Source: Spirochaetales bacterium (GTDB lineage Bacteria > Spirochaetota > GWE2-31-10). From it: a stretch of DNA of 54,891 nucleotides. The translations under genes and the position numbers were made by a program. The first letter of the stretch is position 1. The number at the start of each line of letters is the position of its first letter. Of this stretch, positions 1 through 54,891 are shown piece by piece. The stretch is from positions 1 to 54,891 of the forward strand of contig JBNMHA010000003.1 of NCBI GenBank assembly GCA_050872545.1, written 5' to 3'. Below the pieces are notes generated by a model that saw only the letters and a program-made list of their open reading frames with translations, had not been told where the DNA came from and made no database searches.

Positions 1-399
1 GCTGCCTTTTGTTGTTGTCCATTTGTGGCTTGAGTGCCCCTGCCCTTTTGTCTGCTTGTCCGCTGTTATGATTTCCATTTTTTTGCTGAAAGAATTTTCC
101 TGCGCGATTTTTCTTGCTTCTGTCATCGTGGATTCAGTTTCGGGAAAATGAAAGAAAAGCTCTTCTTCTGCACCGAATTCCCAAGGAAACAAACTGTCCT
201 TTAAGTCTTTTTCAAGAAAATATCCAGCACGCGTTGAAGAAATTCCGTAGCCAGAAAGCTGTAATGACTGAATTGCTTTCCAAACTGAAACTCTGGAAAT
301 ACCGGTGAGCTTTGCGACTTCTTCCCCGGAAACAGGGGCGTTTGCTTCTCGAAGAATTTTTAAGATTACATATTTTGTTGAAAGATTTTTGTTACCCAT
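1..399 (-). CDS. birA: BirA-family HTH repressor/biotin-protein ligase, 5' part (runs off window edge)
   Basis: Not in the ORF track. Manual translation from ATG 399: MGNKNLSTKYVILKILREANAPVSGEEVAKLTGISRVSVWKAIQSLQLSGYGI (BirA wHTH)...FHFPETESTMTEARK...IITADKQTKGQGHSSHKWTTTKGS (ligase STN- and QxxG-like motifs). Frame is open to base 1. Confidence 0.88.
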   Translation of the reverse strand, partial: MGNKNLSTKYVILKILREANAPVSGEEVAKLTGISRVSVWKAIQSLQLSGYGISSTRAGYFLEKDLKDSLFPWEFGAEEELFFHFPETESTMTEARKIAQENSFSKKMEIITADKQTKGQGHSSHKWTTTKGS

Positions 400-575
400 T
401 TATATTTATAGGTTAACAAAAAATTATTGCAACGGTCAAGAGATTTGCTACTGCGAATATTTTGCTTGAAACCTTAGTGAAAATAAAAATCCTTGTTATC
501 GGAATTAAAACTAAATCAGTAATTGTTTATATGTGGTATTATCATATACGTAAAATTTTTACTACGGATAAGATA

Positions 576-1658
576 ATGCATGAAATAAAAAAAAGAAATA
601 TGCTCCAATTAGCGGAATATCAAAAAGAACTTAGATTACATCCTCAGTTGACATATTTATTTTTTGAATTGACAGATTGTTGCAACCTTAATTGTTTACA
701 TTGTGGCAGTGGCTGTTCTGCAAAAAATAGGAAGTACCAAGATTTCAAGCTTATAAAAAAAACATTAGAAGAAGTTGCTTCAAAATATGACCCAACAAAA
801 ATTATGATATGCACATCTGGCGGAGAACCGCTTCTTTATCCGAAATTGTCGGAGGTAATATCTCTTGCTCATAGTTTGCATTTTAGAAATGGAATAACAT
901 CAAATGGGATTTTAATCACTGAACAAAAAGCGTATGAATTAATAAAAGCCGGATTGAATACAGCTGCAATTAGTATTGATGGCTTAATGGATAGTCATGA
1001 GCAGCTTCGTAATACAAAAGGGTGCTTTAATAAGGCATTAGAAGGTGTTTATAATTTAAGAAAATTTGGAATTGCACCTCAGGCAGTTTCGGTAATTCAT
1101 AAAAATAATATTCATGAACTTCAAGATATTTATAACTTTTTATCCAGTGAAAATTTTACTTCTTGGAGACTTGTTAATATAGAACCAATTGGTCGAACAA
1201 ATGAAAATAAACAATTATTGTTATCTGCAAATGAACTGAAAACGATGTTGCAGTTTATTCAAAAAAAGCGTTTTGATTCGAAAAATTCAATGGATGTTAC
1301 ATTTGGGTGTTCTCATTTTTTAACGTATGAATTTGAACATAATGTCAGAGACTTTTATTTTCAATGCGGAGCTGGAACAAAAGTTGCAAGCATTCTTGTA
1401 AACGGAGATATTGCAGCTTGCCTTGATATTGAACGTAGAGCCGAACTGATTCAAGGTAATGTAAGTAAAGACAGTTTTATTGATGTTTGGGAAAATAAGT
1501 TTGAGATATTTAGGAATGACAGGACAATAAACAGCAGAAACTGCGGTAATTGTGAATATAGAACTGTTTGTCAGGGTGATTCTATGCATACCTGGAATTT
1601 CGAAAATCAGGAACCTAATTATTGCTTTGTTAAATTAATGGAGGAAGAAAATTTATAA
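576..1658 (+). CDS. Radical SAM/SPASM-domain enzyme (putative peptide/protein maturase, splicease-like)
   Basis: CNLNCLHC (CxxxCxxC), SGGEPLL, ISIDG; SPASM cysteines CGAG...GDIAAC...CGNCEYRTVC...C. Start moved from TTG 462 to ATG 576; ATG 600 is also possible. Confidence 0.92.
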   Translation: MHEIKKRNMLQLAEYQKELRLHPQLTYLFFELTDCCNLNCLHCGSGCSAKNRKYQDFKLIKKTLEEVASKYDPTKIMICTSGGEPLLYPKLSEVISLAHSLHFRNGITSNGILITEQKAYELIKAGLNTAAISIDGLMDSHEQLRNTKGCFNKALEGVYNLRKFGIAPQAVSVIHKNNIHELQDIYNFLSSENFTSWRLVNIEPIGRTNENKQLLLSANELKTMLQFIQKKRFDSKNSMDVTFGCSHFLTYEFEHNVRDFYFQCGAGTKVASILVNGDIAACLDIERRAELIQGNVSKDSFIDVWENKFEIFRNDRTINSRNCGNCEYRTVCQGDSMHTWNFENQEPNYCFVKLMEEENL

Positions 1659-2386
1659 TGGATGCTAAGACTTTATTGGATATAATGAATGGTAAAACGG
1701 TTTATTCTACAGATTACAAAGGAAGATGTGGTAATTGTCATGAACTTTTGCGTGATGATGCAAAATATTGCCAATTTTGCGGAACTAAAAAGGGAGAAGG
1801 CGAATTTAAGCCATACGAAAATTCAATATATGTAGTTTATGGACCACCGATAAATGAAACTTATTTTTGCATTAAATGTAATAAAGCTTGGATTAATGAA
1901 TATGTGAATGCAAGCCCTGAATATTGTCCTTATTGCAGCTCAAAAGTTTCTTGTCTAGTAGGAAGACAAATTGGCGATTCACCCTGTTCAGATTTATATG
2001 ATCCTGATCTTTTGGAATCCATAAAACTCAACAATTGGAAACCGTTATTGTCAGAAGCAGAAATAAATAGAGTTCTTGGACTTCGCTACAATAAAGAAAT
2101 TGATCCACTCCGAGTTTCTGCAGCATATAATAAATGTAAACATTTTAGTAATGCAAGAAGCAGAGACAGAGCATACCTTAAACTTTTTATTTTCTTTGAT
2201 GTTAAAGGAAAAAATACTCTTGGATTAAATAGTAAATCATGTCCTATCTGCAAAAATAACATTTTAGCACGCGCTGTTAAAAGTAAAGAAGATGTGGTGA
2301 ATTGCCTTTATTATATTGATGATTACGAAATTGAATTTAAGTATAGATGTTTAGCATGTGGAGCCAAATTTAATGATGAAAGATAA
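1658..2386 (+). CDS. Cys-rich multi-zinc-ribbon protein with VYGPP motif
   Basis: Six CxxC motifs (CGNC, CQFC, CIKC, CPYC, CPIC, CLAC), about three Zn ribbons. TAATG stop/start overlap with the rSAM gene. Confidence 0.8.
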   Translation: MDAKTLLDIMNGKTVYSTDYKGRCGNCHELLRDDAKYCQFCGTKKGEGEFKPYENSIYVVYGPPINETYFCIKCNKAWINEYVNASPEYCPYCSSKVSCLVGRQIGDSPCSDLYDPDLLESIKLNNWKPLLSEAEINRVLGLRYNKEIDPLRVSAAYNKCKHFSNARSRDRAYLKLFIFFDVKGKNTLGLNSKSCPICKNNILARAVKSKEDVVNCLYYIDDYEIEFKYRCLACGAKFNDER

Positions 2387-2525
2387 ATTATTATTGAAAA
2401 AGAGGAACTACTTTATGGAAAGAAAATCACTGGTGTGAATTCACATGCGAACCGGTCATCTTTGTAAAATGAGTGGTAACTTGTATTCATAATTTTGCTT
2501 AAGAAAAATAAACACAAATTAACTT

Positions 2526-5500
2526 TCATTCCTCATATTTCTTGAAATTTTCTGCCTGATCAAAAACTTCCTTAAAGACTTCTTCGCGAGGAACCGGAGG
2601 ATAGCCGTTTTCATCAAGCAGAATCCGCAAATCTGCCTTCATTTCAGCCTTTACATCCAACCGCTGATTCCAGTCCGTATATTTTACATTTTGGGCGACA
2701 AGAATCTTAACTTTTTTGGCAAGCTCAATCATCTTCATTTTTGGATACTGGTCTTCAAAATTAAATCGTTTGGCGCAGCTTACAAGAATGTCATAAAACG
2801 CTTTTTCTTCAAAATCAATTCCCATAGCCTCAAAGGATTTTTTGTCTTCCATCATATCAGCAAAAAGCTGATTCAATTGTTCTGCAACATCATCAAGAAC
2901 CTTGCTTGCAAAATCTCCGTCATTGAAACGATTGTTGTAAGCGATAATCAAATTGTTCAAGCGTTCAGAAAATTCCGTCGCCTTTATTTTGTTCGTTTTC
3001 TTATATTCACCGATTGCCTGCCTTAAAAGCTGCTCAAGTATTTTGATTTTTGTATTTGGGAGCAGAAGCCTGTTAATTTTTTCAAGATATTCATAACTGA
3101 ATAAATCAAAGTTTACATTTCTTCCGACCTGAAAAAGTTCCTCCACACCGTCAGATTTTATCGCTTCCTGAATCAGTTTTGAAACGTGGCTATTCATCGT
3201 GGCAATATCAGGGGCATCGCCTTTTGTAAGTTTAAAAAGAATCGCACGGACTGCAATATAAAAATTAATCTGATTTTTTTCATCATCGGAAAATGATTCG
3301 CTTGTAGAGCAAAGGTCAAACGCCTTTTTCATTTTGCACGCGGCTTCCATAAAACGTTTTTCCAACTCTTCGTTAAACTGAACATACTCAACAGCCCTGT
3401 TCAAGGTTTCAAGCTGCTGAAACGGAGTTCCATTATAATACAACGACGCGTCAAACTTGTTGAACATTGCATTAACAACGCTCAATTGGTCTTTCACAAT
3501 TACAACAGCTTTTTCAGAATCTTCAAATTCTTCCTGTTCTCCGTCAGTATATTTTTTAAGAGCTTCATTCATTGCCTTTTTGATTCCGATGTAATCGACA
3601 ACGAGTCCTTTCTCTTTTCCTTTGTAAGTTCTGTTTACGCGGCTGATTGTCTGAATCAATGTATGTTTTTGAATCGGTTTAAAAATATAGATAGTATCAA
3701 GTGAAGGAACATCAAAACCTGTAAGCCACATATCGCAGACAATTGCAATCTTAAAATTAGATTTTTCATTTTTGAACTGGCGGTCAAGCTCTTTGCGGTA
3801 TTCGTGATTTCCAAGAAGCTCAAAAAGTCCTTTTGTGTCTTTCGCCTTGTTCTCGGTCATCACCATTTTGACTTTTTCAATTGGTTTTAGTTCCTTTTTT
3901 TCTTTTTCAGAAATGAGCACATCATCTGAGCAAAGTCTTTTTTCATTCCATCGCGGACGCAGGCGAATAATTTCTTTCCATAAATCAAAAACAACTTCGC
4001 GGGAAGAACAGACAAACATTGCCTTTCCAAGGACAGTGGCACCTTCACGAACGCGGGTTTCATAATGATTTATAAAATCCTCAGCAACGGCTTTTATAAC
4101 ATCAGGGTCGCGCAAAATCGCCTCAAGATTCGTAACAGCCTTTTTGCTCTGCTCAATCTGATTTTCATTTGCCCCGTCTTCTGCACACTGCGCATAATAA
4201 TTTTCAATTTCAAGAATTTTTTTATAATCAAGAAAAACTTTTGTTGCCCGTCCTTCATAAACAAGATTCGCAGTAATTCCATCGGCAACAGACTCTTTCA
4301 TTGTGTAAGTGTCTACAATTTCGCCAAAAACTTTTTCCATTTCATCAATCGGAGTTCCTGTAAAACCGACATAAGTTGCATTTGGAAAAGAATCATGCAG
4401 ATATTTTGCAAAACCGAATTTGTGCTCAACAATTCCCTTTTCATCATTCAGCACAAGTTTCTCATCAAGATTGTTTTGCGAACGGTGGGCTTCGTCGCTT
4501 ATGCAGATAATGTTTGAGCGGTCAGAAAGAAGTTTTATGTCCTCGCTGAATTTCTGAATTGTCGTAAGATAAACACCACCGCTCTGACGATCACGAAGTT
4601 TTTTGCCAAGTTCGGAACGGCTTTCTATTGTTTCAATATTCTGGTCGCCGATATAATTTTTTGATTTAAGAAAAAGACTTCCAAGCTGGTCATCCAAATC
4701 AGTTCTGTCGGTAATAACAATGATGGTCGGACTTTTGAGCGAAGTTGATTTCATCAATAGCCGGCACAAGAAAACCATGGTATAACTTTTGCCGCATCCT
4801 GTAGCACCAAAATAGATTCCGCCCTTGCCGCTGCCATTCGGTTTTATGGAAGATTTTATGCTTTCAAAAAGTTTTGTTGCCGCAAAAAACTGAGGATAAC
4901 GGCAGACGATTTTTGTTTCCTTGTCGCCTGAATCTGGAAAATACAAAAAATCTTTTATAACCGCAAGAAGCCGTTCCGGTCTGAAACATCCGTTAATCAT
5001 TGTGATTAAGGAACTTATTCCGTCAACTTCCTTGTCTGTGCTTTCAACTTTGCGCCAGGCATAAAAATATTCATAAGGCGAAAAAATCGAGCCCATCTTG
5101 GAATTTGCGCCGTCGGAAATCACTACAAAAGCGTTGTACTTAAAAAGTTCCGGAATATCGCGGCGGTAGCGCACGGCAAGCTGCTTGTATGCATCCTCAA
5201 TCGTAGTGTTTTCCCTGATTGCAGACTTGAACTCCAGGACAACAAGCGGAATTCCGTTCACGTAAACAATGCCGTCCGGAATACGAAGCTGTTCCCTGCC
5301 CTGTACTTCAAGCTGATTCACAATCTGAAAAATATTGTTTTCAGGATTTTCAAAATCAATCAGATTTATAAAAAGGTCTTTTTTAGCAGAATCATCGCGG
5401 CGGATTGTAAACCCATTGCAGATAAAATCAAGAATCCGCCTGTTTTCATCATAGAAATCCGAAGAGACATTTTTGATTTTATTCACAGCTGCTGAGATTT

Positions 5501-5675
5501 CGCTTTGAGTAATATTCTGGTCTGAATACCGAAACAAAAGAAAATTGCGAAGAACATCGGTCAAAAGAACTTCCGTTTTGTCGTGGTGAATCTCGCTGCC
5601 GGTAAGGTGCGCATATCCCGCATTTTCAAACAGCTCAATGATGGAAAGTTCCAATGCGTGCTCGTTGAATTGCAT
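2526..5675 (-). CDS. hsdR: Type I restriction enzyme R subunit
   Basis: PDGIVYVNGIPLVVLEFK nuclease motif, GATGCGKS Walker A, DEAHRSQ, GFTGTP, MWLTGFDVP, QTISRVNR; 1049 aa. Confidence 0.97.
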   Translation of the reverse strand: MQFNEHALELSIIELFENAGYAHLTGSEIHHDKTEVLLTDVLRNFLLFRYSDQNITQSEISAAVNKIKNVSSDFYDENRRILDFICNGFTIRRDDSAKKDLFINLIDFENPENNIFQIVNQLEVQGREQLRIPDGIVYVNGIPLVVLEFKSAIRENTTIEDAYKQLAVRYRRDIPELFKYNAFVVISDGANSKMGSIFSPYEYFYAWRKVESTDKEVDGISSLITMINGCFRPERLLAVIKDFLYFPDSGDKETKIVCRYPQFFAATKLFESIKSSIKPNGSGKGGIYFGATGCGKSYTMVFLCRLLMKSTSLKSPTIIVITDRTDLDDQLGSLFLKSKNYIGDQNIETIESRSELGKKLRDRQSGGVYLTTIQKFSEDIKLLSDRSNIICISDEAHRSQNNLDEKLVLNDEKGIVEHKFGFAKYLHDSFPNATYVGFTGTPIDEMEKVFGEIVDTYTMKESVADGITANLVYEGRATKVFLDYKKILEIENYYAQCAEDGANENQIEQSKKAVTNLEAILRDPDVIKAVAEDFINHYETRVREGATVLGKAMFVCSSREVVFDLWKEIIRLRPRWNEKRLCSDDVLISEKEKKELKPIEKVKMVMTENKAKDTKGLFELLGNHEYRKELDRQFKNEKSNFKIAIVCDMWLTGFDVPSLDTIYIFKPIQKHTLIQTISRVNRTYKGKEKGLVVDYIGIKKAMNEALKKYTDGEQEEFEDSEKAVVIVKDQLSVVNAMFNKFDASLYYNGTPFQQLETLNRAVEYVQFNEELEKRFMEAACKMKKAFDLCSTSESFSDDEKNQINFYIAVRAILFKLTKGDAPDIATMNSHVSKLIQEAIKSDGVEELFQVGRNVNFDLFSYEYLEKINRLLLPNTKIKILEQLLRQAIGEYKKTNKIKATEFSERLNNLIIAYNNRFNDGDFASKVLDDVAEQLNQLFADMMEDKKSFEAMGIDFEEKAFYDILVSCAKRFNFEDQYPKMKMIELAKKVKILVAQNVKYTDWNQRLDVKAEMKADLRILLDENGYPPVPREEVFKEVFDQAENFKKYEE

Positions 5676-5677
5676 AT

Positions 5678-6823
5678 TCAGACCTCCGAAATAAATTCAA
5701 GATAATTGTCTTTTGTAACTACAGAAAAAGGAATTTCAGGATAACTATTTGAGAATGTCAACGGACATTTTACATTTGCCTTTTTAGAATTGTACTTAAA
5801 CTCATAAGCAGAAAATTTTCCGTCAATTTCTTCTATGAAGTCAATTTCCTGTTTTTGTGTTGTACGCCAAAAATAGTATTTCGCTTTTCTATTATGGAAG
5901 GCATTATTTTTTACACGTTCACTTATCAAAAAATTTTCCCAAATCATGCCAATATCAGAACGCAAATCGCAGGGAGAAAAATTTGAGATAACAGCATTTC
6001 TAACACCGTTATCATAAAAATAAATCTTTATGCTTTTTTTTAGCTCATTTCGAACATTACGGCTGTATGAATGAAGATGAAAAACAACATAAGCCTTTTC
6101 AAGCAAATCCACATATTTTTGAACAGTAAGAGTATCAATTCCTAAAAGATTTCCAAGCTCATTGAATGAAACTTCACTTCCAACTTGCAAAGCAAGGGCT
6201 TGAACCAGTTTTTCAATTACAGCCGGCTTCCTAATATCTTGAAATTCAAAAACATCCTTATAAAGATAGCTTGAAACAATATTAGAAAGAATTTCTTTTT
6301 CTTCACCGGGATTATTTACAACATCAGGATAAAAACCATAGACGAGTCTATTTTCAAGCCGTTTCATTTCATCAAGCATATTTGAATTTGAAACAAGTTC
6401 ATTTGTCGAAAAAGGAAAAAGATTATATTCAAACTTTCGCCCGGTCAAAGGCTCATTTATGGTATTTGACAAATCAAGTGCAGAAGAGCCGGTTACAGCA
6501 ATCTGAACTTCCGGAAAGTTATCATGCAGGATTTTAAGCTTAAGCCCAATATTCTGAACACGCTGAGCTTCGTCAATAACAATAAATTTCGAATTTCCTA
6601 TAAGTAACTTGAACCTAGCGGAAGATTCTTCTGATAAGATTTTTCTAACTTCAACTTCGTCACAATTCCAATACTGAACAAAATTGTTTTCAAAATTTTC
6701 AGAAAGGATTTTTCTTAACAGAGTAGTTTTTCCTACCTGCCGTGGACCAATCAGAATTAAAACCTTGCCGCTCCCTATTTTTCCCTCAAGAATTTTCTGC
6801 AAATCACGCTTGATTTCTTTCAT
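5678..6823 (-). CDS. AAA_14/DUF4143 family ATP-binding protein
   Basis: GPRQVGKTT, IDEAQR, TGSS, LTGRK, wHTH-like middle region, C-terminal YFWRT..QEIDF..YEFK. Start set to ATG 6823. Confidence 0.92.
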   Translation of the reverse strand: MKEIKRDLQKILEGKIGSGKVLILIGPRQVGKTTLLRKILSENFENNFVQYWNCDEVEVRKILSEESSARFKLLIGNSKFIVIDEAQRVQNIGLKLKILHDNFPEVQIAVTGSSALDLSNTINEPLTGRKFEYNLFPFSTNELVSNSNMLDEMKRLENRLVYGFYPDVVNNPGEEKEILSNIVSSYLYKDVFEFQDIRKPAVIEKLVQALALQVGSEVSFNELGNLLGIDTLTVQKYVDLLEKAYVVFHLHSYSRNVRNELKKSIKIYFYDNGVRNAVISNFSPCDLRSDIGMIWENFLISERVKNNAFHNRKAKYYFWRTTQKQEIDFIEEIDGKFSAYEFKYNSKKANVKCPLTFSNSYPEIPFSVVTKDNYLEFISEV

Positions 6824-6830
6824 ATCAAAG

Positions 6831-6859
6831 ATTATACGACAAGCAATCAGCCTAATCAA
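6831..6859 (-). promoter_or_regulatory. Sigma70-like promoter for DUF4143 ATPase-hsdR, probably leaderless
   Basis: Minus strand TTGATT (6859-6854), 17-bp spacer, TATAAT (6836-6831), then 7 nt to ATG 6823 with no SD. Confidence 0.7.
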
Positions 6860-6915
6860 CAAAAATTATAATATTTATTGATTATAATCGAAAATTATTA
6901 TAATTTTTGTTGATT
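6854..6915. promoter_or_regulatory. 62-bp near-perfect palindrome with three ATTATAAT boxes (putative operator)
   Basis: Perfect 19-bp arms AATCAACAAAAATTATAAT / ATTATAATTTTTGTTGATT around central GATTATAATC; ATTATAAT at 6865, 6881, 6897. Confidence 0.65.
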
Positions 6916-6947
6916 TCGTATTAAAAATTATCTTTCCACTGCTTTGA

Positions 6948-6987
6948 AATCTGCGAAACGAGAAGTTGTTTTAGTTATTCAAGTTTT
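6948..6987 (-). repeat. Direct repeat copy 1 (duplicated hsdS 3' end, pseudo-fragment)
   Basis: 39/40 identical to 10551-10590. Translates KLE*LKQLLVSQI versus HsdS KLEQLKQLLVSQI. Confidence 0.93.
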
Positions 6988-7053
6988 CCGCGACTCTGTA
7001 TTGTGAGTTCAAATACCACTCGAAACACTAGGCTACAATTTTCTTGCAATTTA

Positions 7054-9305
7054 TTACTGTTTCTGACGAACTTGAGACTTAACTTCAAGATTATTTGTTA
7101 CAAAACTTTTTTCTCTAAGTTCATTTACCATATCTGTATAGATATCTTTTCCTTTTGGATCTCTTATTGTTAACACTAATATAAACTCTTGTTCTGGCAA
7201 ACCCACATCATATCTTGTCAATCTACTAATCTCTAACTTCCAATAATTCCCTTCTTGAATCCCATGTTTCAAATTATGATAATAAGCTTTTATAGATGAC
7301 CATTTTGAACCATTTTTCACTCTTTCTTTTTCAAAAGCAAATTCATTTCCTTTTTCAAGTTCAACTTTTGAACTATATTTTTTACCAGAATAAACAGGTC
7401 CAAAACTTACATCCACATTTGACCTACAATAGCTAACTCCATAATTTTTATCAAGTAAAGGGGAATATACCAAAGTCATAAATATCTCACCATGATATTT
7501 TCCATCATAAATGAGTGATTTTGGGAAAGGAAAATCTAACATTTCCAACATTTTGCCTTGCTTTATTCCCTGTTTAAAAACAATTGTGATTTCATCTGAA
7601 CTTGTTCGTAATATATCCTGCGGATCATCAGGTGCCATTCCATATCCAGTATATAATCTTTGTTTTTTTTCAATTAAAGACTTTGAATTAATTCTGGCTG
7701 AATGAATAAGCAATGCTTTTGCCAATAATAAATCTTTTTCAACCAGTTCATCATAAACACATGAATATTTATATAATGCCCTTGGAGTTGCAAAACTTGT
7801 TCCAATATTTTCGACTATTTTATTATCTGGTGTCATACCAAATATACCTAGATTTCTTGATTTTTTAAATTCATTATAATTTCCACCATAATCAACAAGT
7901 TCTGGTTTAATCATATAACCAACACCAGGTCCTCGGCGTGAAAAAGGAGATGGTTCATTCTTTTTTGAATAAGAGTCATCCGAATCTTTTAACGCAAGAG
8001 AACCAACTGTGATAGCCCGAACAGAATCTGCTGGTGAAATAATCCTATCAGAATCATCATCTTTATATGCAAAAGGCCAGTTTTCATTTCTAATTACATT
8101 TCCTGCCGATACAAAAAATTGAACATTATACTTATCTTGCATAATATCTAGAAATTCACCAAAATCAGAAATCTCTCCATTACATATACAATCTGGTAAG
8201 CCTACAGAAAGATTCCAAATCTTAACAACTCCACTATACTGTTTCATGCATTCTTCAATTATATCCATCAAATCATCTTCTGAAATTGAATCTGTATACC
8301 CCACGGCAGGTTCATTGTTAGACAATGCTTCTATATCTAATAATTTAAATCTTTTTGGCTTTGTTTCTGATATATTATTCAAATAATTCCCATATAATAT
8401 TGTCGATGCGATAAATGCACCATGTTGATGATTTTGATAATCAACACCAACATAACTTTTTCTTTCAACAACATATTGATTCAGTGCAGAATTTTTATCT
8501 CCAATTCCACCATCAATAATTCCAATTATTGTATCAGATTCTGTATATGAAATATTATTTAATTTTCCATATCTACTATATCTAATGAAAATGATGGTAA
8601 AACATAAGTATGGAATATATCTATCGATTGAACTCCAACTATATTTGAAATTTTTTCAAGGTCCACCTTTGAATTTAGCTCAAGTTTATATAGTTTCGAT
8701 TTTTCATGTATTACTGGTTGTAATTTACCCAGCAAGTCAAGTTCTCGTAACTTTTGAAAAAAATAACGTTTCGTTTTTTCATTTATTTCATCATCACCAT
8801 AATCAAAAAGCCTTACTTTTATTGATTTTTTTAATTTCTCAAAATCATTATCATTAACACTTCTTAAAATAACAGATAATTTATCTTCTGACAAAATAGG
8901 AATAATACTATCTATTGCTGTTATATTAGCCTTTACTCCATCTTTATCAGACTTTTGAGCTATTTCTACACTTTCTTTTAATGAAGACTCTGTTACTTGA
9001 ATATAAAATTGATTAATATCTTTAGAACCAAAAATATGGTTATTTTTAAGTAACAAATCTGGAGTGTGGGATTTTGCACAAGCTTCATCTTTCATGATTA
9101 ACATGGCAACAGCAGGTATCAAGTTTTTTGTTTCTTCAAAAAAAGAAGCATAGTAATCGATAACACCTTTAAAACAATTAATAATATTATTCTGAACATT
9201 TACATTATAATCTCCAAAGAATTTCTTTGGACCACCACCAGTATGAATGGGCTTCACATCATCTTTTCTAGGTAATACAATTTTAATTGGTAAATTCTTA
9301 TTCAT
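7054..9305 (-). pseudogene. ietS: S8 subtilase, IetS-like, frameshifted near 8563-8566
   Basis: ORFs 8559..9305 and 7054..8382 are joined by a -1 frame change. The gap encodes IIGIIDGG (Asp) and HGAFIAS (His) in frame with GTSFATP (Ser). One extra A in ATGGAAAATT restores a ~750-aa protein. Start overlaps the ATPase stop. Confidence 0.85.
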
Positions 9306-10440
9306 TTTCTTCTCCTTCACTATTATCTAATAATGGTTTTATTTGCGATTTAGAAATATGCAATATTTCAGATATCAAGTCATATGAAAATGGCTTTCCA
9401 ATTTCATTATATAAATACGAACATACTTGTTTCTGATAATTTTTTTTATCTTCATCTGGATTAGAAAAATTCTTATATAAAAAGAATTCTCTATATATTT
9501 TTTGTACTGAATACTGTTGATTATGTACTATAGCGTTTCTTATAGATTTTTTTATTATTTCTTCAATATTTGATCCACTTAGATTCTTAAAAGCATAAGA
9601 TAAATAATCCTTATCCTTATCTGAAATATTCAATGAATTATTTATAAATAAATCCAGCATACTTCTAATTGTCTTTTGGTCTGGCAAGGATACTTCCAAT
9701 TTATAATCAAATCTTCTCCATACTGCAGAATCTAACAACTGTGCATGATTAGTTGCAGCTATCAGAAGACTATCCTTACTCATAGTATCTATATTTTGTA
9801 ACAAGCTGTTTACAACTCTTTTTAATTCTCCAAGTTCATTATTATCATCACGAGCTTTTGCAAGAGCATCAAACTCATCCAGAAATAAAACACATGGAAT
9901 CCTCTGGGCATATTCAAACAATGTACGAATATTTTTTGCAGTTGTACCAAGATATGATGAAATCATACTGTCCAAACGAGCGGTTATTAGCGGTAAATTC
10001 AGTTCTTTGGCAATCCATTTTGCACATTCTGTTTTTCCGCAACCAGGTGGACCATATAACAATAAAGTATTTGAAACGCCAACTCCAAGCTGATTTAATT
10101 TATCAGCATTTTTATAATTTAAAATAAATGATTTTAAATTGCTCGTATTATTATCAGAAAGAATTACATTTGCTGCGTTATCTTTAGGAGAAATATAATC
10201 AGCCAAAGAAATTCTAGATTCATTATCAACAGGAATATTCCCTATAAACGAATCCAAACTATTTGGCTTTAACTCTTTCATCTCTTCATTTTTTAAAAGC
10301 TTAGAAAATTTTGAAGCGGCTCTTTCTTCTCCGTCAACGATAAGTTTATCTATTAACATTTTGGTATAATTTTTAACCTTTAACAAATCACCTTTAAGAG
10401 AACCTTCTACTATTTTTCCTATTTCAATTGAATAATTCAT
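9298..10440 (-). CDS. ietA: AAA+ ATPase, IetA-like partner of S8 protease
   Basis: GPPGCGKT, FLDEFD, ELGELKRVVNSLLQ, AATNH, AVWRRFD; C-terminal HTH-like FSYDLISEILHISKSQI. Start set to ATG 10440 (SD AAAGGT). Confidence 0.9.
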   Translation of the reverse strand: MNYSIEIGKIVEGSLKGDLLKVKNYTKMLIDKLIVDGEERAASKFSKLLKNEEMKELKPNSLDSFIGNIPVDNESRISLADYISPKDNAANVILSDNNTSNLKSFILNYKNADKLNQLGVGVSNTLLLYGPPGCGKTECAKWIAKELNLPLITARLDSMISSYLGTTAKNIRTLFEYAQRIPCVLFLDEFDALAKARDDNNELGELKRVVNSLLQNIDTMSKDSLLIAATNHAQLLDSAVWRRFDYKLEVSLPDQKTIRSMLDLFINNSLNISDKDKDYLSYAFKNLSGSNIEEIIKKSIRNAIVHNQQYSVQKIYREFFLYKNFSNPDEDKKNYQKQVCSYLYNEIGKPFSYDLISEILHISKSQIKPLLDNSEGEENE

Positions 10441-10538
10441 TTTCGTACCTTTACAAGCAATATAAACGAACAAATCGTTTTTGTAAAGAACAAAATATGT
10501 ATCTTCACGAACAATTCTAATATTTTTAAGAACTCTCA

Positions 10539-11669
10539 CTACTTCCTTGCAATCTGCGAAACGAGAAGTTGTTTTAGTTGTTCAAGTTTTTCAAGTTCTT
10601 TTTCGTTTAATAAAATCTGTGCAAATAATGGCGAAACTTTTTCATCAAAACTCCGCATATCTTTTTCACTTGGAATTTTCAATTTTATAGAAGCAAAAAG
10701 TGATTTGCTAACATTCAAAGTTGTACTTCCGCCAGCTCCAAGTCTTTTTAATTCTTCTGTCATGTTTTTTAGCGTTAAAAAAACATAGTAAAAAGAAACA
10801 TCAGATTTGCAAATAATAGAATTAATCTGCTGATTTGTCTGACTTTCTTTTGTTGTTAATGAAACAAGCCCCACTGTTGCAATACAACTAACGCAAATTG
10901 AATTTGCTGGTAAAGTTTGTTTTGCTTGAGATTTTTTTCCATAGTCGGACAAATATCTTTCTGTTGTATGTATAAAATTATTTCCATGCATATCTGGAAT
11001 TGTAATAAATGGGATTTCTTTTCCCCAATATTCTTTTACTGATGTTGATGGAGTTTTGCCGCAAATTACATTTTCAGATATTTCTTCTATCGTTTTTACT
11101 TCAAACAAATCTTTATCTTTCGTCATTTCCTCAAACAGACATTGCGCTGTCTCTTCCAGCTTATCATTTATCTTCTGTTTAATCTTGATGCGGTTTTCTA
11201 TTGCGTTGTAGGCATCTACGATTTTTTGTTGTTCTTCAAGTGAAGGAACTGGGAGTTTCATGTCGCAAAAATCTTCCCACGGCATACTTCCGCGCACCCC
11301 ACCAACAGCAATATAAGAAGCTTCGCGGTCAAACTCGGAACGCATAAACCACATTGATAAATAATCCGGAAGAATTTCCTCAGTATTTTTGATTCTGAAA
11401 ATATAATAAGCAGGAGACATAATTGCTTCATCGTAATCTTTAAGGCAAGCAATGGGAATTTTTCCATCACGGCTAACCTGCATAAGAGAACAAGCAAAAT
11501 CGAACTTTCTGATTACTTGATATTTTGACAAGTCTGTTCCTATTGTATTTGCAACAGATTTTATGAAACATTTATCAATACTAACGCCTATAAGAGTTTT
11601 TATTTTTCCATCTTTATTTCGCTCATCGATTAAATCAATCAATTCCCCAAGCTTTTTCAATTCACTCAT
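10539..11669 (-). CDS. hsdS: Type I R-M specificity subunit
   Basis: Two TRDs with conserved helices VPSLEEQQKIV...INDKLEETAQ and IPSE...LEQLKQLL; lies between hsdM and hsdR. Confidence 0.95.
   Translation of the reverse strand: MSELKKLGELIDLIDERNKDGKIKTLIGVSIDKCFIKSVANTIGTDLSKYQVIRKFDFACSLMQVSRDGKIPIACLKDYDEAIMSPAYYIFRIKNTEEILPDYLSMWFMRSEFDREASYIAVGGVRGSMPWEDFCDMKLPVPSLEEQQKIVDAYNAIENRIKIKQKINDKLEETAQCLFEEMTKDKDLFEVKTIEEISENVICGKTPSTSVKEYWGKEIPFITIPDMHGNNFIHTTERYLSDYGKKSQAKQTLPANSICVSCIATVGLVSLTTKESQTNQQINSIICKSDVSFYYVFLTLKNMTEELKRLGAGGSTTLNVSKSLFASIKLKIPSEKDMRSFDEKVSPLFAQILLNEKELEKLEQLKQLLVSQIARK
10551..10590 (-). repeat. Direct repeat copy 2 (inside hsdS 3' end)
   Basis: AATCTGCGAAACGAGAAGTTGTTTTAGTTGTTCAAGTTTT; matches 6948-6987 at 39/40. 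Confidence 0.93.
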
Positions 11670-11753
11670 CTATTTCTTCTCTCCAGCTTTTGCTTCTTTT
11701 TCCAAAGCCTCTATTGTTTCCAAATATGCCTTTTCAACTGGATTCATACTCAT
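11670..11753 (-). pseudogene. Mini-ORF (25-27 aa), possible C-terminal remnant of a RhuM-family gene
   Basis: MSMNPVEKAYLETIEALEKEAKAGEKK*; fills the hsdM-hsdS gap; AGGAG lies 6 nt before the second ATG (11747); TAG abuts the hsdS ATG. Confidence 0.5.
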
Positions 11754-11756
11754 CTC

Positions 11757-13322
11757 CTACAACTTAATCTCATAGCCCAAATTCTTGAACACATTGAGCA
11801 AGGCAACTTTGCTTTCTTCTTCCTGCTTGAGCAAGTCTGCAAGTTCTGTCTGTAAACTTTTCATTGTTGTGTCAAAATCTAGAGTTTCATCTCGGTTTAC
11901 AAATTCAATGTAGCGGCTTGGAACAAGGTTGTAGCCTTTTTCTGCGATTTCTTTTTTTGTTGCGCTGTAGCAGAATTCCGGAACATTTTTATAAGTTTTG
12001 TCTTTGCCTAACTGCTGCCAAGCATGAAAAGCTGAGGTTACTTTGTCGCGGTCATTTTGAGTAAGCTCGATGTATTTTTTTTCAAATGGGGAGCCCATCT
12101 GTCGCAAGTCCATAAAAAGAACTTCATCCTCACGGTTTCTGTAGCTCTTGATTTTTCCGTTCTGTTGAACCGTACGTGCTTTTTTATTTTTATTCAAAAT
12201 CCACAGCGTTACGGAAATATCTGTTGTATAGAAAAGATTTCTCGGAAGAATCACGATTGCCTCTACAAGATTGTTTTCTACAAGCCGCTTTCTGATTTCC
12301 AGCTCCTGCCCTTCGCCGCTTAACGCACCGTTGGCAAGCAAAAATCCTGCGACACCGTTCTGGCTCAATTTGCTTACCATGTGCAGAATCCAGCCGTAGT
12401 TTGCGTTGCTTGTTGGCGGAACAACATAACCGTTCCAGCGGGAATCGTCGGTAAGTTCATTTTCCGCACGCCAGTCTTTTTGATTGAACGGAGGATTTGC
12501 CATAATGTAGTCGGCGCGCAAATCTTTGTGCAAATCGTTTGTAAAAGTGTTGGCTGCCTTTTCGCCCAAATCACACGGAATTCCACGTATTGCAAGATTC
12601 ATCTTTGCCATTTTATATGTCGTTCCAGTTCCTTCCTGACCGTAAACAGAAATATCCTTTGCATTTCCGGCATGATTTTCCACAAATTTAAGCGACTGCA
12701 CAAACATTCCGCCCGAACCGCAGCAAGGGTCGTAGATTTTTCCTTTATACGGCTCAATCATTTCAGCAATCAGATTTACAACTGATTTTGGCGTATAGAA
12801 TTCGCCTTTTCCCTTTCCTTCCTGAAGCGCGAATTTTGTAAGAAAATATTCGTAGACGCGTCCCATGATGTCGTTTTCTTTGTCGGCGGTTGTCTGAATA
12901 TTGTTGATTTCGTCCAAAAGCGCCGCAAGTTTTGAAACATCAATTCCAAGGCGTGAATAATAGTTGTCCGGAAGTGCGCCTTTTAGCGAGGGATTCTGTT
13001 TTTCAATTGTGTTAAGCGCTGTGTCGATTTTTAACGCAATGTCCGGCTGCTTTGCATTTTCCATTATGAACGGCCAGCGGGATTCCTGCGGAACAAAAAA
13101 GACATTTTTCATGTCATAGAATTCCTGCAAGTCCAAATATTTTTCTTTGCCTTCCGCAATAAGTTCATTACGTCGGTCGCTGAATTTATCGTTTACGAAT
13201 TTCAGAAAAATTAGGCTAAGGACAACATGCTTATATTCTGCAGGCTCAACTGTTCCGCGCAATTTATCACAGGCACTCCAAAGCGCATCTTCAAAACTTA
13301 CAACTTTCTTTGCTTTTGCCAT
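11757..13322 (-). CDS. hsdM: Type I R-M N6-adenine methyltransferase M subunit
   Basis: LWSACDKLRG, GEFYTP, YDPCCGSGGMF, ANPPFN. Confidence 0.97.
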   Translation of the reverse strand: MAKAKKVVSFEDALWSACDKLRGTVEPAEYKHVVLSLIFLKFVNDKFSDRRNELIAEGKEKYLDLQEFYDMKNVFFVPQESRWPFIMENAKQPDIALKIDTALNTIEKQNPSLKGALPDNYYSRLGIDVSKLAALLDEINNIQTTADKENDIMGRVYEYFLTKFALQEGKGKGEFYTPKSVVNLIAEMIEPYKGKIYDPCCGSGGMFVQSLKFVENHAGNAKDISVYGQEGTGTTYKMAKMNLAIRGIPCDLGEKAANTFTNDLHKDLRADYIMANPPFNQKDWRAENELTDDSRWNGYVVPPTSNANYGWILHMVSKLSQNGVAGFLLANGALSGEGQELEIRKRLVENNLVEAIVILPRNLFYTTDISVTLWILNKNKKARTVQQNGKIKSYRNREDEVLFMDLRQMGSPFEKKYIELTQNDRDKVTSAFHAWQQLGKDKTYKNVPEFCYSATKKEIAEKGYNLVPSRYIEFVNRDETLDFDTTMKSLQTELADLLKQEEESKVALLNVFKNLGYEIKL

Positions 13323-13359
13323 TTTTTCTCCAGCTGACTTGATAAAACAAATTTCTTCT

Positions 13360-13368
13360 ATTATATCA
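13360..13368 (-). promoter_or_regulatory. Extended -10 promoter of hsdM
   Basis: TGaTATAAT on the minus strand ~38 nt upstream of the hsdM ATG. Confidence 0.5.
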
Positions 13369-13534
13369 TCGTTCGGGGAAAAATTTCTATGAAATATAGA
13401 AAGACAAAGTTTCGCTGCTTAGTCTAGTATTTCTGTTAATGCACAGAGGAAATTAGAAGTAGAACGGCTAAAAATAATACTTTCATTTTAAAACGCATAT
13501 ACATTTTTTTATATAAATGATATAAAAATAAATT

Positions 13535-14329
13535 ATGGATAAAATTATTTTTGTTGCAAATATTTCAAAGCCTGCGAGTGAAATTTTTAATTCTCTTTCT
13601 CAAAAACATGAGACGATGATGTTAGATTTTAACAAGGAAAATCTTGTAAAAAAGATTTCAGAAGAGAATCCGATTCTGATTATTGTCTATTCAAAAGAAC
13701 TTTCACGTGATGATGTTCAAGCTCTTCATTTGATGCTTTCCGATGACAAAACGAAAAAATTTCCGGTACTTTTTATTGGCAGTGAAAATGATTACAGAGA
13801 TTACATTACGCCTTGGGGCGGAAATATTGCCGGAATTGTCCTTACTCCTGCTGTTCTCTCAACTGTTATAGATAAAATCAGTTTAGTTCTTGAATCAATT
13901 CATCAGAAAAATGGAGATGTAAATCTTTCAATTCAAAAAGATGAACCGGAAAAAGACGAAAGACGGCACATTCTGATTGTTGATGATGATTCGGTAATGC
14001 TACGCACAATGGTGAATATTTTAAAGGACACTTACCGGACAACTGTAGCAAAATCCGGAACGGCGGCTATTTCGCTTTTGGGAACGCAAAAACCCGATTT
14101 GATTCTGCTTGATTATTTAATGCCGGTTTGCGACGGACTTCAGACACTGCAGATGATTCGTTCGGAAGAAACTACAAAAGATATTCCGGTATTCTTCTTG
14201 ACCGGAGTAAGCGATGCAGAATGTGTAAAAAACGCAATGGCATTAAAACCTGAAGGATACATTTTAAAAGCTGCAGAACCAAAAGAAGTCCTCAAAAGGA
14301 TTGGAGATTTCTTTGCTAAAGAGCAATAG
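13535..14329 (+). CDS. Response regulator (degenerate N-terminal receiver plus intact C-terminal receiver)
   Basis: ILIVDDD...LILLDYLMP...FLTG...YILK; no DNA-binding output domain. Confidence 0.9.
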   Translation: MDKIIFVANISKPASEIFNSLSQKHETMMLDFNKENLVKKISEENPILIIVYSKELSRDDVQALHLMLSDDKTKKFPVLFIGSENDYRDYITPWGGNIAGIVLTPAVLSTVIDKISLVLESIHQKNGDVNLSIQKDEPEKDERRHILIVDDDSVMLRTMVNILKDTYRTTVAKSGTAAISLLGTQKPDLILLDYLMPVCDGLQTLQMIRSEETTKDIPVFFLTGVSDAECVKNAMALKPEGYILKAAEPKEVLKRIGDFFAKEQ

Positions 14330-16745
14330 AAATAAAGATAAGTTTAAAATTTCCAAGAAAAGTGACTACAAAATTCAGAACCAGCAGGAAAAAGATGAAG
14401 TTGTTTTTCTTGCTGCACTGAACAACTGTTCTGTTTTAAACAGTGTTGCTCCGATTGTAGCTTTTTTAGAAACTGTAATTATAATTATCAGCAACATTTT
14501 GAAGAAAGAAGATTTTATGAAATGGCGTAATTTCTATAATGGTCTTTACTTTTCTTTAATTGTGGTTTCGATTCTTGTGTATTTTTTGAATCGCTTTTGT
14601 CGGAATGAACTTCGAGCAAAACAAAAAACTGTAATCGCAATTTCGCATTTTTATGTTGCATTTATAATTTTTTGGAACGTAATAATGTTGATTGTGGATT
14701 TTCACACTACAGCTTATCTTGATTTTGCACTTTATTTTACAAGCATTCTTGTTTCTGCGATTATTTTTAATCTTTCTCCGCTTGTTGTAATTCCGCTGAT
14801 GTTGGCTGCGACCGCAGTTATTATCACTGAAATTCTTTTTGTGCAGAAACTTGATCCGGAGATTTTCTACAAGCCAAATCTTTGTCTTTTTGCCCTGCTC
14901 GGCTATTTTTGCGTGATAATCCGGCAGATGAATCTGGTGCTTAGGGCAAAGCAAAATATCCGATTGCGCGAAGCAAAGCTTGAGGCAGAAAGTGCAAACC
15001 GCGCAAAATCGACTTTTCTTGCGACAATGAGCCACGAAATACGAACGCCGATGAACGCAATCGTTGGATTTTCGGAGATTGCGCTGAAAGACAAAGTTTC
15101 GCCACAAACCGCAGGTTACCTTGAAAGAATTAACCGGGCGGCACACACGCTTCTTGCAATCATAAATGACATTCTGGATTTTTCAAAAATTGAATCAGGA
15201 AAGCTGGAGATTGTTCCGGCAAATTACAATCTTCAGACTTTGATAGATGACCTTGAATCTATTGTGAAAGTTCGGATTTCTTCAAAATCGGTAAAGCTTT
15301 TCGTAAAAATTGAAGAAAATGTTCCGCGCTGGCTTTTTGGCGACGACATCCGCATAAAACAAGTTCTTTTGAATCTTGCAGGGAACGCCGCAAAATTCAC
15401 TGAGGACGGAGAAATCAGAATCAGCGTAAAACTGCACAAAAATTCAGAAAATCCGCAAAGCGTTGAAAAAAAAGATTTTTCCGAAGGCGAAAAAATTCTT
15501 CTGGTTTTTTCTGTTCAGGACACAGGAATTGGAATCAAGCCGGAAGATTTAAAGAAACTGTTCAACTCGTTTCAACAGGTTGATATGCTGCACAACCGCA
15601 AAAAAGAAGGAAGTGGGCTTGGTCTTGCAATTTCAAAGCAGCTTGTTTCATTGATGGGCGGAACTTTTAGCGTAAAAAGCGAGTATGGTAAAGGCAGCGA
15701 ATTTTCATTCACAATTCCGCAGGTTGTCGCAAAGGAAAAAACAAATAATATCGAAGAAAAAATTGATTTTACCGCGCCGAACGCAAAAGTTCTTGTCGTG
15801 GATGACAACGAGGTGAATATTCTGGTTGCACAGGGATTTTTAGCTCAGTACAAATGTGCGGTTGAAACTTGTACAAATGGAGCAGAGGCAGTTGAAAAGG
15901 CAAAAAATGGAAATTTCGACATAATTTTTATGGATCACATGATGCCTGTAATGGATGGTGAGGAAGCGACTTTGCTTATCCGCGAAGACGAAAAAAAATC
16001 GGGCAAAAAAAATTGCATTGTGGCGCTTACTGCGAATGCGGTGGACGGCGCACGGGAAAAATTCCTTGCGGCAGGTTTTGATGATTTTCTTTCAAAACCA
16101 ATTGAAGAGAACGAACTTTACCGCGTGATGAAAACGAGAATTCCGCACGAAAAATGCATTTTTTTAGAAAAAACAGAAAATCCGACACAAGAAAACAGCA
16201 AAAACAAAATTGACAAGAAAATCCTGAAAACTTTTTATTCACAGATTGAAAAAAAATCCGCAATGATTCTGGACTTTGAGCAAAAAGCTGAAAATTCCGA
16301 TGAAAATGCATTGAATTCCTATAAAATAGAAGTCCATGCTTTAAAAAGTTCAGCAAAGATTTGTGGCTTTGAAGATTTAAGTGTTTGTGCCGCAGAACTT
16401 GAAAAAGCCGCCAGCGAGAAAAATCTTGAAACCATAAAACAAAAAACACCTGCTTTATTAGAAAAATATTCAGAAGCAAAAAATTCCCTAAAAAATCAGC
16501 CTGAACTTTTTGAAGAACCAAAAGAAACCTTAAAAACCGTAACCGAACCAGAAATCCGCGCAATATTTAACGAAATAAAAAAATCAGCAAAAAACGGCGA
16601 CCTTGAAAAAGCCGAAAAACAATTTGCCTCACTAAATAAACTTGAATTGCCCCAAAATTTCGCGCCAAAGGTTGAAGAACTTTCCAACGCCTTGGAAGAA
16701 ATCGATTTTGAAAAAATAATTCAACTTCTTAACGAAGATAATTAA
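14301..16745 (+). CDS. Membrane hybrid sensor histidine kinase (HisKA-HATPase-REC-HPt)
   Basis: About 6 TM segments, MSHEIRTPMN, NLAGNAAKFT, DTGIGI, GSGLGL, FMDHMMP, HPt VHALKSSA. Start uncertain. Confidence 0.95.
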   Translation: MEISLLKSNRNKDKFKISKKSDYKIQNQQEKDEVVFLAALNNCSVLNSVAPIVAFLETVIIIISNILKKEDFMKWRNFYNGLYFSLIVVSILVYFLNRFCRNELRAKQKTVIAISHFYVAFIIFWNVIMLIVDFHTTAYLDFALYFTSILVSAIIFNLSPLVVIPLMLAATAVIITEILFVQKLDPEIFYKPNLCLFALLGYFCVIIRQMNLVLRAKQNIRLREAKLEAESANRAKSTFLATMSHEIRTPMNAIVGFSEIALKDKVSPQTAGYLERINRAAHTLLAIINDILDFSKIESGKLEIVPANYNLQTLIDDLESIVKVRISSKSVKLFVKIEENVPRWLFGDDIRIKQVLLNLAGNAAKFTEDGEIRISVKLHKNSENPQSVEKKDFSEGEKILLVFSVQDTGIGIKPEDLKKLFNSFQQVDMLHNRKKEGSGLGLAISKQLVSLMGGTFSVKSEYGKGSEFSFTIPQVVAKEKTNNIEEKIDFTAPNAKVLVVDDNEVNILVAQGFLAQYKCAVETCTNGAEAVEKAKNGNFDIIFMDHMMPVMDGEEATLLIREDEKKSGKKNCIVALTANAVDGAREKFLAAGFDDFLSKPIEENELYRVMKTRIPHEKCIFLEKTENPTQENSKNKIDKKILKTFYSQIEKKSAMILDFEQKAENSDENALNSYKIEVHALKSSAKICGFEDLSVCAAELEKAASEKNLETIKQKTPALLEKYSEAKNSLKNQPELFEEPKETLKTVTEPEIRAIFNEIKKSAKNGDLEKAEKQFASLNKLELPQNFAPKVEELSNALEEIDFEKIIQLLNEDN

Positions 16746-16814
16746 AAGTCTAATGGATAGTCATTAGTAGTTAATTACGTAAAATTTACTGAATTATGAA
16801 AAACTTGCTAAAAT

Positions 16815-16829
16815 TGATAATCATAATCT
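16815..16829 (+). promoter_or_regulatory. Fur-box-like 7-1-7 site
   Basis: TGATAAT-C-ATAATCT versus TGATAATnATTATCA, ~60 nt upstream of the metal-ATPase operon. Confidence 0.4.
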
Positions 16830-16889
16830 AGCCAATTTATTTTCATTAATAGTATAATCGCAACCACATTTTAAATAAGGAGTTTTACT

Positions 16890-17099
16890 ATGACAGATGA
16901 AACAAAAAAAATTCTTATCGGCGTTGCAATAGGTGCAGCCGCAGTTACAATCGTAAGAACTGATTCATTTCGTAAATGCTGCGCCAGAATCGTTGCCGGC
17001 GGACTTCAGCTGAAAGATGATGCAGCTGAATATCTTGAAACAATAAAAGAAGAAGCCGAAGATGTTAAGGCTGAAAAAAATGCACAGGCAAAGGCGTAA
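16890..17099 (+). CDS. Small protein of the type that accompanies P1B ATPases (DUF6110-like)
   Basis: SD AAGGAG; N-terminal hydrophobic GVAIGAAA helix plus charged helix; 6 nt upstream of the ATPase. Confidence 0.75.
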   Translation: MTDETKKILIGVAIGAAAVTIVRTDSFRKCCARIVAGGLQLKDDAAEYLETIKEEAEDVKAEKNAQAKA

Positions 17100-17105
17100 A
17101 AACTT

Positions 17106-19196
17106 ATGAACATTTCAGTAAAGCATTCTCTGCCGGGACGAATCCGGATTGGCTACAATAAGCGTGAAGTTACTGCAAAACAGGCAGCTTTAGCCCAGAG
17201 TTTACTTTCAGAGCAGGATGGTTTGACAAACGTTTCCGTGAATTATGTTACGGGAACGTTTCTCATTTATTATGATCAAAAAAAGTTTTCTGAAAAGAAA
17301 ATAAAAGCATATTTTATGGCTCTGTCTGATAAATATCTGGATGATAAAGAACTTCTTGATTCAGTTCCTGAGCCTCAAAAACAGGAAAATCTTTTGTATA
17401 CATTGGCACTGATGACGGCGTCATTCTATTTGAAAAAGCTTCTTCCTGTTCCTATAAAAATATTGCTTAGAATATATGAGCTTTCTCCGCGAATTTTAAA
17501 AGGCATTAAGCTCGTTTCTTCCGGTAATGTGTTTAAGTCGGATGTTCTTGACGCAGCAGCTATTTCAATGGCTTTGATAACCGGAGATGCAGGAACGGCT
17601 TCCAATATCAACTTCTTGCTTGATGTAGGCGAAACAATCGAAGATTTTACTAAAAAGAAATCTTACAATGATCTTGCAGATAAGCTTATATCCGACAATG
17701 ACCCGGTTCAGCTTGTTGAGGGAAATATGGAAAAGAAAATTTCTTTGTACATGCTGAAAGTAAATGATACGATAGTTGTCCGTACCGGTGCAATGGTTCC
17801 GGCAGACGGAACTGTCATTCGCGGTGAGGGGCTTGTAAATCAAGCTACAATAACAGGCGAACCGCTTGCCGTTGAAAAACGTGATGGAGACACAGTTTAC
17901 GCAGGAACAATTGTTCAGGAAGGCGAAATTTACATAAAAGTTCGCGCTGTAGGAAGTCAAACAAAAGTTCAGAATATTCTTACAATGATAGACACATCTC
18001 AACAGCTTAAAGTTTCTTCGCAGATTCGCTCCGAGCGGCTTGCAGATCAGCTGGTTAAGTATAATTTTATTCTTTCTGCGGTTGTTTTCTTGTTTACAAG
18101 AGATATTTCCAAAGTTATGGCTACTTTAATGGTAGATTATTCATGCGCAATGAAACTTGCCGCTCCGATTGCGGTTTTAAGTGCGATGAAAGAAGCAGCA
18201 GGGCATGGAATAATCGTGAAAGGGGGAAAATTCTTGGAAGATGCGTCTGCGGCTGATACTGTGGTATTTGATAAAACAGGAACTCTTACGGAAGCTTCGC
18301 CTAAACTTTCGCGTATTATTGCGCTTGATGGGCGTGATGAAAATGAGGTTTTAGCTGTTGCGGCGTGCCTAGAAGAACATTTTGCTCATCCTGTGGCTTC
18401 TGCGATTGTACATGCAGCTAAAGACAAAAAACTTCAGCATCCGGAGGAACATGCTAAAGTCGAGTATATTGTCGCTCATGGAATTGCATCTTCGCTTAAA
18501 GGCAAGCGGCTTCTTATAGGCAGTAAGCATTTTATTTTTGAAGATGAACATGTCGAATGTCCAGAAGAACTCGGTACGATTCAAAAAAATGCTGTTGAAA
18601 ACGGCGAATCGCTGCTTTACCTTGCGGAAGAAAATCGCCTTATCGGAATATTTGCAGTTACCGATCCGGTGCGTCCCGGCGCAGCGGATGTAGTAAAAAA
18701 GCTACATAAAAGCGGAATCAAAAATTGCACAATGATTACAGGTGATGATGAAGGTGCTGCAAAAACAGCCGCCGCACTTACAAAAATCGACCATTATATT
18801 TTTCATGCATTGCCGGAAGATAAAGTCTCTTACATAGAGAAACAAAAAAAGGCAGGACATAAAGTCATAATGATAGGCGACGGTATAAATGACGCACCGG
18901 CTCTTGCGTGTGCAGATACAGGTATTGCGATGGGAGATTGTGCTGCTATTACCGGCGAAACTGCCGATATTGTGCTTGCGTCCGATGAGGGACTTGAAAG
19001 TCTTTATAAGACAAGGGTTATGGGACAACGTCTTATGCGGAAAATCGATACAAATAACCGATGTATTGTTGCGGTAAATTCAGCTTTGATGATACTTGGT
19101 CTTATAGGTGTGGTCACACCGTCCGCAGCGGCACTTTTGCATAATGCGTCTACTGTAGCATTCAGTGTGAGAGCTGCAAAACCGTTGTTAAGGTAA
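17106..19196 (+). CDS. Heavy-metal translocating P1B-type ATPase (SCA-motif subgroup)
   Basis: HSLPGRIR N-terminus, TGE, DYSCA, DKTGTLT, HP, GDGINDAPAL, HN in last TM. Confidence 0.95.
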   Translation: MNISVKHSLPGRIRIGYNKREVTAKQAALAQSLLSEQDGLTNVSVNYVTGTFLIYYDQKKFSEKKIKAYFMALSDKYLDDKELLDSVPEPQKQENLLYTLALMTASFYLKKLLPVPIKILLRIYELSPRILKGIKLVSSGNVFKSDVLDAAAISMALITGDAGTASNINFLLDVGETIEDFTKKKSYNDLADKLISDNDPVQLVEGNMEKKISLYMLKVNDTIVVRTGAMVPADGTVIRGEGLVNQATITGEPLAVEKRDGDTVYAGTIVQEGEIYIKVRAVGSQTKVQNILTMIDTSQQLKVSSQIRSERLADQLVKYNFILSAVVFLFTRDISKVMATLMVDYSCAMKLAAPIAVLSAMKEAAGHGIIVKGGKFLEDASAADTVVFDKTGTLTEASPKLSRIIALDGRDENEVLAVAACLEEHFAHPVASAIVHAAKDKKLQHPEEHAKVEYIVAHGIASSLKGKRLLIGSKHFIFEDEHVECPEELGTIQKNAVENGESLLYLAEENRLIGIFAVTDPVRPGAADVVKKLHKSGIKNCTMITGDDEGAAKTAAALTKIDHYIFHALPEDKVSYIEKQKKAGHKVIMIGDGINDAPALACADTGIAMGDCAAITGETADIVLASDEGLESLYKTRVMGQRLMRKIDTNNRCIVAVNSALMILGLIGVVTPSAAALLHNASTVAFSVRAAKPLLR

Positions 19197-19237
19197 AATG
19201 GATATTATAAGTATGTGATTGATTTTGATAATCTCAA

Positions 19238-19290
19238 TGAAGTGTACCCCAAAATTTTTGGAGACAATTTTTGAAGGTACACTTTTTTTT
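19238..19290 (+). repeat. Inverted repeat plus T-run; terminator, resembling an IS3/IS150-type end remnant
   Basis: TGAAGTGTACCCCAAAATT...AATTTTTGAAGGTACACTTTTTTTT; no transposase follows. Confidence 0.5.
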
Positions 19291-19314
19291 ATGCCTATGC
19301 ATATTCTTGCTAAT

Positions 19315-19354
19315 AAAAAAGCGTACTCTGGGACTTTGCGTCTTTGAGTACGCT
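19315..19354 (-). terminator. Intrinsic terminator
   Basis: AGCGTACTC / GAGTACGCT stem flanked by A6, downstream of the minus-strand gene. Confidence 0.7.
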
Positions 19355-19374
19355 CCTTTTACAGAATGTAAAAA

Positions 19375-20739
19375 CTATTTCTTAACAGCTGAAAAGAAAG
19401 AAATTTGATAATAAACATCGTTTTTTTCAAACTTTTCATTTTCATAATACCAAGATTCATCTATATAAATAAGAAGTATTTCATTATTATTCTTCAAAGT
19501 AATAGAATCGCTTCGGTAAACATCCTCTCGTGTTAAGCCTCTCTGCTCGCATTTTACATTTACAACATGTTCAATCCATTCGGCTTCATTTGTTTCATTC
19601 CACTCAACAGCATAAATTGCAATAAGACTATCATTATCGCCCCATTCCTCTTCAAGATATGCGTCATCAGTTGAATCAAACAGCTTCATTTTTGCCTCGT
19701 CTTCAGAACAATCAAATGCCTTTACATAATCAGTCACTGCCTCCTGCCAGCTGTCCGCCTCGTAATAAACTCCGTCCTCATCACTGTCAAAAGACACTGC
19801 GCAGTCATTACTTTCTGTAGTGAAGAAATAAAAATCATGATCCGCATTAGGTATTAATTTAATTTTTTCCAGATACGCTTTATAGTCAGAATAATTTTCT
19901 TTATCATTTTCATGAACATAAACCATGCAAATTCTGGCTTTTTCTATATTTTCAAAGCCGGAACGAGTAAAAATATCTCTGGAACTGCTTTCACTTTCAA
20001 AGTAATAATTAATTTTTTCACCGTCTTTCACATCGGCAGATACATCCAGCTCCTCAGAATAAAGCGATAATACATAATCTACCGCGTGCTGCGGCCAACC
20101 GTTTTGGGTAACATAAATTACTGATTCTCCGGCAGGTGTATTGCTGTCGTAATAATTGTACAAATCAGAATCATTCAGCACAGTGAAATTATTTATGCCG
20201 ATTTCAGTGGCTACATTTGCAGGACATGTAAGCTCGGCTGCGGTAATATTAGGCGTATCAATGTTGACATTAAAGTTAGCAATTGAAAGATTGGTACCAC
20301 TTTTTGCCGTAAGCGACTTTACTCGGCAGCCTATAAGATTTGCCTGCGGTACCGAAGCCATAACGCTGCGTGTCTGATTGCTCTGTAGCAGCAAATCGGA
20401 AATATTTGAGTTGATAATTGTAAGATTACTTCCTGAATTAACAACATTTTTCACAGATGTAACATTCTGCAATGTTACATCTCCGTCCGTTATTTCCAAT
20501 GAAATTCCATCCAGTGTTCCGTTTTTTAGTGTTAATCTTTTGTTAATCACAACTCTTGTATCATCAGCAGAAACATCGGATAAATCTATAATGTCGTCGA
20601 CTGATGACTTGTCTATCAGTTCTTGCAATTTTCCGCTTTCAGCGTAATTTTTATTTGAATTATCGCTTTTTTTACTTCCAGTTGAATCACATCCAAACAA
20701 AATCATTAAAATTAAAATATAAAATACTTGCCTTTTCAT
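19375..20739 (-). CDS. Acidic lipoprotein of unknown function
   Basis: MKRQVFYILILMILFG-C lipobox; beta-rich N-half, D/E-rich C-half. Confidence 0.75.
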   Translation of the reverse strand: MKRQVFYILILMILFGCDSTGSKKSDNSNKNYAESGKLQELIDKSSVDDIIDLSDVSADDTRVVINKRLTLKNGTLDGISLEITDGDVTLQNVTSVKNVVNSGSNLTIINSNISDLLLQSNQTRSVMASVPQANLIGCRVKSLTAKSGTNLSIANFNVNIDTPNITAAELTCPANVATEIGINNFTVLNDSDLYNYYDSNTPAGESVIYVTQNGWPQHAVDYVLSLYSEELDVSADVKDGEKINYYFESESSSRDIFTRSGFENIEKARICMVYVHENDKENYSDYKAYLEKIKLIPNADHDFYFFTTESNDCAVSFDSDEDGVYYEADSWQEAVTDYVKAFDCSEDEAKMKLFDSTDDAYLEEEWGDNDSLIAIYAVEWNETNEAEWIEHVVNVKCEQRGLTREDVYRSDSITLKNNNEILLIYIDESWYYENEKFEKNDVYYQISFFSAVKK

Positions 20740-20962
20740 TTTTTACTCCATTTGTAAATGTTTTATCTAAAAAAGATTTCTTTTTCAATACAAAAAGCAT
20801 AAAAATAATCAGAAATTCAATTTATAGCCCTCTATTTCCGAGATTATGCTTGAATAGAATTGTTACTCGGCGTTGTGTAATCTTTCTATTTGTTTGTTTG
20901 TTGTTGTTCTCTATAGATAACGTCAGCTATTAAATGCCCGTTTAATTTCAGCTGTCGTTTGT

Positions 20963-20994
20963 ACCACCGGAGTTTGTGTCGGTGGTCTTTTTTT
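20963..20994 (+). terminator. Intrinsic terminator with no sense gene upstream
   Basis: ACCACCGG-loop-TCGGTGGT followed by C and T7. Confidence 0.6.
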
Positions 20995-21072
20995 ATCCTC
21001 ATGTTTTTTTAATGTTTCCATAACAAAGAAAATGCATTATGCTATTCATTGCTTAAATCAAAGGAGAATTAT

Positions 21073-22284
21073 ATGTTCAAGAAAATTGTTTTATTCATAT
21101 TTTCTGTTTTGTTAATGGCTTCATGCGGCGGAATCGAACTGGAAGAACGCACAGGAAGCGGTTCGGAACTTAAAATCAAACCTGTCGTAACAACAGAAGA
21201 TTCCAACTTTCCGGGAAAAAGCAACAGTGCAAAGGTCGAAATGATATGCATTGATTTCCCGGAAGTCATTTACGATTCTATTGTACTGGGGGAAGATGTT
21301 GAAGACATAACCGTTGAAAAGAAAGTTTTCCCATACAAACTTGCAAAATATGAATTAAGCTACAATGTTTGGCGCATTGTTTATAAATGGGCAACGTCGG
21401 AAGAACGTGGCAGTAGAATTTACACATTTGAAAATGCCGGTGCGGAAGGTGCATACGGAGCTTATATCCTTTTCAATGAAGGCGGCGCCCCACAATCTGT
21501 CGGAATGCCGGTAACGGGAATAAGCTGGCGAGACGCTGTTGTCTGGTGTAACGCTTTCAGCGAAATGTGCGAACTAGAGCCTGTTTATTATATAGATCCC
21601 GGCTTTTCTTCACCTATCAGAAATGCTGTACATACAGACGGTGCAGATATTAAAAATTGTCCTCTGCCGTATTCCAGTCTGGCAAAAGAAGTCGATATGA
21701 ATTCATTGACAAAAGGGAAAATAGACAATCCTTATGTAAACAAACTTTCCAATGGCTGGAGACTTCCTTACGATTATGAATGGGAATATGCAGCACGAAA
21801 ATGCAAAGACGGCTCGTTCCTTTCCGGCAGAAATGTTCCGGGCGATCCGAATGGTCCGGCTTACGGTTCTGCCGCACCATCATTATTAGACCAGATTAAA
21901 GGAATTACGGAAGCAATTCCGTCATCAAAAAAATCTGGTGATTATGCTTGGAACAAAAATAATTCAGCCGGTAACGGAACAAATTCAACGGCTGCAGGTT
22001 GGGATGACAGTACACCTATCTGCGGCATGTCCGGTATCAGAATGCACAAACAAGGCGACAAGCTTCCTACAGAATTAGGCTTTTACGATATGGGCGGAAA
22101 TGCTTACGAATGGCAATTTGATTACGGAGCCGCTTACAATTGGAAATATGAACTGTATCCGTCAAGAGCATTGCGCGGTTATACATATCAATGGCCTATA
22201 ACCGATAACTTTGCAGCCGCAGCAAGATACATCTGCCCGCCTTACGTAAAAATGGGCGGAATCCGCTTAGCCAGAAATTTTTAG
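21073..22284 (+). CDS. FGE-sulfatase (SUMF1/CLec-fold) domain lipoprotein
   Basis: SD AAGGAG; lipobox LMAS-C; PVTGISWRDAVVWCN, GWRLP..EWEYAAR, LGFYDMGGNAYEW, C-terminal GIRLAR. Confidence 0.9.
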   Translation: MFKKIVLFIFSVLLMASCGGIELEERTGSGSELKIKPVVTTEDSNFPGKSNSAKVEMICIDFPEVIYDSIVLGEDVEDITVEKKVFPYKLAKYELSYNVWRIVYKWATSEERGSRIYTFENAGAEGAYGAYILFNEGGAPQSVGMPVTGISWRDAVVWCNAFSEMCELEPVYYIDPGFSSPIRNAVHTDGADIKNCPLPYSSLAKEVDMNSLTKGKIDNPYVNKLSNGWRLPYDYEWEYAARKCKDGSFLSGRNVPGDPNGPAYGSAAPSLLDQIKGITEAIPSSKKSGDYAWNKNNSAGNGTNSTAAGWDDSTPICGMSGIRMHKQGDKLPTELGFYDMGGNAYEWQFDYGAAYNWKYELYPSRALRGYTYQWPITDNFAAAARYICPPYVKMGGIRLARNF

Positions 22285-22340
22285 ATTTATCAAATACATT
22301 TACATTTTTCATTATATGTTGTTTTAATGGGGGTAGAACT

Positions 22341-23201
22341 ATGAAAAATCGCTTTCTTATTCTAGCCGTACTGTTCATATTTTTGTCCTGTGATTTTTGT
22401 AAACCTCTAATAGATTATGAAAGAAAACCACACTGTGAATACAATCCGGAAAAAGCAGGAGCTGACATTATAAAGAAATATTACATTATGGATTTATTCC
22501 AATTTTTCCACTCTTATTTAATTACTTTTGATGAATGTAAAGGGAAGCTTTATTTCAGTGCATATTCTAATTACGATGACGATTTGGACATTTATATTTT
22601 TGATAAAACGACTATGGAGTTTGAAAGAAAGGTACATATTCCACTATCTCTAAATTATTTTTCTGTCAGTAATTTTACAATACATAACAATAAAATACTA
22701 TTTCTTGCCAGCAATAAAGAAAGTAAGAAAATATTTTTTTTCTCTATAGACTTGTCTGATAATATTTTAAAAGAAATTGATACTATTGAGACTTTTGGAC
22801 TGAATATCAATGAAATTGGTTACTTTGGTGTGGACAAAGCCACAGACCAACTTTATTTAGAGAAAAAGGAAAAAACACTTCAATTTTTTACTTATAATAA
22901 GGATAGCAAAACATATAATGCAAGTAAATCTGTAAGCATAGCCGGTTACAATTCATATAATTTTTGGCTTTATGGCAATACTGTATATAGATATTTTTCA
23001 AAAATAGAAATAAGCGGAGATTGTCCAGCTTATATTTACATTCACAATTTATCTGACGTGTCTGTTATAGAAAAAACGATAGATTTGAATTACCTTAATT
23101 CTGTGGCTGTTTTTGATATATTGTACGACGGTGAATTTATCTGGGCAATTACAGAAGATGAAAATTATAATGCACTGCTGCTGAAACTTAAACTGCTGTA
23201 A
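22341..23201 (+). CDS. Hypothetical lipoprotein (beta-strand rich, possible propeller)
   Basis: MKNRFLILAVLFIFLS-C lipobox; low GC. Confidence 0.7.
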   Translation: MKNRFLILAVLFIFLSCDFCKPLIDYERKPHCEYNPEKAGADIIKKYYIMDLFQFFHSYLITFDECKGKLYFSAYSNYDDDLDIYIFDKTTMEFERKVHIPLSLNYFSVSNFTIHNNKILFLASNKESKKIFFFSIDLSDNILKEIDTIETFGLNINEIGYFGVDKATDQLYLEKKEKTLQFFTYNKDSKTYNASKSVSIAGYNSYNFWLYGNTVYRYFSKIEISGDCPAYIYIHNLSDVSVIEKTIDLNYLNSVAVFDILYDGEFIWAITEDENYNALLLKLKLL

Positions 23202-23223
23202 GAATACAACGTTTATTGCTCCG

Positions 23224-23272
23224 ACACAAAGGGACAGTCTCTAATTCCAAAACAGAATGTAGGTCTGTCCCT
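23224..23272. repeat. REP-like palindrome (degenerate copy)
   Basis: ACACAAAGGGACAGTCTCTAATTCCA...GGTCTGTCCCT; similar to 54561-54613. Confidence 0.7.
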
Positions 23273-23280
23273 ATAAACTG

Positions 23281-25356
23281 CTACTTTTTATTGTCTTCTG
23301 CTTTATCAAAGTAAAAGCCGTCTTTCCAATTAAAGCGGCAAGTCTGCTCCAAATGGCGGCTTTCGTTTATGTGCTGCAAAATATCACGGTACAAACCTTT
23401 GGAAACTTTCATTCCCGTAAGGTCTGCAAAAAATTTCTTAAAACCGCGTTTTTTTAAATCATTTACCTTATCTGTAATCGCAAAAGGTGTCTGCGGTAAT
23501 ACGGTAATTTTTTCTTTGCCGTATTCTACAGAAAATTCGTAATTGGTCTGCACATCTTTCAAAAATTTTTCATGAAAATGCTTGTCCAACCGGCTTATAA
23601 TCTGAAAAAGTTCGGGATATGCAAAAATCGGCACTATAATATTCTGATTTTTTATATGTTCCTGCACTTGATACAAATTGCGTTTATTGTTTTCCAATGG
23701 CGATACAAAGTTGCGTACATTCTGTTCCGCCAGAAACGCCGCCGCAAAAGAATTAAAAACATATAAATACGGTCCGGCTATCCGCTCTACAGGAAAACGG
23801 CGCAACAAATTAAGCTGTCCGTAATTATTCGCCATAAACTTGTTGAAACCTCTGTCTACAAGCTTTTGTGCTGCGGAATTCCAGAAATTACACGCATTTT
23901 CATCGAAATATGGCTCCAAATAAATAATTACATCATCAGGTTTAAACTGAGTTTTTGCAATCGTACTCAAAAATTCATCAATATTAGCGGATGTTACCGG
24001 GAAAATAAGGTAATCGGGCTTTTGAGTTTGAAGTGGGTAAATATCGGCTGCTTTTCCTACTTTAACAAATATTCCATCTTTTAATTTCAGCTGTGATTTA
24101 GGAACGCTCGGCGATAAAGCTGGAACCGGCGTAATTCCCGGATGATGACGGTATTTTTCCAAATCAGCACCTATAATTTTCTCGTATGGCTTGTCAAAAT
24201 CCTGACGTGACACAAGAAAAACTCTGTCACCTTCATTCGGAAGCGGCTTTTCATCGGTAAGCCGCAGCGTAACTTTTTTATTTTCAGCTGCTGTTACTTT
24301 ATAAGTTTCACGAGAGCTGTCATCTTCCGCTTGTATTCGCAAATGGTCGCCGAGTTGCAATTCCGCATTTTTTGCTAATGTAATTACCGCTTCACTGTTG
24401 CCGGACTGCACATTTTGTATCGAACCAAGCGCAATTCCAGTCTGACCTGATTTTTCCGGACTTATAATGTCGTAATTTGCCCTGTCCATAAAAAGGAATT
24501 CTGTTTTATTGCGTGCAAAATCATTCTGCAAAATTGCAGCTGCCTTTTGAAAAGCTGCGTCTCTGTCGTTCGGATATTCATCAATCATTGTTCTGTAAGC
24601 ACGCACTACTGACGCAATATATTGATGTGATTTCATTCGACCCTCAATTTTCAGACTGTTCACTCCGGCATCTTCCAATTCCGGAATGTACTTTATTAGC
24701 TGCAAATCATCCAGTGAAAAAAAGAATTTTTTATCAGCCGGATTCGCTACATTTGCATACAAACGTCGGCAAGCCTGAGTACAACGCCCACGATTTGCCG
24801 ATTTGCCACCAAAATAACTTGAAAACAAGCACGCACCGGACAATGACACGCACAATGCACCATGGCAAAAAACTTCCAGTTGGGCGGATGTGTTTCGGCG
24901 AATTTCTTTAATTTGCTGCAAATCAAGCTCACGTGAAAGAACTACACGGCGAAAATTCTGCCTTGACCAAAAATTAACGCCCTCCGATGATGATACATTC
25001 ATTTGTGTAGAACAATGCAGACGCAAATCTGGGAAATATGCATTTGCCATAGCTGCCACTCCCATATCCTGCACAATTAAACCGTCCGGTTTTACAGCTG
25101 ATAAGTATTTCAAAAAGTTATATAGTCTTGAAGTCTCATGCTCTTCTATTACCGTATTCAATGTAACGTAAACTTTACGCTTCATTGTATGAAGGCGGTC
25201 TACTGCACATTCAAACTGCCGATATGCAAAATTTTTTGCGCGCGCTCTCGCATTAAAATCACGCAGTCCCAAGTAAACAGCATCTGCGCCTTCACCGATT
25301 GCAGCGTCAAGAGCCTCCGGAGAACCGGCAGGAGCCAGCAGTTCAATTCGATTCAT
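23281..25356 (-). CDS. Peptidase U32 family, long form (RlhA-like RNA hydroxylase)
   Basis: ELLAPAG, GADAVYLG, HCSTQ, HGALCVSLSGAC...NRGRCTQACR, LKIEGRMK; 691 aa. Confidence 0.88.
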   Translation of the reverse strand: MNRIELLAPAGSPEALDAAIGEGADAVYLGLRDFNARARAKNFAYRQFECAVDRLHTMKRKVYVTLNTVIEEHETSRLYNFLKYLSAVKPDGLIVQDMGVAAMANAYFPDLRLHCSTQMNVSSSEGVNFWSRQNFRRVVLSRELDLQQIKEIRRNTSAQLEVFCHGALCVSLSGACLFSSYFGGKSANRGRCTQACRRLYANVANPADKKFFFSLDDLQLIKYIPELEDAGVNSLKIEGRMKSHQYIASVVRAYRTMIDEYPNDRDAAFQKAAAILQNDFARNKTEFLFMDRANYDIISPEKSGQTGIALGSIQNVQSGNSEAVITLAKNAELQLGDHLRIQAEDDSSRETYKVTAAENKKVTLRLTDEKPLPNEGDRVFLVSRQDFDKPYEKIIGADLEKYRHHPGITPVPALSPSVPKSQLKLKDGIFVKVGKAADIYPLQTQKPDYLIFPVTSANIDEFLSTIAKTQFKPDDVIIYLEPYFDENACNFWNSAAQKLVDRGFNKFMANNYGQLNLLRRFPVERIAGPYLYVFNSFAAAFLAEQNVRNFVSPLENNKRNLYQVQEHIKNQNIIVPIFAYPELFQIISRLDKHFHEKFLKDVQTNYEFSVEYGKEKITVLPQTPFAITDKVNDLKKRGFKKFFADLTGMKVSKGLYRDILQHINESRHLEQTCRFNWKDGFYFDKAEDNKK

Positions 25357-25424
25357 GATAAACCATCCTTAAAAAAAATTGAGAATCTTCCTTAATTAAT
25401 CAGAACAAAAGATAAGTTAATGAA

Positions 25425-25799
25425 TTATTCTTTTATATTTAGCAAATAATAATTTTTCAACGCCCTGAAACTTTCTTCGCTTAAATCATGCTCCAGTTTA
25501 CACGCATCTTGGCACGCGACTTCTCTATTAACACCAAGAGCTATAAGAAATTCCGATATTAAATTGTGACGTTCATAAATAGGTTCTGCAATTTTGCGTC
25601 CCAATGTCGTCAATGATAAATGTCCATTATCCGCAACTCTCACAAACCCGGCTTCTTTATAATTTTTCAGCGCCACGCTTACTGTCGGTTTAGAAAAACC
25701 AAGACGGCGTGCTAAATCAACCGCATGAACTTCTGAAAGTTCTTTTTCAAGCATTAAAATAGTTTCTAAATAATTTTCTACAGTTTCTGTAATTGTCAT
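25425..25799 (-). CDS. DtxR/MntR family metal-dependent repressor
   Basis: ENYLETI, DLARRLGFSKPTVS, YERH, DACKLEH. Confidence 0.95.
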   Translation of the reverse strand: MTITETVENYLETILMLEKELSEVHAVDLARRLGFSKPTVSVALKNYKEAGFVRVADNGHLSLTTLGRKIAEPIYERHNLISEFLIALGVNREVACQDACKLEHDLSEESFRALKNYYLLNIKE

Positions 25800-25845
25800 A
25801 GCAACCAATGTAACATAAAAAACTGCAAAATAGAATCGATTTTTC

Positions 25846-25898
25846 TTGACAAAAAAGTTAGTTAGTAATAACTAACCTGCATGATTAGCTAATCCTAA
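25846..25898 (+). promoter_or_regulatory. TTGACA plus two tandem DtxR/MntR-type operators
   Basis: TTGACA at 25846; GTTAGT-AATA-ACTAAC at 25861-25876; TTAG-CTAATC-CTAA at 25885-25898. Both fit TTAG-N6-CTAA. Confidence 0.75.
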
Positions 25899-26323
25899 CT
25901 AAAGGGAAATAAAAGAACTCTAAGTATCGAAGAAACTAATGAAATACGGGGGAATGCGGAGAGGAAAACAAAAAACAAATAAACTTGAATTGCAATTTAC
26001 AGCGCAATGAATGTTTGAAGCAGGGCAGTCTGAAAATCATCCGGACAGCCTAAATTAACAGAATAAAACCTTTCTTCTTTGATGGAAGAAAGTTTTTAAA
26101 TGGTGCAGATACTTTAACAATAGTTTTTTTGAGAGTTACACTATTTCAAAAGATTTGTGGAAAAACAAGACACTCCTTCTTCTAACTTGTAATTTTACAA
26201 CATCACGTTTCTTTTGGAGTATCTGCAAACCATTTTTTATATGGAACAAATGCCGGAATTAACAGCAATGTGTTTTTTCCGGCATTGTTCAAAATTTAAA
26301 TCTATTACAAAAAGGAATATTAT

Positions 26324-27364
26324 ATGAACAAGAAATTTTTAATTTTATTATCAATGCTTGCTGCATTAAATATTTTTGCACAGGAAAATACTTTACCGGA
26401 AGAAGAAGCTGCACCGGTACAAGAAGCAGTCGAAGAAAATACACAAACAGTTGCCGATGCTGAAAATCCAGACACTGAAGAAAGCAAAATTTCATTTTCT
26501 TTTGATTTTGGAATGGAAGCAAGTTTCAATACTGTAGGAAGTGATGACAAATTAGCTTTCGATTCATTTTGTTTTGAAGTAACAGACTTAACTTTCGGAG
26601 CAGAAATCGCACTTTTAGACAATCTTGCGTTCAGCTTCCACCTTGCTGCGCCTATGACATTAGAAACAACAGCTGAAAGCAAAAACAACAATGTTACTGT
26701 AACAGAAGTTTCTCCTGAATTGGGAATCGGTTTGTCTTTCACCCCAATAGAACCTATAACTTTAGATTTTGGTTTAGCACATAACTTAAAACTTGAACCT
26801 TCTGATTTGGAAGTTTTCTCTATCGATTCCGGTTTTATCGCATCTGTAGGCTTTGCATACGAAAACTCATTCTTTGCACTTAGCATTTCAGATACTTTCA
26901 ATCCTCTTTGGAGAATTACAGGAAAAGAAGATTACAAAAGCTACATTGATAATGAATTAGAAGTAGAATTAACTTTTGACTTCTTAAACTTTGTTAAAGA
27001 AGACTTGAATACCGGGCTTTGGGTTTACAATGATTTAGTTACAGATCATTATTTTGATAAAGACGATGATTTCTTTAAATGTTCATTTGAAAATGAACTG
27101 TTTGCCGGTCTGCACACAAATCCTGTAGAATGGTTTGGAGCAAAAGCGGCTTTCTACGGAGATTTCTTATTTGATACAAACAAAGATGGTAATGTTGAAG
27201 ACGGCAGCGACACTGCCGGGCTTGGTTTGTTCTTAGAAGTTGCTTTTGCATATAAAAACATTGGCTTTGCGGTTTCCTACAAGCCAGTATTGTACACAGT
27301 GAACGCAGATTCACCTAAAGATACAAGCCACGAGGTTCTTGCTGCAATTTCTATATCATTCTAA
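26324..27364 (+). CDS. Exported, probable outer-membrane beta-barrel protein
   Basis: Signal peptide ...IFA-QE; alternating amphipathic beta strands; C-terminal AISISF; very acidic. Confidence 0.7.
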   Translation: MNKKFLILLSMLAALNIFAQENTLPEEEAAPVQEAVEENTQTVADAENPDTEESKISFSFDFGMEASFNTVGSDDKLAFDSFCFEVTDLTFGAEIALLDNLAFSFHLAAPMTLETTAESKNNNVTVTEVSPELGIGLSFTPIEPITLDFGLAHNLKLEPSDLEVFSIDSGFIASVGFAYENSFFALSISDTFNPLWRITGKEDYKSYIDNELEVELTFDFLNFVKEDLNTGLWVYNDLVTDHYFDKDDDFFKCSFENELFAGLHTNPVEWFGAKAAFYGDFLFDTNKDGNVEDGSDTAGLGLFLEVAFAYKNIGFAVSYKPVLYTVNADSPKDTSHEVLAAISISF

Positions 27365-27390
27365 TGTGTGATTTGCTCCCTTAATTACAT

Positions 27391-27419
27391 ACACCGGTTT
27401 TCTCACCGGTGTTTTTTTT
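27391..27419 (+). terminator. Intrinsic terminator
   Basis: ACACCGGT / ACCGGTGT followed by a T-run. Confidence 0.8.
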
Positions 27420-27443
27420 ATTAACAGAAATATGCATAGACAT

Positions 27444-27493
27444 AAAAAAAGTGTACTTCGTAAAAGCATTTGTGGCTTCTGCAAGTACACTTT
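27444..27493 (-). terminator. Intrinsic terminator of rpoN-hpf
   Basis: A7-GTGTACTT...AAGTACAC-TTT. Confidence 0.65.
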
Positions 27494-27527
27494 ATCCCGG
27501 TTTGTCGACTCAATAACCGATAAAAAA

Positions 27528-27872
27528 TTATGCCTCAACATTTTCAGCTAATGACTCTACATATTCTTCGCGATTAGAAGCATGTTCATGCATTTTTTCC
27601 TTTTCACGATGAATCTTTTCATCAACTTTATGTATAACTTTATCAATTGCATTATACATATCTTCATCTTCCGCTGTAAATCTGAATGTACCCAACTTAT
27701 GAGTAATCATTGTAACATCTACTTTATATACAAATTTTTCTTTATCAAGACGAAAATCAATCTCCTTAATATTTTCCTTAAAGTAATCAAATTTAAGAAC
27801 TTTTTCCTCAATAGTACTTTTCATTGAGTCTGAAACACTGAATGTTTTGCAACCTTGAATAATTAGATTCAT
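27528..27872 (-). CDS. raiA: Ribosome hibernation factor HPF/RaiA
   Basis: MNLIIQG...EDMYNAIDKVIHKV; directly downstream of rpoN. Confidence 0.9.
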   Translation of the reverse strand: MNLIIQGCKTFSVSDSMKSTIEEKVLKFDYFKENIKEIDFRLDKEKFVYKVDVTMITHKLGTFRFTAEDEDMYNAIDKVIHKVDEKIHREKEKMHEHASNREEYVESLAENVEA

Positions 27873-27936
27873 GGTGTCCTCCTTAATTATTTCTCTAATA
27901 TCTTCCTAGTAAGTCTACATTTTTTGAAATCATAAA

Positions 27937-29340
27937 TCAAATGTTTCTTTTTGCAGATGGAAGAATATTTAAAATGTTTCTATATTTTGCAACCGTTCTG
28001 CGTGCAATGCGAATTCCGCGAGTTTGAAGAATATCCGCAATTTTTTGGTCTGAAATCTTCTTTCCTTCATTTTCTTCAATTATCTCTTTAATCATCTCAC
28101 GCACACTTTCCGAAGACTGCACATCGCCGTCCTTCTTCTTAATTGCATTGGTAAAGAAATATTTTAATTCATGAATTCCCCACTCGGTTTGAATATATTT
28201 AGAAGATGTCAGCCGTGAAATCGTCGATTCTGCCAATCCGACTTCCTCTGCAATGTCTTTCATTATTAAAGGAACAAGATATTTTGAACCTCGTCTAAAA
28301 AACTCTTTCTGCGCATGAACAATGGCTAGAATAACTTTGAACAGAGAATTATTTCTGTTGCGAATTATTTCAATAAATTTTTTTGCAGAAGCAACTTTTT
28401 CAATCACAAACTTATTCTTTTCATCTTTTGCATGTTTTTCTTTTGCTACCTTAGCAATTTTTTCCATATATTCACTGACTTTCAACTCAGGCAGAACTTC
28501 GTTATTAATTTCAACGTTAAGCTCACCGTCTTTCATATAAACAACAGCGTCCGGCACAATGTAATTATCTGCACTGTTATCGTAAGCTCTTCCGGGATAC
28601 AGTTCAAACTGCGCCAGATAAACAAACGCTTTTTTAACTTCATCAACCGAAATTCCCATTGCTCTTGCAAGCTGCACATCTTTGCGTTCCAAAACAAGGT
28701 GAAAATAATCGCGGACAATTTCATACGCCGTTTCATTTACTTCATCTTCCGGAATTGATTCCAACTGATACAGCAACGCCTCACGCACATCTGCACTGGC
28801 AACTCCCGGCGGGTCAAACATTTGAATATTTTCTAAAACTTCAAGTGCTTCATCAGTATTATCAGGGAAAATCGCCATTAAATCTTCTTTAAAAAAACCA
28901 TTGGCATCAATATAACTGATAATGGTTTCGCCTATTTCCTTTTGTTCATCGGTCATTTCCGATAAATGCAGCTGCCATCTTAGTTTATCATGAAGCCCTT
29001 CTTTTAATGAAACAGCACCCTCAAGAAACATTCGCTTGCTATCATCATCGTCGGAATTGCCGCTGCGGTATGATGAATAAATATTGTTATTCACATCACA
29101 ATAGTATCTGTCACGTTCATCAAAGATTTCATCATCCAAATCTTTTTCTTTCTGCGAATACTCCTTTTCGGAATCTTCTTTTTCAACAATTTCCAATGCA
29201 GGATTTTCTATTACTTCTTGTTCGATTTTTTCTTTTAATTCCAAAACCGGCAGCTGAATAAGCTCCAGTGATTGAAGCATTTCATGAGACAAAACAAGTT
29301 TTTGTGATAATTGTACATTTAAATTTTGTGATAAATTCAT
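27937..29340 (-). CDS. rpoN: RNA polymerase sigma-54
   Basis: Q/L-rich region I, ENPALE, ESTISR, ELKYFF, RpoN box ARRTVAKYR. Confidence 0.97.
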   Translation of the reverse strand: MNLSQNLNVQLSQKLVLSHEMLQSLELIQLPVLELKEKIEQEVIENPALEIVEKEDSEKEYSQKEKDLDDEIFDERDRYYCDVNNNIYSSYRSGNSDDDDSKRMFLEGAVSLKEGLHDKLRWQLHLSEMTDEQKEIGETIISYIDANGFFKEDLMAIFPDNTDEALEVLENIQMFDPPGVASADVREALLYQLESIPEDEVNETAYEIVRDYFHLVLERKDVQLARAMGISVDEVKKAFVYLAQFELYPGRAYDNSADNYIVPDAVVYMKDGELNVEINNEVLPELKVSEYMEKIAKVAKEKHAKDEKNKFVIEKVASAKKFIEIIRNRNNSLFKVILAIVHAQKEFFRRGSKYLVPLIMKDIAEEVGLAESTISRLTSSKYIQTEWGIHELKYFFTNAIKKKDGDVQSSESVREMIKEIIEENEGKKISDQKIADILQTRGIRIARRTVAKYRNILNILPSAKRNI

Positions 29341-29530
29341 AACGTTGCAGTATTTTATCCTTTCTGTATTTCGTAGACATGATAGATTACAACAATTTAT
29401 CGGATATGGTTTTATAATTTTTGTGTTTTTTGAGAGATTTTTCTTTATTACCTTTTTTACAAACTTTTCCAGTTTCTTTTTTTTGTTTTTTCATCTATAT
29501 TCCCTCTAATCTCTAACTTAGGAGTCTGAA

Positions 29531-30370
29531 ATGGGAGATATTACTTTATTCCAGAAAAAAAAATCATCTGGTGAAAAAATCACCATGCTTACTTGTTATG
29601 ATTATTCATCTGCTAAATTACTTGCCGAAGTCGGTCTTGATGCAATTCTAATCGGAGATTCTCTAGGAAATGTAATACAAGGTCAAAACAATACAATTCC
29701 CGTGACAATAGAAGACATGATTTATCATACTCGTGCTGTACGCCGAGCTTTGCCTGAAATGTTTTTGGTAACCGATTTGCCGTTTTTGTCATATCAAGTA
29801 TCTAAGGAAGATACTGTACGGAATGCCGGTAAAATAATGAAGGAAAGCGATACTAATGCGGTTAAACTTGAAGGCGGAGAAGAAATTATCGACAGCGTAA
29901 AAGCATTAATTGCCGCAAAAATTCCGGTAATGGGACATTTAGGGCTGACACCTCAATCTTTTCAAATTTTCGGCGGTTTTAAAGTGCAAGGCAAAGATTA
30001 TAATACTGCCAAAAAAATTATAGAAGACGCATTGCTTTTGCAGGAAGCCGGAGCATTTGCAATAGTACTGGAAGGAATTCCGGAAAAACTAGCCACATTA
30101 ATTTCAAAAATGCTGAGCATTCCAACCATCGGCATAGGTGCGGGCTGTAATACCGACGGTCAAGTTCTTGTATTTCAAGACGCATTAGGCATAAACTGCG
30201 GAAAATTACCGCGTTTTGTGAAAAAATTTGCCGATGTAGGACAAGAAATCATCAATGGAGTAAAAAACTACACTGATGAAGTAAAGAAGAAAACATTCCC
30301 GGCTGATGAACACACATATAAAATGGATGATGACTTATATAACAGTCTGGAAAGAGAGTACACTAAATGA
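29531..30370 (+). CDS. panB: 3-methyl-2-oxobutanoate hydroxymethyltransferase
   Basis: MLTCYD, GDSLG, VKLEGG, GHLGLTPQ, IGIGAG..DGQVLV. Confidence 0.97.
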   Translation: MGDITLFQKKKSSGEKITMLTCYDYSSAKLLAEVGLDAILIGDSLGNVIQGQNNTIPVTIEDMIYHTRAVRRALPEMFLVTDLPFLSYQVSKEDTVRNAGKIMKESDTNAVKLEGGEEIIDSVKALIAAKIPVMGHLGLTPQSFQIFGGFKVQGKDYNTAKKIIEDALLLQEAGAFAIVLEGIPEKLATLISKMLSIPTIGIGAGCNTDGQVLVFQDALGINCGKLPRFVKKFADVGQEIINGVKNYTDEVKKKTFPADEHTYKMDDDLYNSLEREYTK

Positions 30371-31224
30371 AAGTAAAATTAATCGAAACAATAGAGGAAA
30401 TGCGTCGTTTCGCAAAAGATGCAAAAAATAAGCATCTTTCCATAGGATACGTTCCTACAATGGGTGCACTGCATGAAGGTCATGTATCATTGATGAAAGC
30501 CGCTGTAGCACAAAATGACATTGCAGTAATGACAATTTTTGTAAATCCGATTCAATTTGGTCCAAACGAAGACTACGAGAAATATCCGAGAACATTAGAA
30601 GCTGATTTGGAAAAAGCCGAAGCTGCAGGAATCTCCGCAGTATTTTTTCCGTCACCAAACGAGCTTACTGCAAATTTGTATTCTTTCGTTGATATTAATG
30701 AACTACAAAATAATTTATGTGGAATCAAGCGTCCCGGACATTTCAGAGGTGTATGTACAATTGTAAGCAAGTTTTTCAATATCATACAGCCGGATAATGC
30801 TTATTTCGGAAAGAAAGACATTCAACAATTGTATATCATAAAGCAAATGGTAAAGGATTTGAACTTCCCGGTAAATATCGTTCCGTGTGAAATAGTGAGG
30901 GAAAGCGATGGACTTGCAATGAGTTCAAGGAATCGCTATCTATCGACAGAAGAAAGAAAAGCTGCTTTAGTTCTTTCACAGTCAATAAAAAAAGCAATTG
31001 CGCTACAGCAAAACGGAGAAACTTCTGCTCGAGTCATTATCAACTGCATTCGAGAAGAAATTGAAAAAGTTCCTTCAGCAAAAATCGACTACATCAGTAT
31101 TGTTAATGAACAAATGCAAGATGTTGCCACAGTAGAAAATAAAAATATTCTTGCATTGGCTGTATATATTGGCAAAACAAGGTTGATTGATAATCATATT
31201 ATTGGAGAAAAATTATGTTTTTAA
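30367..31224 (+). CDS. panC: Pantoate-beta-alanine ligase
   Basis: [44 protein letters not shown]. Confidence 0.97.
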
Positions 31225-31574
31225 CCATGATGAAAGGGAAAATTCACAGGGCAACTGTTACTCAAGCAGAACTGAATTATATAGGCAGTATAACAATTGA
31301 TGAAGCACTGATGAAAGCTGCCGGCATTCTGGAAAATGAACGAGTGCAAGTTGTCAATTTAAATAACGGAAGCCGCTTTGAAACATACGCAATCAAAGGT
31401 GCTGAAAACAGCGGCGTTATCTGTATTAACGGTCCCGCAGCCAGAATCGCCGCAGTAGGCGACAAAGTGATTATAATATCGTATGCAATCATGGATAAAT
31501 CGGAAGCGGAAACTTTTTCTCCTATTGTAATCCATGTTGACGAGACTAACCAAATATCTTCTGTGACAAAATAA
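31215..31574 (+). CDS. panD: Aspartate 1-decarboxylase
   Basis: KIHRATVT...YIG-SITID self-cleavage site, RFETY, NGPAAR. Confidence 0.97.
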
Positions 31575-31604
31575 AAAAACCGGAGTTAAACTCCGGTTTT
31601 TTTT
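31573..31604. terminator. Bidirectional intrinsic terminator
   Basis: A-run, CCGGAGT / ACTCCGG, T-run between convergent genes. Confidence 0.85.
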
Positions 31605-31626
31605 ATACACGCCGCAAATTATTTTA

Positions 31627-32304
31627 TTACTCACTTAAAGTTTCAATAGCTTCAAGTGCTCTTGTTCTAATGTCTTTGTTGTAATTTCCGTGCTGAATTT
31701 CTGACAGCAAATAAATTGCTTCAGAATAATTCATTGGATTTCCTTTAGCTATGTTTTTTACCGCATCAATCAACGCAGCAACTAAATTTTGATCCGGACG
31801 GTTAGTAGTTCTGTACATATAACTTAATGCTCTGAGAATATCACCTGAATCATCACTCATATTAGGATCTGCAAGTGCAAGACATATTTCTGCTTTTACA
31901 GAACTGTGCGGTTCAGTATTCAAAGCATTAAGAAGTGAAAGTCTAGCTCCGGAACCTCCGATTTTCGCCATTACTTTTACTGATTTTCTTCTGATTTCTG
32001 GGAAATCGTTAATTAATCTTCCGTCTTCAAATTGTTTTCTGATAGAACCTTCACCCATTAAGAAATCTACCAATTCGACAAGCTTTTTATCATCTTCTGA
32101 ATATTTTTCAGAATCAAAGCCGTTTAAAATTTCATCTAACACGCGTTCTTTTGAGGTTCTGTCTCCGGCTTTAACCTCAGTAAGATAATTTTTCAATTTT
32201 TGTTCTTTTCTTGTCAGCAACTCTTCTTCCGGAGTACTTGCAAAAGCATTGAATGCACCCAAAGTAAGTATTGTACAAATAAAAACTAAAATTGTTCTTT
32301 TCAT
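31627..32304 (-). CDS. Exported HEAT-repeat protein
   Basis: Signal peptide; PEIRRKSVKVMAKIGG and VKAEICLAL HEAT-like helices. Confidence 0.75.
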   Translation of the reverse strand: MKRTILVFICTILTLGAFNAFASTPEEELLTRKEQKLKNYLTEVKAGDRTSKERVLDEILNGFDSEKYSEDDKKLVELVDFLMGEGSIRKQFEDGRLINDFPEIRRKSVKVMAKIGGSGARLSLLNALNTEPHSSVKAEICLALADPNMSDDSGDILRALSYMYRTTNRPDQNLVAALIDAVKNIAKGNPMNYSEAIYLLSEIQHGNYNKDIRTRALEAIETLSE

Positions 32305-32357
32305 TTTTTGCTTCCTTTCTTTTCTTAGTTTTTTAAATTAATTTTAATTAATTAACA

Positions 32358-33062
32358 TTACTTTTTGTCTAATTTCCAAGACTCATTTTCGTAGACAAAA
32401 TCATAAACAAAATTTGTATTACCGTCAAGCATACAATTAACTTTGATATTCTTTTCATCTATTCTCTGAAAATTTACATATTTTAATGCAATTCCTTCAC
32501 GAGACGGAATAACGATATAATCAAAGTAATCTTTCGCCGAACGCAAAACAATTTTTTTCCTTTTTAAGTATCCTGATTTCCTTGACATTTTCAATAACTC
32601 ATCCGGATCCTCAATAAAAGAACGATAATTACTGCTTAAACTATTATACCAACCGTCAAAGTCTTCTGCGATTATTTTTTCCTCTATGGTCTCGAACAAT
32701 CCGCATATTTTTGCATTCAATTCATCGTTTGAAACTTCTTCCAGTTTAAATTTCAGTCTTGAGTCAACCTTAGGATCGTCCTTTACAACTTGCGGCAAAG
32801 AAACTTGTTTTGGTTTATTTTCCGCTTCTGTTTTAACAACTATTTTTGAAACTTTCTTTTCGGGTATATTTATAGCTTCGTCCGCTTTAGGTGGCTCTAT
32901 ATTAACAACAGGTTTTTCGCTGTTATGTACTTTTTCACTGATGATAATTTCAGGTTCCGATGCAGATTTCTCTTTTTCCGCAACAATTGGTTTTGTCGTA
33001 TTTTTACAGTTAAAGAAACAAAGAAAACATATTAGCAGCAAAAGAAATGATTTACTTTTCAT
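32358..33062 (-). CDS. Hypothetical lipoprotein
   Basis: Hydrophobic N-terminus with FFN-C, P/E/K linker, compact C-terminal domain. Confidence 0.65.
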   Translation of the reverse strand: MKSKSFLLLLICFLCFFNCKNTTKPIVAEKEKSASEPEIIISEKVHNSEKPVVNIEPPKADEAINIPEKKVSKIVVKTEAENKPKQVSLPQVVKDDPKVDSRLKFKLEEVSNDELNAKICGLFETIEEKIIAEDFDGWYNSLSSNYRSFIEDPDELLKMSRKSGYLKRKKIVLRSAKDYFDYIVIPSREGIALKYVNFQRIDEKNIKVNCMLDGNTNFVYDFVYENESWKLDKK

Positions 33063-33142
33063 AGAGTCCTTATTCTGATATAAATATTTTTCAAATTATA
33101 GAAGACATTTTTAAGATGTCAATTATTTAATCAGGAAATTTT

Positions 33143-33751
33143 ATGTCACAAAACCAACTGCAAATAATAAGAGAAACTCTGAAATCTATGGAAGAACCGA
33201 TAATTTTTTCTTTGACAGAACGTACACGGTACAAGTTTTATCCTGAAAATCAGCAAATGTTTCATAACTTTTGGAAAGAACAGAATGAAATCAGAACTAA
33301 ACTTCAAGCATCGCAGATAAACGCAAATTACACGCGAATTTTCTGCCAAGCAGAAAACAAGCTGCTTTCTTTTTATTTTTCAAACTTTCTTCCGGTCAAC
33401 TGTGGTAGCTTAGAATTACCGACAGAATCTGCTTTCTTTAAGGATTTAAATATTTTATTCAGTATATCAGAACGAATGCGACTAGGAATAAATGTAGCAG
33501 TGGCAAAATTTCAGGCAAATCCGGAACTTTACCGCAAATTAGCAGCAGACAATAACATTGAAGAAATAAACAAGCAGCTTACAAATAACGAAGTAGAACA
33601 AAAAATTTTGCAGAGAGTAGGGGAAACTGCCAAACGATTCGATTTTGTTAATCCTTTGTTTAGTCCGCAAACTGCCATGTCCTTTTTCAAAGACTGCATT
33701 ATTCCACTGACTAAAGAAATTGAACTGGAATATCTGCTAAGCTGCAAATAA
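33143..33751 (+). CDS. Chorismate mutase, yeast/plant (Aro7) type
   Basis: IRETLKSMEEPIIFSLTER, SISERMRLG..VAVAKF, TNNEVEQKILQR, IIPLTKEIELEYLL align by eye with Aro7 motifs. Confidence 0.85.
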   Translation: MSQNQLQIIRETLKSMEEPIIFSLTERTRYKFYPENQQMFHNFWKEQNEIRTKLQASQINANYTRIFCQAENKLLSFYFSNFLPVNCGSLELPTESAFFKDLNILFSISERMRLGINVAVAKFQANPELYRKLAADNNIEEINKQLTNNEVEQKILQRVGETAKRFDFVNPLFSPQTAMSFFKDCIIPLTKEIELEYLLSCK

Positions 33752-33754
33752 TCG

Positions 33755-35011
33755 CTAAAAGTTAGATTCCATTCGCAGAATATCCATTTCTTCCGGCTCA
33801 ACAATATTACCGTCAACGTCATAAAAAACTGCAGCAAACGGCTCTGTATGTTTTGCTTCGTCAGTTGGATTTCCGTTTTTATCAAAAAACTGAACTCGTC
33901 CTAACGCAATGGTTTTCATATTTTTCCCAATCAGCGTAAGTTTATCCGCCGGAGTAATCTTATTATAAATTTTTAATGCAGATTTCTCACTAGCCGACAA
34001 AACCATTGCGGCAAGCCGTGTATTTCGCTTATATTCTGCAGAACCGGCAATATTAGCATCTTCATAAGGCTTCTTATAAAAAAAACCGGTAGAAAACTCA
34101 CGATGAGAAACAACGTCAAGTTCCTGATAAACTTGCTCCATTCTGTCAAGCGGTCTGCCGGATTGAATGCAGTCGATAACGTACCTGTATGCTCGAACAA
34201 TGCTTGAAATATAGAGAATCGATTTCATTCTTCCTTCAATTTTAAAGCTTGAAACTCCAGCATCAATCAAGTCTTTCACATGATTTATCATACAAATATC
34301 TTTTGACGACAAAATATAGGTTCCGTTTTCATCAGAAGAAACATCAAATGTATCATCTTTGCGAGTTTTTTCCTTTAAGAAAAATTCCCATCGACAGGAA
34401 TGTGCGCAGTCGCCTTGATTGGCAGATCTAGTTCCATCATCTTTTTGCGTTCCAAGCCCTTTTGTCGTCATATAGGAAGAAAGAAGACATCGTCCGGAAT
34501 ATGCAATGCACATTGCTCCGTGAACAAAAGCTTCCAATTCCAAATCCGGAAGAGCTTTGCGAATTGTTTGAATAGCCTCAATTCCCAATTCTCGCGCCAA
34601 AACAACTCTGTTTGCTCCAATAGATGAATACATCATTGCTGCATACTGATTTGTACAGTTTGCCTGCGTACTGATGTGAACCGCAACTTCCGGTGCATAT
34701 TTTTTTGCCAAATAAAAAACGCCCATATCAGATATAATCATTCCGTCCGGCTTTATTTTAGCAAGAAAAATCAATGCATCTACAATTCGCTCTTCATGTT
34801 CCGGCATAAAATAAATGTTTAATGCAATGTAAATTTTTTTGCCGATTGCGTGAGTATACTCAACAGCCTGCGCCAATTCTTCACGTGAAAAATTATCGGC
34901 ATTTGCACGAAGCGATAATTTATCAAGCCCCGCATAAACCGCATCAGCACCATAATGAAATGCGACTTTTAATTTTTCAAAGTTTCCTGCCGGTGCCAAT
35001 AATTCAGGCAT
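33755..35011 (-). CDS. Peptidase U32 family (TrhP/YegQ-like tRNA hydroxylase)
   Basis: PELLAPAG, HISTQAN, HGAMCIAYSGRC...NQGDCAHSCRW, FKIEGRMK. Confidence 0.9.
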   Translation of the reverse strand: MPELLAPAGNFEKLKVAFHYGADAVYAGLDKLSLRANADNFSREELAQAVEYTHAIGKKIYIALNIYFMPEHEERIVDALIFLAKIKPDGMIISDMGVFYLAKKYAPEVAVHISTQANCTNQYAAMMYSSIGANRVVLARELGIEAIQTIRKALPDLELEAFVHGAMCIAYSGRCLLSSYMTTKGLGTQKDDGTRSANQGDCAHSCRWEFFLKEKTRKDDTFDVSSDENGTYILSSKDICMINHVKDLIDAGVSSFKIEGRMKSILYISSIVRAYRYVIDCIQSGRPLDRMEQVYQELDVVSHREFSTGFFYKKPYEDANIAGSAEYKRNTRLAAMVLSASEKSALKIYNKITPADKLTLIGKNMKTIALGRVQFFDKNGNPTDEAKHTEPFAAVFYDVDGNIVEPEEMDILRMESNF

Positions 35012-35036
35012 TGTCTGCTCCTTAATGTTTTCAGTC

Positions 35037-36005
35037 TTAATCTACCGCTAAATATTTATCCAAAAAATCAGTCACTGTTCTAATGTAATCTGCTTTATTA
35101 CTTTGTACCATACCCAAGCAATGTGCGGATTTCGGGAAAACATGAAATTCCTTAGGTTCCAAAGCATTGGAAAAAATAGCTTCACTGTTTTCTATTGCTA
35201 CAGATTGGTCTTTTCCACCGTGTAAAATAAGCAGCGGTCTTGGTGAAATTCTAGCGGCAACTACGTCTGCACGATAAATATCGTCTTTTGGATTTACACC
35301 GGATTTTTCCTTTATAATTCTTATAGCTTCATCGCTCATGTCATCCCAAATTCTGTCTTTAGGTGCGGCATCTTCCAAAACGACTTTTAACTGCTCATAT
35401 CTGGCACCTGCCAATACTGCACGCAGCGCACCGTAGGAAAAACCGAATATTCCGATTTTTTCTTTATCCACATCAGAACGAACAGAAAGATAAGTTATTA
35501 TATCACCAATATCCTGCAAATCTTTTTCAATCGAATTAACAAATTTTTTAGGCTTCTTTGCATAATTCCACATTCTGGGATTATAAACAAGCAGCTGGTA
35601 TCCCGAAGCCAAAAGGAAGCGTGACTGATAAAGCCCGAATGATAAGTCCGAACTGTAGCCCGGCACAATAATAAGCGTACCTTTTGCATTTTCTACAGGA
35701 ATAAACCAAGCATTCAGCTTTAATCTGTCCGATACCGGAATTTTTACTTCCTCATATTTTTCAATACGGTACTTTTTAGAAATATCATTTCTCACATAAT
35801 TGTAATCATTGCCCGGAGTATAACCTTCAAATCGAAGAAAATGGAAAACTACCGTCTCGTCTTTACTTTCAAAACTTTTGTCCGCCTCATTTAAATAAGC
35901 TTTCCAATCTTTATTTCGCTTAATTCTTCCTTTTTCGGCTGCTGATTGCGCAGTTAGCGGCAATAAATTAAGCAGCATTACAAGCAACAATAAAATTTTT
36001 TTCAT
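35037..36005 (-). CDS. Exported alpha/beta hydrolase
   Basis: Signal peptide from ATG 36005; GFSYG nucleophile elbow, HGGKDQSV, AH catalytic His. Confidence 0.88.
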   Translation of the reverse strand: MKKILLLLVMLLNLLPLTAQSAAEKGRIKRNKDWKAYLNEADKSFESKDETVVFHFLRFEGYTPGNDYNYVRNDISKKYRIEKYEEVKIPVSDRLKLNAWFIPVENAKGTLIIVPGYSSDLSFGLYQSRFLLASGYQLLVYNPRMWNYAKKPKKFVNSIEKDLQDIGDIITYLSVRSDVDKEKIGIFGFSYGALRAVLAGARYEQLKVVLEDAAPKDRIWDDMSDEAIRIIKEKSGVNPKDDIYRADVVAARISPRPLLILHGGKDQSVAIENSEAIFSNALEPKEFHVFPKSAHCLGMVQSNKADYIRTVTDFLDKYLAVD

Positions 36006-36136
36006 AAACCCTTCCTGCCAACTATTTGTGTCCTTATATAACAACTTCAACTCATTTACAAGCACGCCGATTTTGACAAAGAAGATCAATTTCGGTATAA
36101 ACAACAATCAATTCATTAACAAATTAAGAGGCAGCT

Positions 36137-37876
36137 ATGATAAGCGAAGAGTTTATAAATCAAGTAAAAGAAAAAATCCTTTGTGCAATCAGTGAACTTT
36201 CCGGAAAAGAAACAGCTAATTTACCGGAACTGGTTACTGAAATTCCGCCGCAGCAAGAACTTGGAGATTTGGCATTTCCGATGTTTAAATATGCAAAAGA
36301 ACTTCATCTGGCACCGCCTAAAATTGCGGCAGAAGTACAAAATAAATTAACAAACTGTGAACTTATCGCCAAAAGTGAAATAAAAGGTCCGTATTTAAAC
36401 ATTTTTCTGAATCGCGGAATTTTGTCGCAAACCGCATTAAGCAGAATTTTAGAACAAAAGGAAAATGTAGGAACGCTGCCTGCAAAAAACGAAAAAGTTC
36501 TGATAGAATTTTCATGTCCGAATACAAATAAGCCGCTTCATTTAGGACACTGCCGCAATAATGTATTAGGCGACAGCATTGCCCGTATATACAAAAAAGC
36601 AGGGTTTGACGTAGCAACAGTGAATTTAATCAACGACCGTGGCGTTCATATCTGCAAATCAATGCTTGCATATCAGAAATTCGGCAACGGTTGTACGCCG
36701 GAAAGCACAAATAAAAAAAGCGACCATTTAGTCGGAGATTTCTACGTTCGTTTTGCAAAGGAAGCCGAATCTGACAGTCACTTAAATGACGAAGCTCAAG
36801 AAATGCTTGTAAAATGGGAAGCAAAAGACCCTGAAGTAAGAACTCTGTGGGAAAAAATGAACAATTGGGCAATAAACGGAATCCAAGAAACTTACGATAA
36901 AATGGGAATTCATTTTGATTACGTACAGCGTGAAAGTAAAACTTATATTTTAGGCAAAGACATTGTGCAGGAAGGTTTGGAAAAAGGCGTATTTTATAAG
37001 GAAAAAGACAACAGCATTTGGGTAAATAATGAAGATGTCGGTCTCGATAAAAAAATCGTACTGCGTTCCGACGGAACAAGTATTTACATTACTCAAGATA
37101 TGGGAACTTTGGTAATGCGCCAGAAATCGTTCGGTTTCGACAAAATGATTTACGTTGTAGGTTCAGAACAAATTTACCACTTTCAAACATTGTTCACCAT
37201 TATGAAAAAACTCGGCTATAAATGGGCTGACAATTGTTACCATTTAAGCTACGGAATGGTAAATCTTCCCGACGGAAAAATGAAAAGCCGAGAGGGAAAA
37301 GTCGTTGACGCAGATAATTTAATGGAAGAACTTCAGCTAATGTCTTACGATGTTGTTTGTGAAAAACATCCCGACTGGACTGACGAAGAAAAGCAGGATA
37401 CCGCAAGAAAAATAAGTTTAGGCGCAATGAAATATTACTTATTGAACTTTAACACAGGCAAAGACGTAATGTTCGACCCAAAGAAATCAATAAGTTTTGA
37501 TGGAAATACAGGTCCGTATCTGCAATACACAACTGCCCGAATCAATTCACTACTGAAAAAAGCCGGAAATGTAAACTTCAATTTTGAATCATTGAAAAAT
37601 TATTCTTTCCGTGATGAAGAATGGCAGGTTATATCTATGTTAATGCAGTTTGAACACGCAGTAGCGCAAGCCGCCGCAGAATATTCTCCACTGGAAATAT
37701 GCAGTTATCTGTATGACCTTGTGCGTTTGTACAGCAAAATGTATCACGAACTGCCTATTGTTACCGCAGAAAAGCAGGATGAAAAAGAAGTGCGCCTGAT
37801 GATTACCAAAGCAGTACAGTATGTTCTGACTGCCGGACTTGAAATGCTTGGAATCGATGCATTAGAAAAAATGTAG
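36137..37876 (+). CDS. argS: Arginine--tRNA ligase
   Basis: PNTNKPLHLGH, KMKSREG, GPYLQY, C-terminal EKM. Confidence 0.98.
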   Translation: MISEEFINQVKEKILCAISELSGKETANLPELVTEIPPQQELGDLAFPMFKYAKELHLAPPKIAAEVQNKLTNCELIAKSEIKGPYLNIFLNRGILSQTALSRILEQKENVGTLPAKNEKVLIEFSCPNTNKPLHLGHCRNNVLGDSIARIYKKAGFDVATVNLINDRGVHICKSMLAYQKFGNGCTPESTNKKSDHLVGDFYVRFAKEAESDSHLNDEAQEMLVKWEAKDPEVRTLWEKMNNWAINGIQETYDKMGIHFDYVQRESKTYILGKDIVQEGLEKGVFYKEKDNSIWVNNEDVGLDKKIVLRSDGTSIYITQDMGTLVMRQKSFGFDKMIYVVGSEQIYHFQTLFTIMKKLGYKWADNCYHLSYGMVNLPDGKMKSREGKVVDADNLMEELQLMSYDVVCEKHPDWTDEEKQDTARKISLGAMKYYLLNFNTGKDVMFDPKKSISFDGNTGPYLQYTTARINSLLKKAGNVNFNFESLKNYSFRDEEWQVISMLMQFEHAVAQAAAEYSPLEICSYLYDLVRLYSKMYHELPIVTAEKQDEKEVRLMITKAVQYVLTAGLEMLGIDALEKM

Positions 37877-37904
37877 CAAACAATTTAGAAAATATTTTTT
37901 GCCT

Positions 37905-37937
37905 AAAGGGACTTTCTGTAAAAGAAAGTCCTTTTTT
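37905..37937 (+). terminator. Intrinsic terminator
   Basis: GGACTTTCT / AGAAAGTCC followed by T6. Confidence 0.8.
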
Positions 37938-38079
37938 ATTGCTAATTTCTTCAATATGTAAAAATAAAACCGAAAAATACCTATAAATATACATAAAGTC
38001 GCATTATTACGGTGTTTATTTTACTAATCAATAATGCATTATCTTTTGGTAAAATATTTTTTAACAAAGGAAAAAAGTA

Positions 38080-39336
38080 ATGAATATTATTATCGGTAGT
38101 TTAAAGTTGCAAATAATTAATGATTTTACTGAAGCATTTAAGCATAATGATAATAAAATATTTTCAGCGCAAAATGCAGACATGTGTTTTAAAATACTTG
38201 AAAAAGAAAACATTGCAGTTTGTTTTTTAGAATCACTTGCCGGTGAAAAAAAATTAAAAGATTTAATCCCTGCAATACACAGAACTTCACCTAAGACTAA
38301 AGTTATCATTCTGAACCAAGAATCAAAAAATATATGCACCGAAGTCGTATCCAGCATAAAACATTCGCTGACAAGCCATGAAAACATAATGGTCGGCAAG
38401 TCCGTAAAAATGCTCAATACATTTAAAACGATTAAAGCCGCCGCAAACGCATCATCAAAAGTTTTGCTGCTAGGAGAAAACGGAACCGGCAAAGAAATGG
38501 CAGCCAAACAATTGCACGAAAAATCTTCACGGGCAAAAAAACCTTTCATTTGCGTAAACTGCGCTGCGATTCCGGAAACTTTAATGGAATCAGAATTTTT
38601 CGGTCATGTAAAAGGAGCTTTTACCGGAGCAGCTTACGACAGAACAGGGAAATTGGAACAAGCGGACGGCGGAATATTGTTCCTTGATGAAGTAGCAGAA
38701 ATGCCGCTGTCAATTCAGGCAAAATTACTGCGTGCTCTGCAAGAAATGAAAATTTGCAGAATCGGAAGCAACAAGGAGCGCAGTATAGATGTCCGCATTA
38801 TCGCCGCAACAAATAAAGATTTAAGAGCCGAAGTTTTAAACGGTAAATTCAGAGAAGATCTCTACTACCGCCTAAATGTTATTTCCATTCGCCTTCCGGC
38901 TTTGCGAGAACGTACCGAAGATATTCCGTTTCTGATTGACTATTTTGCTAAAAAGTTGTCTGCTGACAACAATATTGATTTGAAAAAGTTCGATAAGGAA
39001 GCAATGCTTTATCTGAAAAAATATACTTGGCCCGGAAATGTCCGCCAGTTAAAAAATTTTGTAGAACGCGTAATGGTTTTGGAAAAAAGCCCTGTTATCT
39101 GCGTTGATGATGTGCGCAAATACATAGATGAGGAAGATTTTTCAAAAACCGGCGATGATTTCTGGGAAAAAATCAGCAATTCTTCATTAAAAGAAGCACG
39201 GGACTTATTTGAATCCGTTTTCATAGAAAAAAAACTGCAAGAAAATCAATACAATCTTGCAAAAACAGCTAATGTTTTGGGAGTATTTCCGAGTAATTTG
39301 AAAGCGAAATTACTTAGATTAAAAATTGACACTTAG
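38080..39336 (+). CDS. Sigma-54 enhancer-binding protein (NtrC/Fis family) with degenerate receiver
   Basis: [38 protein letters not shown], Fis-like HTH. Confidence 0.93.
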
Positions 39337-39345
39337 GAGACAAGC

Positions 39346-40569
39346 GTGGATTATCAGTCATTTAAACATTTGCTTTTGAAAGGAACACTAAAGAATGTCT
39401 ATCTTTTTTCCGGTGCAGAACTCGGAGATAAAAAAGAGGCATTATCTATTTTCAAACAGCGTGTTTTCGGCAATGAAAATCCAACCGTTTACACATTCTA
39501 CTGCGATTCGGAATTTGTTCCGGCAAACTTTTTAAATGCTGTGCAAACTGCCGGACTTTTTTCATCTACAAAGCTGATTCTGCTGAAAGGAATAGAGCAG
39601 GCAAAAGACTTGGTTGTAAAAACTTTAACTTCGCTTTTGATTCCTCAATCGTTTGAAGTCGCAGCTTACGACGATTTTTTTTCCAGATTTCCAAAAGAAA
39701 TTAACCAGTTAAATACTTATTATGAAAAAAAAGACAACCGATGTTTCCTAAAAAAAATCAAAGAAGCTGATAAAAAGAAAATAGTCGATTTGTTTGCTCG
39801 CTGCGGCTTTTCTCCGCTGGACAAAGATACTTTCTTAATCGTTTCCGATGAAACTACTGAAAAAATTCCCGAAGCAGTAACGAGATTGTTCCCGGAAGCA
39901 CAGATAATTCAATTTTTTGAAATGTTTGAAAATAAAAAAGCAGACTGGATTTGCGCAGAATTTGCAAAATATCACCTCTCAATTGACAATAATTCCGTTT
40001 CGCTGTTGTTAGACATGGTGGAAAACAACAAAAGCGCATTGGAACAGGAAATAAGCAATATCGCAACAGCAATACTGCAAAGAGACACGCCGCAAAAAAA
40101 TATAACGCACGATTTAATCGAAGAATATTTGTATCATTCCAAAGAAGAATCTCCTTTTTCACTGTTTTCCGCAATGACCGCAAAAAAACGCGACAAAGCA
40201 TTGGAAATACTCGACAAATTATTTACTACCGATCCCGACGGAATTTTACCCGGCTTACTTTGGTCACAGCGCAGAGCAGTGCGCATTCTGGATTTACACG
40301 AAAATATGAAGCAGCCTAAAGAACTAATTTTTCGGGAATTGTTTATTAATGGAAAAAAAGTGCAGCAGGAGCTTTCCGTACTATTGGCAAATTTTTCTTT
40401 CCGACATGCAGTTCATGCACTTAACCGCCTTTCACAATTGGAATATTATTTACGCATACTGCCTGCAAACTTAAAATTGGTTCAATTGCAGCTTTTCATT
40501 CTTGATTACATTGATGAAAGAATTGATAGAGATTTTCTGCAAGGTGAGCTCCAATTTGTGGTAAGCTAG
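39346..40569 (+). CDS. holA: DNA polymerase III delta subunit
   Basis: VYLFSGAE, GLFSSTKLI, LLLDMVENNK..LEQEI, EESPFSLF; contains an insertion. Confidence 0.8.
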   Translation: MDYQSFKHLLLKGTLKNVYLFSGAELGDKKEALSIFKQRVFGNENPTVYTFYCDSEFVPANFLNAVQTAGLFSSTKLILLKGIEQAKDLVVKTLTSLLIPQSFEVAAYDDFFSRFPKEINQLNTYYEKKDNRCFLKKIKEADKKKIVDLFARCGFSPLDKDTFLIVSDETTEKIPEAVTRLFPEAQIIQFFEMFENKKADWICAEFAKYHLSIDNNSVSLLLDMVENNKSALEQEISNIATAILQRDTPQKNITHDLIEEYLYHSKEESPFSLFSAMTAKKRDKALEILDKLFTTDPDGILPGLLWSQRRAVRILDLHENMKQPKELIFRELFINGKKVQQELSVLLANFSFRHAVHALNRLSQLEYYLRILPANLKLVQLQLFILDYIDERIDRDFLQGELQFVVS

Positions 40570-42289
40570 CAAGTTCTTCTTGCGACAATGTTTTTATTTT
40601 CTCTACAGAACCATAAGTTTCCAATAAAAATTTCGCTTTTGCCTTCCCGATACCGGGAACATTTTCAAGCTGCGTTTTCAAACTGGCATTTTTGTAACGA
40701 ACAGCCAAACGTGTATTGCTGAATCGATGCGCTTCATCACGCAGATGCTGAATTATTTTTAATGCATAAGAACTTCTCGGAAGAATAATCGGCTCCTTTT
40801 GGTCACGAATAAAAATCCATTCTTCCCTTTCGGCAATCGCAGCCATTGGAATATTAAATCCCAGTAAATCTATAATTTCCGCTGCTGCATTCAGTTGACC
40901 TTTTCCGCCGTCAAGAAGAATCAAATCCGGAAAATCTTGTTTTTCTATTCGCAGCCGCTGATAACGTCTCGCCATTATCTCTTTCATCATCGCATAATCA
41001 TCAGGATGACCTTCGCCTTCTACATTAAACTGCCTGTACAACGACCGTTCCGGCACACCGTCAACAAAAACCGACATTGCAGCCGTATTAAATTTTCCGT
41101 TCAACGTAGCAATATCAAAACATTCTATTTTTCTTGGAATTTTATCCAGATGAAGAATCTTTTTTAATTCACGTAGATGATGAATTTTTTCAAGCTTCAG
41201 CTTCTTTTCTTCATAGAAAATTTCCGCATTATCAATTGCAAGTTTTGTTAATCGCCTGTCTTTTTGAATCGCAGGCCTTTCTATTGTTATTTTGCAGCCT
41301 CGCTTTTTTTCTATTGCATCACAAAAAATTTCCTTATCTATAACTTCATCTCTGTAATAAATAGTCGACGGCAGAAATATTTCATTCAAATAATACAAAT
41401 TGAAAAAGTCTGAAATAAATTCTGTTTCAGGAAGCAATTTAGTAAACATGAAATTCTTTTTATCATTTACCATTCCATTTCTTACCGAAATAACAGAAAC
41501 TGCTGCGTTTTCTCCGTCATGATAAATTCCTACATAGTCGCTGTTTTCACTGCTGTTATTTTCCTGCATAAACTGGTCTGGCTTTATCTCACGAATTTGC
41601 TTTATTTGGTCACGGATTTCAGCCGCTTTTTCAAATTTCAGCTGTCTGGATAAACGGTTCATTTCGCCGGTAAGAATTTTAATTAAAGGCTCAATATTTC
41701 CGGCTAAAAAATCTTTTGCTGTTTTTATGCGGTACAAATATTTTTTCCGACTTATCAGCGACGCACACGGTGCACTGCACAACTGCATGTGATAATTCAA
41801 GCACGGTGTTCTGTTAAACGGTGCTTTCAGCGCACGTCTACATTTTCGCAGTTTCAAAACCCGATTTAATACTAATATTATATTATCTGCCTGTTCACTG
41901 CTTACATAAGGACCAAAGAAAGTTCCGTTCTTTGAAATCTTTTCTCTGCATTTGTAAATTCTCGGAATCGGTTCCGATGTGACCTTTATAAACGGATAAG
42001 ATTTTGAGTCTTTGAGCATAATATTGTAGCGAGGCATATATTTTTTTATCATGTTATTTTCAAGTATTAATGCCTCAGTTTCGTTTTCGGTAACAAAAAA
42101 TTCAATTTTTGCAATCTGCTTTACCAACGCCGCCGTTTTTGGGTCTTTCTTCCCGGTAAAATAAGAATTTACCCGGTTAAATAAATTTTTCGCTTTCCCT
42201 ACATAAATAACAATATCATCATTGTTGCGGTACATATATATGCCGGGATTCTTAGGAATTTGTCGTAGAATGTCTGCAAATTTTTTCAT
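40496..42289 (-). CDS. uvrC: Excinuclease ABC subunit C
   Basis: PGIY..YVGKAKNL (GIY-YIG), FEKAAEIRD, IECFDI, DGGKGQL, RDEAHRF, HhH motifs. Confidence 0.97.
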   Translation of the reverse strand: MKKFADILRQIPKNPGIYMYRNNDDIVIYVGKAKNLFNRVNSYFTGKKDPKTAALVKQIAKIEFFVTENETEALILENNMIKKYMPRYNIMLKDSKSYPFIKVTSEPIPRIYKCREKISKNGTFFGPYVSSEQADNIILVLNRVLKLRKCRRALKAPFNRTPCLNYHMQLCSAPCASLISRKKYLYRIKTAKDFLAGNIEPLIKILTGEMNRLSRQLKFEKAAEIRDQIKQIREIKPDQFMQENNSSENSDYVGIYHDGENAAVSVISVRNGMVNDKKNFMFTKLLPETEFISDFFNLYYLNEIFLPSTIYYRDEVIDKEIFCDAIEKKRGCKITIERPAIQKDRRLTKLAIDNAEIFYEEKKLKLEKIHHLRELKKILHLDKIPRKIECFDIATLNGKFNTAAMSVFVDGVPERSLYRQFNVEGEGHPDDYAMMKEIMARRYQRLRIEKQDFPDLILLDGGKGQLNAAAEIIDLLGFNIPMAAIAEREEWIFIRDQKEPIILPRSSYALKIIQHLRDEAHRFSNTRLAVRYKNASLKTQLENVPGIGKAKAKFLLETYGSVEKIKTLSQEELASLPQIGAHLAENLYQFFHQCNQE

Positions 42290-42416
42290 TTTGTTGTTTC
42301 CGGATTGCTGCTCACTTGACAAGGATAAAAAAAATTGATAATTAGAACGACATCATAAAAATGATGTCATTAAACAACAAATAACAATATATTTTATTTT
42401 TTATCAAGGAGAAAAA

Positions 42417-42704
42417 ATGCCGGTTCACAAATCTGTTTTAAAAAGAGAAAGAGAAAATGAAGCCAGAAGATTGGCTAACAAAATCAATAAATCAATAGTT
42501 CATACAGCTAAAATTCGTTTGGATGAAGCTATTGCAGCAAAAGATAAAGAAGCTGCTTATAAAAAATTAAGCGTTTTCATGAGTGCTGTTGATAAAAATG
42601 CAAAACGTGGTATTTTCCACAAAAACAAAGCTAACCGCTTGAAAGCAAGAGCTACAAAAAAAGTAAAAGTAGCTTTCAATGAACTTGCACCTGCAGCAGA
42701 ATAA
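42417..42704 (+). CDS. rpsT: 30S ribosomal protein S20
   Basis: KSVLKRER...N, DKNAKRGIFHKNKANRLK; strong SD. Confidence 0.95.
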   Translation: MPVHKSVLKRERENEARRLANKINKSIVHTAKIRLDEAIAAKDKEAAYKKLSVFMSAVDKNAKRGIFHKNKANRLKARATKKVKVAFNELAPAAE

Positions 42705-42747
42705 GCCAGATTATCAATAATTCAATTATTTTATTGTATTAAATAAC

Positions 42748-42797
42748 AAAAAGTTTTTTATTTTACTTCATGTTCGCTGTAAAATAAAAAACTTTTT
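42748..42797. terminator. Perfect 19-bp AT-rich inverted repeat
   Basis: AAAAAGTTTTTTATTTTAC / GTAAAATAAAAAACTTTTT with a 12-nt loop. Confidence 0.55.
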
Positions 42798-42852
42798 CAA
42801 TGAACAATAAACTCTGTTATTTTGTTCTTTTATATTATATTTGCAGGTTTAT

Positions 42853-43164
42853 ATGACTAAAATAGAAATTGTTTCAATGATTCAGCAAAAAATCTTGGAA
42901 GACAGTACAAAATCCAAAAGCCAATTTACCCAGAAAAATCTAATGTTAATTCTTGATACTTTTTTTGACATTGTTAAAAGCGGTATTACAGAAGGTGAAC
43001 ATATTGAACTGCGCGGATTCGGAACTTTTGAAAGAAAAATAAGAGAAACTAAAAAAGCTATTAATCCCAGAACGAAAGAATCTATTGTCGTTGAAAAACA
43101 TGCAGTTCCTGTTTTCCGCCCCGGAAAAGAATTAAAAGAATTTGTACGAAACTCTGCAACATAG
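42853..43164 (+). CDS. hup: HU/IHF family DNA-binding protein (Hbb-like)
   Basis: IELRGFGTFE...AINPRT...PVFRPGKELK. Confidence 0.93.
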   Translation: MTKIEIVSMIQQKILEDSTKSKSQFTQKNLMLILDTFFDIVKSGITEGEHIELRGFGTFERKIRETKKAINPRTKESIVVEKHAVPVFRPGKELKEFVRNSAT

Positions 43165-43233
43165 GTTATTAAGAAAATCTGCTCTGTTTTTAATTGCAAT
43201 TTGATAAGAATGCTCAACAGTGGAGAACATAAA

Positions 43234-43584
43234 GTGAGTCAAGTTTTAGCAAATTATTACAATAACAAGTGTATAAAAACTATCCTGGGTGAAAAAACCG
43301 AGTTCGTAGGAAAAATGTCTTTTAACGATTCCTTAAAAATTAACGGCAGCTTTAAAGGTACTATTAACGCATCCGGTTTATTGTGGGTAGGCGAGGGAGC
43401 ATCTGTTTCTGCCGATATTTCTGCCAAATCAGTCGTTGTATCAGGAACGGTAAATGGGGATATTTGTGCTTCCGAAAAAATAGATATGTTAGTTTCCGGA
43501 AGAGTTTACGGCAACATCAAAGCAAAGAAAATAAAGATTTCCGACGGTGTTATTTTTAACGGAAAATGCGAAATTATAAAATGA
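43234..43584 (+). CDS. Bactofilin (polymer-forming cytoskeletal protein)
   Basis: TILGEKTEFVG...LKING.FKGTI...G.V.G.I repeats, FNGKC; GTG start with GGAG SD. Confidence 0.92.
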   Translation: MSQVLANYYNNKCIKTILGEKTEFVGKMSFNDSLKINGSFKGTINASGLLWVGEGASVSADISAKSVVVSGTVNGDICASEKIDMLVSGRVYGNIKAKKIKISDGVIFNGKCEIIK

Positions 43585-43627
43585 TTAATATACACATCTT
43601 AACAAACTTCCAGCGGAGAAAAAAATA

Positions 43628-45244
43628 ATGACAGAAGATGAATTGACGACACAGGCAGCCAACATGCCTACAGAAACTCCTGCCAAAGAAGAAGTTTCTG
43701 TTGCCCCTGCAGAACCTGTAGTATCGGAAAACAGCAGTGCTGCAAAACAAAGTAATGAAGTTACCGAAATATCCGAGCCGCCTAAAAGGAAAAGCCGAAA
43801 AGTTATCGAAACTTCAGCAAGCAGCAGCAAAAGAAACAACAATAATCGTTACAACGGCAACGGCGTAGTAAGAAAAAAACGACAGCCTGCGACCAACAAA
43901 GACTCTTATGTTACTGCCGAACTGACTGAACGCTATGAAAAACTCTTAAATGACCCAAATGCCCCAAGATTAAATATTAATGACCTGACAGATTTAAATA
44001 TTCAGCAGCTCAAAGAAAAAGCTGAACAAGTCGGCGTTCCGGCTGAAAGCATAGCTTCCATGAAGAAGCAGGATATTATCTTTAATATTTTAAAAACACA
44101 TGTAGAGAACAACGGAATTATTTTTGCATCCGGAGTTCTGGAAATATTGCCGGAAGGATACGGTTTCTTACGAAGCGTGAATTACAATTACCTTTCCGGT
44201 CCTGATGATATTTACATTTCTGCCAGCCAAATTAAACGTTTTTATCTAAAAACGGGCGACACAGTAAGCGGACAAATCCGACCGCCTAAAGAAGGTGAAA
44301 AATATTTTGCTCTGCTGCGCGTAGAATCAATCAATGGGGAAAATCCCGAATCAACATATCACAGAATTTTGTTTGATAACTTAACGCCGCTGCATCCTAC
44401 AGAACGTTTCAATCTTTCCGGCAATCCGGAGACCTGCAATTTAACAACACGAATAATAGATTTGTTTGCGCCTATAGGAAAAGGTCAGCGAGGACTGATT
44501 ATATCTCCACCTAAAGCAGGTAAAACAACAATACTGCAAACTATAGCAAATGCTATTGCCAGCAATCATCCCGAAGTATACCTGATTATGCTGCTGATTG
44601 ATGAACGACCTGAAGAGGTAACTGAAATGCAGCGCAGTGTAAAAGGCGAAGTTGTAAGTTCCACTTTTGACGAACCGGCAACAAGACATGTTCAGGTTGC
44701 GGAAATGGTTTTAGAAAAAGCAAAACGTTTAGTTGAAAACAAAAAAGATGTAGTGATTGTACTTGATTCTATAACTCGTTTAGCAAGAGCTTACAACCAA
44801 GTAGTACCTACATCCGGTAAAATATTATCCGGAGGTGTAGATTCCAATGCACTGCACAAACCAAAACGCTTTTTCGGTGCTGCCAGAAATATAGAAGAAG
44901 GCGGAAGTTTGACAATTATTGCTTCCGGGTTAGTCGATGACGGCTCAAAAATGGATGAAGTAATCTTTGAAGAATTCAAAGGCACAGGAAACATGGAACT
45001 GTCACTAGACCGAAAGTTGGCTGAAAAACGTGTTTTCCCTGCATTAAATATAAAGAAATCAAGTACGCGAAAAGAAGATTTGCTGCTTTCAGAAAAAGAA
45101 CTTGCAAAATTATGGATTCTTAGAAAAGCATTGTTTGATATGGACGATATTCCTTTATTAGAATTCTTAATTGATAAAATGAAGAAAACTAAAAATAACG
45201 AAGAGTTTTTAGATTCTATGAATGATAATAAAGCTCGCCAATAA
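43628..45244 (+). CDS. rho: Transcription termination factor Rho
   Basis: [42 protein letters not shown]; low-complexity N-terminal extension. Confidence 0.98.
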
Positions 45245-45307
45245 CATTGATTTTTTTTGCAGAATATATTATGAAACAAAAGGTTATTACTTAAGGAGAA
45301 AGAAAAA

Positions 45308-45508
45308 ATGAAAGATGGAATTCATCCGAATTACGTAGAAGCAACTGTTATTTGCGGCTGCGGAAATACATTTAAAACAATGTCTACTTCTAAAGAAATC
45401 AAAGTAGAAATTTGTTCAAAATGTCATCCTTTCTTTACCGGTAAACAAAATCTTGTTGATACTGCCGGTAGAATTGAAAAATTTAAAAACAGATACAACA
45501 TTAAATAA
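45308..45508 (+). CDS. rpmE: 50S ribosomal protein L31 (Zn-binding type)
   Basis: [23 protein letters not shown]. Confidence 0.97.
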
Positions 45509-45570
45509 CTCGTTTATATGTCAGCTGACGACTAGATTCAATTCTGTTAATTTTTCAATTACATGTAATT

Positions 45571-45614
45571 AAATCCCACTTTGTTTAAAGTTTAAATGAA
45601 GTGGGATTTTTTTT
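45571..45614 (+). terminator. Intrinsic terminator
   Basis: AAATCCCACTT / AAGTGGGATTT followed by a T-run. Confidence 0.8.
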
Positions 45615-45709
45615 ATTTCATCTAAGAAATTTATTCAATTTATAGATTGCAAAAACTATGAATAGATGTATAAAGTAGCAATTTTTCACAAAAGTATGAG
45701 GTTATATCT

Positions 45710-46405
45710 ATGGAAGAACAAAAACGAAAATTAAGCAAAGACGGAAGTATTCATGTTACCGATGAAAAATTCAACACTATTTCCCACATGCTTGGATTGA
45801 TGATTTCACTGTTGGGAGTTGTTATTTTAATCGTAGCTGCATCGGTACAAAAATTACCTTGGAAAATCGTCAGTTTTTCATTATACGGAGCGTCACTGCT
45901 CGGAATGTTTCTGTTCAGTACATTGCACCACGGAATCAACAGCACGCACAAAATTGAAGAAATATTCAGATTGTTCGATTATGTCGCAATTTTTCCGCTC
46001 ATTGCCGGAACTTATACGCCGTTATGCTTAGTCACAATGCGCAGCAATGATTTTTGGAAACCTTACGCTTGGTGTATTTTCGGTGTAGTTTGGTTCTTGG
46101 CAATATTAGGAATATGCTTAAAAGGCGCAATGTCTTGGCTACCTAAATGGGTAACAACAACAATTTATGTAGGAATGGGCTGGGTTGGTGCATTATTATT
46201 AATTCCTGTGTACCAAATATGCGGCTGGGCTGCGGCATTTTTAATATTATTGGGCGGAATATTTTACACCGGCGGGTCATTGATTTTCTTCTTGGAAAAG
46301 CCAAACCCGATTGAGGGAAAATTCGGTTTTCACGAAATTTGGCACATTTTTGTAATTTTGGGAGCGTTATCACATTACTTAGTAATGCTGATTTATGTTT
46401 TATAA
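45710..46405 (+). CDS. Hemolysin III/PAQR family membrane protein
   Basis: DEKFNTISH, STLHH, D..AI..LIAGTYTP, FHEIWHIFV; 7 TM. Confidence 0.93.
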   Translation: MEEQKRKLSKDGSIHVTDEKFNTISHMLGLMISLLGVVILIVAASVQKLPWKIVSFSLYGASLLGMFLFSTLHHGINSTHKIEEIFRLFDYVAIFPLIAGTYTPLCLVTMRSNDFWKPYAWCIFGVVWFLAILGICLKGAMSWLPKWVTTTIYVGMGWVGALLLIPVYQICGWAAAFLILLGGIFYTGGSLIFFLEKPNPIEGKFGFHEIWHIFVILGALSHYLVMLIYVL

Positions 46406-46428
46406 TAACTTTCTTAACCTCAAGAGAT

Positions 46429-46465
46429 AAAAAAGGACTGAAAATTAACAATTTCAGTCCTTTTT
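46429..46465. terminator. Bidirectional intrinsic terminator
   Basis: A-run, GGACTGAAA / TTTCAGTCC, T-run. Confidence 0.85.
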
Positions 46466-46480
46466 ATAATCCTTAAAAAA

Positions 46481-47194
46481 TTATTTAGTTTTTGTTTCAG
46501 GTTGTTCTGCTGTTTCTTCTGATGTTTCAGCCGGTTGTTCTTCTGCCGGAATTAAAAGTTCAGCTTCAGTAATCAAAGCATCACCTTGAGAAACTGAATC
46601 TGCAAGCAAAGCATTCTGAGTTGCAATAGCATCTACTTCATTCTTTATTTTCTTTATTTCAAAAGTATTTGCATTAATCTTATATGTAGCATCTGACAAT
46701 TCATATCTTTTCTGCATAATTGTATTTGTCTTATTTGTAAGCTCTTTCTTTAATCCGGAAACTTCTGTTCCTAATTTTTCTTTTGTTGCTGTTAATTTTT
46801 CATAAGAAGCAACAGCATTTGCTTTTACATCGGAATCAATAGCAACTTCAGATAAATACAGTATGCTTGTTGATTCAGCACTGATTTTTTCTGTCATAGC
46901 AGTAATACTTGCAATTTTTTTCTGGATTTCCAAAGAAGCATCTTCTTCTGTTGTAATTTCAGTTGTCAAAGTATCAATTTTTGCCTGCAATTCGGTATTT
47001 GCAGTTTCTAACTCTGCAACTTTAGCATTTAATTCTTCTGTTTTAGTTTGTTTCACAGTTTCAACAACAGGTTCCTCAACTTTCACTTCTTTTGTTTCTG
47101 CCGGTTTTGCCTGTGTTTTCTTTGTTTGCGCAAAAGTAAAAGACAATTGGCATAAAAGCATTAAGACTACAAGAAATTTGATTTTGTTTTTCAT
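46481..47194 (-). CDS. Exported coiled-coil protein
   Basis: SD GGGAG, signal peptide from ATG 47194, long heptad helices. Confidence 0.75.
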   Translation of the reverse strand: MKNKIKFLVVLMLLCQLSFTFAQTKKTQAKPAETKEVKVEEPVVETVKQTKTEELNAKVAELETANTELQAKIDTLTTEITTEEDASLEIQKKIASITAMTEKISAESTSILYLSEVAIDSDVKANAVASYEKLTATKEKLGTEVSGLKKELTNKTNTIMQKRYELSDATYKINANTFEIKKIKNEVDAIATQNALLADSVSQGDALITEAELLIPAEEQPAETSEETAEQPETKTK

Positions 47195-47278
47195 TAAAAG
47201 GCTCCCTAAATAAAAAATATTACCAATTTCTATACACCCTTTTTTGAGAAAAGAAAAGTACTTTTTGTAAAAGGACAT

Positions 47279-47310
47279 AAAAAAAGTACCTGACAATAAT
47301 CAGGTACTTT
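47279..47310 (-). terminator. Intrinsic terminator of pyk
   Basis: A-run, GTACCTGA / TCAGGTAC. Confidence 0.75.
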
Positions 47311-47329
47311 ATCTGATGTTAAAAAGTTT

Positions 47330-49099
47330 TTATTTTACTTTCCCACAATAAATGCTCATTTCATTTCCGTTTACTACTACTTCTTCACCGTTTTCAAACA
47401 GTGACAATGCATTTGCAACACCGGAAACCATTGCTACCAGATTTGGATTATCTTTCTTCAATACATCAAAAGAATATTCTGATGCTTCTTCAAGTATAAT
47501 TCCAGCTGCATTTCCTAATACTTTTTCAAAAGAAGAATCAAGTTTCTTTGTCAGCATGATGCTGCCGACAGCAATCTTTTTAGCTTCATCCGCATTTGCA
47601 ACTTTCACGATTTTTCCGGCTACGACATCACCAAAACCTCTGTCGGCTCTGTACTGTTTTTTACATGCAGTATGGATTTTCATAATGTTAGGAACTCCGG
47701 CTAAAATAACAGCTTTTCCGAAATTATCCAAATAACCTTTTTCAATCGCTAAGTTAATTGATTTATCCAACAATGCATCTGTATCATCAATAACATCAAC
47801 AATTTCAGGATAAACACCGGATATAATCATTAATTGTCTTGCTACTCTTTCTGATGTAGTAGGCGCAAAAATTATTTGTTCCGGTCTAAATTTACTGATT
47901 TGTCTTGCTGTATTTCCGCTTTTTGTAGGTGCAATAATAACTTCCGCACCAATATCTCTTGCAGAAATATAAGTAGCTTTAGCAGTTGCTTCAGCTGTAT
48001 TTTTTGCAGGGTGAATATCTACATATTTTTTAGTTGTTACACGGTATTCACTTGCATTTTCAATTGTTTTTGCAATAGTTGCCATAGTTGTAACAGCTTC
48101 TACTGGCCATTTTCCGTTTGCAGTTTCACCGGAAAGCATTACAGCATCTGTTCCGTCAAAAATAGCATTGGCAACGTCGTTTGATTCAGCTCTTGTTGGG
48201 CGTGGATTATTAATCATTGAATCCAGCATTTGAGTTGCTGTAACTACAGGTTTTCCAGCAGCGTTACATTTTGCAATAATTTTTTTCTGTGCCAACGGAA
48301 TGTCCTGAATAGGAATTTGAACTCCTAAATCTCCACGAGCTACCATAATACCGTCAGAAACACGGATAATATCGTCAATATTAGACAGACCTTCATCATC
48401 TTCAATCTTTGAAATGATTTTTACATCCGCACCGCCGACTGACGCTAAATAGTCTCTCATTTCCATAACATCAGCAGCTTTTCTGATAAAAGATGCCGCA
48501 ACAAAATGTATTCCGTTTTCAACGCCCATCGCTAAATCAGCTTTGTCTTTGTCTGCCATTGCAGGAAGACGAGTATGAACACCTACAACATTAACATTTT
48601 TCTTCTGTCCGAGTTCGCCACCGGCTTCGATAAGACATTTGATTTCATCACCGTTTACTTCAAGAACTTTCAGTTTAAGAACGCCGTCTGCAATGTAAAC
48701 GAAAGTTTTATCTGTAATTCCTACGTTTCTGATGTCTTCCGGCAAAAGAGCATAAGACAATGCAATTTTTTCCGGAGTTCCTTCAAAATTATCATAATCT
48801 TTTACTGTTAAAATAATTTCTTTGCCTGTTTCAAGCTTAATTTTTTTGCTGTCTTTGAGTTTTCCGGTACGGATTTCAGGACCTTTTGTATCCAAAAGAT
48901 ACGCACAAGGAATACCGGATTGTTTTACTGCTTCTTTTACCAAATCCATTTGGCGTTTTTTTTCTTCATGATCTCCGTGAGAAAAATTAAAACGCGCAAC
49001 ATTCATACCTGCTGCCAACATTTTTTTTAATGTCTCAACATTTTCACAATCAGGACCTATGGTACAAACAATTTTTGTTTTTTTTAACATTTCCTTCAT
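47330..49099 (-). CDS. pyk: Pyruvate kinase with C-terminal PEP-utilising swivel-like extension
   Basis: KTKIVCTIGP, RFNFSHG, DTKGPEIRTG, MVARGDLG, ATQML, DAVMLSGETA. Confidence 0.98.
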   Translation of the reverse strand: MKEMLKKTKIVCTIGPDCENVETLKKMLAAGMNVARFNFSHGDHEEKKRQMDLVKEAVKQSGIPCAYLLDTKGPEIRTGKLKDSKKIKLETGKEIILTVKDYDNFEGTPEKIALSYALLPEDIRNVGITDKTFVYIADGVLKLKVLEVNGDEIKCLIEAGGELGQKKNVNVVGVHTRLPAMADKDKADLAMGVENGIHFVAASFIRKAADVMEMRDYLASVGGADVKIISKIEDDEGLSNIDDIIRVSDGIMVARGDLGVQIPIQDIPLAQKKIIAKCNAAGKPVVTATQMLDSMINNPRPTRAESNDVANAIFDGTDAVMLSGETANGKWPVEAVTTMATIAKTIENASEYRVTTKKYVDIHPAKNTAEATAKATYISARDIGAEVIIAPTKSGNTARQISKFRPEQIIFAPTTSERVARQLMIISGVYPEIVDVIDDTDALLDKSINLAIEKGYLDNFGKAVILAGVPNIMKIHTACKKQYRADRGFGDVVAGKIVKVANADEAKKIAVGSIMLTKKLDSSFEKVLGNAAGIILEEASEYSFDVLKKDNPNLVAMVSGVANALSLFENGEEVVVNGNEMSIYCGKVK

Positions 49100-49239
49100 G
49101 ATTTCCTTCCTTTTTCTTATCAAAATATCAAAAATAAATTCCTAAAAGATTTGTTTTTTGCTACAACCTTAATTGACATTTTCCTCTCGGAAAAGTCGCC
49201 TACTTATAGCATAAAAGAAAGGACTTGGAAAGTTTTTTA

Positions 49240-49881
49240 ATGAAATTAACGCACATAAACACAAAAACCATATTTGTCTTTGCATTCATTTGTTCGATAT
49301 TCTCATCATTTGCTTCACCGTTTGACAGCGTAAAATGGGAAAAATCCAACACGAATAAAAATGTAACGCTGTATTATGCCAACGGCGGAGATTGCAATTA
49401 CTATAAAACCGAAGCGCTTGTTGATAAATCATGCGGTTATAAAGCAAAAGATTTAATGAAAATACTTCTGGATTACGAAAAGTATCGACAAATTTTTGTT
49501 AAGACGACGGCATTTTCCCCGGTAAAAGAAACAAATAAAGGCACCGTGATTTACTGTAGAATAGATTTCTCACCGATGAAAGATCGTGACTACCACATTT
49601 TAATGACAGTAAATGATGCAGGCGGCACGCAAATCTTAGAATGGAAACCTTACAACGGTATGGATGTAATCGGAAAACAAAAAGACTGCCAACGTGTAAA
49701 TCATGTATACGGAAGATGGCTTTTTAAAGATTTGCCGGACGGAAACATAAGCGTCAGCACTGAATATTACAATAATTGGGAATACAAAAATCTTCCTTTA
49801 AAAACAGTAATGCCTTTTGAAAAAAATGTAGCTGTTAATAATATGAAATTATTTCTGCGCTATATTTCCAATACAAAGTAG
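49240..49881 (+). CDS. Exported START/SRPBCC-like lipid-binding protein
   Basis: Signal peptide; Y.RIDFSP.KDRDY, RVNHVYGRW pattern. Confidence 0.6.
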   Translation: MKLTHINTKTIFVFAFICSIFSSFASPFDSVKWEKSNTNKNVTLYYANGGDCNYYKTEALVDKSCGYKAKDLMKILLDYEKYRQIFVKTTAFSPVKETNKGTVIYCRIDFSPMKDRDYHILMTVNDAGGTQILEWKPYNGMDVIGKQKDCQRVNHVYGRWLFKDLPDGNISVSTEYYNNWEYKNLPLKTVMPFEKNVAVNNMKLFLRYISNTK

Positions 49882-49890
49882 GAGAGTGCA

Positions 49891-50367
49891 ATGTCTATCA
49901 AAACGAATGCTGCAAGACTCCTTGATACATTAAAATTGCCCTATGAACTAATCTCTTATGAAGTTGATGAAGAACACCTTGACGCTGTGCATGTAGCGCA
50001 ATCATGCGGACAAAATGTCGACCAAGTATTTAAAACGCTTGTCGCGCTCGGAGACAAAAACGGAATTAACGTTTTTTGTATTCCCGGAGCTTATGAATTG
50101 GATTTAAAAAAAGCGGCAGCTGCAAGTGGAAACAAAAATGCCGAACTCGTAAAAGTAAAAGATTTATTTTCATTAACCGGCTACATCCGCGGCGGCTGTT
50201 CTCCGCTGGGAATGAAGAAGAAATACCCGGTTTTCATTGATGAAACGGCACAGCTTTACGATTTTATTTTCGTAAGCGGCGGAATGCGCGGTTTACAAAT
50301 AAAAACAGCACCTGCCAATCTTGCAATTGCATCAGATGCCGTTTTTACCGACTTGCTTCATTATTAA
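49891..50367 (+). CDS. ybaK: Cys-tRNA(Pro) deacylase
   Basis: KTNAARLL, VFKTLV, LDLKK, TGYIRGGCSPLG, SGGMRG. Confidence 0.95.
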   Translation: MSIKTNAARLLDTLKLPYELISYEVDEEHLDAVHVAQSCGQNVDQVFKTLVALGDKNGINVFCIPGAYELDLKKAAAASGNKNAELVKVKDLFSLTGYIRGGCSPLGMKKKYPVFIDETAQLYDFIFVSGGMRGLQIKTAPANLAIASDAVFTDLLHY

Positions 50368-51042
50368 TTAAAACTTCAACAAGAATTCCAACTTCTTTTT
50401 AGAATCGCCAATCATGTCTTTAGATTTGAAACGGTAAGATGCCGCTTTTTTATCAGCAGAAAGTGAAATGCCTTTGGCTTCCAAAATCGGCGTTTTAGTT
50501 GTTACATTTATAGCAAAGTCACTTTCGGTAAATCGATTATACCAATCGGGCTTATCTTCCTTTACCAGTTGAAGATAGTTTTCCAATGTTTCTACATCGC
50601 CCATTTCTGACAAATCGAGATTTTCCGCAAATGTATAAATATTTTTGTCCTTAGATAAACTGAAACCTTTTTCTGCAACCGGGAATTGTGCCAATAGCTG
50701 CTCAAGGTTTTTAAAATCAACCGATAAGTTGCCGATGTACTTGCCATTTTCCTGCTTAATCACTGCACTTTTAAGCTTCAAATCTTTTATTTTCATGCTG
50801 TCAAAATATGAAGTAAACTCATTTTGATCTATCAGCACTGATGAATCAAACGATTCTCCGCCGGCTGTGGGTACTGCAGATAAAATAAGCGATAAAATTT
50901 CAAAATCATCATCATCAAAAGAATAATTGATTGACAACGTTCCGCTTTCTTTATTCGCATTCATTGAGATATTCATGGAAAAGCACGATGTCAAAGTTAG
51001 CATTGCCGCTACAAATAAAATGTTAAGTAATAATTTCTTCAT
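50368..51042 (-). CDS. Hypothetical lipoprotein
   Basis: MKKLLL...TLTS-C lipobox. Confidence 0.75.
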   Translation of the reverse strand: MKKLLLNILFVAAMLTLTSCFSMNISMNANKESGTLSINYSFDDDDFEILSLILSAVPTAGGESFDSSVLIDQNEFTSYFDSMKIKDLKLKSAVIKQENGKYIGNLSVDFKNLEQLLAQFPVAEKGFSLSKDKNIYTFAENLDLSEMGDVETLENYLQLVKEDKPDWYNRFTESDFAINVTTKTPILEAKGISLSADKKAASYRFKSKDMIGDSKKKLEFLLKF

Positions 51043-51236
51043 TGCTGACCTCTTATTATTTTATACAGCAGAAAAACTGCCGTAGATTTTTTGGAAAGTA
51101 ATTGTCTATCATTGCAAATTATGATAGGTTAGCGTGATTTTTTGGAAACACATAAAACATTTAAGTTAAAAATACAATTGCGAATAGATTGAACATTATC
51201 AAAATATTTCAACGGTTGTCAATGAGAGAGGACATT

Positions 51237-52040
51237 TTGAAACTATCAAAATATAAAATCAAAGCATTATTTTTATGCATAATCATAGGATTTATATCAA
51301 TAGGCTGTAAAACCATGCCTGTAAAAAACTCTGAAAACATAGAAGCTAATGTGCTGTTCAAGCGCATAATGAAAAATGCGGAATCATTGGAATATGTAAA
51401 TATTGCTACTTCCGTAATGATTTCCGGAAACAAACTGATTCCGTCCGTTTATATAAAAATGCTTGCAGACGCAGATTATATCGAGAAAAAAACAATTCTG
51501 CGTTTTTCCGTTTTGTCAAAAAAATTATTCGACATAGCTGTAAATGCTAAAGAAATGACTTTAATAAACCATACTGCATCACAATTTATTACTTTCCCCC
51601 TTGAACAAGTAAACTTAGGGGAACTGCTTGGCCTGAACTTCGACCCGATTGATGTAGCGTATTTTTTGACAGGAAACATTCCTTATGCCGAGGAAATGCA
51701 GATTATATCTTTTGCACATAAGGAAAATCAGAATCTTTCGCTGAATGTAACAAGCAATACATCTGAATATATTTTAGACATTGATAAAAGCGGACGCATT
51801 GTACATGCAATGGCAAACAATCAATTTTTTGAACCATTGAATATTGATACTCTGGTTTTTTCTGCACGCAACGGAGCAGATATGCCACAAAAACTCAAAA
51901 TTACATCAGAAACATCACCAATATCAATGACTTTTTTAATAAAAGATGTAACTTATAATAAATGTAGCAGTTACGATCCAGAAATTCCTGTAGGATACGA
52001 AAAAATATCTGATATTAACAAAATTAAGATTAACTTATGA
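51237..52040 (+). CDS. Lipoprotein, DUF4292/LolB-like fold candidate
   Basis: TTG start after GAGAGG; lipobox SIG-C; beta-meander; ends IPVGYEKI. Confidence 0.6.
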   Translation: MKLSKYKIKALFLCIIIGFISIGCKTMPVKNSENIEANVLFKRIMKNAESLEYVNIATSVMISGNKLIPSVYIKMLADADYIEKKTILRFSVLSKKLFDIAVNAKEMTLINHTASQFITFPLEQVNLGELLGLNFDPIDVAYFLTGNIPYAEEMQIISFAHKENQNLSLNVTSNTSEYILDIDKSGRIVHAMANNQFFEPLNIDTLVFSARNGADMPQKLKITSETSPISMTFLIKDVTYNKCSSYDPEIPVGYEKISDINKIKINL

Positions 52041-52064
52041 CAGTAACGTAAGGGGAAATCATCA

Positions 52065-53903
52065 ATGAAAAAAGTCTTTTTCCTATTTGCTTTTTTATAT
52101 TTATCAATTATCGCTGTTTCGGCACAAGTAATCGGTGAAATCCGTTTTGAAGGCTTAAAGCGAACAAACCAAAATTATTTGATGAAAATGGCTGGCATTT
52201 CTGTCGGTGGGAACTGGAATGATTCAATAAAAGTCTCCGTAATTTCAAAACTCACCGCATTAGACAAAATAATAGAAAAGGTAGAAATAGCAGAAGCCAA
52301 CAGCGAAAATGACACGGTAATCGTAACAATTACTGTTCATGAAAAATATTCATTTTTAATTGTGCCGTTTTTTACTTACAGCAACAAAGCCGGTATTAAA
52401 CCGAGAGTGATATACAGAAACTATAACTTAGGCGGATATGGGAAATATCTTGGTGTAAAAGGTGCATTCAGCTGTGATGATTCACTTGATTTTTCTGTAG
52501 ATTATAAGGATTACCAATTTTTAAATCGTGATGATATGACTCTTTCGGTTGATACAAGCTTCGGAACATCTGCACCTAACTATGCAGTTACAGATTATGC
52601 GCCCGGATTGGCACCGATAGGTTCTACATCTTGGACAGACGAACGCTGGAATGATGAGAATGTAACTGAGTTCAATTTCTACGGGCTATACGGCTACAAG
52701 CTGCCTTGGCGAAATGCACAGTTTTATGCAAACGCAAAATTCGTTTATGAATATATTGCTGCTTGGGATGATGAAAACGATGATGAACATTATGAAGTTC
52801 CTATTCATAAATTTATTCCGAGTACCGCTGCATCTCTTTTAATCCCGATAGCGGAACATTTTGAAATTACACCTTGGCTCGGTTTTACTTACCAACTAGT
52901 GCATAATGAAAAAAAGGAAGCTTTAATAAATGAAGATCTTTCTGCTTTTGATTTTCTCGGTCAATATTTAATGTACTACATCCCATATTTCAACACGAAA
53001 TTTTCTGTTCCTTTTAAAGGAATCGGACTTACTTACTCTATAACTCCGGCAATCCAATTTTATATAGGAAATCACCGCGTAAAAACTTCGCTTGATTTTA
53101 CAGACTTCGGACTGCGTGAGTTTTTTAATGAATGTGCGTTGAATTTTTCATTAAATAATTCTGTTTCACGTTCCGGAACTTTGGCAAAAGGGCTTACTTA
53201 TGAAATCGGGCTGTCAAATACAATACATCAGCGTTTCTTCCATTATAAAACAGCCTATGAACAAAGTTCTGCTTGGTATATAGACAAAGAAAATCCATGG
53301 CGGTCAGTAGAAAATACAATTAAGGTAGAAACTCATTTAACATATAAACTAAACTATAACATCTACAAACGCCACTTGTTCGCAATGAAATTTCGTTTGT
53401 TTTACTACTACAACGGAATGAATACAAAAGATGACTACAAAGGCATTAACGAAAGAATTTATTCTCCGGTAACACGTAATGTTTGGGAACAAAACTTAGA
53501 TTATGAAATGTTTGAAAATGTCGGTGATTTCACAGGATATGCCGGAGGAATGATCAATCTTGGGTATCGTTTGCCGTTATTCACATTTAAAACTCCTAAT
53601 TTCTTAGGTATAACTATGAAGCGTGAATTAACTTGGGACGCTGACTTGTCATTTTTCATAGATATGGGACTGGCTCAAAACTACGGTGAAATAATGAGAG
53701 ACAGTGATTACAGCGACTACATTATTAATCATGATTTGCTGCATCTTTGTCCCGGCTTTGGTACCGGTATAAAACTGGATGTTGCACCACGATTTATTCC
53801 TATAAAGGCAAGTGTTTCATTAGGCGTAGATCTTTATAAAATGTTGAAAACAAAAAATTTCAACTCGAACCTTGTATTTACAATCGGTATAGATAACCAG
53901 TAA
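52065..53903 (+). CDS. POTRA-domain outer-membrane protein (Omp85-like)
   Basis: Signal peptide, IGEIRFEGLKRT POTRA, NLGGYGK, FFIDMG, GFGTGI. Confidence 0.75.
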   Translation: MKKVFFLFAFLYLSIIAVSAQVIGEIRFEGLKRTNQNYLMKMAGISVGGNWNDSIKVSVISKLTALDKIIEKVEIAEANSENDTVIVTITVHEKYSFLIVPFFTYSNKAGIKPRVIYRNYNLGGYGKYLGVKGAFSCDDSLDFSVDYKDYQFLNRDDMTLSVDTSFGTSAPNYAVTDYAPGLAPIGSTSWTDERWNDENVTEFNFYGLYGYKLPWRNAQFYANAKFVYEYIAAWDDENDDEHYEVPIHKFIPSTAASLLIPIAEHFEITPWLGFTYQLVHNEKKEALINEDLSAFDFLGQYLMYYIPYFNTKFSVPFKGIGLTYSITPAIQFYIGNHRVKTSLDFTDFGLREFFNECALNFSLNNSVSRSGTLAKGLTYEIGLSNTIHQRFFHYKTAYEQSSAWYIDKENPWRSVENTIKVETHLTYKLNYNIYKRHLFAMKFRLFYYYNGMNTKDDYKGINERIYSPVTRNVWEQNLDYEMFENVGDFTGYAGGMINLGYRLPLFTFKTPNFLGITMKRELTWDADLSFFIDMGLAQNYGEIMRDSDYSDYIINHDLLHLCPGFGTGIKLDVAPRFIPIKASVSLGVDLYKMLKTKNFNSNLVFTIGIDNQ

Positions 53904-53919
53904 TTTTTGGAGGAATAAA

Positions 53920-54552
53920 ATGAATATTATCACACTTTTATTTTATCCGCTGCTTTGCTTATGTATTCTGCCTGTTATAATAGCACTTACAACTCATAAA
54001 GAACAAAATGCTTTCTTTCATTGTTATTTAATTGCAATAATTGTATCTGCTGTATGGTTTTTCCTATTCGGAAGATTGGAACAATTTCCGTACAATCATA
54101 TAAAGTGGTATCAGGTTTTTCTTTACTACTTTCTGTTAGATCAGCAGGGACTTTTAGGAATTGCACTGTGTGCAGCTCCTGTTTTATTGATGAAATCAGA
54201 TGAAACCAAAATTCCAGTCTGGCTCAAAACAACCGCAATACTTCTGGGAGTAAATACAGTATTTTCAGTAAGTCAAACGCTTAGAAGTGAAATCCCAAAC
54301 AACCTGTTTGAGCTATTAACTCCTTTATCATTGAATATTTTAATAGGATTACTAATTGTCTTGAGTAAATCAATTATAAAGGAAAAAAAACGATGGTGGA
54401 TTGCAGGCATATCCGCTGCAATTGTATGTATCTGCTGCGGACTTTTTAATAGTTTACTATTTTTTTATAAACCTCTGCATTGTTTAAGTATTGTTTTTGC
54501 AGTGTTAGGAATATTTTTTGTAATACAGCTTAGAAAAAAAAAGATTATTTAG
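53920..54552 (+). CDS. Hypothetical polytopic membrane protein
   Basis: SD GGAGG; about 7 hydrophobic segments. Confidence 0.75.
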   Translation: MNIITLLFYPLLCLCILPVIIALTTHKEQNAFFHCYLIAIIVSAVWFFLFGRLEQFPYNHIKWYQVFLYYFLLDQQGLLGIALCAAPVLLMKSDETKIPVWLKTTAILLGVNTVFSVSQTLRSEIPNNLFELLTPLSLNILIGLLIVLSKSIIKEKKRWWIAGISAAIVCICCGLFNSLLFFYKPLHCLSIVFAVLGIFFVIQLRKKKII

Positions 54553-54560
54553 TTTTCTTT

Positions 54561-54613
54561 CACAAGGGACAGACCCTAATTCCAGAATGGGATTAGGGTC
54601 TGTCCCTTTGTGT
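54561..54613. repeat. REP-like palindrome
   Basis: CACAAGGGACAGACCCTAAT...ATTAGGGTCTGTCCCTTTGTG. Confidence 0.8.
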
Positions 54614-54657
54614 TTAACGCGTCATTCTCATGCTCGATACGAAAATCTGCGGCAACT

Positions 54658-54761
54658 GGTGTCAGACCTGTATACTGAAATAGTATAAAAACCTGTTCCT
54701 TAGTTTGTTTCGGTATCTGTTTGACTTTATTTATTCCAAACTAAAATCAGGGTCTGACACC
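54658..54761. repeat. Second REP-like inverted pair
   Basis: GGTGTCAGACC (54658-54668) and GGTCTGACACC (54751-54761). Confidence 0.7.
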
Positions 54762-54891
54762 GTTTATTGCAAAATTGGCATTTTTTCCAAACTTAACAGC
54801 AAAAGCGAAGAAGAATTACAAATAATCAGCGTATTTTTCTATAAAAAGAGTTTTATTTCGGAAAAATAAGTCGTGAAGAACGGAAATAAGA

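What the first reader, a model, noticed from the sequence alone, without database searches (positions are those of the whole stretch)
576..2386. Radical SAM/SPASM enzyme coupled to a triple-zinc-ribbon protein with an XYG motif: candidate protein-backbone splicease system beside a defence locus
Seen: the two genes overlap by TAATG and are visibly more AT-rich than birA and hsdR. The 242-aa partner has three zinc-ribbon-like CxxC pairs and an IYV-VYG-PP linker (VYG at 1835-1843) between ribbons 1 and 2. No short precursor peptide is evident. Known: PlpX-type spliceases are rSAM/SPASM enzymes that excise tyramine at X-Y-G motifs, leaving an alpha-keto-beta-amide. The LFFELT..CNL.C.HCGS.C and C.AG..VASIL.NG.I.AC..I...IQGN..D.F.DVW.N.F signatures resemble, from memory, the TIGR04133/TIGR03913 group, whose partners carry YGxP motifs. 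Inference: the enzyme installs a ketoamide, a known protease-inhibitor warhead, into a folded zinc-finger protein. Its position next to type I R-M and an S8 protease suggests a defence or conflict role (speculative).
Basis: partly seen in the sequence, partly recalled or inferred. Interest (0 to 1): 0.85.

Follow-up and report, generated by a model that had tools for sequence, protein, structure and literature searches.

The report
Radical SAM enzyme, zinc-ribbon protein substrate
A two-gene cassette, foreign to its spirochaete host, encodes a radical SAM enzyme that most likely rewrites one nearly invariant tyrosine-glycine loop in its zinc-binding partner protein; the pairing recurs in metagenomes, and I found no study of it.

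Summary
Window 576-1658 encodes a radical SAM/SPASM enzyme. It overlaps (TAATG) a 242-aa protein (1658-2386) with three Cys4 zinc ribbons and V60-Y61-G62-P63-P64 between ribbons 1 and 2.

- **Enzyme family:** the best match is TIGR04133, at 260.5 bits against a cut-off of 425. It is a sister subfamily, not a member. It is far from TIGR03913 (92 bits) and TIGR04103 (88 bits).
- **Partner family:** the partner founds an unnamed family of 451 cluster representatives. Across 159 aligned module copies, Y is kept in 152 and G in 149.
- **Linkage:** a homologous rSAM gene lies next to the module in 18 of 26 metagenomic or viral loci.
- **Related enzymes:** true TIGR04133 enzymes pair with TIGR04134 lipoproteins carrying YGxP, so the motif follows the enzyme across unrelated substrates.
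- **Complex model:** score 0.75 against a best control of 0.02, with Y61-G62 placed against the GGE/SAM site.

I therefore read this as an enzyme-substrate pair (about 0.8). Tyramine excision is the leading chemistry (about 0.45) but is untested.

The defence link is weak. The neighbouring S8 protease belongs to an IetAS system inside a type I R-M operon. The cassette is absent from 4 same-genus genomes and was not found in phage or plasmid records.

The parts
576..1658 (+). Radical SAM/SPASM enzyme gene (360 aa from the ATG at 576; alternative in-frame starts at 531 and 462)
   Evidence: Radical_SAM plus SPASM; best NCBIfam hit TIGR04133 at 260.5 bits, below the 425 cut-off; 1200 homologues found
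681..704 (+). Codons for C36-x3-C40-x2-C43, the radical SAM [4Fe-4S] motif
   Evidence: sequence; invariant in 65 aligned homologues
819..827 (+). G82-G83-E84 (GGE, SAM-binding motif)
   Evidence: Invariant. Residues 79-82 touch partner G62/P63 in the complex model
1308..1625 (+). SPASM region with seven invariant Cys (C245, C264, C282, C323, C326, C332, C350). The fourth Cys of CX2CX5CX3C is replaced by S336
1656..1660 (+). TAATG stop/start overlap, consistent with translational coupling
1658..2386 (+). Partner gene: 242-aa protein with three zinc ribbons, the predicted substrate
1712..1945 (+). Conserved double zinc-ribbon module (residues 19-96), the unit shared by the whole family
1727..1780 (+). 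Zinc ribbon 1 (C24, C27, C38, C41)
   Evidence: Cys columns kept in 157-159 of 159 copies
1781..1849 (+). Inter-ribbon loop G42-P64 (GTKKGEGEFKPYENSIYVVYGPP), the predicted recognition and modification loop
1835..1843 (+). V60-Y61-G62, the candidate modification (splice) site
   Evidence: Y kept in 152/159 and G in 149/159 copies. G62 and Y61 lie in the modelled active site
1868..1936 (+). Zinc ribbon 2 (C71, C74, C90, C93)
1955..2383 (+). C-terminal helical domain plus zinc ribbon 3 (C204, C207, C231, C234). Present in about a third of family members
   Evidence: No fold match

Best explanation
This is a self-contained enzyme-substrate cassette. The rSAM/SPASM enzyme (576-1658) binds the loop between zinc ribbons 1 and 2 of the co-translated partner (1658-2386). 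It uses a 5'-deoxyadenosyl radical to modify the nearly invariant [V/L/I]-Y-G-x-P site (V60-Y61-G62-P63-P64).

The chemistry I commit to is splicease-type excision of a tyramine equivalent from Y61. This would leave an alpha-keto-beta-amino (ketoamide) residue derived from V60 inside a folded, cytoplasmic zinc-ribbon protein.

Shown here: gene coupling, family-wide motif conservation, gene linkage, and the motif following the enzyme lineage across unrelated substrate families. A model supports binding with YG in the active site.

Inferred: that a modification occurs, and that it is tyramine excision. The enzyme-substrate relation alone I put at about 0.8. The confidence given is for the full statement, including the chemistry. 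The cassette was acquired horizontally by an uncultured Spirochaetota host, and its biological role is unknown.
For: 1. Coupling: the TAATG overlap.

2. Family: a profile of the partner finds 451 cluster representatives at E<=1e-3, 291 at <=1e-10 and 53 at <=1e-30. I aligned 151 proteins: 148 of the best 150, plus P0002 and P0004. P0003 was left out because it is 99% identical to the window protein. These give 159 module copies. Y is kept in 152, G in 149, the next two P in 122 and 137, and the residue before Y is V/L/I in 136.

3. Linkage: 17 of 25 metagenome loci found with the partner module carry an rSAM homologue (37-59% identity) directly adjacent on the same strand. So does the single viral-contig locus, giving 18 of 26.

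4. The motif follows the enzyme. True TIGR04133 enzymes (455-547 bits) sit next to TIGR04134 lipoproteins with (E/M)YGxP just after the lipobox in 8 of 8 loci examined, and in L050. The L004 enzyme, paired with four small VYGP/IYGPP lipoproteins, is sister to a zinc-ribbon-paired enzyme (96/90 support) among the zinc-ribbon types.

5. Complex model: ipSAE 0.75 (runs 0.75, 0.65, 0.81) against a best control of 0.02. The mark was reached by 58 of 80 solved complexes and 2 of 110 mismatched pairs. Runs agree in at least 79% of contacts and partner pLDDT is at least 64. G62 touches enzyme residues 29, 79, 106, 108 and 131; Y61 touches D284; F50, P52 and N55 touch the enzyme's N-terminal helix.

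6. Chemistry. Spliceases are rSAM/SPASM enzymes that act at XYG (PMC11414181 part 1; passages of PMC9811515 and PMC11626197). A validated PlpA splice tag reads ...RP-L-Y-G-L-P-I (PMC10533398, Table 1 passage), the same hydrophobic-YGxPI pattern as the module consensus. YG-rich neighbours were the criterion that led to 27 confirmed splicease-substrate pairs (PMC10849128 passage).
Against: - No chemistry was measured.
- By HMM score the enzyme is no closer to TIGR04103, the Nif11-class maturase model (87.6 bits), than to NirJ2 (145.8), AhbD (132.8) or MftC (98.6). That PlpX belongs to TIGR04103 is my recollection; no call tested it.
- NCBIfam release 20 still labels TIGR04133 and TIGR04134 as 'hypoth_equivalog' with no function.
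- Five module copies have YA and a few lack Y.
- In 3 loci with at least 1 kb on both sides (L023, L025, L030) no rSAM is adjacent. Five more are cut by contig ends.
- No leader, RRE or Y protein, protease or exporter accompanies the pair, unlike classical RiPP clusters.
- Y and G are no more conserved than the zinc ligands and other loop residues, so they could be structural.
- The 151 proteins are the top hits of a profile that already contained the motif.
- The complex job used my own alignments and riding ligands, unlike its calibration.
Confidence: 0.45

Rival explanations
1. The enzyme-substrate pair and the site are the same, but the radical chemistry differs. Options include a Tyr-centred C-C or C-O cross-link (for example a three-residue cyclophane between Y61 and the Cbeta of residue 63), an MftC-like Val-Tyr coupling, epimerisation, or a Gly62-centred radical.
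For: The evidence for binding and for the site does not discriminate between chemistries. The MftC model, whose substrate ends in Val-Tyr (recalled), scores 98.6 bits here and 156.4 bits for the L004 relative, its third-best hit. Position +2 after Y is P/S/A/C, all with a Cbeta-H. G62 is the residue with the most low-error active-site contacts. YA variants exist, whereas the splicease papers I read describe the target site only as XYG.
Against: Of the rSAM/SPASM peptide chemistries I could find or recall, only splicing is defined by an X-Y-G site. The hydrophobic-YGxPI pattern matches a validated splice tag (PMC10533398 passage). Cyclophane motifs with Pro or Gly at these positions are not known to me (recalled, not searched). 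Glycyl-radical activases do not carry SPASM domains (established knowledge, not tested here).
Confidence: 0.3
2. The partner is not the substrate. It would be an accessory, scaffold or regulator of the rSAM enzyme, whose real substrate is a small molecule (for example a tetrapyrrole-like cofactor) or a protein encoded elsewhere.
For: After TIGR04133, the next-best HMMs are the tetrapyrrole enzymes NirJ2 and AhbD. Three module genes stand without an adjacent rSAM. About half of family members carry a Toprim-like N-terminal domain: best Z 9.2, rmsd 2.9, 109 residues aligned to 2au3_A. This hints at a nucleic-acid-related role of its own.
Against: The most conserved loop of the partner, not a surface patch, is modelled inside the barrel against the GGE motif. 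Unrelated partner families (lipoproteins and zinc ribbons) share only the YGxP motif, which is what one expects of a substrate site. No cofactor-pathway genes accompany the pair.
Confidence: 0.15
3. The two genes are functionally unrelated neighbours, and the YG motif is only a structural turn between two zinc ribbons.
For: Y and G are about as conserved as many other module residues. Zinc-ribbon proteins are common and often uncharacterised.
Against: Adjacency in 18 of 26 loci, in both gene orders (13 rSAM-first, 5 partner-first), within otherwise unrelated neighbourhoods. The stop/start overlap. Complex score 0.75 against 0.02.
Confidence: 0.04

Closest known systems
TIGR04133 radical SAM/SPASM protein with TIGR04134 'radical SAM-associated putative lipoprotein' (NCBIfam hypothetical equivalogs, function unknown)
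   Same: This is the nearest curated enzyme family: 260.5 bits, more than 100 bits above the next model, with 36-39% identity to true members. It shares the rSAM motif, GGE, seven auxiliary Cys and the missing fourth Cys of CX2CX5CX3C. The partner gene is adjacent and carries YGxP.
   Different: The score is below the 425-bit cut-off. The enzyme falls outside the TIGR04133 clade, which has 100/99 support. The partner is a cytoplasmic double zinc-ribbon protein with no lipobox and no TIGR04134 hit. A CLDIERR motif, including the D284 that touches Y61 in the model, is specific to the zinc-ribbon and small-lipoprotein clades.
Spliceases (PlpX/PlpY, PcpX, RhaX, RcsX/RasX) and spliceotide RiPPs
   Same: They are rSAM/SPASM enzymes acting at X-Y-G with hydrophobic X (M, L). 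A validated tag, RP-L-Y-G-L-P-I, resembles [VLI]-Y-G-[PSA]-P-[IVM] here. Binary X/A systems without a Y protein exist. Structure models of those systems also place XYG in the active site (PMC11414181 part 1; passages of PMC10533398, PMC11626197, PMC9811515).
   Different: There is no specific sequence affinity to TIGR04103, the Nif11-class maturase model (87.6 bits, cut-off 725). There is no Nif11/NHLP-type leader, no Y protein, and no protease or exporter. The substrate site lies in a loop of a folded zinc protein rather than in a core peptide. The reaction is untested. Scott et al. 2022 (Chem) reports 27 characterised and 939 predicted systems (PMC10533398 passage). It is not held, so I cannot say whether it lists this lineage.
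MftC (mycofactocin maturase, TIGR03962) and other rSAM/SPASM enzymes that act on Tyr in a ribosomal substrate
   Same: It is an rSAM/SPASM enzyme and the HMM is among the better non-self hits: 98.6 bits here and 156.4 for the L004 relative. It acts at a Val-Tyr pair (recalled).
   Different: The score is below the cut-off of 265. The MftA site is C-terminal and needs the RRE protein MftB (recalled). Here the site is internal and is followed by G-x-P.
SPASM rSAM enzyme that installs thioether cross-links in proteins of methanogens (PMC13692751; search listing and start of abstract only)
   Same: It is a precedent for an rSAM/SPASM maturase acting on a protein rather than a short peptide.
   Different: It has a different chemistry (Cys thioethers) and a different lineage. 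The Cys before the YG site is not conserved here (C in 71 of 159 copies, V in the window).

Membership tests
Radical SAM superfamily with SPASM domain | CX3CX2C cluster motif, GGE SAM motif, and Pfam PF04055 plus PF13186 above their gathering scores | tested here: met
   PF04055 76.9 bits (cut-off 29.5); PF13186 34.9 bits (cut-off 21.5). C36/C40/C43 and G82-G83-E84 are invariant.
Radical SAM superfamily with SPASM domain | Full seven-Cys SPASM motif CX9-15GX4C...CX2CX5CX3C...C | tested here: inconclusive
   C264...G277-x4-C282, C323-x2-C326-x5-C332 and C350 are present, plus C245 upstream. The X3C cysteine is S336 here and Gly in TIGR04133 members. That gives seven auxiliary Cys for two clusters; cluster content cannot be read from sequence.
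TIGR04133 (rSAM_w_lipo) | HMM score at or above the curated cut-off of 425 bits | tested here: not met
   260.5 bits. Close relatives P0007 and P0013 score 258.5 and 269.2. True members L009, L005 and L002 score 547, 502 and 455.
TIGR04133 (rSAM_w_lipo) | Adjacent TIGR04134 lipoprotein partner | tested here: not met
   The partner has no TIGR04134 hit and no lipobox. TIGR04134 hits of 46.7-84.2 bits were found only beside true members.
TIGR03913 (GDL motif peptide-associated rSAM/SPASM maturase) | HMM score at or above 591.75 bits | tested here: not met
   92.1 bits, rank 13.
Spliceases / spliceotide systems | rSAM/SPASM enzyme encoded beside a substrate with a conserved X-Y-G site | tested here: met
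   Y in 152/159 copies, G in 149/159, adjacency in 18/26 loci.
Spliceases / spliceotide systems | Sequence membership of the type I splicease model (TIGR04103, Nif11-class maturase 3). Its identity with PlpX's InterPro family IPR026482 is recalled, not checked. | tested here: not met
   87.6 bits against a cut-off of 725.
Spliceases / spliceotide systems | Placement inside a clade of experimentally confirmed spliceases | not testable with these tools
   No confirmed splicease sequence could be obtained from the tools. Scott et al. 2022 is not held and supplements are closed.
Spliceases / spliceotide systems | Loss of C8H9NO (135.06 Da) at XYG, giving an alpha-keto-beta-amide | not testable with these tools
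   Needs co-expression and LC-MS/MS.
Spliceases / spliceotide systems | Activating helix from a Y protein or from the substrate leader that binds the X enzyme | tested here: inconclusive
   No extra small gene lies in the cassette. In the model, partner residues F50, P52 and N55 pack on the enzyme's N-terminal helix, residues 4-15, but this is a loop, not a helix.
Known anti-phage defence systems (PADLOC-DB 2.0) | Match of either protein to a defence-system model | tested here: not met
   The partner has no hit. The enzyme has only generic rSAM similarity to pVip models, 71.6 bits over residues 30-227.

The most novel reading that the evidence does not exclude
The cassette makes a genetically encoded covalent inhibitor. 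A splicease would install an alpha-ketoamide warhead (P1 Val/Leu/Ile, P1' Gly, P2' Pro) in a rigid loop held between two zinc ribbons of a cytoplasmic protein. The protein would then trap an intracellular serine or cysteine protease, for example a phage maturation protease, as a new kind of defence or conflict module that moves between phyla and settles in defence islands.
Probability: 0.1. Interest if true: 0.9.

Novelty: new variant of a known kind. Interest (0 to 1): 0.65.

Why it matters
rSAM/SPASM maturases are mostly known from short exported peptides. Here the predicted substrate is a folded, metal-binding, apparently cytoplasmic protein, and the cassette has no leader, protease or exporter.

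The same enzyme lineage serves three unrelated substrate families (zinc-ribbon modules, small lipoproteins, TIGR04134 lipoproteins) that share only YGxP. That makes the motif a clean handle for finding the reaction. It would also assign a function to the long-standing hypothetical pair TIGR04133/TIGR04134.

If the reaction is tyramine splicing, this would be a natural case of backbone beta-amino/ketoamide chemistry in proteins. It would also offer a compact, leader-free enzyme-tag pair for protein engineering. The partner family (451 cluster representatives, no Pfam or NCBIfam model) is a new domain family in any case.

Tried and rejected
- **Word-based homologue search of the partner:** gave only 3 hits. 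The full HMM search was needed.
- **The search for related loci in genome contigs with the single enzyme:** An unbiased enzyme-side survey of complete Bacillota genomes was therefore not possible.
- **Viral-contig scan with the enzyme alignment:** 43 loci, nearly all distant rSAM enzymes at 33% identity or less. I examined only 3 of them (L050-L052). Only L050, a TIGR04133-type enzyme with a YG lipoprotein, was relevant.
- **Fold searches of the partner model:** Foldseek against PDB gave no match at E<=1e-3. VIA wide gave a best Z of 3.7. No fold assignment follows; this shows neither novelty nor absence.
- **ESM Atlas:** no usable hit.
- **tblastn of the partner against 50,697 phage and 72,556 plasmid records:** no match.
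- **Cluster look-up of 10 family members:** only 'hypothetical protein' names.
- **PDB sequence search of the enzyme:** only distant rSAM enzymes (BlsE, SkfB, SuiB-like, PqqE, BtrN).
- **Promoter and terminator scan:** not above the shuffles.
- **Sequencing runs:** no RNA holder listed; read laying was not used.
- **DNA comparison within the genus:** only the PDC-S01 gene matched, so the insertion borders could not be defined.
- **Literature:** 'TIGR04133' gave 0 papers. 'splicease' plus 'lipoprotein' gave 0. 'YG motif', 'radical SAM' and 'SPASM' (at least 2 of 3) surfaced only the general review for the motif. These searches cover only the held library. Scott et al. 2022 and its supplements, which may list this lineage, could not be seen.
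- **Rejected idea:** that the S8 protease is the target of the cassette. It is the IetS part of IetAS.
Full report
**What is there**

Window 576-1658 (+) encodes a 360-aa protein and 1658-2386 (+) a 242-aa protein. The stop and start share one base within TAATG.

The first protein has Radical_SAM and SPASM domains. It carries C36-x3-C40-x2-C43, the GGE motif (82-84) and seven invariant auxiliary cysteines. The fourth Cys of the CX2CX5CX3C element is replaced by S336.

GC over the pair is 0.31-0.33, against 0.35-0.42 in the flanking birA-like and hsdR genes. No small intergenic ORF carries YG.

**The enzyme family**

NCBIfam ranks TIGR04133 first at 260.5 bits, far above NirJ2 (145.8) and AhbD (132.8) but below the curated cut-off of 425. 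TIGR03913 scores 92.1 and TIGR04103 87.6. Close relatives behave the same way, at 258-273 bits. Enzymes from the host's own order and from a Bacteroidales MAG reach 455-547 bits and are true members.

In a maximum-likelihood tree of 26 rows, true TIGR04133 enzymes form one clade (100/99 support). The window enzyme groups with P0007 (100/99) among enzymes that sit beside zinc-ribbon partners. The enzyme is therefore a sister subfamily of TIGR04133, not a member.

The word-based search found 1200 homologues. The best 120 are 49-68% identical, apart from one 99% copy. The only organism names given are Butyrivibrio.

**The partner family**

Word search found three relatives, but their alignment showed a strikingly conserved module. 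A profile search of 1.84 billion representatives found 451 proteins at E<=1e-3, 291 at <=1e-10 and 53 at <=1e-30.

I aligned 151 proteins: 148 of the best 150, plus P0002 and P0004. I left out P0003, which is 99% identical to the window protein. These gave 159 module copies. The consensus is DY..RCGNCH...(D/K)KYC.YCGTKRGEG.F.PY.N....[VLI]YGPP...Y.C..CG..W......YCP.CG.
- Y is kept in 152 of 159 copies and G in 149.
- The following prolines are kept in 122 and 137.
- The zinc ligands are kept in 154-159.

Exceptions exist: five copies have YA, one WG, one HG, and two degenerate extra copies lack the site. These are top hits of a profile that already held the motif, so the figures describe the core of the family.

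Architectures vary:
- Toprim-like N-terminal domain plus module: 44
- module alone: 28
- module plus C-terminal domain, as in the window: 26
- both extensions: 24
- a few proteins with tandem modules

One member is fused to a Ser/Thr kinase. No Pfam or NCBIfam model covers the module, and the sources give no name beyond 'hypothetical protein'. The AlphaFold model is confident (pLDDT 86.6, pTM 0.77), but no fold match was found.

**Linkage**

A metagenome scan with the module alignment returned 25 loci. In 17 of them an rSAM homologue (37-59% identity) lies directly adjacent on the same strand. The single viral-contig locus shows the same arrangement, giving 18 of 26. The enzyme comes first in 13 and the partner first in 5.

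Three loci with at least 1 kb on both sides (L023, L025, L030) have no adjacent enzyme. Five more are cut by contig ends. The other neighbours are unrelated from locus to locus: a transposase, a WYL regulator, an HNH nuclease, HipA, an SRP54-type GTPase. The conserved unit is the pair alone.

**The motif follows the enzyme**

In 8 of 8 TIGR04133-type loci examined, the gene just upstream of the enzyme is a lipoprotein. It carries (E/M)YG-x-P or CYGP within about 15 residues of the lipobox cysteine. Three of these were tested and all three hit TIGR04134. L050 adds another case.

In L004, an enzyme 43% identical to the window's is preceded by four small lipoprotein ORFs, three of which carry VYYGP, AVYGPGP or CIYGPP. 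That enzyme is sister to a zinc-ribbon-paired enzyme with 96/90 support.

So three unrelated partner families share only Y-G-x-P. This is what one expects of the enzyme's target site.

**Complex model**

The enzyme was folded with the module (residues 12-102), with SAM and three clusters riding along.
- Score: ipSAE 0.75 (runs 0.75, 0.65, 0.81), against 0.02 for the best of three controls.
- Calibration: this mark was reached by 58 of 80 solved complexes and 2 of 110 mismatched pairs.
- Consistency: the runs agree in at least 79% of contacts, and partner pLDDT is at least 64.
- Caveat: my own alignments and the ligands make the calibration only approximate.

The interface is the conserved loop. 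G62 and P63 lie against enzyme residues 29, 79-82 (next to GGE), 106-108 and 129-131. Y61 lies against D284. F50, P52 and N55 lie against the enzyme's N-terminal helix and residues 260-263. This supports binding with YG in the active site; it does not show it.

**Mechanism**

I read the pair as enzyme and substrate (about 0.8).

For the chemistry I commit to splicease-type tyramine excision (about 0.45). Spliceases are rSAM/SPASM enzymes that act at X-Y-G with hydrophobic X (PMC11414181, part 1 read; passages of PMC9811515 and PMC11626197). A validated PlpA tag reads RP-L-Y-G-L-P-I (PMC10533398, Table 1 passage), the same hydrophobic-YGxPI pattern as here. Binary systems without a Y protein exist (PMC11414181). 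YG-rich neighbours were the criterion that led to 27 confirmed pairs (PMC10849128 passage).

Several points count against it. There is no specific sequence affinity to the Nif11-class model. The curated families still have no assigned function. YA variants exist. The usual RiPP accessories are absent. No chemistry has been measured.

Other Tyr- or Gly-centred radical chemistry on the same site is the main rival (0.3). A non-substrate role for the partner is less likely (0.15).

**Context and origin**

ArgS from the window is closest to proteins named Spirochaetes or Spirochaetota MAGs, at 57-64% identity. The partner module was found in the window's genome only among 20 genomes of its order. 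Among 401 genomes sampled from its phylum it was found in the window's genome plus one 30-bit partial hit. None of the 4 same-genus genomes has the enzyme at E<=1e-20; these are 72-97% complete. The closest named enzyme relatives are Butyrivibrio. The cassette is therefore a horizontal acquisition.

It lies at the edge of a variable defence region:
- hsdR: 2526-5675
- a PDC-S01 ATPase: 5678-6862
- IetS, in two ORFs: 7054-8382 and 8559-9320
- IetA: 9298-10539
- hsdS: 10539-11669
- hsdM: 11757-13322

The S8 protease is thus accounted for by IetAS. Neither cassette protein matches a PADLOC model beyond generic viperin-like rSAM similarity. No copy was found in phage or plasmid records. A defence role remains guilt by association, and I put it at about 0.2-0.25.

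**Novelty**

The held library has no paper naming TIGR04133 and none linking spliceases to lipoproteins. Scott et al. 2022 (27 characterised and 939 predicted systems; PMC10533398 passage) is not held and supplements are closed. That survey may already list this lineage among its predictions.

I rate the finding a new variant of a known kind: an rSAM/SPASM maturase-substrate pair with a new, folded zinc-ribbon substrate family. Interest is 0.65.

Noticed in passing
window 7054-10539 (-): An IetAS defence system is embedded in the type I R-M operon. IetA is 9298-10539 (464.8 bits). IetS appears split into two ORFs: 8559-9320 matches profile positions 3-232 and 7054-8382 matches 310-748 of 749. 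The 176-base gap between them suggests a frameshift, a disruption or a natural split.
   Followed up: partly
window 5678-6862 (-): An AAA_14/DUF4143 ATPase matches the PADLOC candidate PDC-S01 (535 bits). It sits between hsdR and IetS. It is the only part of 1-6900 with DNA matches (74-75%) in same-genus genomes. A similar ATPase lies just downstream of the rSAM gene in L004.
   Followed up: partly
window 2526-5675, 10539-11669, 11757-13322 (-): The type I R-M genes hsdR, hsdS and hsdM are separated by the IetAS and PDC-S01 insertions.
   Followed up: partly
P0160 model md2e86e69dd6c, residues 1-120 (family members, not the window): About half of the partner-family proteins carry a roughly 110-aa N-terminal alpha/beta domain. 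Its best structural matches are Toprim domains of primases: 2au3_A Z 9.2, rmsd 2.9, 109 aligned; 5guj_A Z 8.7; Twinkle Z 8.3. Receiver domains follow at Z 6-7. This is only moderately above the tool's stated background.
   Followed up: partly
P0242 (668 aa, metagenomic): A Ser/Thr protein kinase domain (Pkinase, 111.8 bits, residues 51-310) is fused to the zinc-ribbon YG module, with a second PCVYGSPE site near the C-terminus.
   Followed up: no
L004 583-1483 (+): Four tandem small lipoprotein ORFs (60-88 aa) lie upstream of an rSAM gene 43% identical to the window's. Three carry VYYGP, AVYGPGP or CIYGPP; the first has no YG. None hits an NCBIfam model.
   Followed up: partly
window 576-1658, residue S336 (1581-1583): The whole lineage, TIGR04133 included, lacks the fourth Cys of the SPASM CX2CX5CX3C element (Ser here, Gly in TIGR04133). 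This leaves seven auxiliary Cys for two clusters. C47, just after the rSAM motif, is also invariant.
   Followed up: no
window 36137-37876 (+): The nearest named relatives of ArgS are Spirochaetes/Spirochaetota MAGs (57-64% identity), so the host is an uncultured spirochaete lineage.
   Followed up: partly
window 21049-22284 (+): A lipoprotein-like ORF with an FGE-sulfatase (formylglycine-generating enzyme-like) domain, 63.2 bits.
   Followed up: no

Follow-up and report, generated by a model that had tools for sequence, protein, structure and literature searches.

A direct repeat of the hsdS 3' end around an IetAS module: a probable scar of module insertion into a Type I restriction-modification operon

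Introduction

How did an IetAS gene pair come to lie inside a Type I restriction-modification operon, bracketed by two near-identical copies of the hsdS 3' end? An earlier note on the 54,891-nucleotide stretch analysed here (the window) had proposed that the hsdS tail is a landing pad at which defence cargo is swapped without a recombinase. We consider it probable, at about 75%, that the repeat is a recombination scar of the kind called 'insertion with long target duplication', left by host recombination without a self-mobile element in a known cargo slot.

Results

The operon and its resident genes

In this region lies a Type I restriction-modification operon whose cargo slot, between hsdS and hsdR, is variable. 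Its gene order runs hsdM, hsdS, IetAS, orphan hsdS tail, DUF4143 ATPase and hsdR; hsdM, hsdS and hsdR are all on one strand and the nested genes are co-oriented with them, as in embedded defence genes. The resident features are as follows.

11757..13322, reverse strand: hsdM, 521 aa, first gene of the operon (Pfam N6_Mtase 1.2e-102, HsdM_N)
10539..11669, reverse strand: hsdS, 376 aa, intact, ending in KLEQLKQLLVSQIARK and the stop codon 10539-10541 (Pfam Methylase_S, PADLOC Specificity_I)
6854..6915, no strand: palindrome with 31-nt arms upstream of the DUF4143 gene (inverted-repeat search, 90% complementary)
5678..6862, reverse strand: DUF4143/AAA_14 ATPase, resident embedded gene (Pfam DUF4143 7.5e-40, AAA_14 2e-31; PADLOC candidate PDC-S01 2e-161)
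2526..5675, reverse strand: hsdR, 1049 aa (Pfam HSDR_N, SWI2_SNF2, T1RH-like_C)

At the amino acid level, the window HsdM is 96-98% identical to HsdM of G594, G652, G668, G685 and G568, HsdR is 95% identical to those of loci L170 and L172, and the DUF4143 ATPase is 98.7% identical to that of L170. The C-terminus of P0046 is identical to that of the window HsdS. The palindrome is kept together with the DUF4143 gene in G001, G004, L038, L170 and L186, and belongs to the DUF4143 module. GC content is 25-32% in the cargo, 42-47% in hsdM and 36-43% in hsdR.

The repeat pair and the orphan hsdS tail

Positions 6948-6987 and 10551-10590 form a direct repeat with a core match of 39/40, including 29 nt of unbroken identity. 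A longer form (6931-6987 against 10534-10590) matches at 88% over 57 nt, and the two copies are spaced 3603 nt apart. With up to 3 mismatches allowed, a pattern search located the 40-nt repeat at exactly two sites in the window (0 expected in 100 shuffles), and a search of the whole assembly did not find a third copy. Within the repeat itself there is no dyad symmetry.

6948..6987, reverse strand: left repeat copy, whose first 7 nt, AAAACTT (6981-6987), are the last bases in common with locus L021
10551..10590, reverse strand: right repeat copy, the segment of the live hsdS coding for CR2 (the C-terminal helix)
6921..6987, reverse strand: orphan native hsdS 3' end, 67 nt, with an in-frame TAA at 6975-6977 and a stop at 6921-6923

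The sole mismatch between the copies (6977 versus 10580) changes CAA to TAA, and the left copy is translated as GKLE, a stop, LKQLLVSQISKQWKDNF and a second stop. The right copy agrees with the left one at 38/39 in-frame nucleotides, compared with 33/39 for L021 and about 30/39 for L041; the two window copies are thus nearer to each other than to any other allele compared. The right copy differs from L021 at six positions, all of them between the blocks AAAACTTG and GTTTCGCAGATT.

The IetAS module

The insert of 3.56 kb contains IetA and IetS only.

10441..10550, reverse strand: module leader, made up of the four terminal hsdS codons, ARK and the stop, and a 98-nt untranslated stretch before IetA; common to L021 with 14 mismatches/110 nt
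9298..10440, reverse strand: IetA, AAA+ ATPase, 380 aa from the ATG at 10440 (PADLOC IetA 6.6e-140, Pfam AAA)
8559..9320, reverse strand: IetS N-terminal fragment, 253 aa (PADLOC IetS 2.3e-42, profile positions 3-232)
7054..8382, reverse strand: IetS C-terminal part, which includes the S8 peptidase region and lies in another frame than the N-terminal fragment (PADLOC IetS 2.9e-154, profile positions 310-748; Pfam Peptidase_S8)
6988..7053, reverse strand: 3' flank of the module, 66 nt; common to L021 with 4 mismatches/66 nt

IetA adjoins IetS on the same strand, as PADLOC expects of an IetAS system, and the IetA profile begins at residue 34 of the longer IetA ORF. The IetS frame, however, is broken. 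A -1 frameshift lies in an A-run near 8562-8566, where the N-terminal fragment ends; it appears as a single-base gap at 8566 relative to L021, in which IetS is a single intact ORF of 755 aa. X3 has an additional T after 8562, which X1 and X2 do not have. Profile positions 232-310 are covered by neither window ORF. Because of this frameshift the cassette is probably inactive in the window organism, and the module is probably already decaying.

These results bear out the descriptive part of the earlier note, namely that the 39/40 repeat is real, that its left copy is an orphan hsdS tail with a CAA-to-TAA change, and that only AAA+ and S8 genes (IetA and a split IetS) lie between the copies. The claim that no integrase or transposase is present also held, since two scans (11 + 34) of the 45 window ORFs did not find any integrase, transposase or recombinase Pfam family.

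An empty site identifies the left copy as the original hsdS end

The earlier note had named a lack of empty-site alleles as an outcome that would refute it; L170 (G594) is such an allele. Its intact hsdS ends in SQIAKQEKDNF and is followed directly by DUF4143 and hsdR. L170 is colinear with the window from 6987 to 2526 (95.0% over 4462 nt, 0 gaps), and the match starts at precisely the base that opens the left repeat, a position within the intact L170 hsdS. L170 carries a single CR2 and another hsdS allele, and its CR2 agrees with the left copy at only 33/40. Alleles closer to the window's own have the same type of tail: P0002 (92% identity), which has both window TRDs, and P0048, which has window TRD2 only, end in SQIAKQRKDNF. 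With its native tail the window HsdS would measure 376-3+8 = 381 aa, which fits P0002 (381 aa). On the strength of the empty site and of a full-length HsdS with the window TRDs and the same tail type, we take the left copy to be the original hsdS end and not a decayed second hsdS.

The terminal codons after VSQI track the downstream module. ARK-stop occurs with IetAS (window and L021), KQxKDNF-stop goes with DUF4143 (window orphan and L170), and ANRQREENDNA-stop goes with an AbiD-like gene, into the leader of which it reads (L172 and L173). The locus also makes plain that the handful of C-terminal HsdS residues beyond the coiled coil is set by the module downstream.

The same module behind a different hsdS

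L021 shares the window sequence from 10599 to 6981 at 98.4% (3620 nt, 1 gap). Its IetAS lies behind a different hsdS, only 42% identical to that of the window, and the homology diverges 7 nt into the left repeat, so that the overlap is AAAACTT. Divergence is uneven along the module. The IetAS coding part has 33 differences/3387 nt plus one indel (1%) and IetA is 99.5% identical in amino acids; the leader (10441-10550) has 14/110, the repeat region (10551-10599) has 6/49 and the 3' flank has 4/66. The module history is mosaic and must include one or more additional exchanges. L021 is without a second hsdS tail and has lost hsdR. Alternatively, a window-like ancestor could have given rise to L021 through a deletion whose end fell by chance 7 nt into the left copy, and the loss of hsdR agrees with such a deletion. 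A search of species-representative genomes and viral contigs did not find more copies of the IetAS module in other contexts.

Proposed origin of the scar

The ancestral order would have been hsdS (ending VSQISKQ.KDNF), palindrome, DUF4143 ATPase and hsdR. The 3.56-kb IetA-IetS module would then have been spliced in at the last conserved hsdS block, CR2, which corresponds to the C-terminal coiled-coil helix. The module presumably supplied its own three final codons and stop, so that the live hsdS now appears to end within the module leader, and the old hsdS end, from the first CR2 base on, would have been stranded behind IetS as the 67-nt orphan.

We infer the strand exchange behind the junctions. 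The likeliest route would combine two events: upstream, within hsdS or hsdM, homologous exchange with a donor operon in which IetAS already followed hsdS, and downstream an illegitimate join at the 7-nt microhomology AAAACTT, which ends the module 3' flank and begins CR2. The product would be no different if a circular CR2-IetAS molecule had integrated by a Campbell-type single crossover. The right copy may come from the donor or from the recipient. The repeat could allow the module to be deleted later; crossing over within the 29 identical nucleotides would restore a natural SKQWKDNF tail, and within the first 10 nt it would truncate HsdS.

Cargo and duplications in related loci

Cargo behind hsdS varies widely among close relatives, as the earlier note had expected, and many of the sister-locus cargo genes match PADLOC 'PDC' candidates. 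An orphan hsdS tail was found in none of the seven closest metagenome loci holding hsdS and in none of the 20 loci of family f18, all of which carry cargo. Two clear cases (L065 and L072) and a probable one (L105) were observed in a wider set of 83 loci. The hsdS relic measures 17-18 aa in the window and L065 and 65 aa in L072.

Some hsd or cargo gene junction is duplicated around cargo in 5/30 close loci. Cargo also lies between duplicate copies of hsdM tails, of Fic tails or of hsdS heads, with scars of the same kind in L186, L038, L039 and L188, and the duplicated segments in the sister loci differ in place, length and sequence. The duplication is therefore not peculiar to the hsdS tail. 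The proposal of the tail as a landing pad stands insofar as the CR2 segment is the proximal edge of the cargo slot; tail duplication, on the other hand, is not the usual route of cargo.

Discussion

Alternative readings

A stronger form of the landing-pad proposal would make the hsdS tail an active, recombinase-free site, through whose CR2 segment a circular molecule of tail plus cargo routinely integrates and excises. Campbell insertion would yield exactly the observed structure, the copies are nearly identical over the repeat, one module lies behind two different hsdS alleles, and the terminal codons covary with the downstream module. Moreover, the hsdS tail-end repeats of about 70 bp in pneumococcal tvr excise a circle without TvrR and in a recA- background (PMC6265443). 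We nevertheless consider this reading unlikely. The contigs of two runs hold the long form only, with no excised allele, deletion joint or circle among them, which counts weakly because contigs drop rare forms. L021 is without a second tail, the cargo-bearing f18 and closest metagenome loci are without an orphan tail, and the varying relic lengths and the duplication of other junctions point to imprecise general recombination and not to a dedicated site.

A broader idea, which we offer tentatively and with low confidence, is that hsd gene heads and tails and inter-gene junctions act as generic homology 'cassette borders' in Type I operons. Modules would carry a copy of the border, stack, excise as circles and re-insert by host recombination, and the window repeat would still be competent. 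If true, cassette borders would be an integrase-free counterpart of the integron for anti-phage genes.

We regard as very unlikely a site-specific route in which a tyrosine or serine recombinase encoded elsewhere would act in trans on the 40-nt repeat as an att-like core, as happens with integrase-less islands. The ends of the module are sharp and do not differ between its two contexts, the repeat sits at the 3' end of a gene for which the element brings a replacement end, like islands integrating into gene ends, and many phase-variable hsdS loci use dedicated recombinases (PMC6265443). Against this, no recombinase was found in the 55-kb window, where no integrase marks an end of the insert as in att-repeat genomic islands, nor among the scanned cargo ORFs of related loci. 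The repeat is also without dyad symmetry, and a single att site would not give the varied duplications seen in the sister loci.

The reading in which the left copy is all that is left of a full second hsdS, such as a silent phase-variation copy, after its decay in situ was named by the earlier note as an outcome that would overturn its view; this reading is largely refuted, and we give it hardly any credence. Tandem or partial hsdS copies do exist in this operon family (L047 and L044), and L072 retains its longer relic. But the 66 nt upstream of the orphan are IetAS module sequence, common to L021 and without hsdS similarity; L170 has the orphan sequence as the end of its sole hsdS, directly before DUF4143; and the DUF4143-hsdR relatives L038, L170 and L186 have no second hsdS there. 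Finally, a repeat-induced misjoin of two contigs in the metagenome bin, for which one can cite the 221 contigs of the assembly, is practically dismissed by a 9028-nt Logan contig spanning 4500-12732 in each of two runs (perhaps the source data) with 1 and 4 differing letters, and by the independent occurrence of the right junction in L021/X3 and of the left junction in L170.

Comparison with known systems

The preferred reading, a scar of insertion with long target duplication, can be compared with several known processes. In homology-facilitated illegitimate recombination, foreign DNA enters through one homologous anchor combined with one junction at a microhomology of 3-10 nt; it was reportedly described by de Vries and Wackernagel in 2002 in naturally transformable bacteria. 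The AAAACTT overlap of the window matches such a microhomology junction, the window event being read from the sequence alone.

Nobusato et al. 2000, cited in Furuta, Abe and Kobayashi 2010, is reportedly listed for insertion with long target duplication. Furuta, Abe and Kobayashi (2010; PMC2853133) describe direct repeats of >30 bp with an empty site in a relative and no mobile element, the repeats often spanning a start or stop codon. The likeness is close: repeats of tens of bp (theirs include one of 46 bp at 44/46) flank an insert of a few kb without transposase or integrase. The window likewise has repeats >30 bp and no mobility genes, its insert is <20 kb, and a relative offers the empty site with a single copy of the segment. 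The R and M genes for which that study screened are absent from the window insert, which is IetAS; there a restriction-modification system is inserted, whereas in the window an IetAS pair is inserted into a restriction-modification operon at the hsdS 3' end. The available text of that paper does not give a mechanism, and the window shows a 7-nt microhomology at one junction.

Kwun et al. (2018; PMC6265443) describe the tvr locus of S. pneumoniae, where a circle is excised through direct hsdS 'tail end repeats' and reintegrates, and where a recombinase- and recA-independent route acts at the long repeats. As in the window, direct hsdS 3' repeats bracket non-hsd genes inside a Type I operon. Unlike the window, tvr has the TvrR recombinase and alternative TRD segments and switches specificity with repeats of about 70 bp; the window has 40 bp and neither of the two, and no spare hsdS-like or TRD sequence was found between or beyond its repeats. 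The mechanism is thus not new: it fits a known insertion class, and excision at tail repeats is known from tvr. The scar class and the variable Type I cargo slot are both already known.

Defence genes embedded in Type I restriction-modification, BREX, DISARM and Hma operons were described by Payne et al. (2024; bioRxiv 10.1101/2024.01.29.577857), and TgvAB in VPI-2 of Vibrio cholerae (PMC11411939) is a further example of embedded defence genes. The window resembles these in its co-oriented cargo nested between hsdS and hsdR and in its DUF4143 gene, which matches a PDC candidate. Nesting in Type I, BREX and similar operons is thus known, and in the available text we found no account of the route in; the main text of the Payne preprint does not use 'recombination' and has 'repeat' once. 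Compared with those embedded genes, as that text presents them, the window locus adds a scar, and its occupied form can be set beside an empty site. Together with the second setting of the module and the microhomology visible at one junction, these make a rare full set, which points to ordinary host recombination at the last conserved hsdS block without mobile-element machinery. Its practical value is modest: models of defence-island turnover could use it as a worked case, and it suggests orphan hsd gene heads and tails as a simple search rule for recent cargo gain.

Organization of the operon and of the repeat pair

Comparison of the GC content of the cargo genes (25–32%) with that of hsdM (42–47%), together with PADLOC and a domain scan of the ORFs, confirmed the earlier note's description of an AT-rich stretch that has only the IetAS genes, and no integrase or transposase, between two copies of the hsdS 3' end. 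Integrase, transposase or recombinase domains were found in none of the 45 ORFs across the 55-kb window. The operon is arranged as follows.

Features of the Type I operon (window positions)
13322-11757, minus strand: hsdM
11669-10539, minus strand: hsdS
between hsdS and IetA, minus strand: leader, 98 nt
10440-9298, minus strand: IetA (PADLOC, 6.6e-140)
9320-8559 and 8382-7054, minus strand: IetS, two pieces (PADLOC profile positions 3-232 and 310-748)
minus strand: 3' flank of IetAS, 66 nt
6987-6921, minus strand: orphan hsdS tail
6915-6854: palindrome, 31-nt arms
6862-5678, minus strand: DUF4143/AAA_14 ATPase (PADLOC candidate PDC-S01, 2e-161)
5675-2526, minus strand: hsdR

A repeat search of the window paired 6931-6987 with 10534-10590 (57 nt, 88%). 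The core of this pair, 6948-6987 (left copy) and 10551-10590 (right copy), is identical at 39/40 positions, 29 nt of them unbroken, with a spacing of 3603 nt. In a pattern search allowing up to 3 mismatches, exactly two core sites were observed in the window and none in 100 shuffles, and the whole 2.6-Mb assembly gave no third copy. The right copy is the 3' end of an intact 376-aa hsdS, ...KLEQLKQLLVSQIARK-stop. Translation of the left copy gave ...GKLE-stop-LKQLLVSQISKQWKDNF-stop, where the first stop is the sole core mismatch, CAA to TAA; both the direct repeat and the orphan tail with this change are thus as first reported. The change recurs in hsdS tails: it is present in the window orphan (6975-6977) and in the orphan of a related locus, L065 (∼13711-13713, EN-stop-KL), and a change of the same kind occurs in the tail extension of L171 (reverse-complemented, ∼5470; ANR-stop versus ANRQREENDNA-stop). 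This recurrence is probably just the C-to-T bias of AT-rich DNA.

A one-base deletion in an A-run near 8562-8566 (A4 in the window, A5 in the related locus L021 and in sequencing run X3) splits IetS, which in L021 is a single 755-aa ORF. This −1 frameshift is in the contigs of both runs that are possibly the source data of the window, and not in X3. The stretch with the IIDGG motif, which we take to hold the catalytic Asp (S8 family), falls in neither ORF.

The palindrome at 6854-6915 (AT-rich, perfect-spacing) lies upstream of the DUF4143 gene, and the two are kept together in genomes G001 and G004 (same genus, without the Type I operon) and in loci L038, L170 and L186. The palindrome is likely to be the operator or promoter region of the DUF4143 gene. 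A scan for promoter and terminator consensus sequences gave counts no higher than in shuffles and was not used. The hsdM-hsdS spacer (11661-11741) has its match in L021, L171 and L173 (88–94%) where a RhuM fragment adjoins a Fic gene, and is a relic of cargo that the window has lost from the hsdM-hsdS slot.

The left copy as the end of the original hsdS

We searched 401 genomes of another family, f18, for the Type I system (cut-off E ≤ 1e-200) and found it in 35, with HsdM identity of up to 98%. One of these loci, L170, has the gene order hsdM, Fic-like gene, hsdS, DUF4143 (98.7% aa), hsdR (95% aa), and its positions 4939 to 9400 align with 6987 to 2526 of the window at 95.0% over 4462 nt with 0 gaps. 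The first aligned base is also the first of the left repeat, and in L170 it falls within an intact hsdS with the end ...KLAQLKQLIVSQIAKQEKDNF-stop. Judged by this alignment, L170 is the empty-site allele that the earlier note had called for. Consistent with this, the HsdS protein P0002, which is 92% identical to the window HsdS with both target recognition domains (TRDs) the same, ends ...SQIAKQRKDNF, as does P0048, whose TRD2 is that of the window HsdS. With the orphan tail, the window HsdS is predicted to have 376-3+8 = 381 aa, which is the length of P0002. From the empty site, the tails of both proteins and the length of P0002, we concluded that the orphan is the end of the original hsdS. 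The alternative that the left copy is the remnant of a second hsdS decayed in place was rejected, as the preceding 66 nt are part of the IetAS module, occur in L021 as well and have no similarity to hsdS.

We then compared the segment coding the C-terminal helix (CR2). The right copy matches the left at 38 of 39 in-frame nt, L021 at 33/39 and L041 at about 30/39; all six differences from L021 fall between blocks AAAACTTG and GTTTCGCAGATT. The left copy differs from the CR2 of L170 at 7/40 positions, although the adjoining downstream DNA is 95% identical. These comparisons with L021, L041 and L170 indicate that CR2 goes with the hsdS allele, and both window copies are of the window's own allele type. 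Unlike CR2, the codons after ...VSQI track the downstream module. ARK-stop accompanies IetAS in the window and in L021 (an ARK tail, read from the protein alone, is also in P0046), KQxKDNF-stop accompanies DUF4143 in the window orphan and L170, and in L172 and L173, where the hsdS frame continues into the leader sequence ahead of an AbiD-like gene, the ending is ANRQREENDNA-stop. As the terminal codons go with the downstream module, the end of CR2 is the proximal border of the cargo slot.

The whole Type I operon (2526-13363) is 93–95% identical in DNA to the operons of L170-L173, f18 loci in genomes of another order; outside the operon, the backbone does not align. Therefore, the operon has moved horizontally between distant spirochaete lineages.

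The IetAS module in a second context

The module (the IetA-IetS pair with its leader and 3' flank) is also present in L021, from a Treponema sp. bin, which has 10599 to 6981 of the window in common (98.4%, 3620 nt, one gap). The hsdS ahead of it is 42% identical to that of the window and is of the allele type of L170 (89% nt). After IetS, L021 has the 66-nt flank, AAAACTT, and then unrelated DNA without an orphan hsdS tail, so exactly 7 nt of the left repeat also belong to the end of the shared module. The 62 nt behind the L021 module had no counterpart in any locus of the comparison set. Downstream follow a DUF3791 module, which lies ahead of hsdR in L173, and sequence located just past hsdR in L173. 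These L173-like flanks, and the failure to find a close hsdR in the genome of L021, indicate that hsdR was deleted there.

Differences between the window and L021 are uneven: 33/3387 nt and an indel in the coding part, 14/110 in the leader, 6/49 in the repeat region and 4/66 in the 3' flank. The history of the module is accordingly mosaic, with at least one later exchange; the unevenness is only partly accounted for. The leader (10441-10550 versus 5279-5376 in L021) is about 13% diverged and the adjoining coding sequence about 1%, a contrast that points to a later exchange limited to the coding core or to quick leader turnover.

A DNA search with the cassette in 20 genomes of the same order matched only the DUF4143 palindrome, and not IetAS. 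In distant IetAS loci (L022-L034; IetA identity 58–64%), the window's Type I family was not found beside IetAS, save for weak matches in L022 (25–29% identity), so these loci do not bear on the junctions. The best match among viral contigs was 61% and plasmids gave one match (354 nt at 70.6%), no sign of phage or plasmid carriage.

Proposed routes of insertion and excision

Two routes would both yield the observed structure. In route (a), a donor operon with hsdS (window-type TRD2-CR2)-ARK-stop-IetAS-...GCGGAAAACTT would meet a recipient hsdS-DUF4143-hsdR operon; one exchange would be a homologous crossover upstream, in hsdS or hsdM, and the other join would be illegitimate, at the 7-nt AAAACTT common to the 3' flank of the module and the start of CR2. 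In route (b), a circular molecule carrying CR2 and IetAS would enter by a single crossover in CR2. We rank route (a) somewhat above route (b), because the L021 flank ends in AAAACTT without a tail and the relic lengths vary among sister loci. By either route, the outcome is an insertion with long target duplication, in the sense of Furuta et al. (PMC2853133).

Upon excision, a crossover in the 29 identical nt would restore a natural-type ...SKQWKDNF tail, and one in the first 10 nt of the repeat would leave an HsdS that stops early, at the TAA. In the Logan contigs of the two possible source runs, 4500-12732 is covered by the long form alone. No deletion joint between about 6987 and 10551-10590 is listed in the contigs of runs X1, X2, X3 and X5, and contigs cannot show rare variants.

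Junction scars in related loci

We scanned 83 related loci, 46 with a full hsdS and 37 with at least 1 kb downstream, using a protein-level HMM profile of the hsdS tail. L065 has an orphan tail, EN-stop-KLTELKELLISKLATIEN-stop, behind a 337-aa ORF; L072 has a 65-aa hsdS relic, 92% identical to the hsdS end of L075; and L105 has a probable orphan tail behind a Gabija GajA/GajB pair, at 14.8 bits, a score similar to that of a false positive in L037 (10852-10902, inside hsdS in another frame). A nucleotide search for the tail in the 83 loci returned only L021 and a short match in L041, and a per-locus search for tail duplicates (blastn-short) gave mostly spurious 13–16-nt matches, with L065 as the sole real lead. 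Orphan tails were found in none of 20 f18 loci (the resident tail in 18/20) and in none of the closest metagenome loci. All of these have cargo behind hsdS, including AbiD-like, AbiLi-like, PDC-S06, PDC-M24 and NB-ARC/TPR genes, which bears out the cargo variation expected in close relatives.

Self-comparison of 30 close loci revealed an orphan hsdM tail with the start of the next gene in L186 (48 nt, 98%), orphan Fic tails with the hsdS start in L038 (79 nt) and L039 (88 nt), and an orphan hsdS head in L188 (33 nt). Junction duplications around cargo are present in 5 of these 30, the window included. Junction duplication is recurrent, but it is neither specific to the hsdS tail nor the main route of cargo exchange. 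Thus, the proposal that the hsdS tail is a recombinase-free landing pad for swapping defence cargo is supported in that the end of CR2 borders the cargo slot, but not as the main route, and other junctions are duplicated too.

Direct repeats of 29–165 nt flank the entire hsdM...hsdR island in L173 (1333-1429/11186-11282), L043 (6053-6217/19760-19924) and L184 (1244-1277/9124-9231), and resemble a further layer of scars on a larger scale, of the long-target-duplication or att-like kind. A palindromic element of ∼78 nt (DNA hairpin z-score −7.5), absent from the window, lies just past the hsdM stop and past successive cargo genes in L181 (3066-3103, 3498-3576, 4685-4766), and is also present in L182, L036, L037, L040, L043 and L188. 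A small PDDEXK_3 nuclease gene is flanked by a lone left arm on one side and a full copy of this element on the other, as if inserted into the hairpin.

Comparison with known systems

The long target duplication class, as described in PMC2853133, comprises insertions without a mobile element whose flanking repeats exceed 30 bp and frequently cover a start or stop site, and for which a related genome keeps the site unoccupied. Nesting of defence genes inside Type I operons is likewise already on record (Payne et al. preprint; PMC11411939). With both phenomena known, the window locus is a further case: the observation in the earlier note stands and its interpretation is partly supported. The nearest system described with excision activity via hsdS tail-end repeats is the pneumococcal tvr, where, according to PMC6265443, direct repeats of ∼70 bp excise a circle, also without the recombinase and in recA-. 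As portrayed there, tvr has a recombinase and spare TRDs, whereas the window locus is without both. What this locus adds is a clean triplet of occupied site, empty site and second context, a microhomology visible at one junction, and HsdS terminal codons tied to the downstream module.
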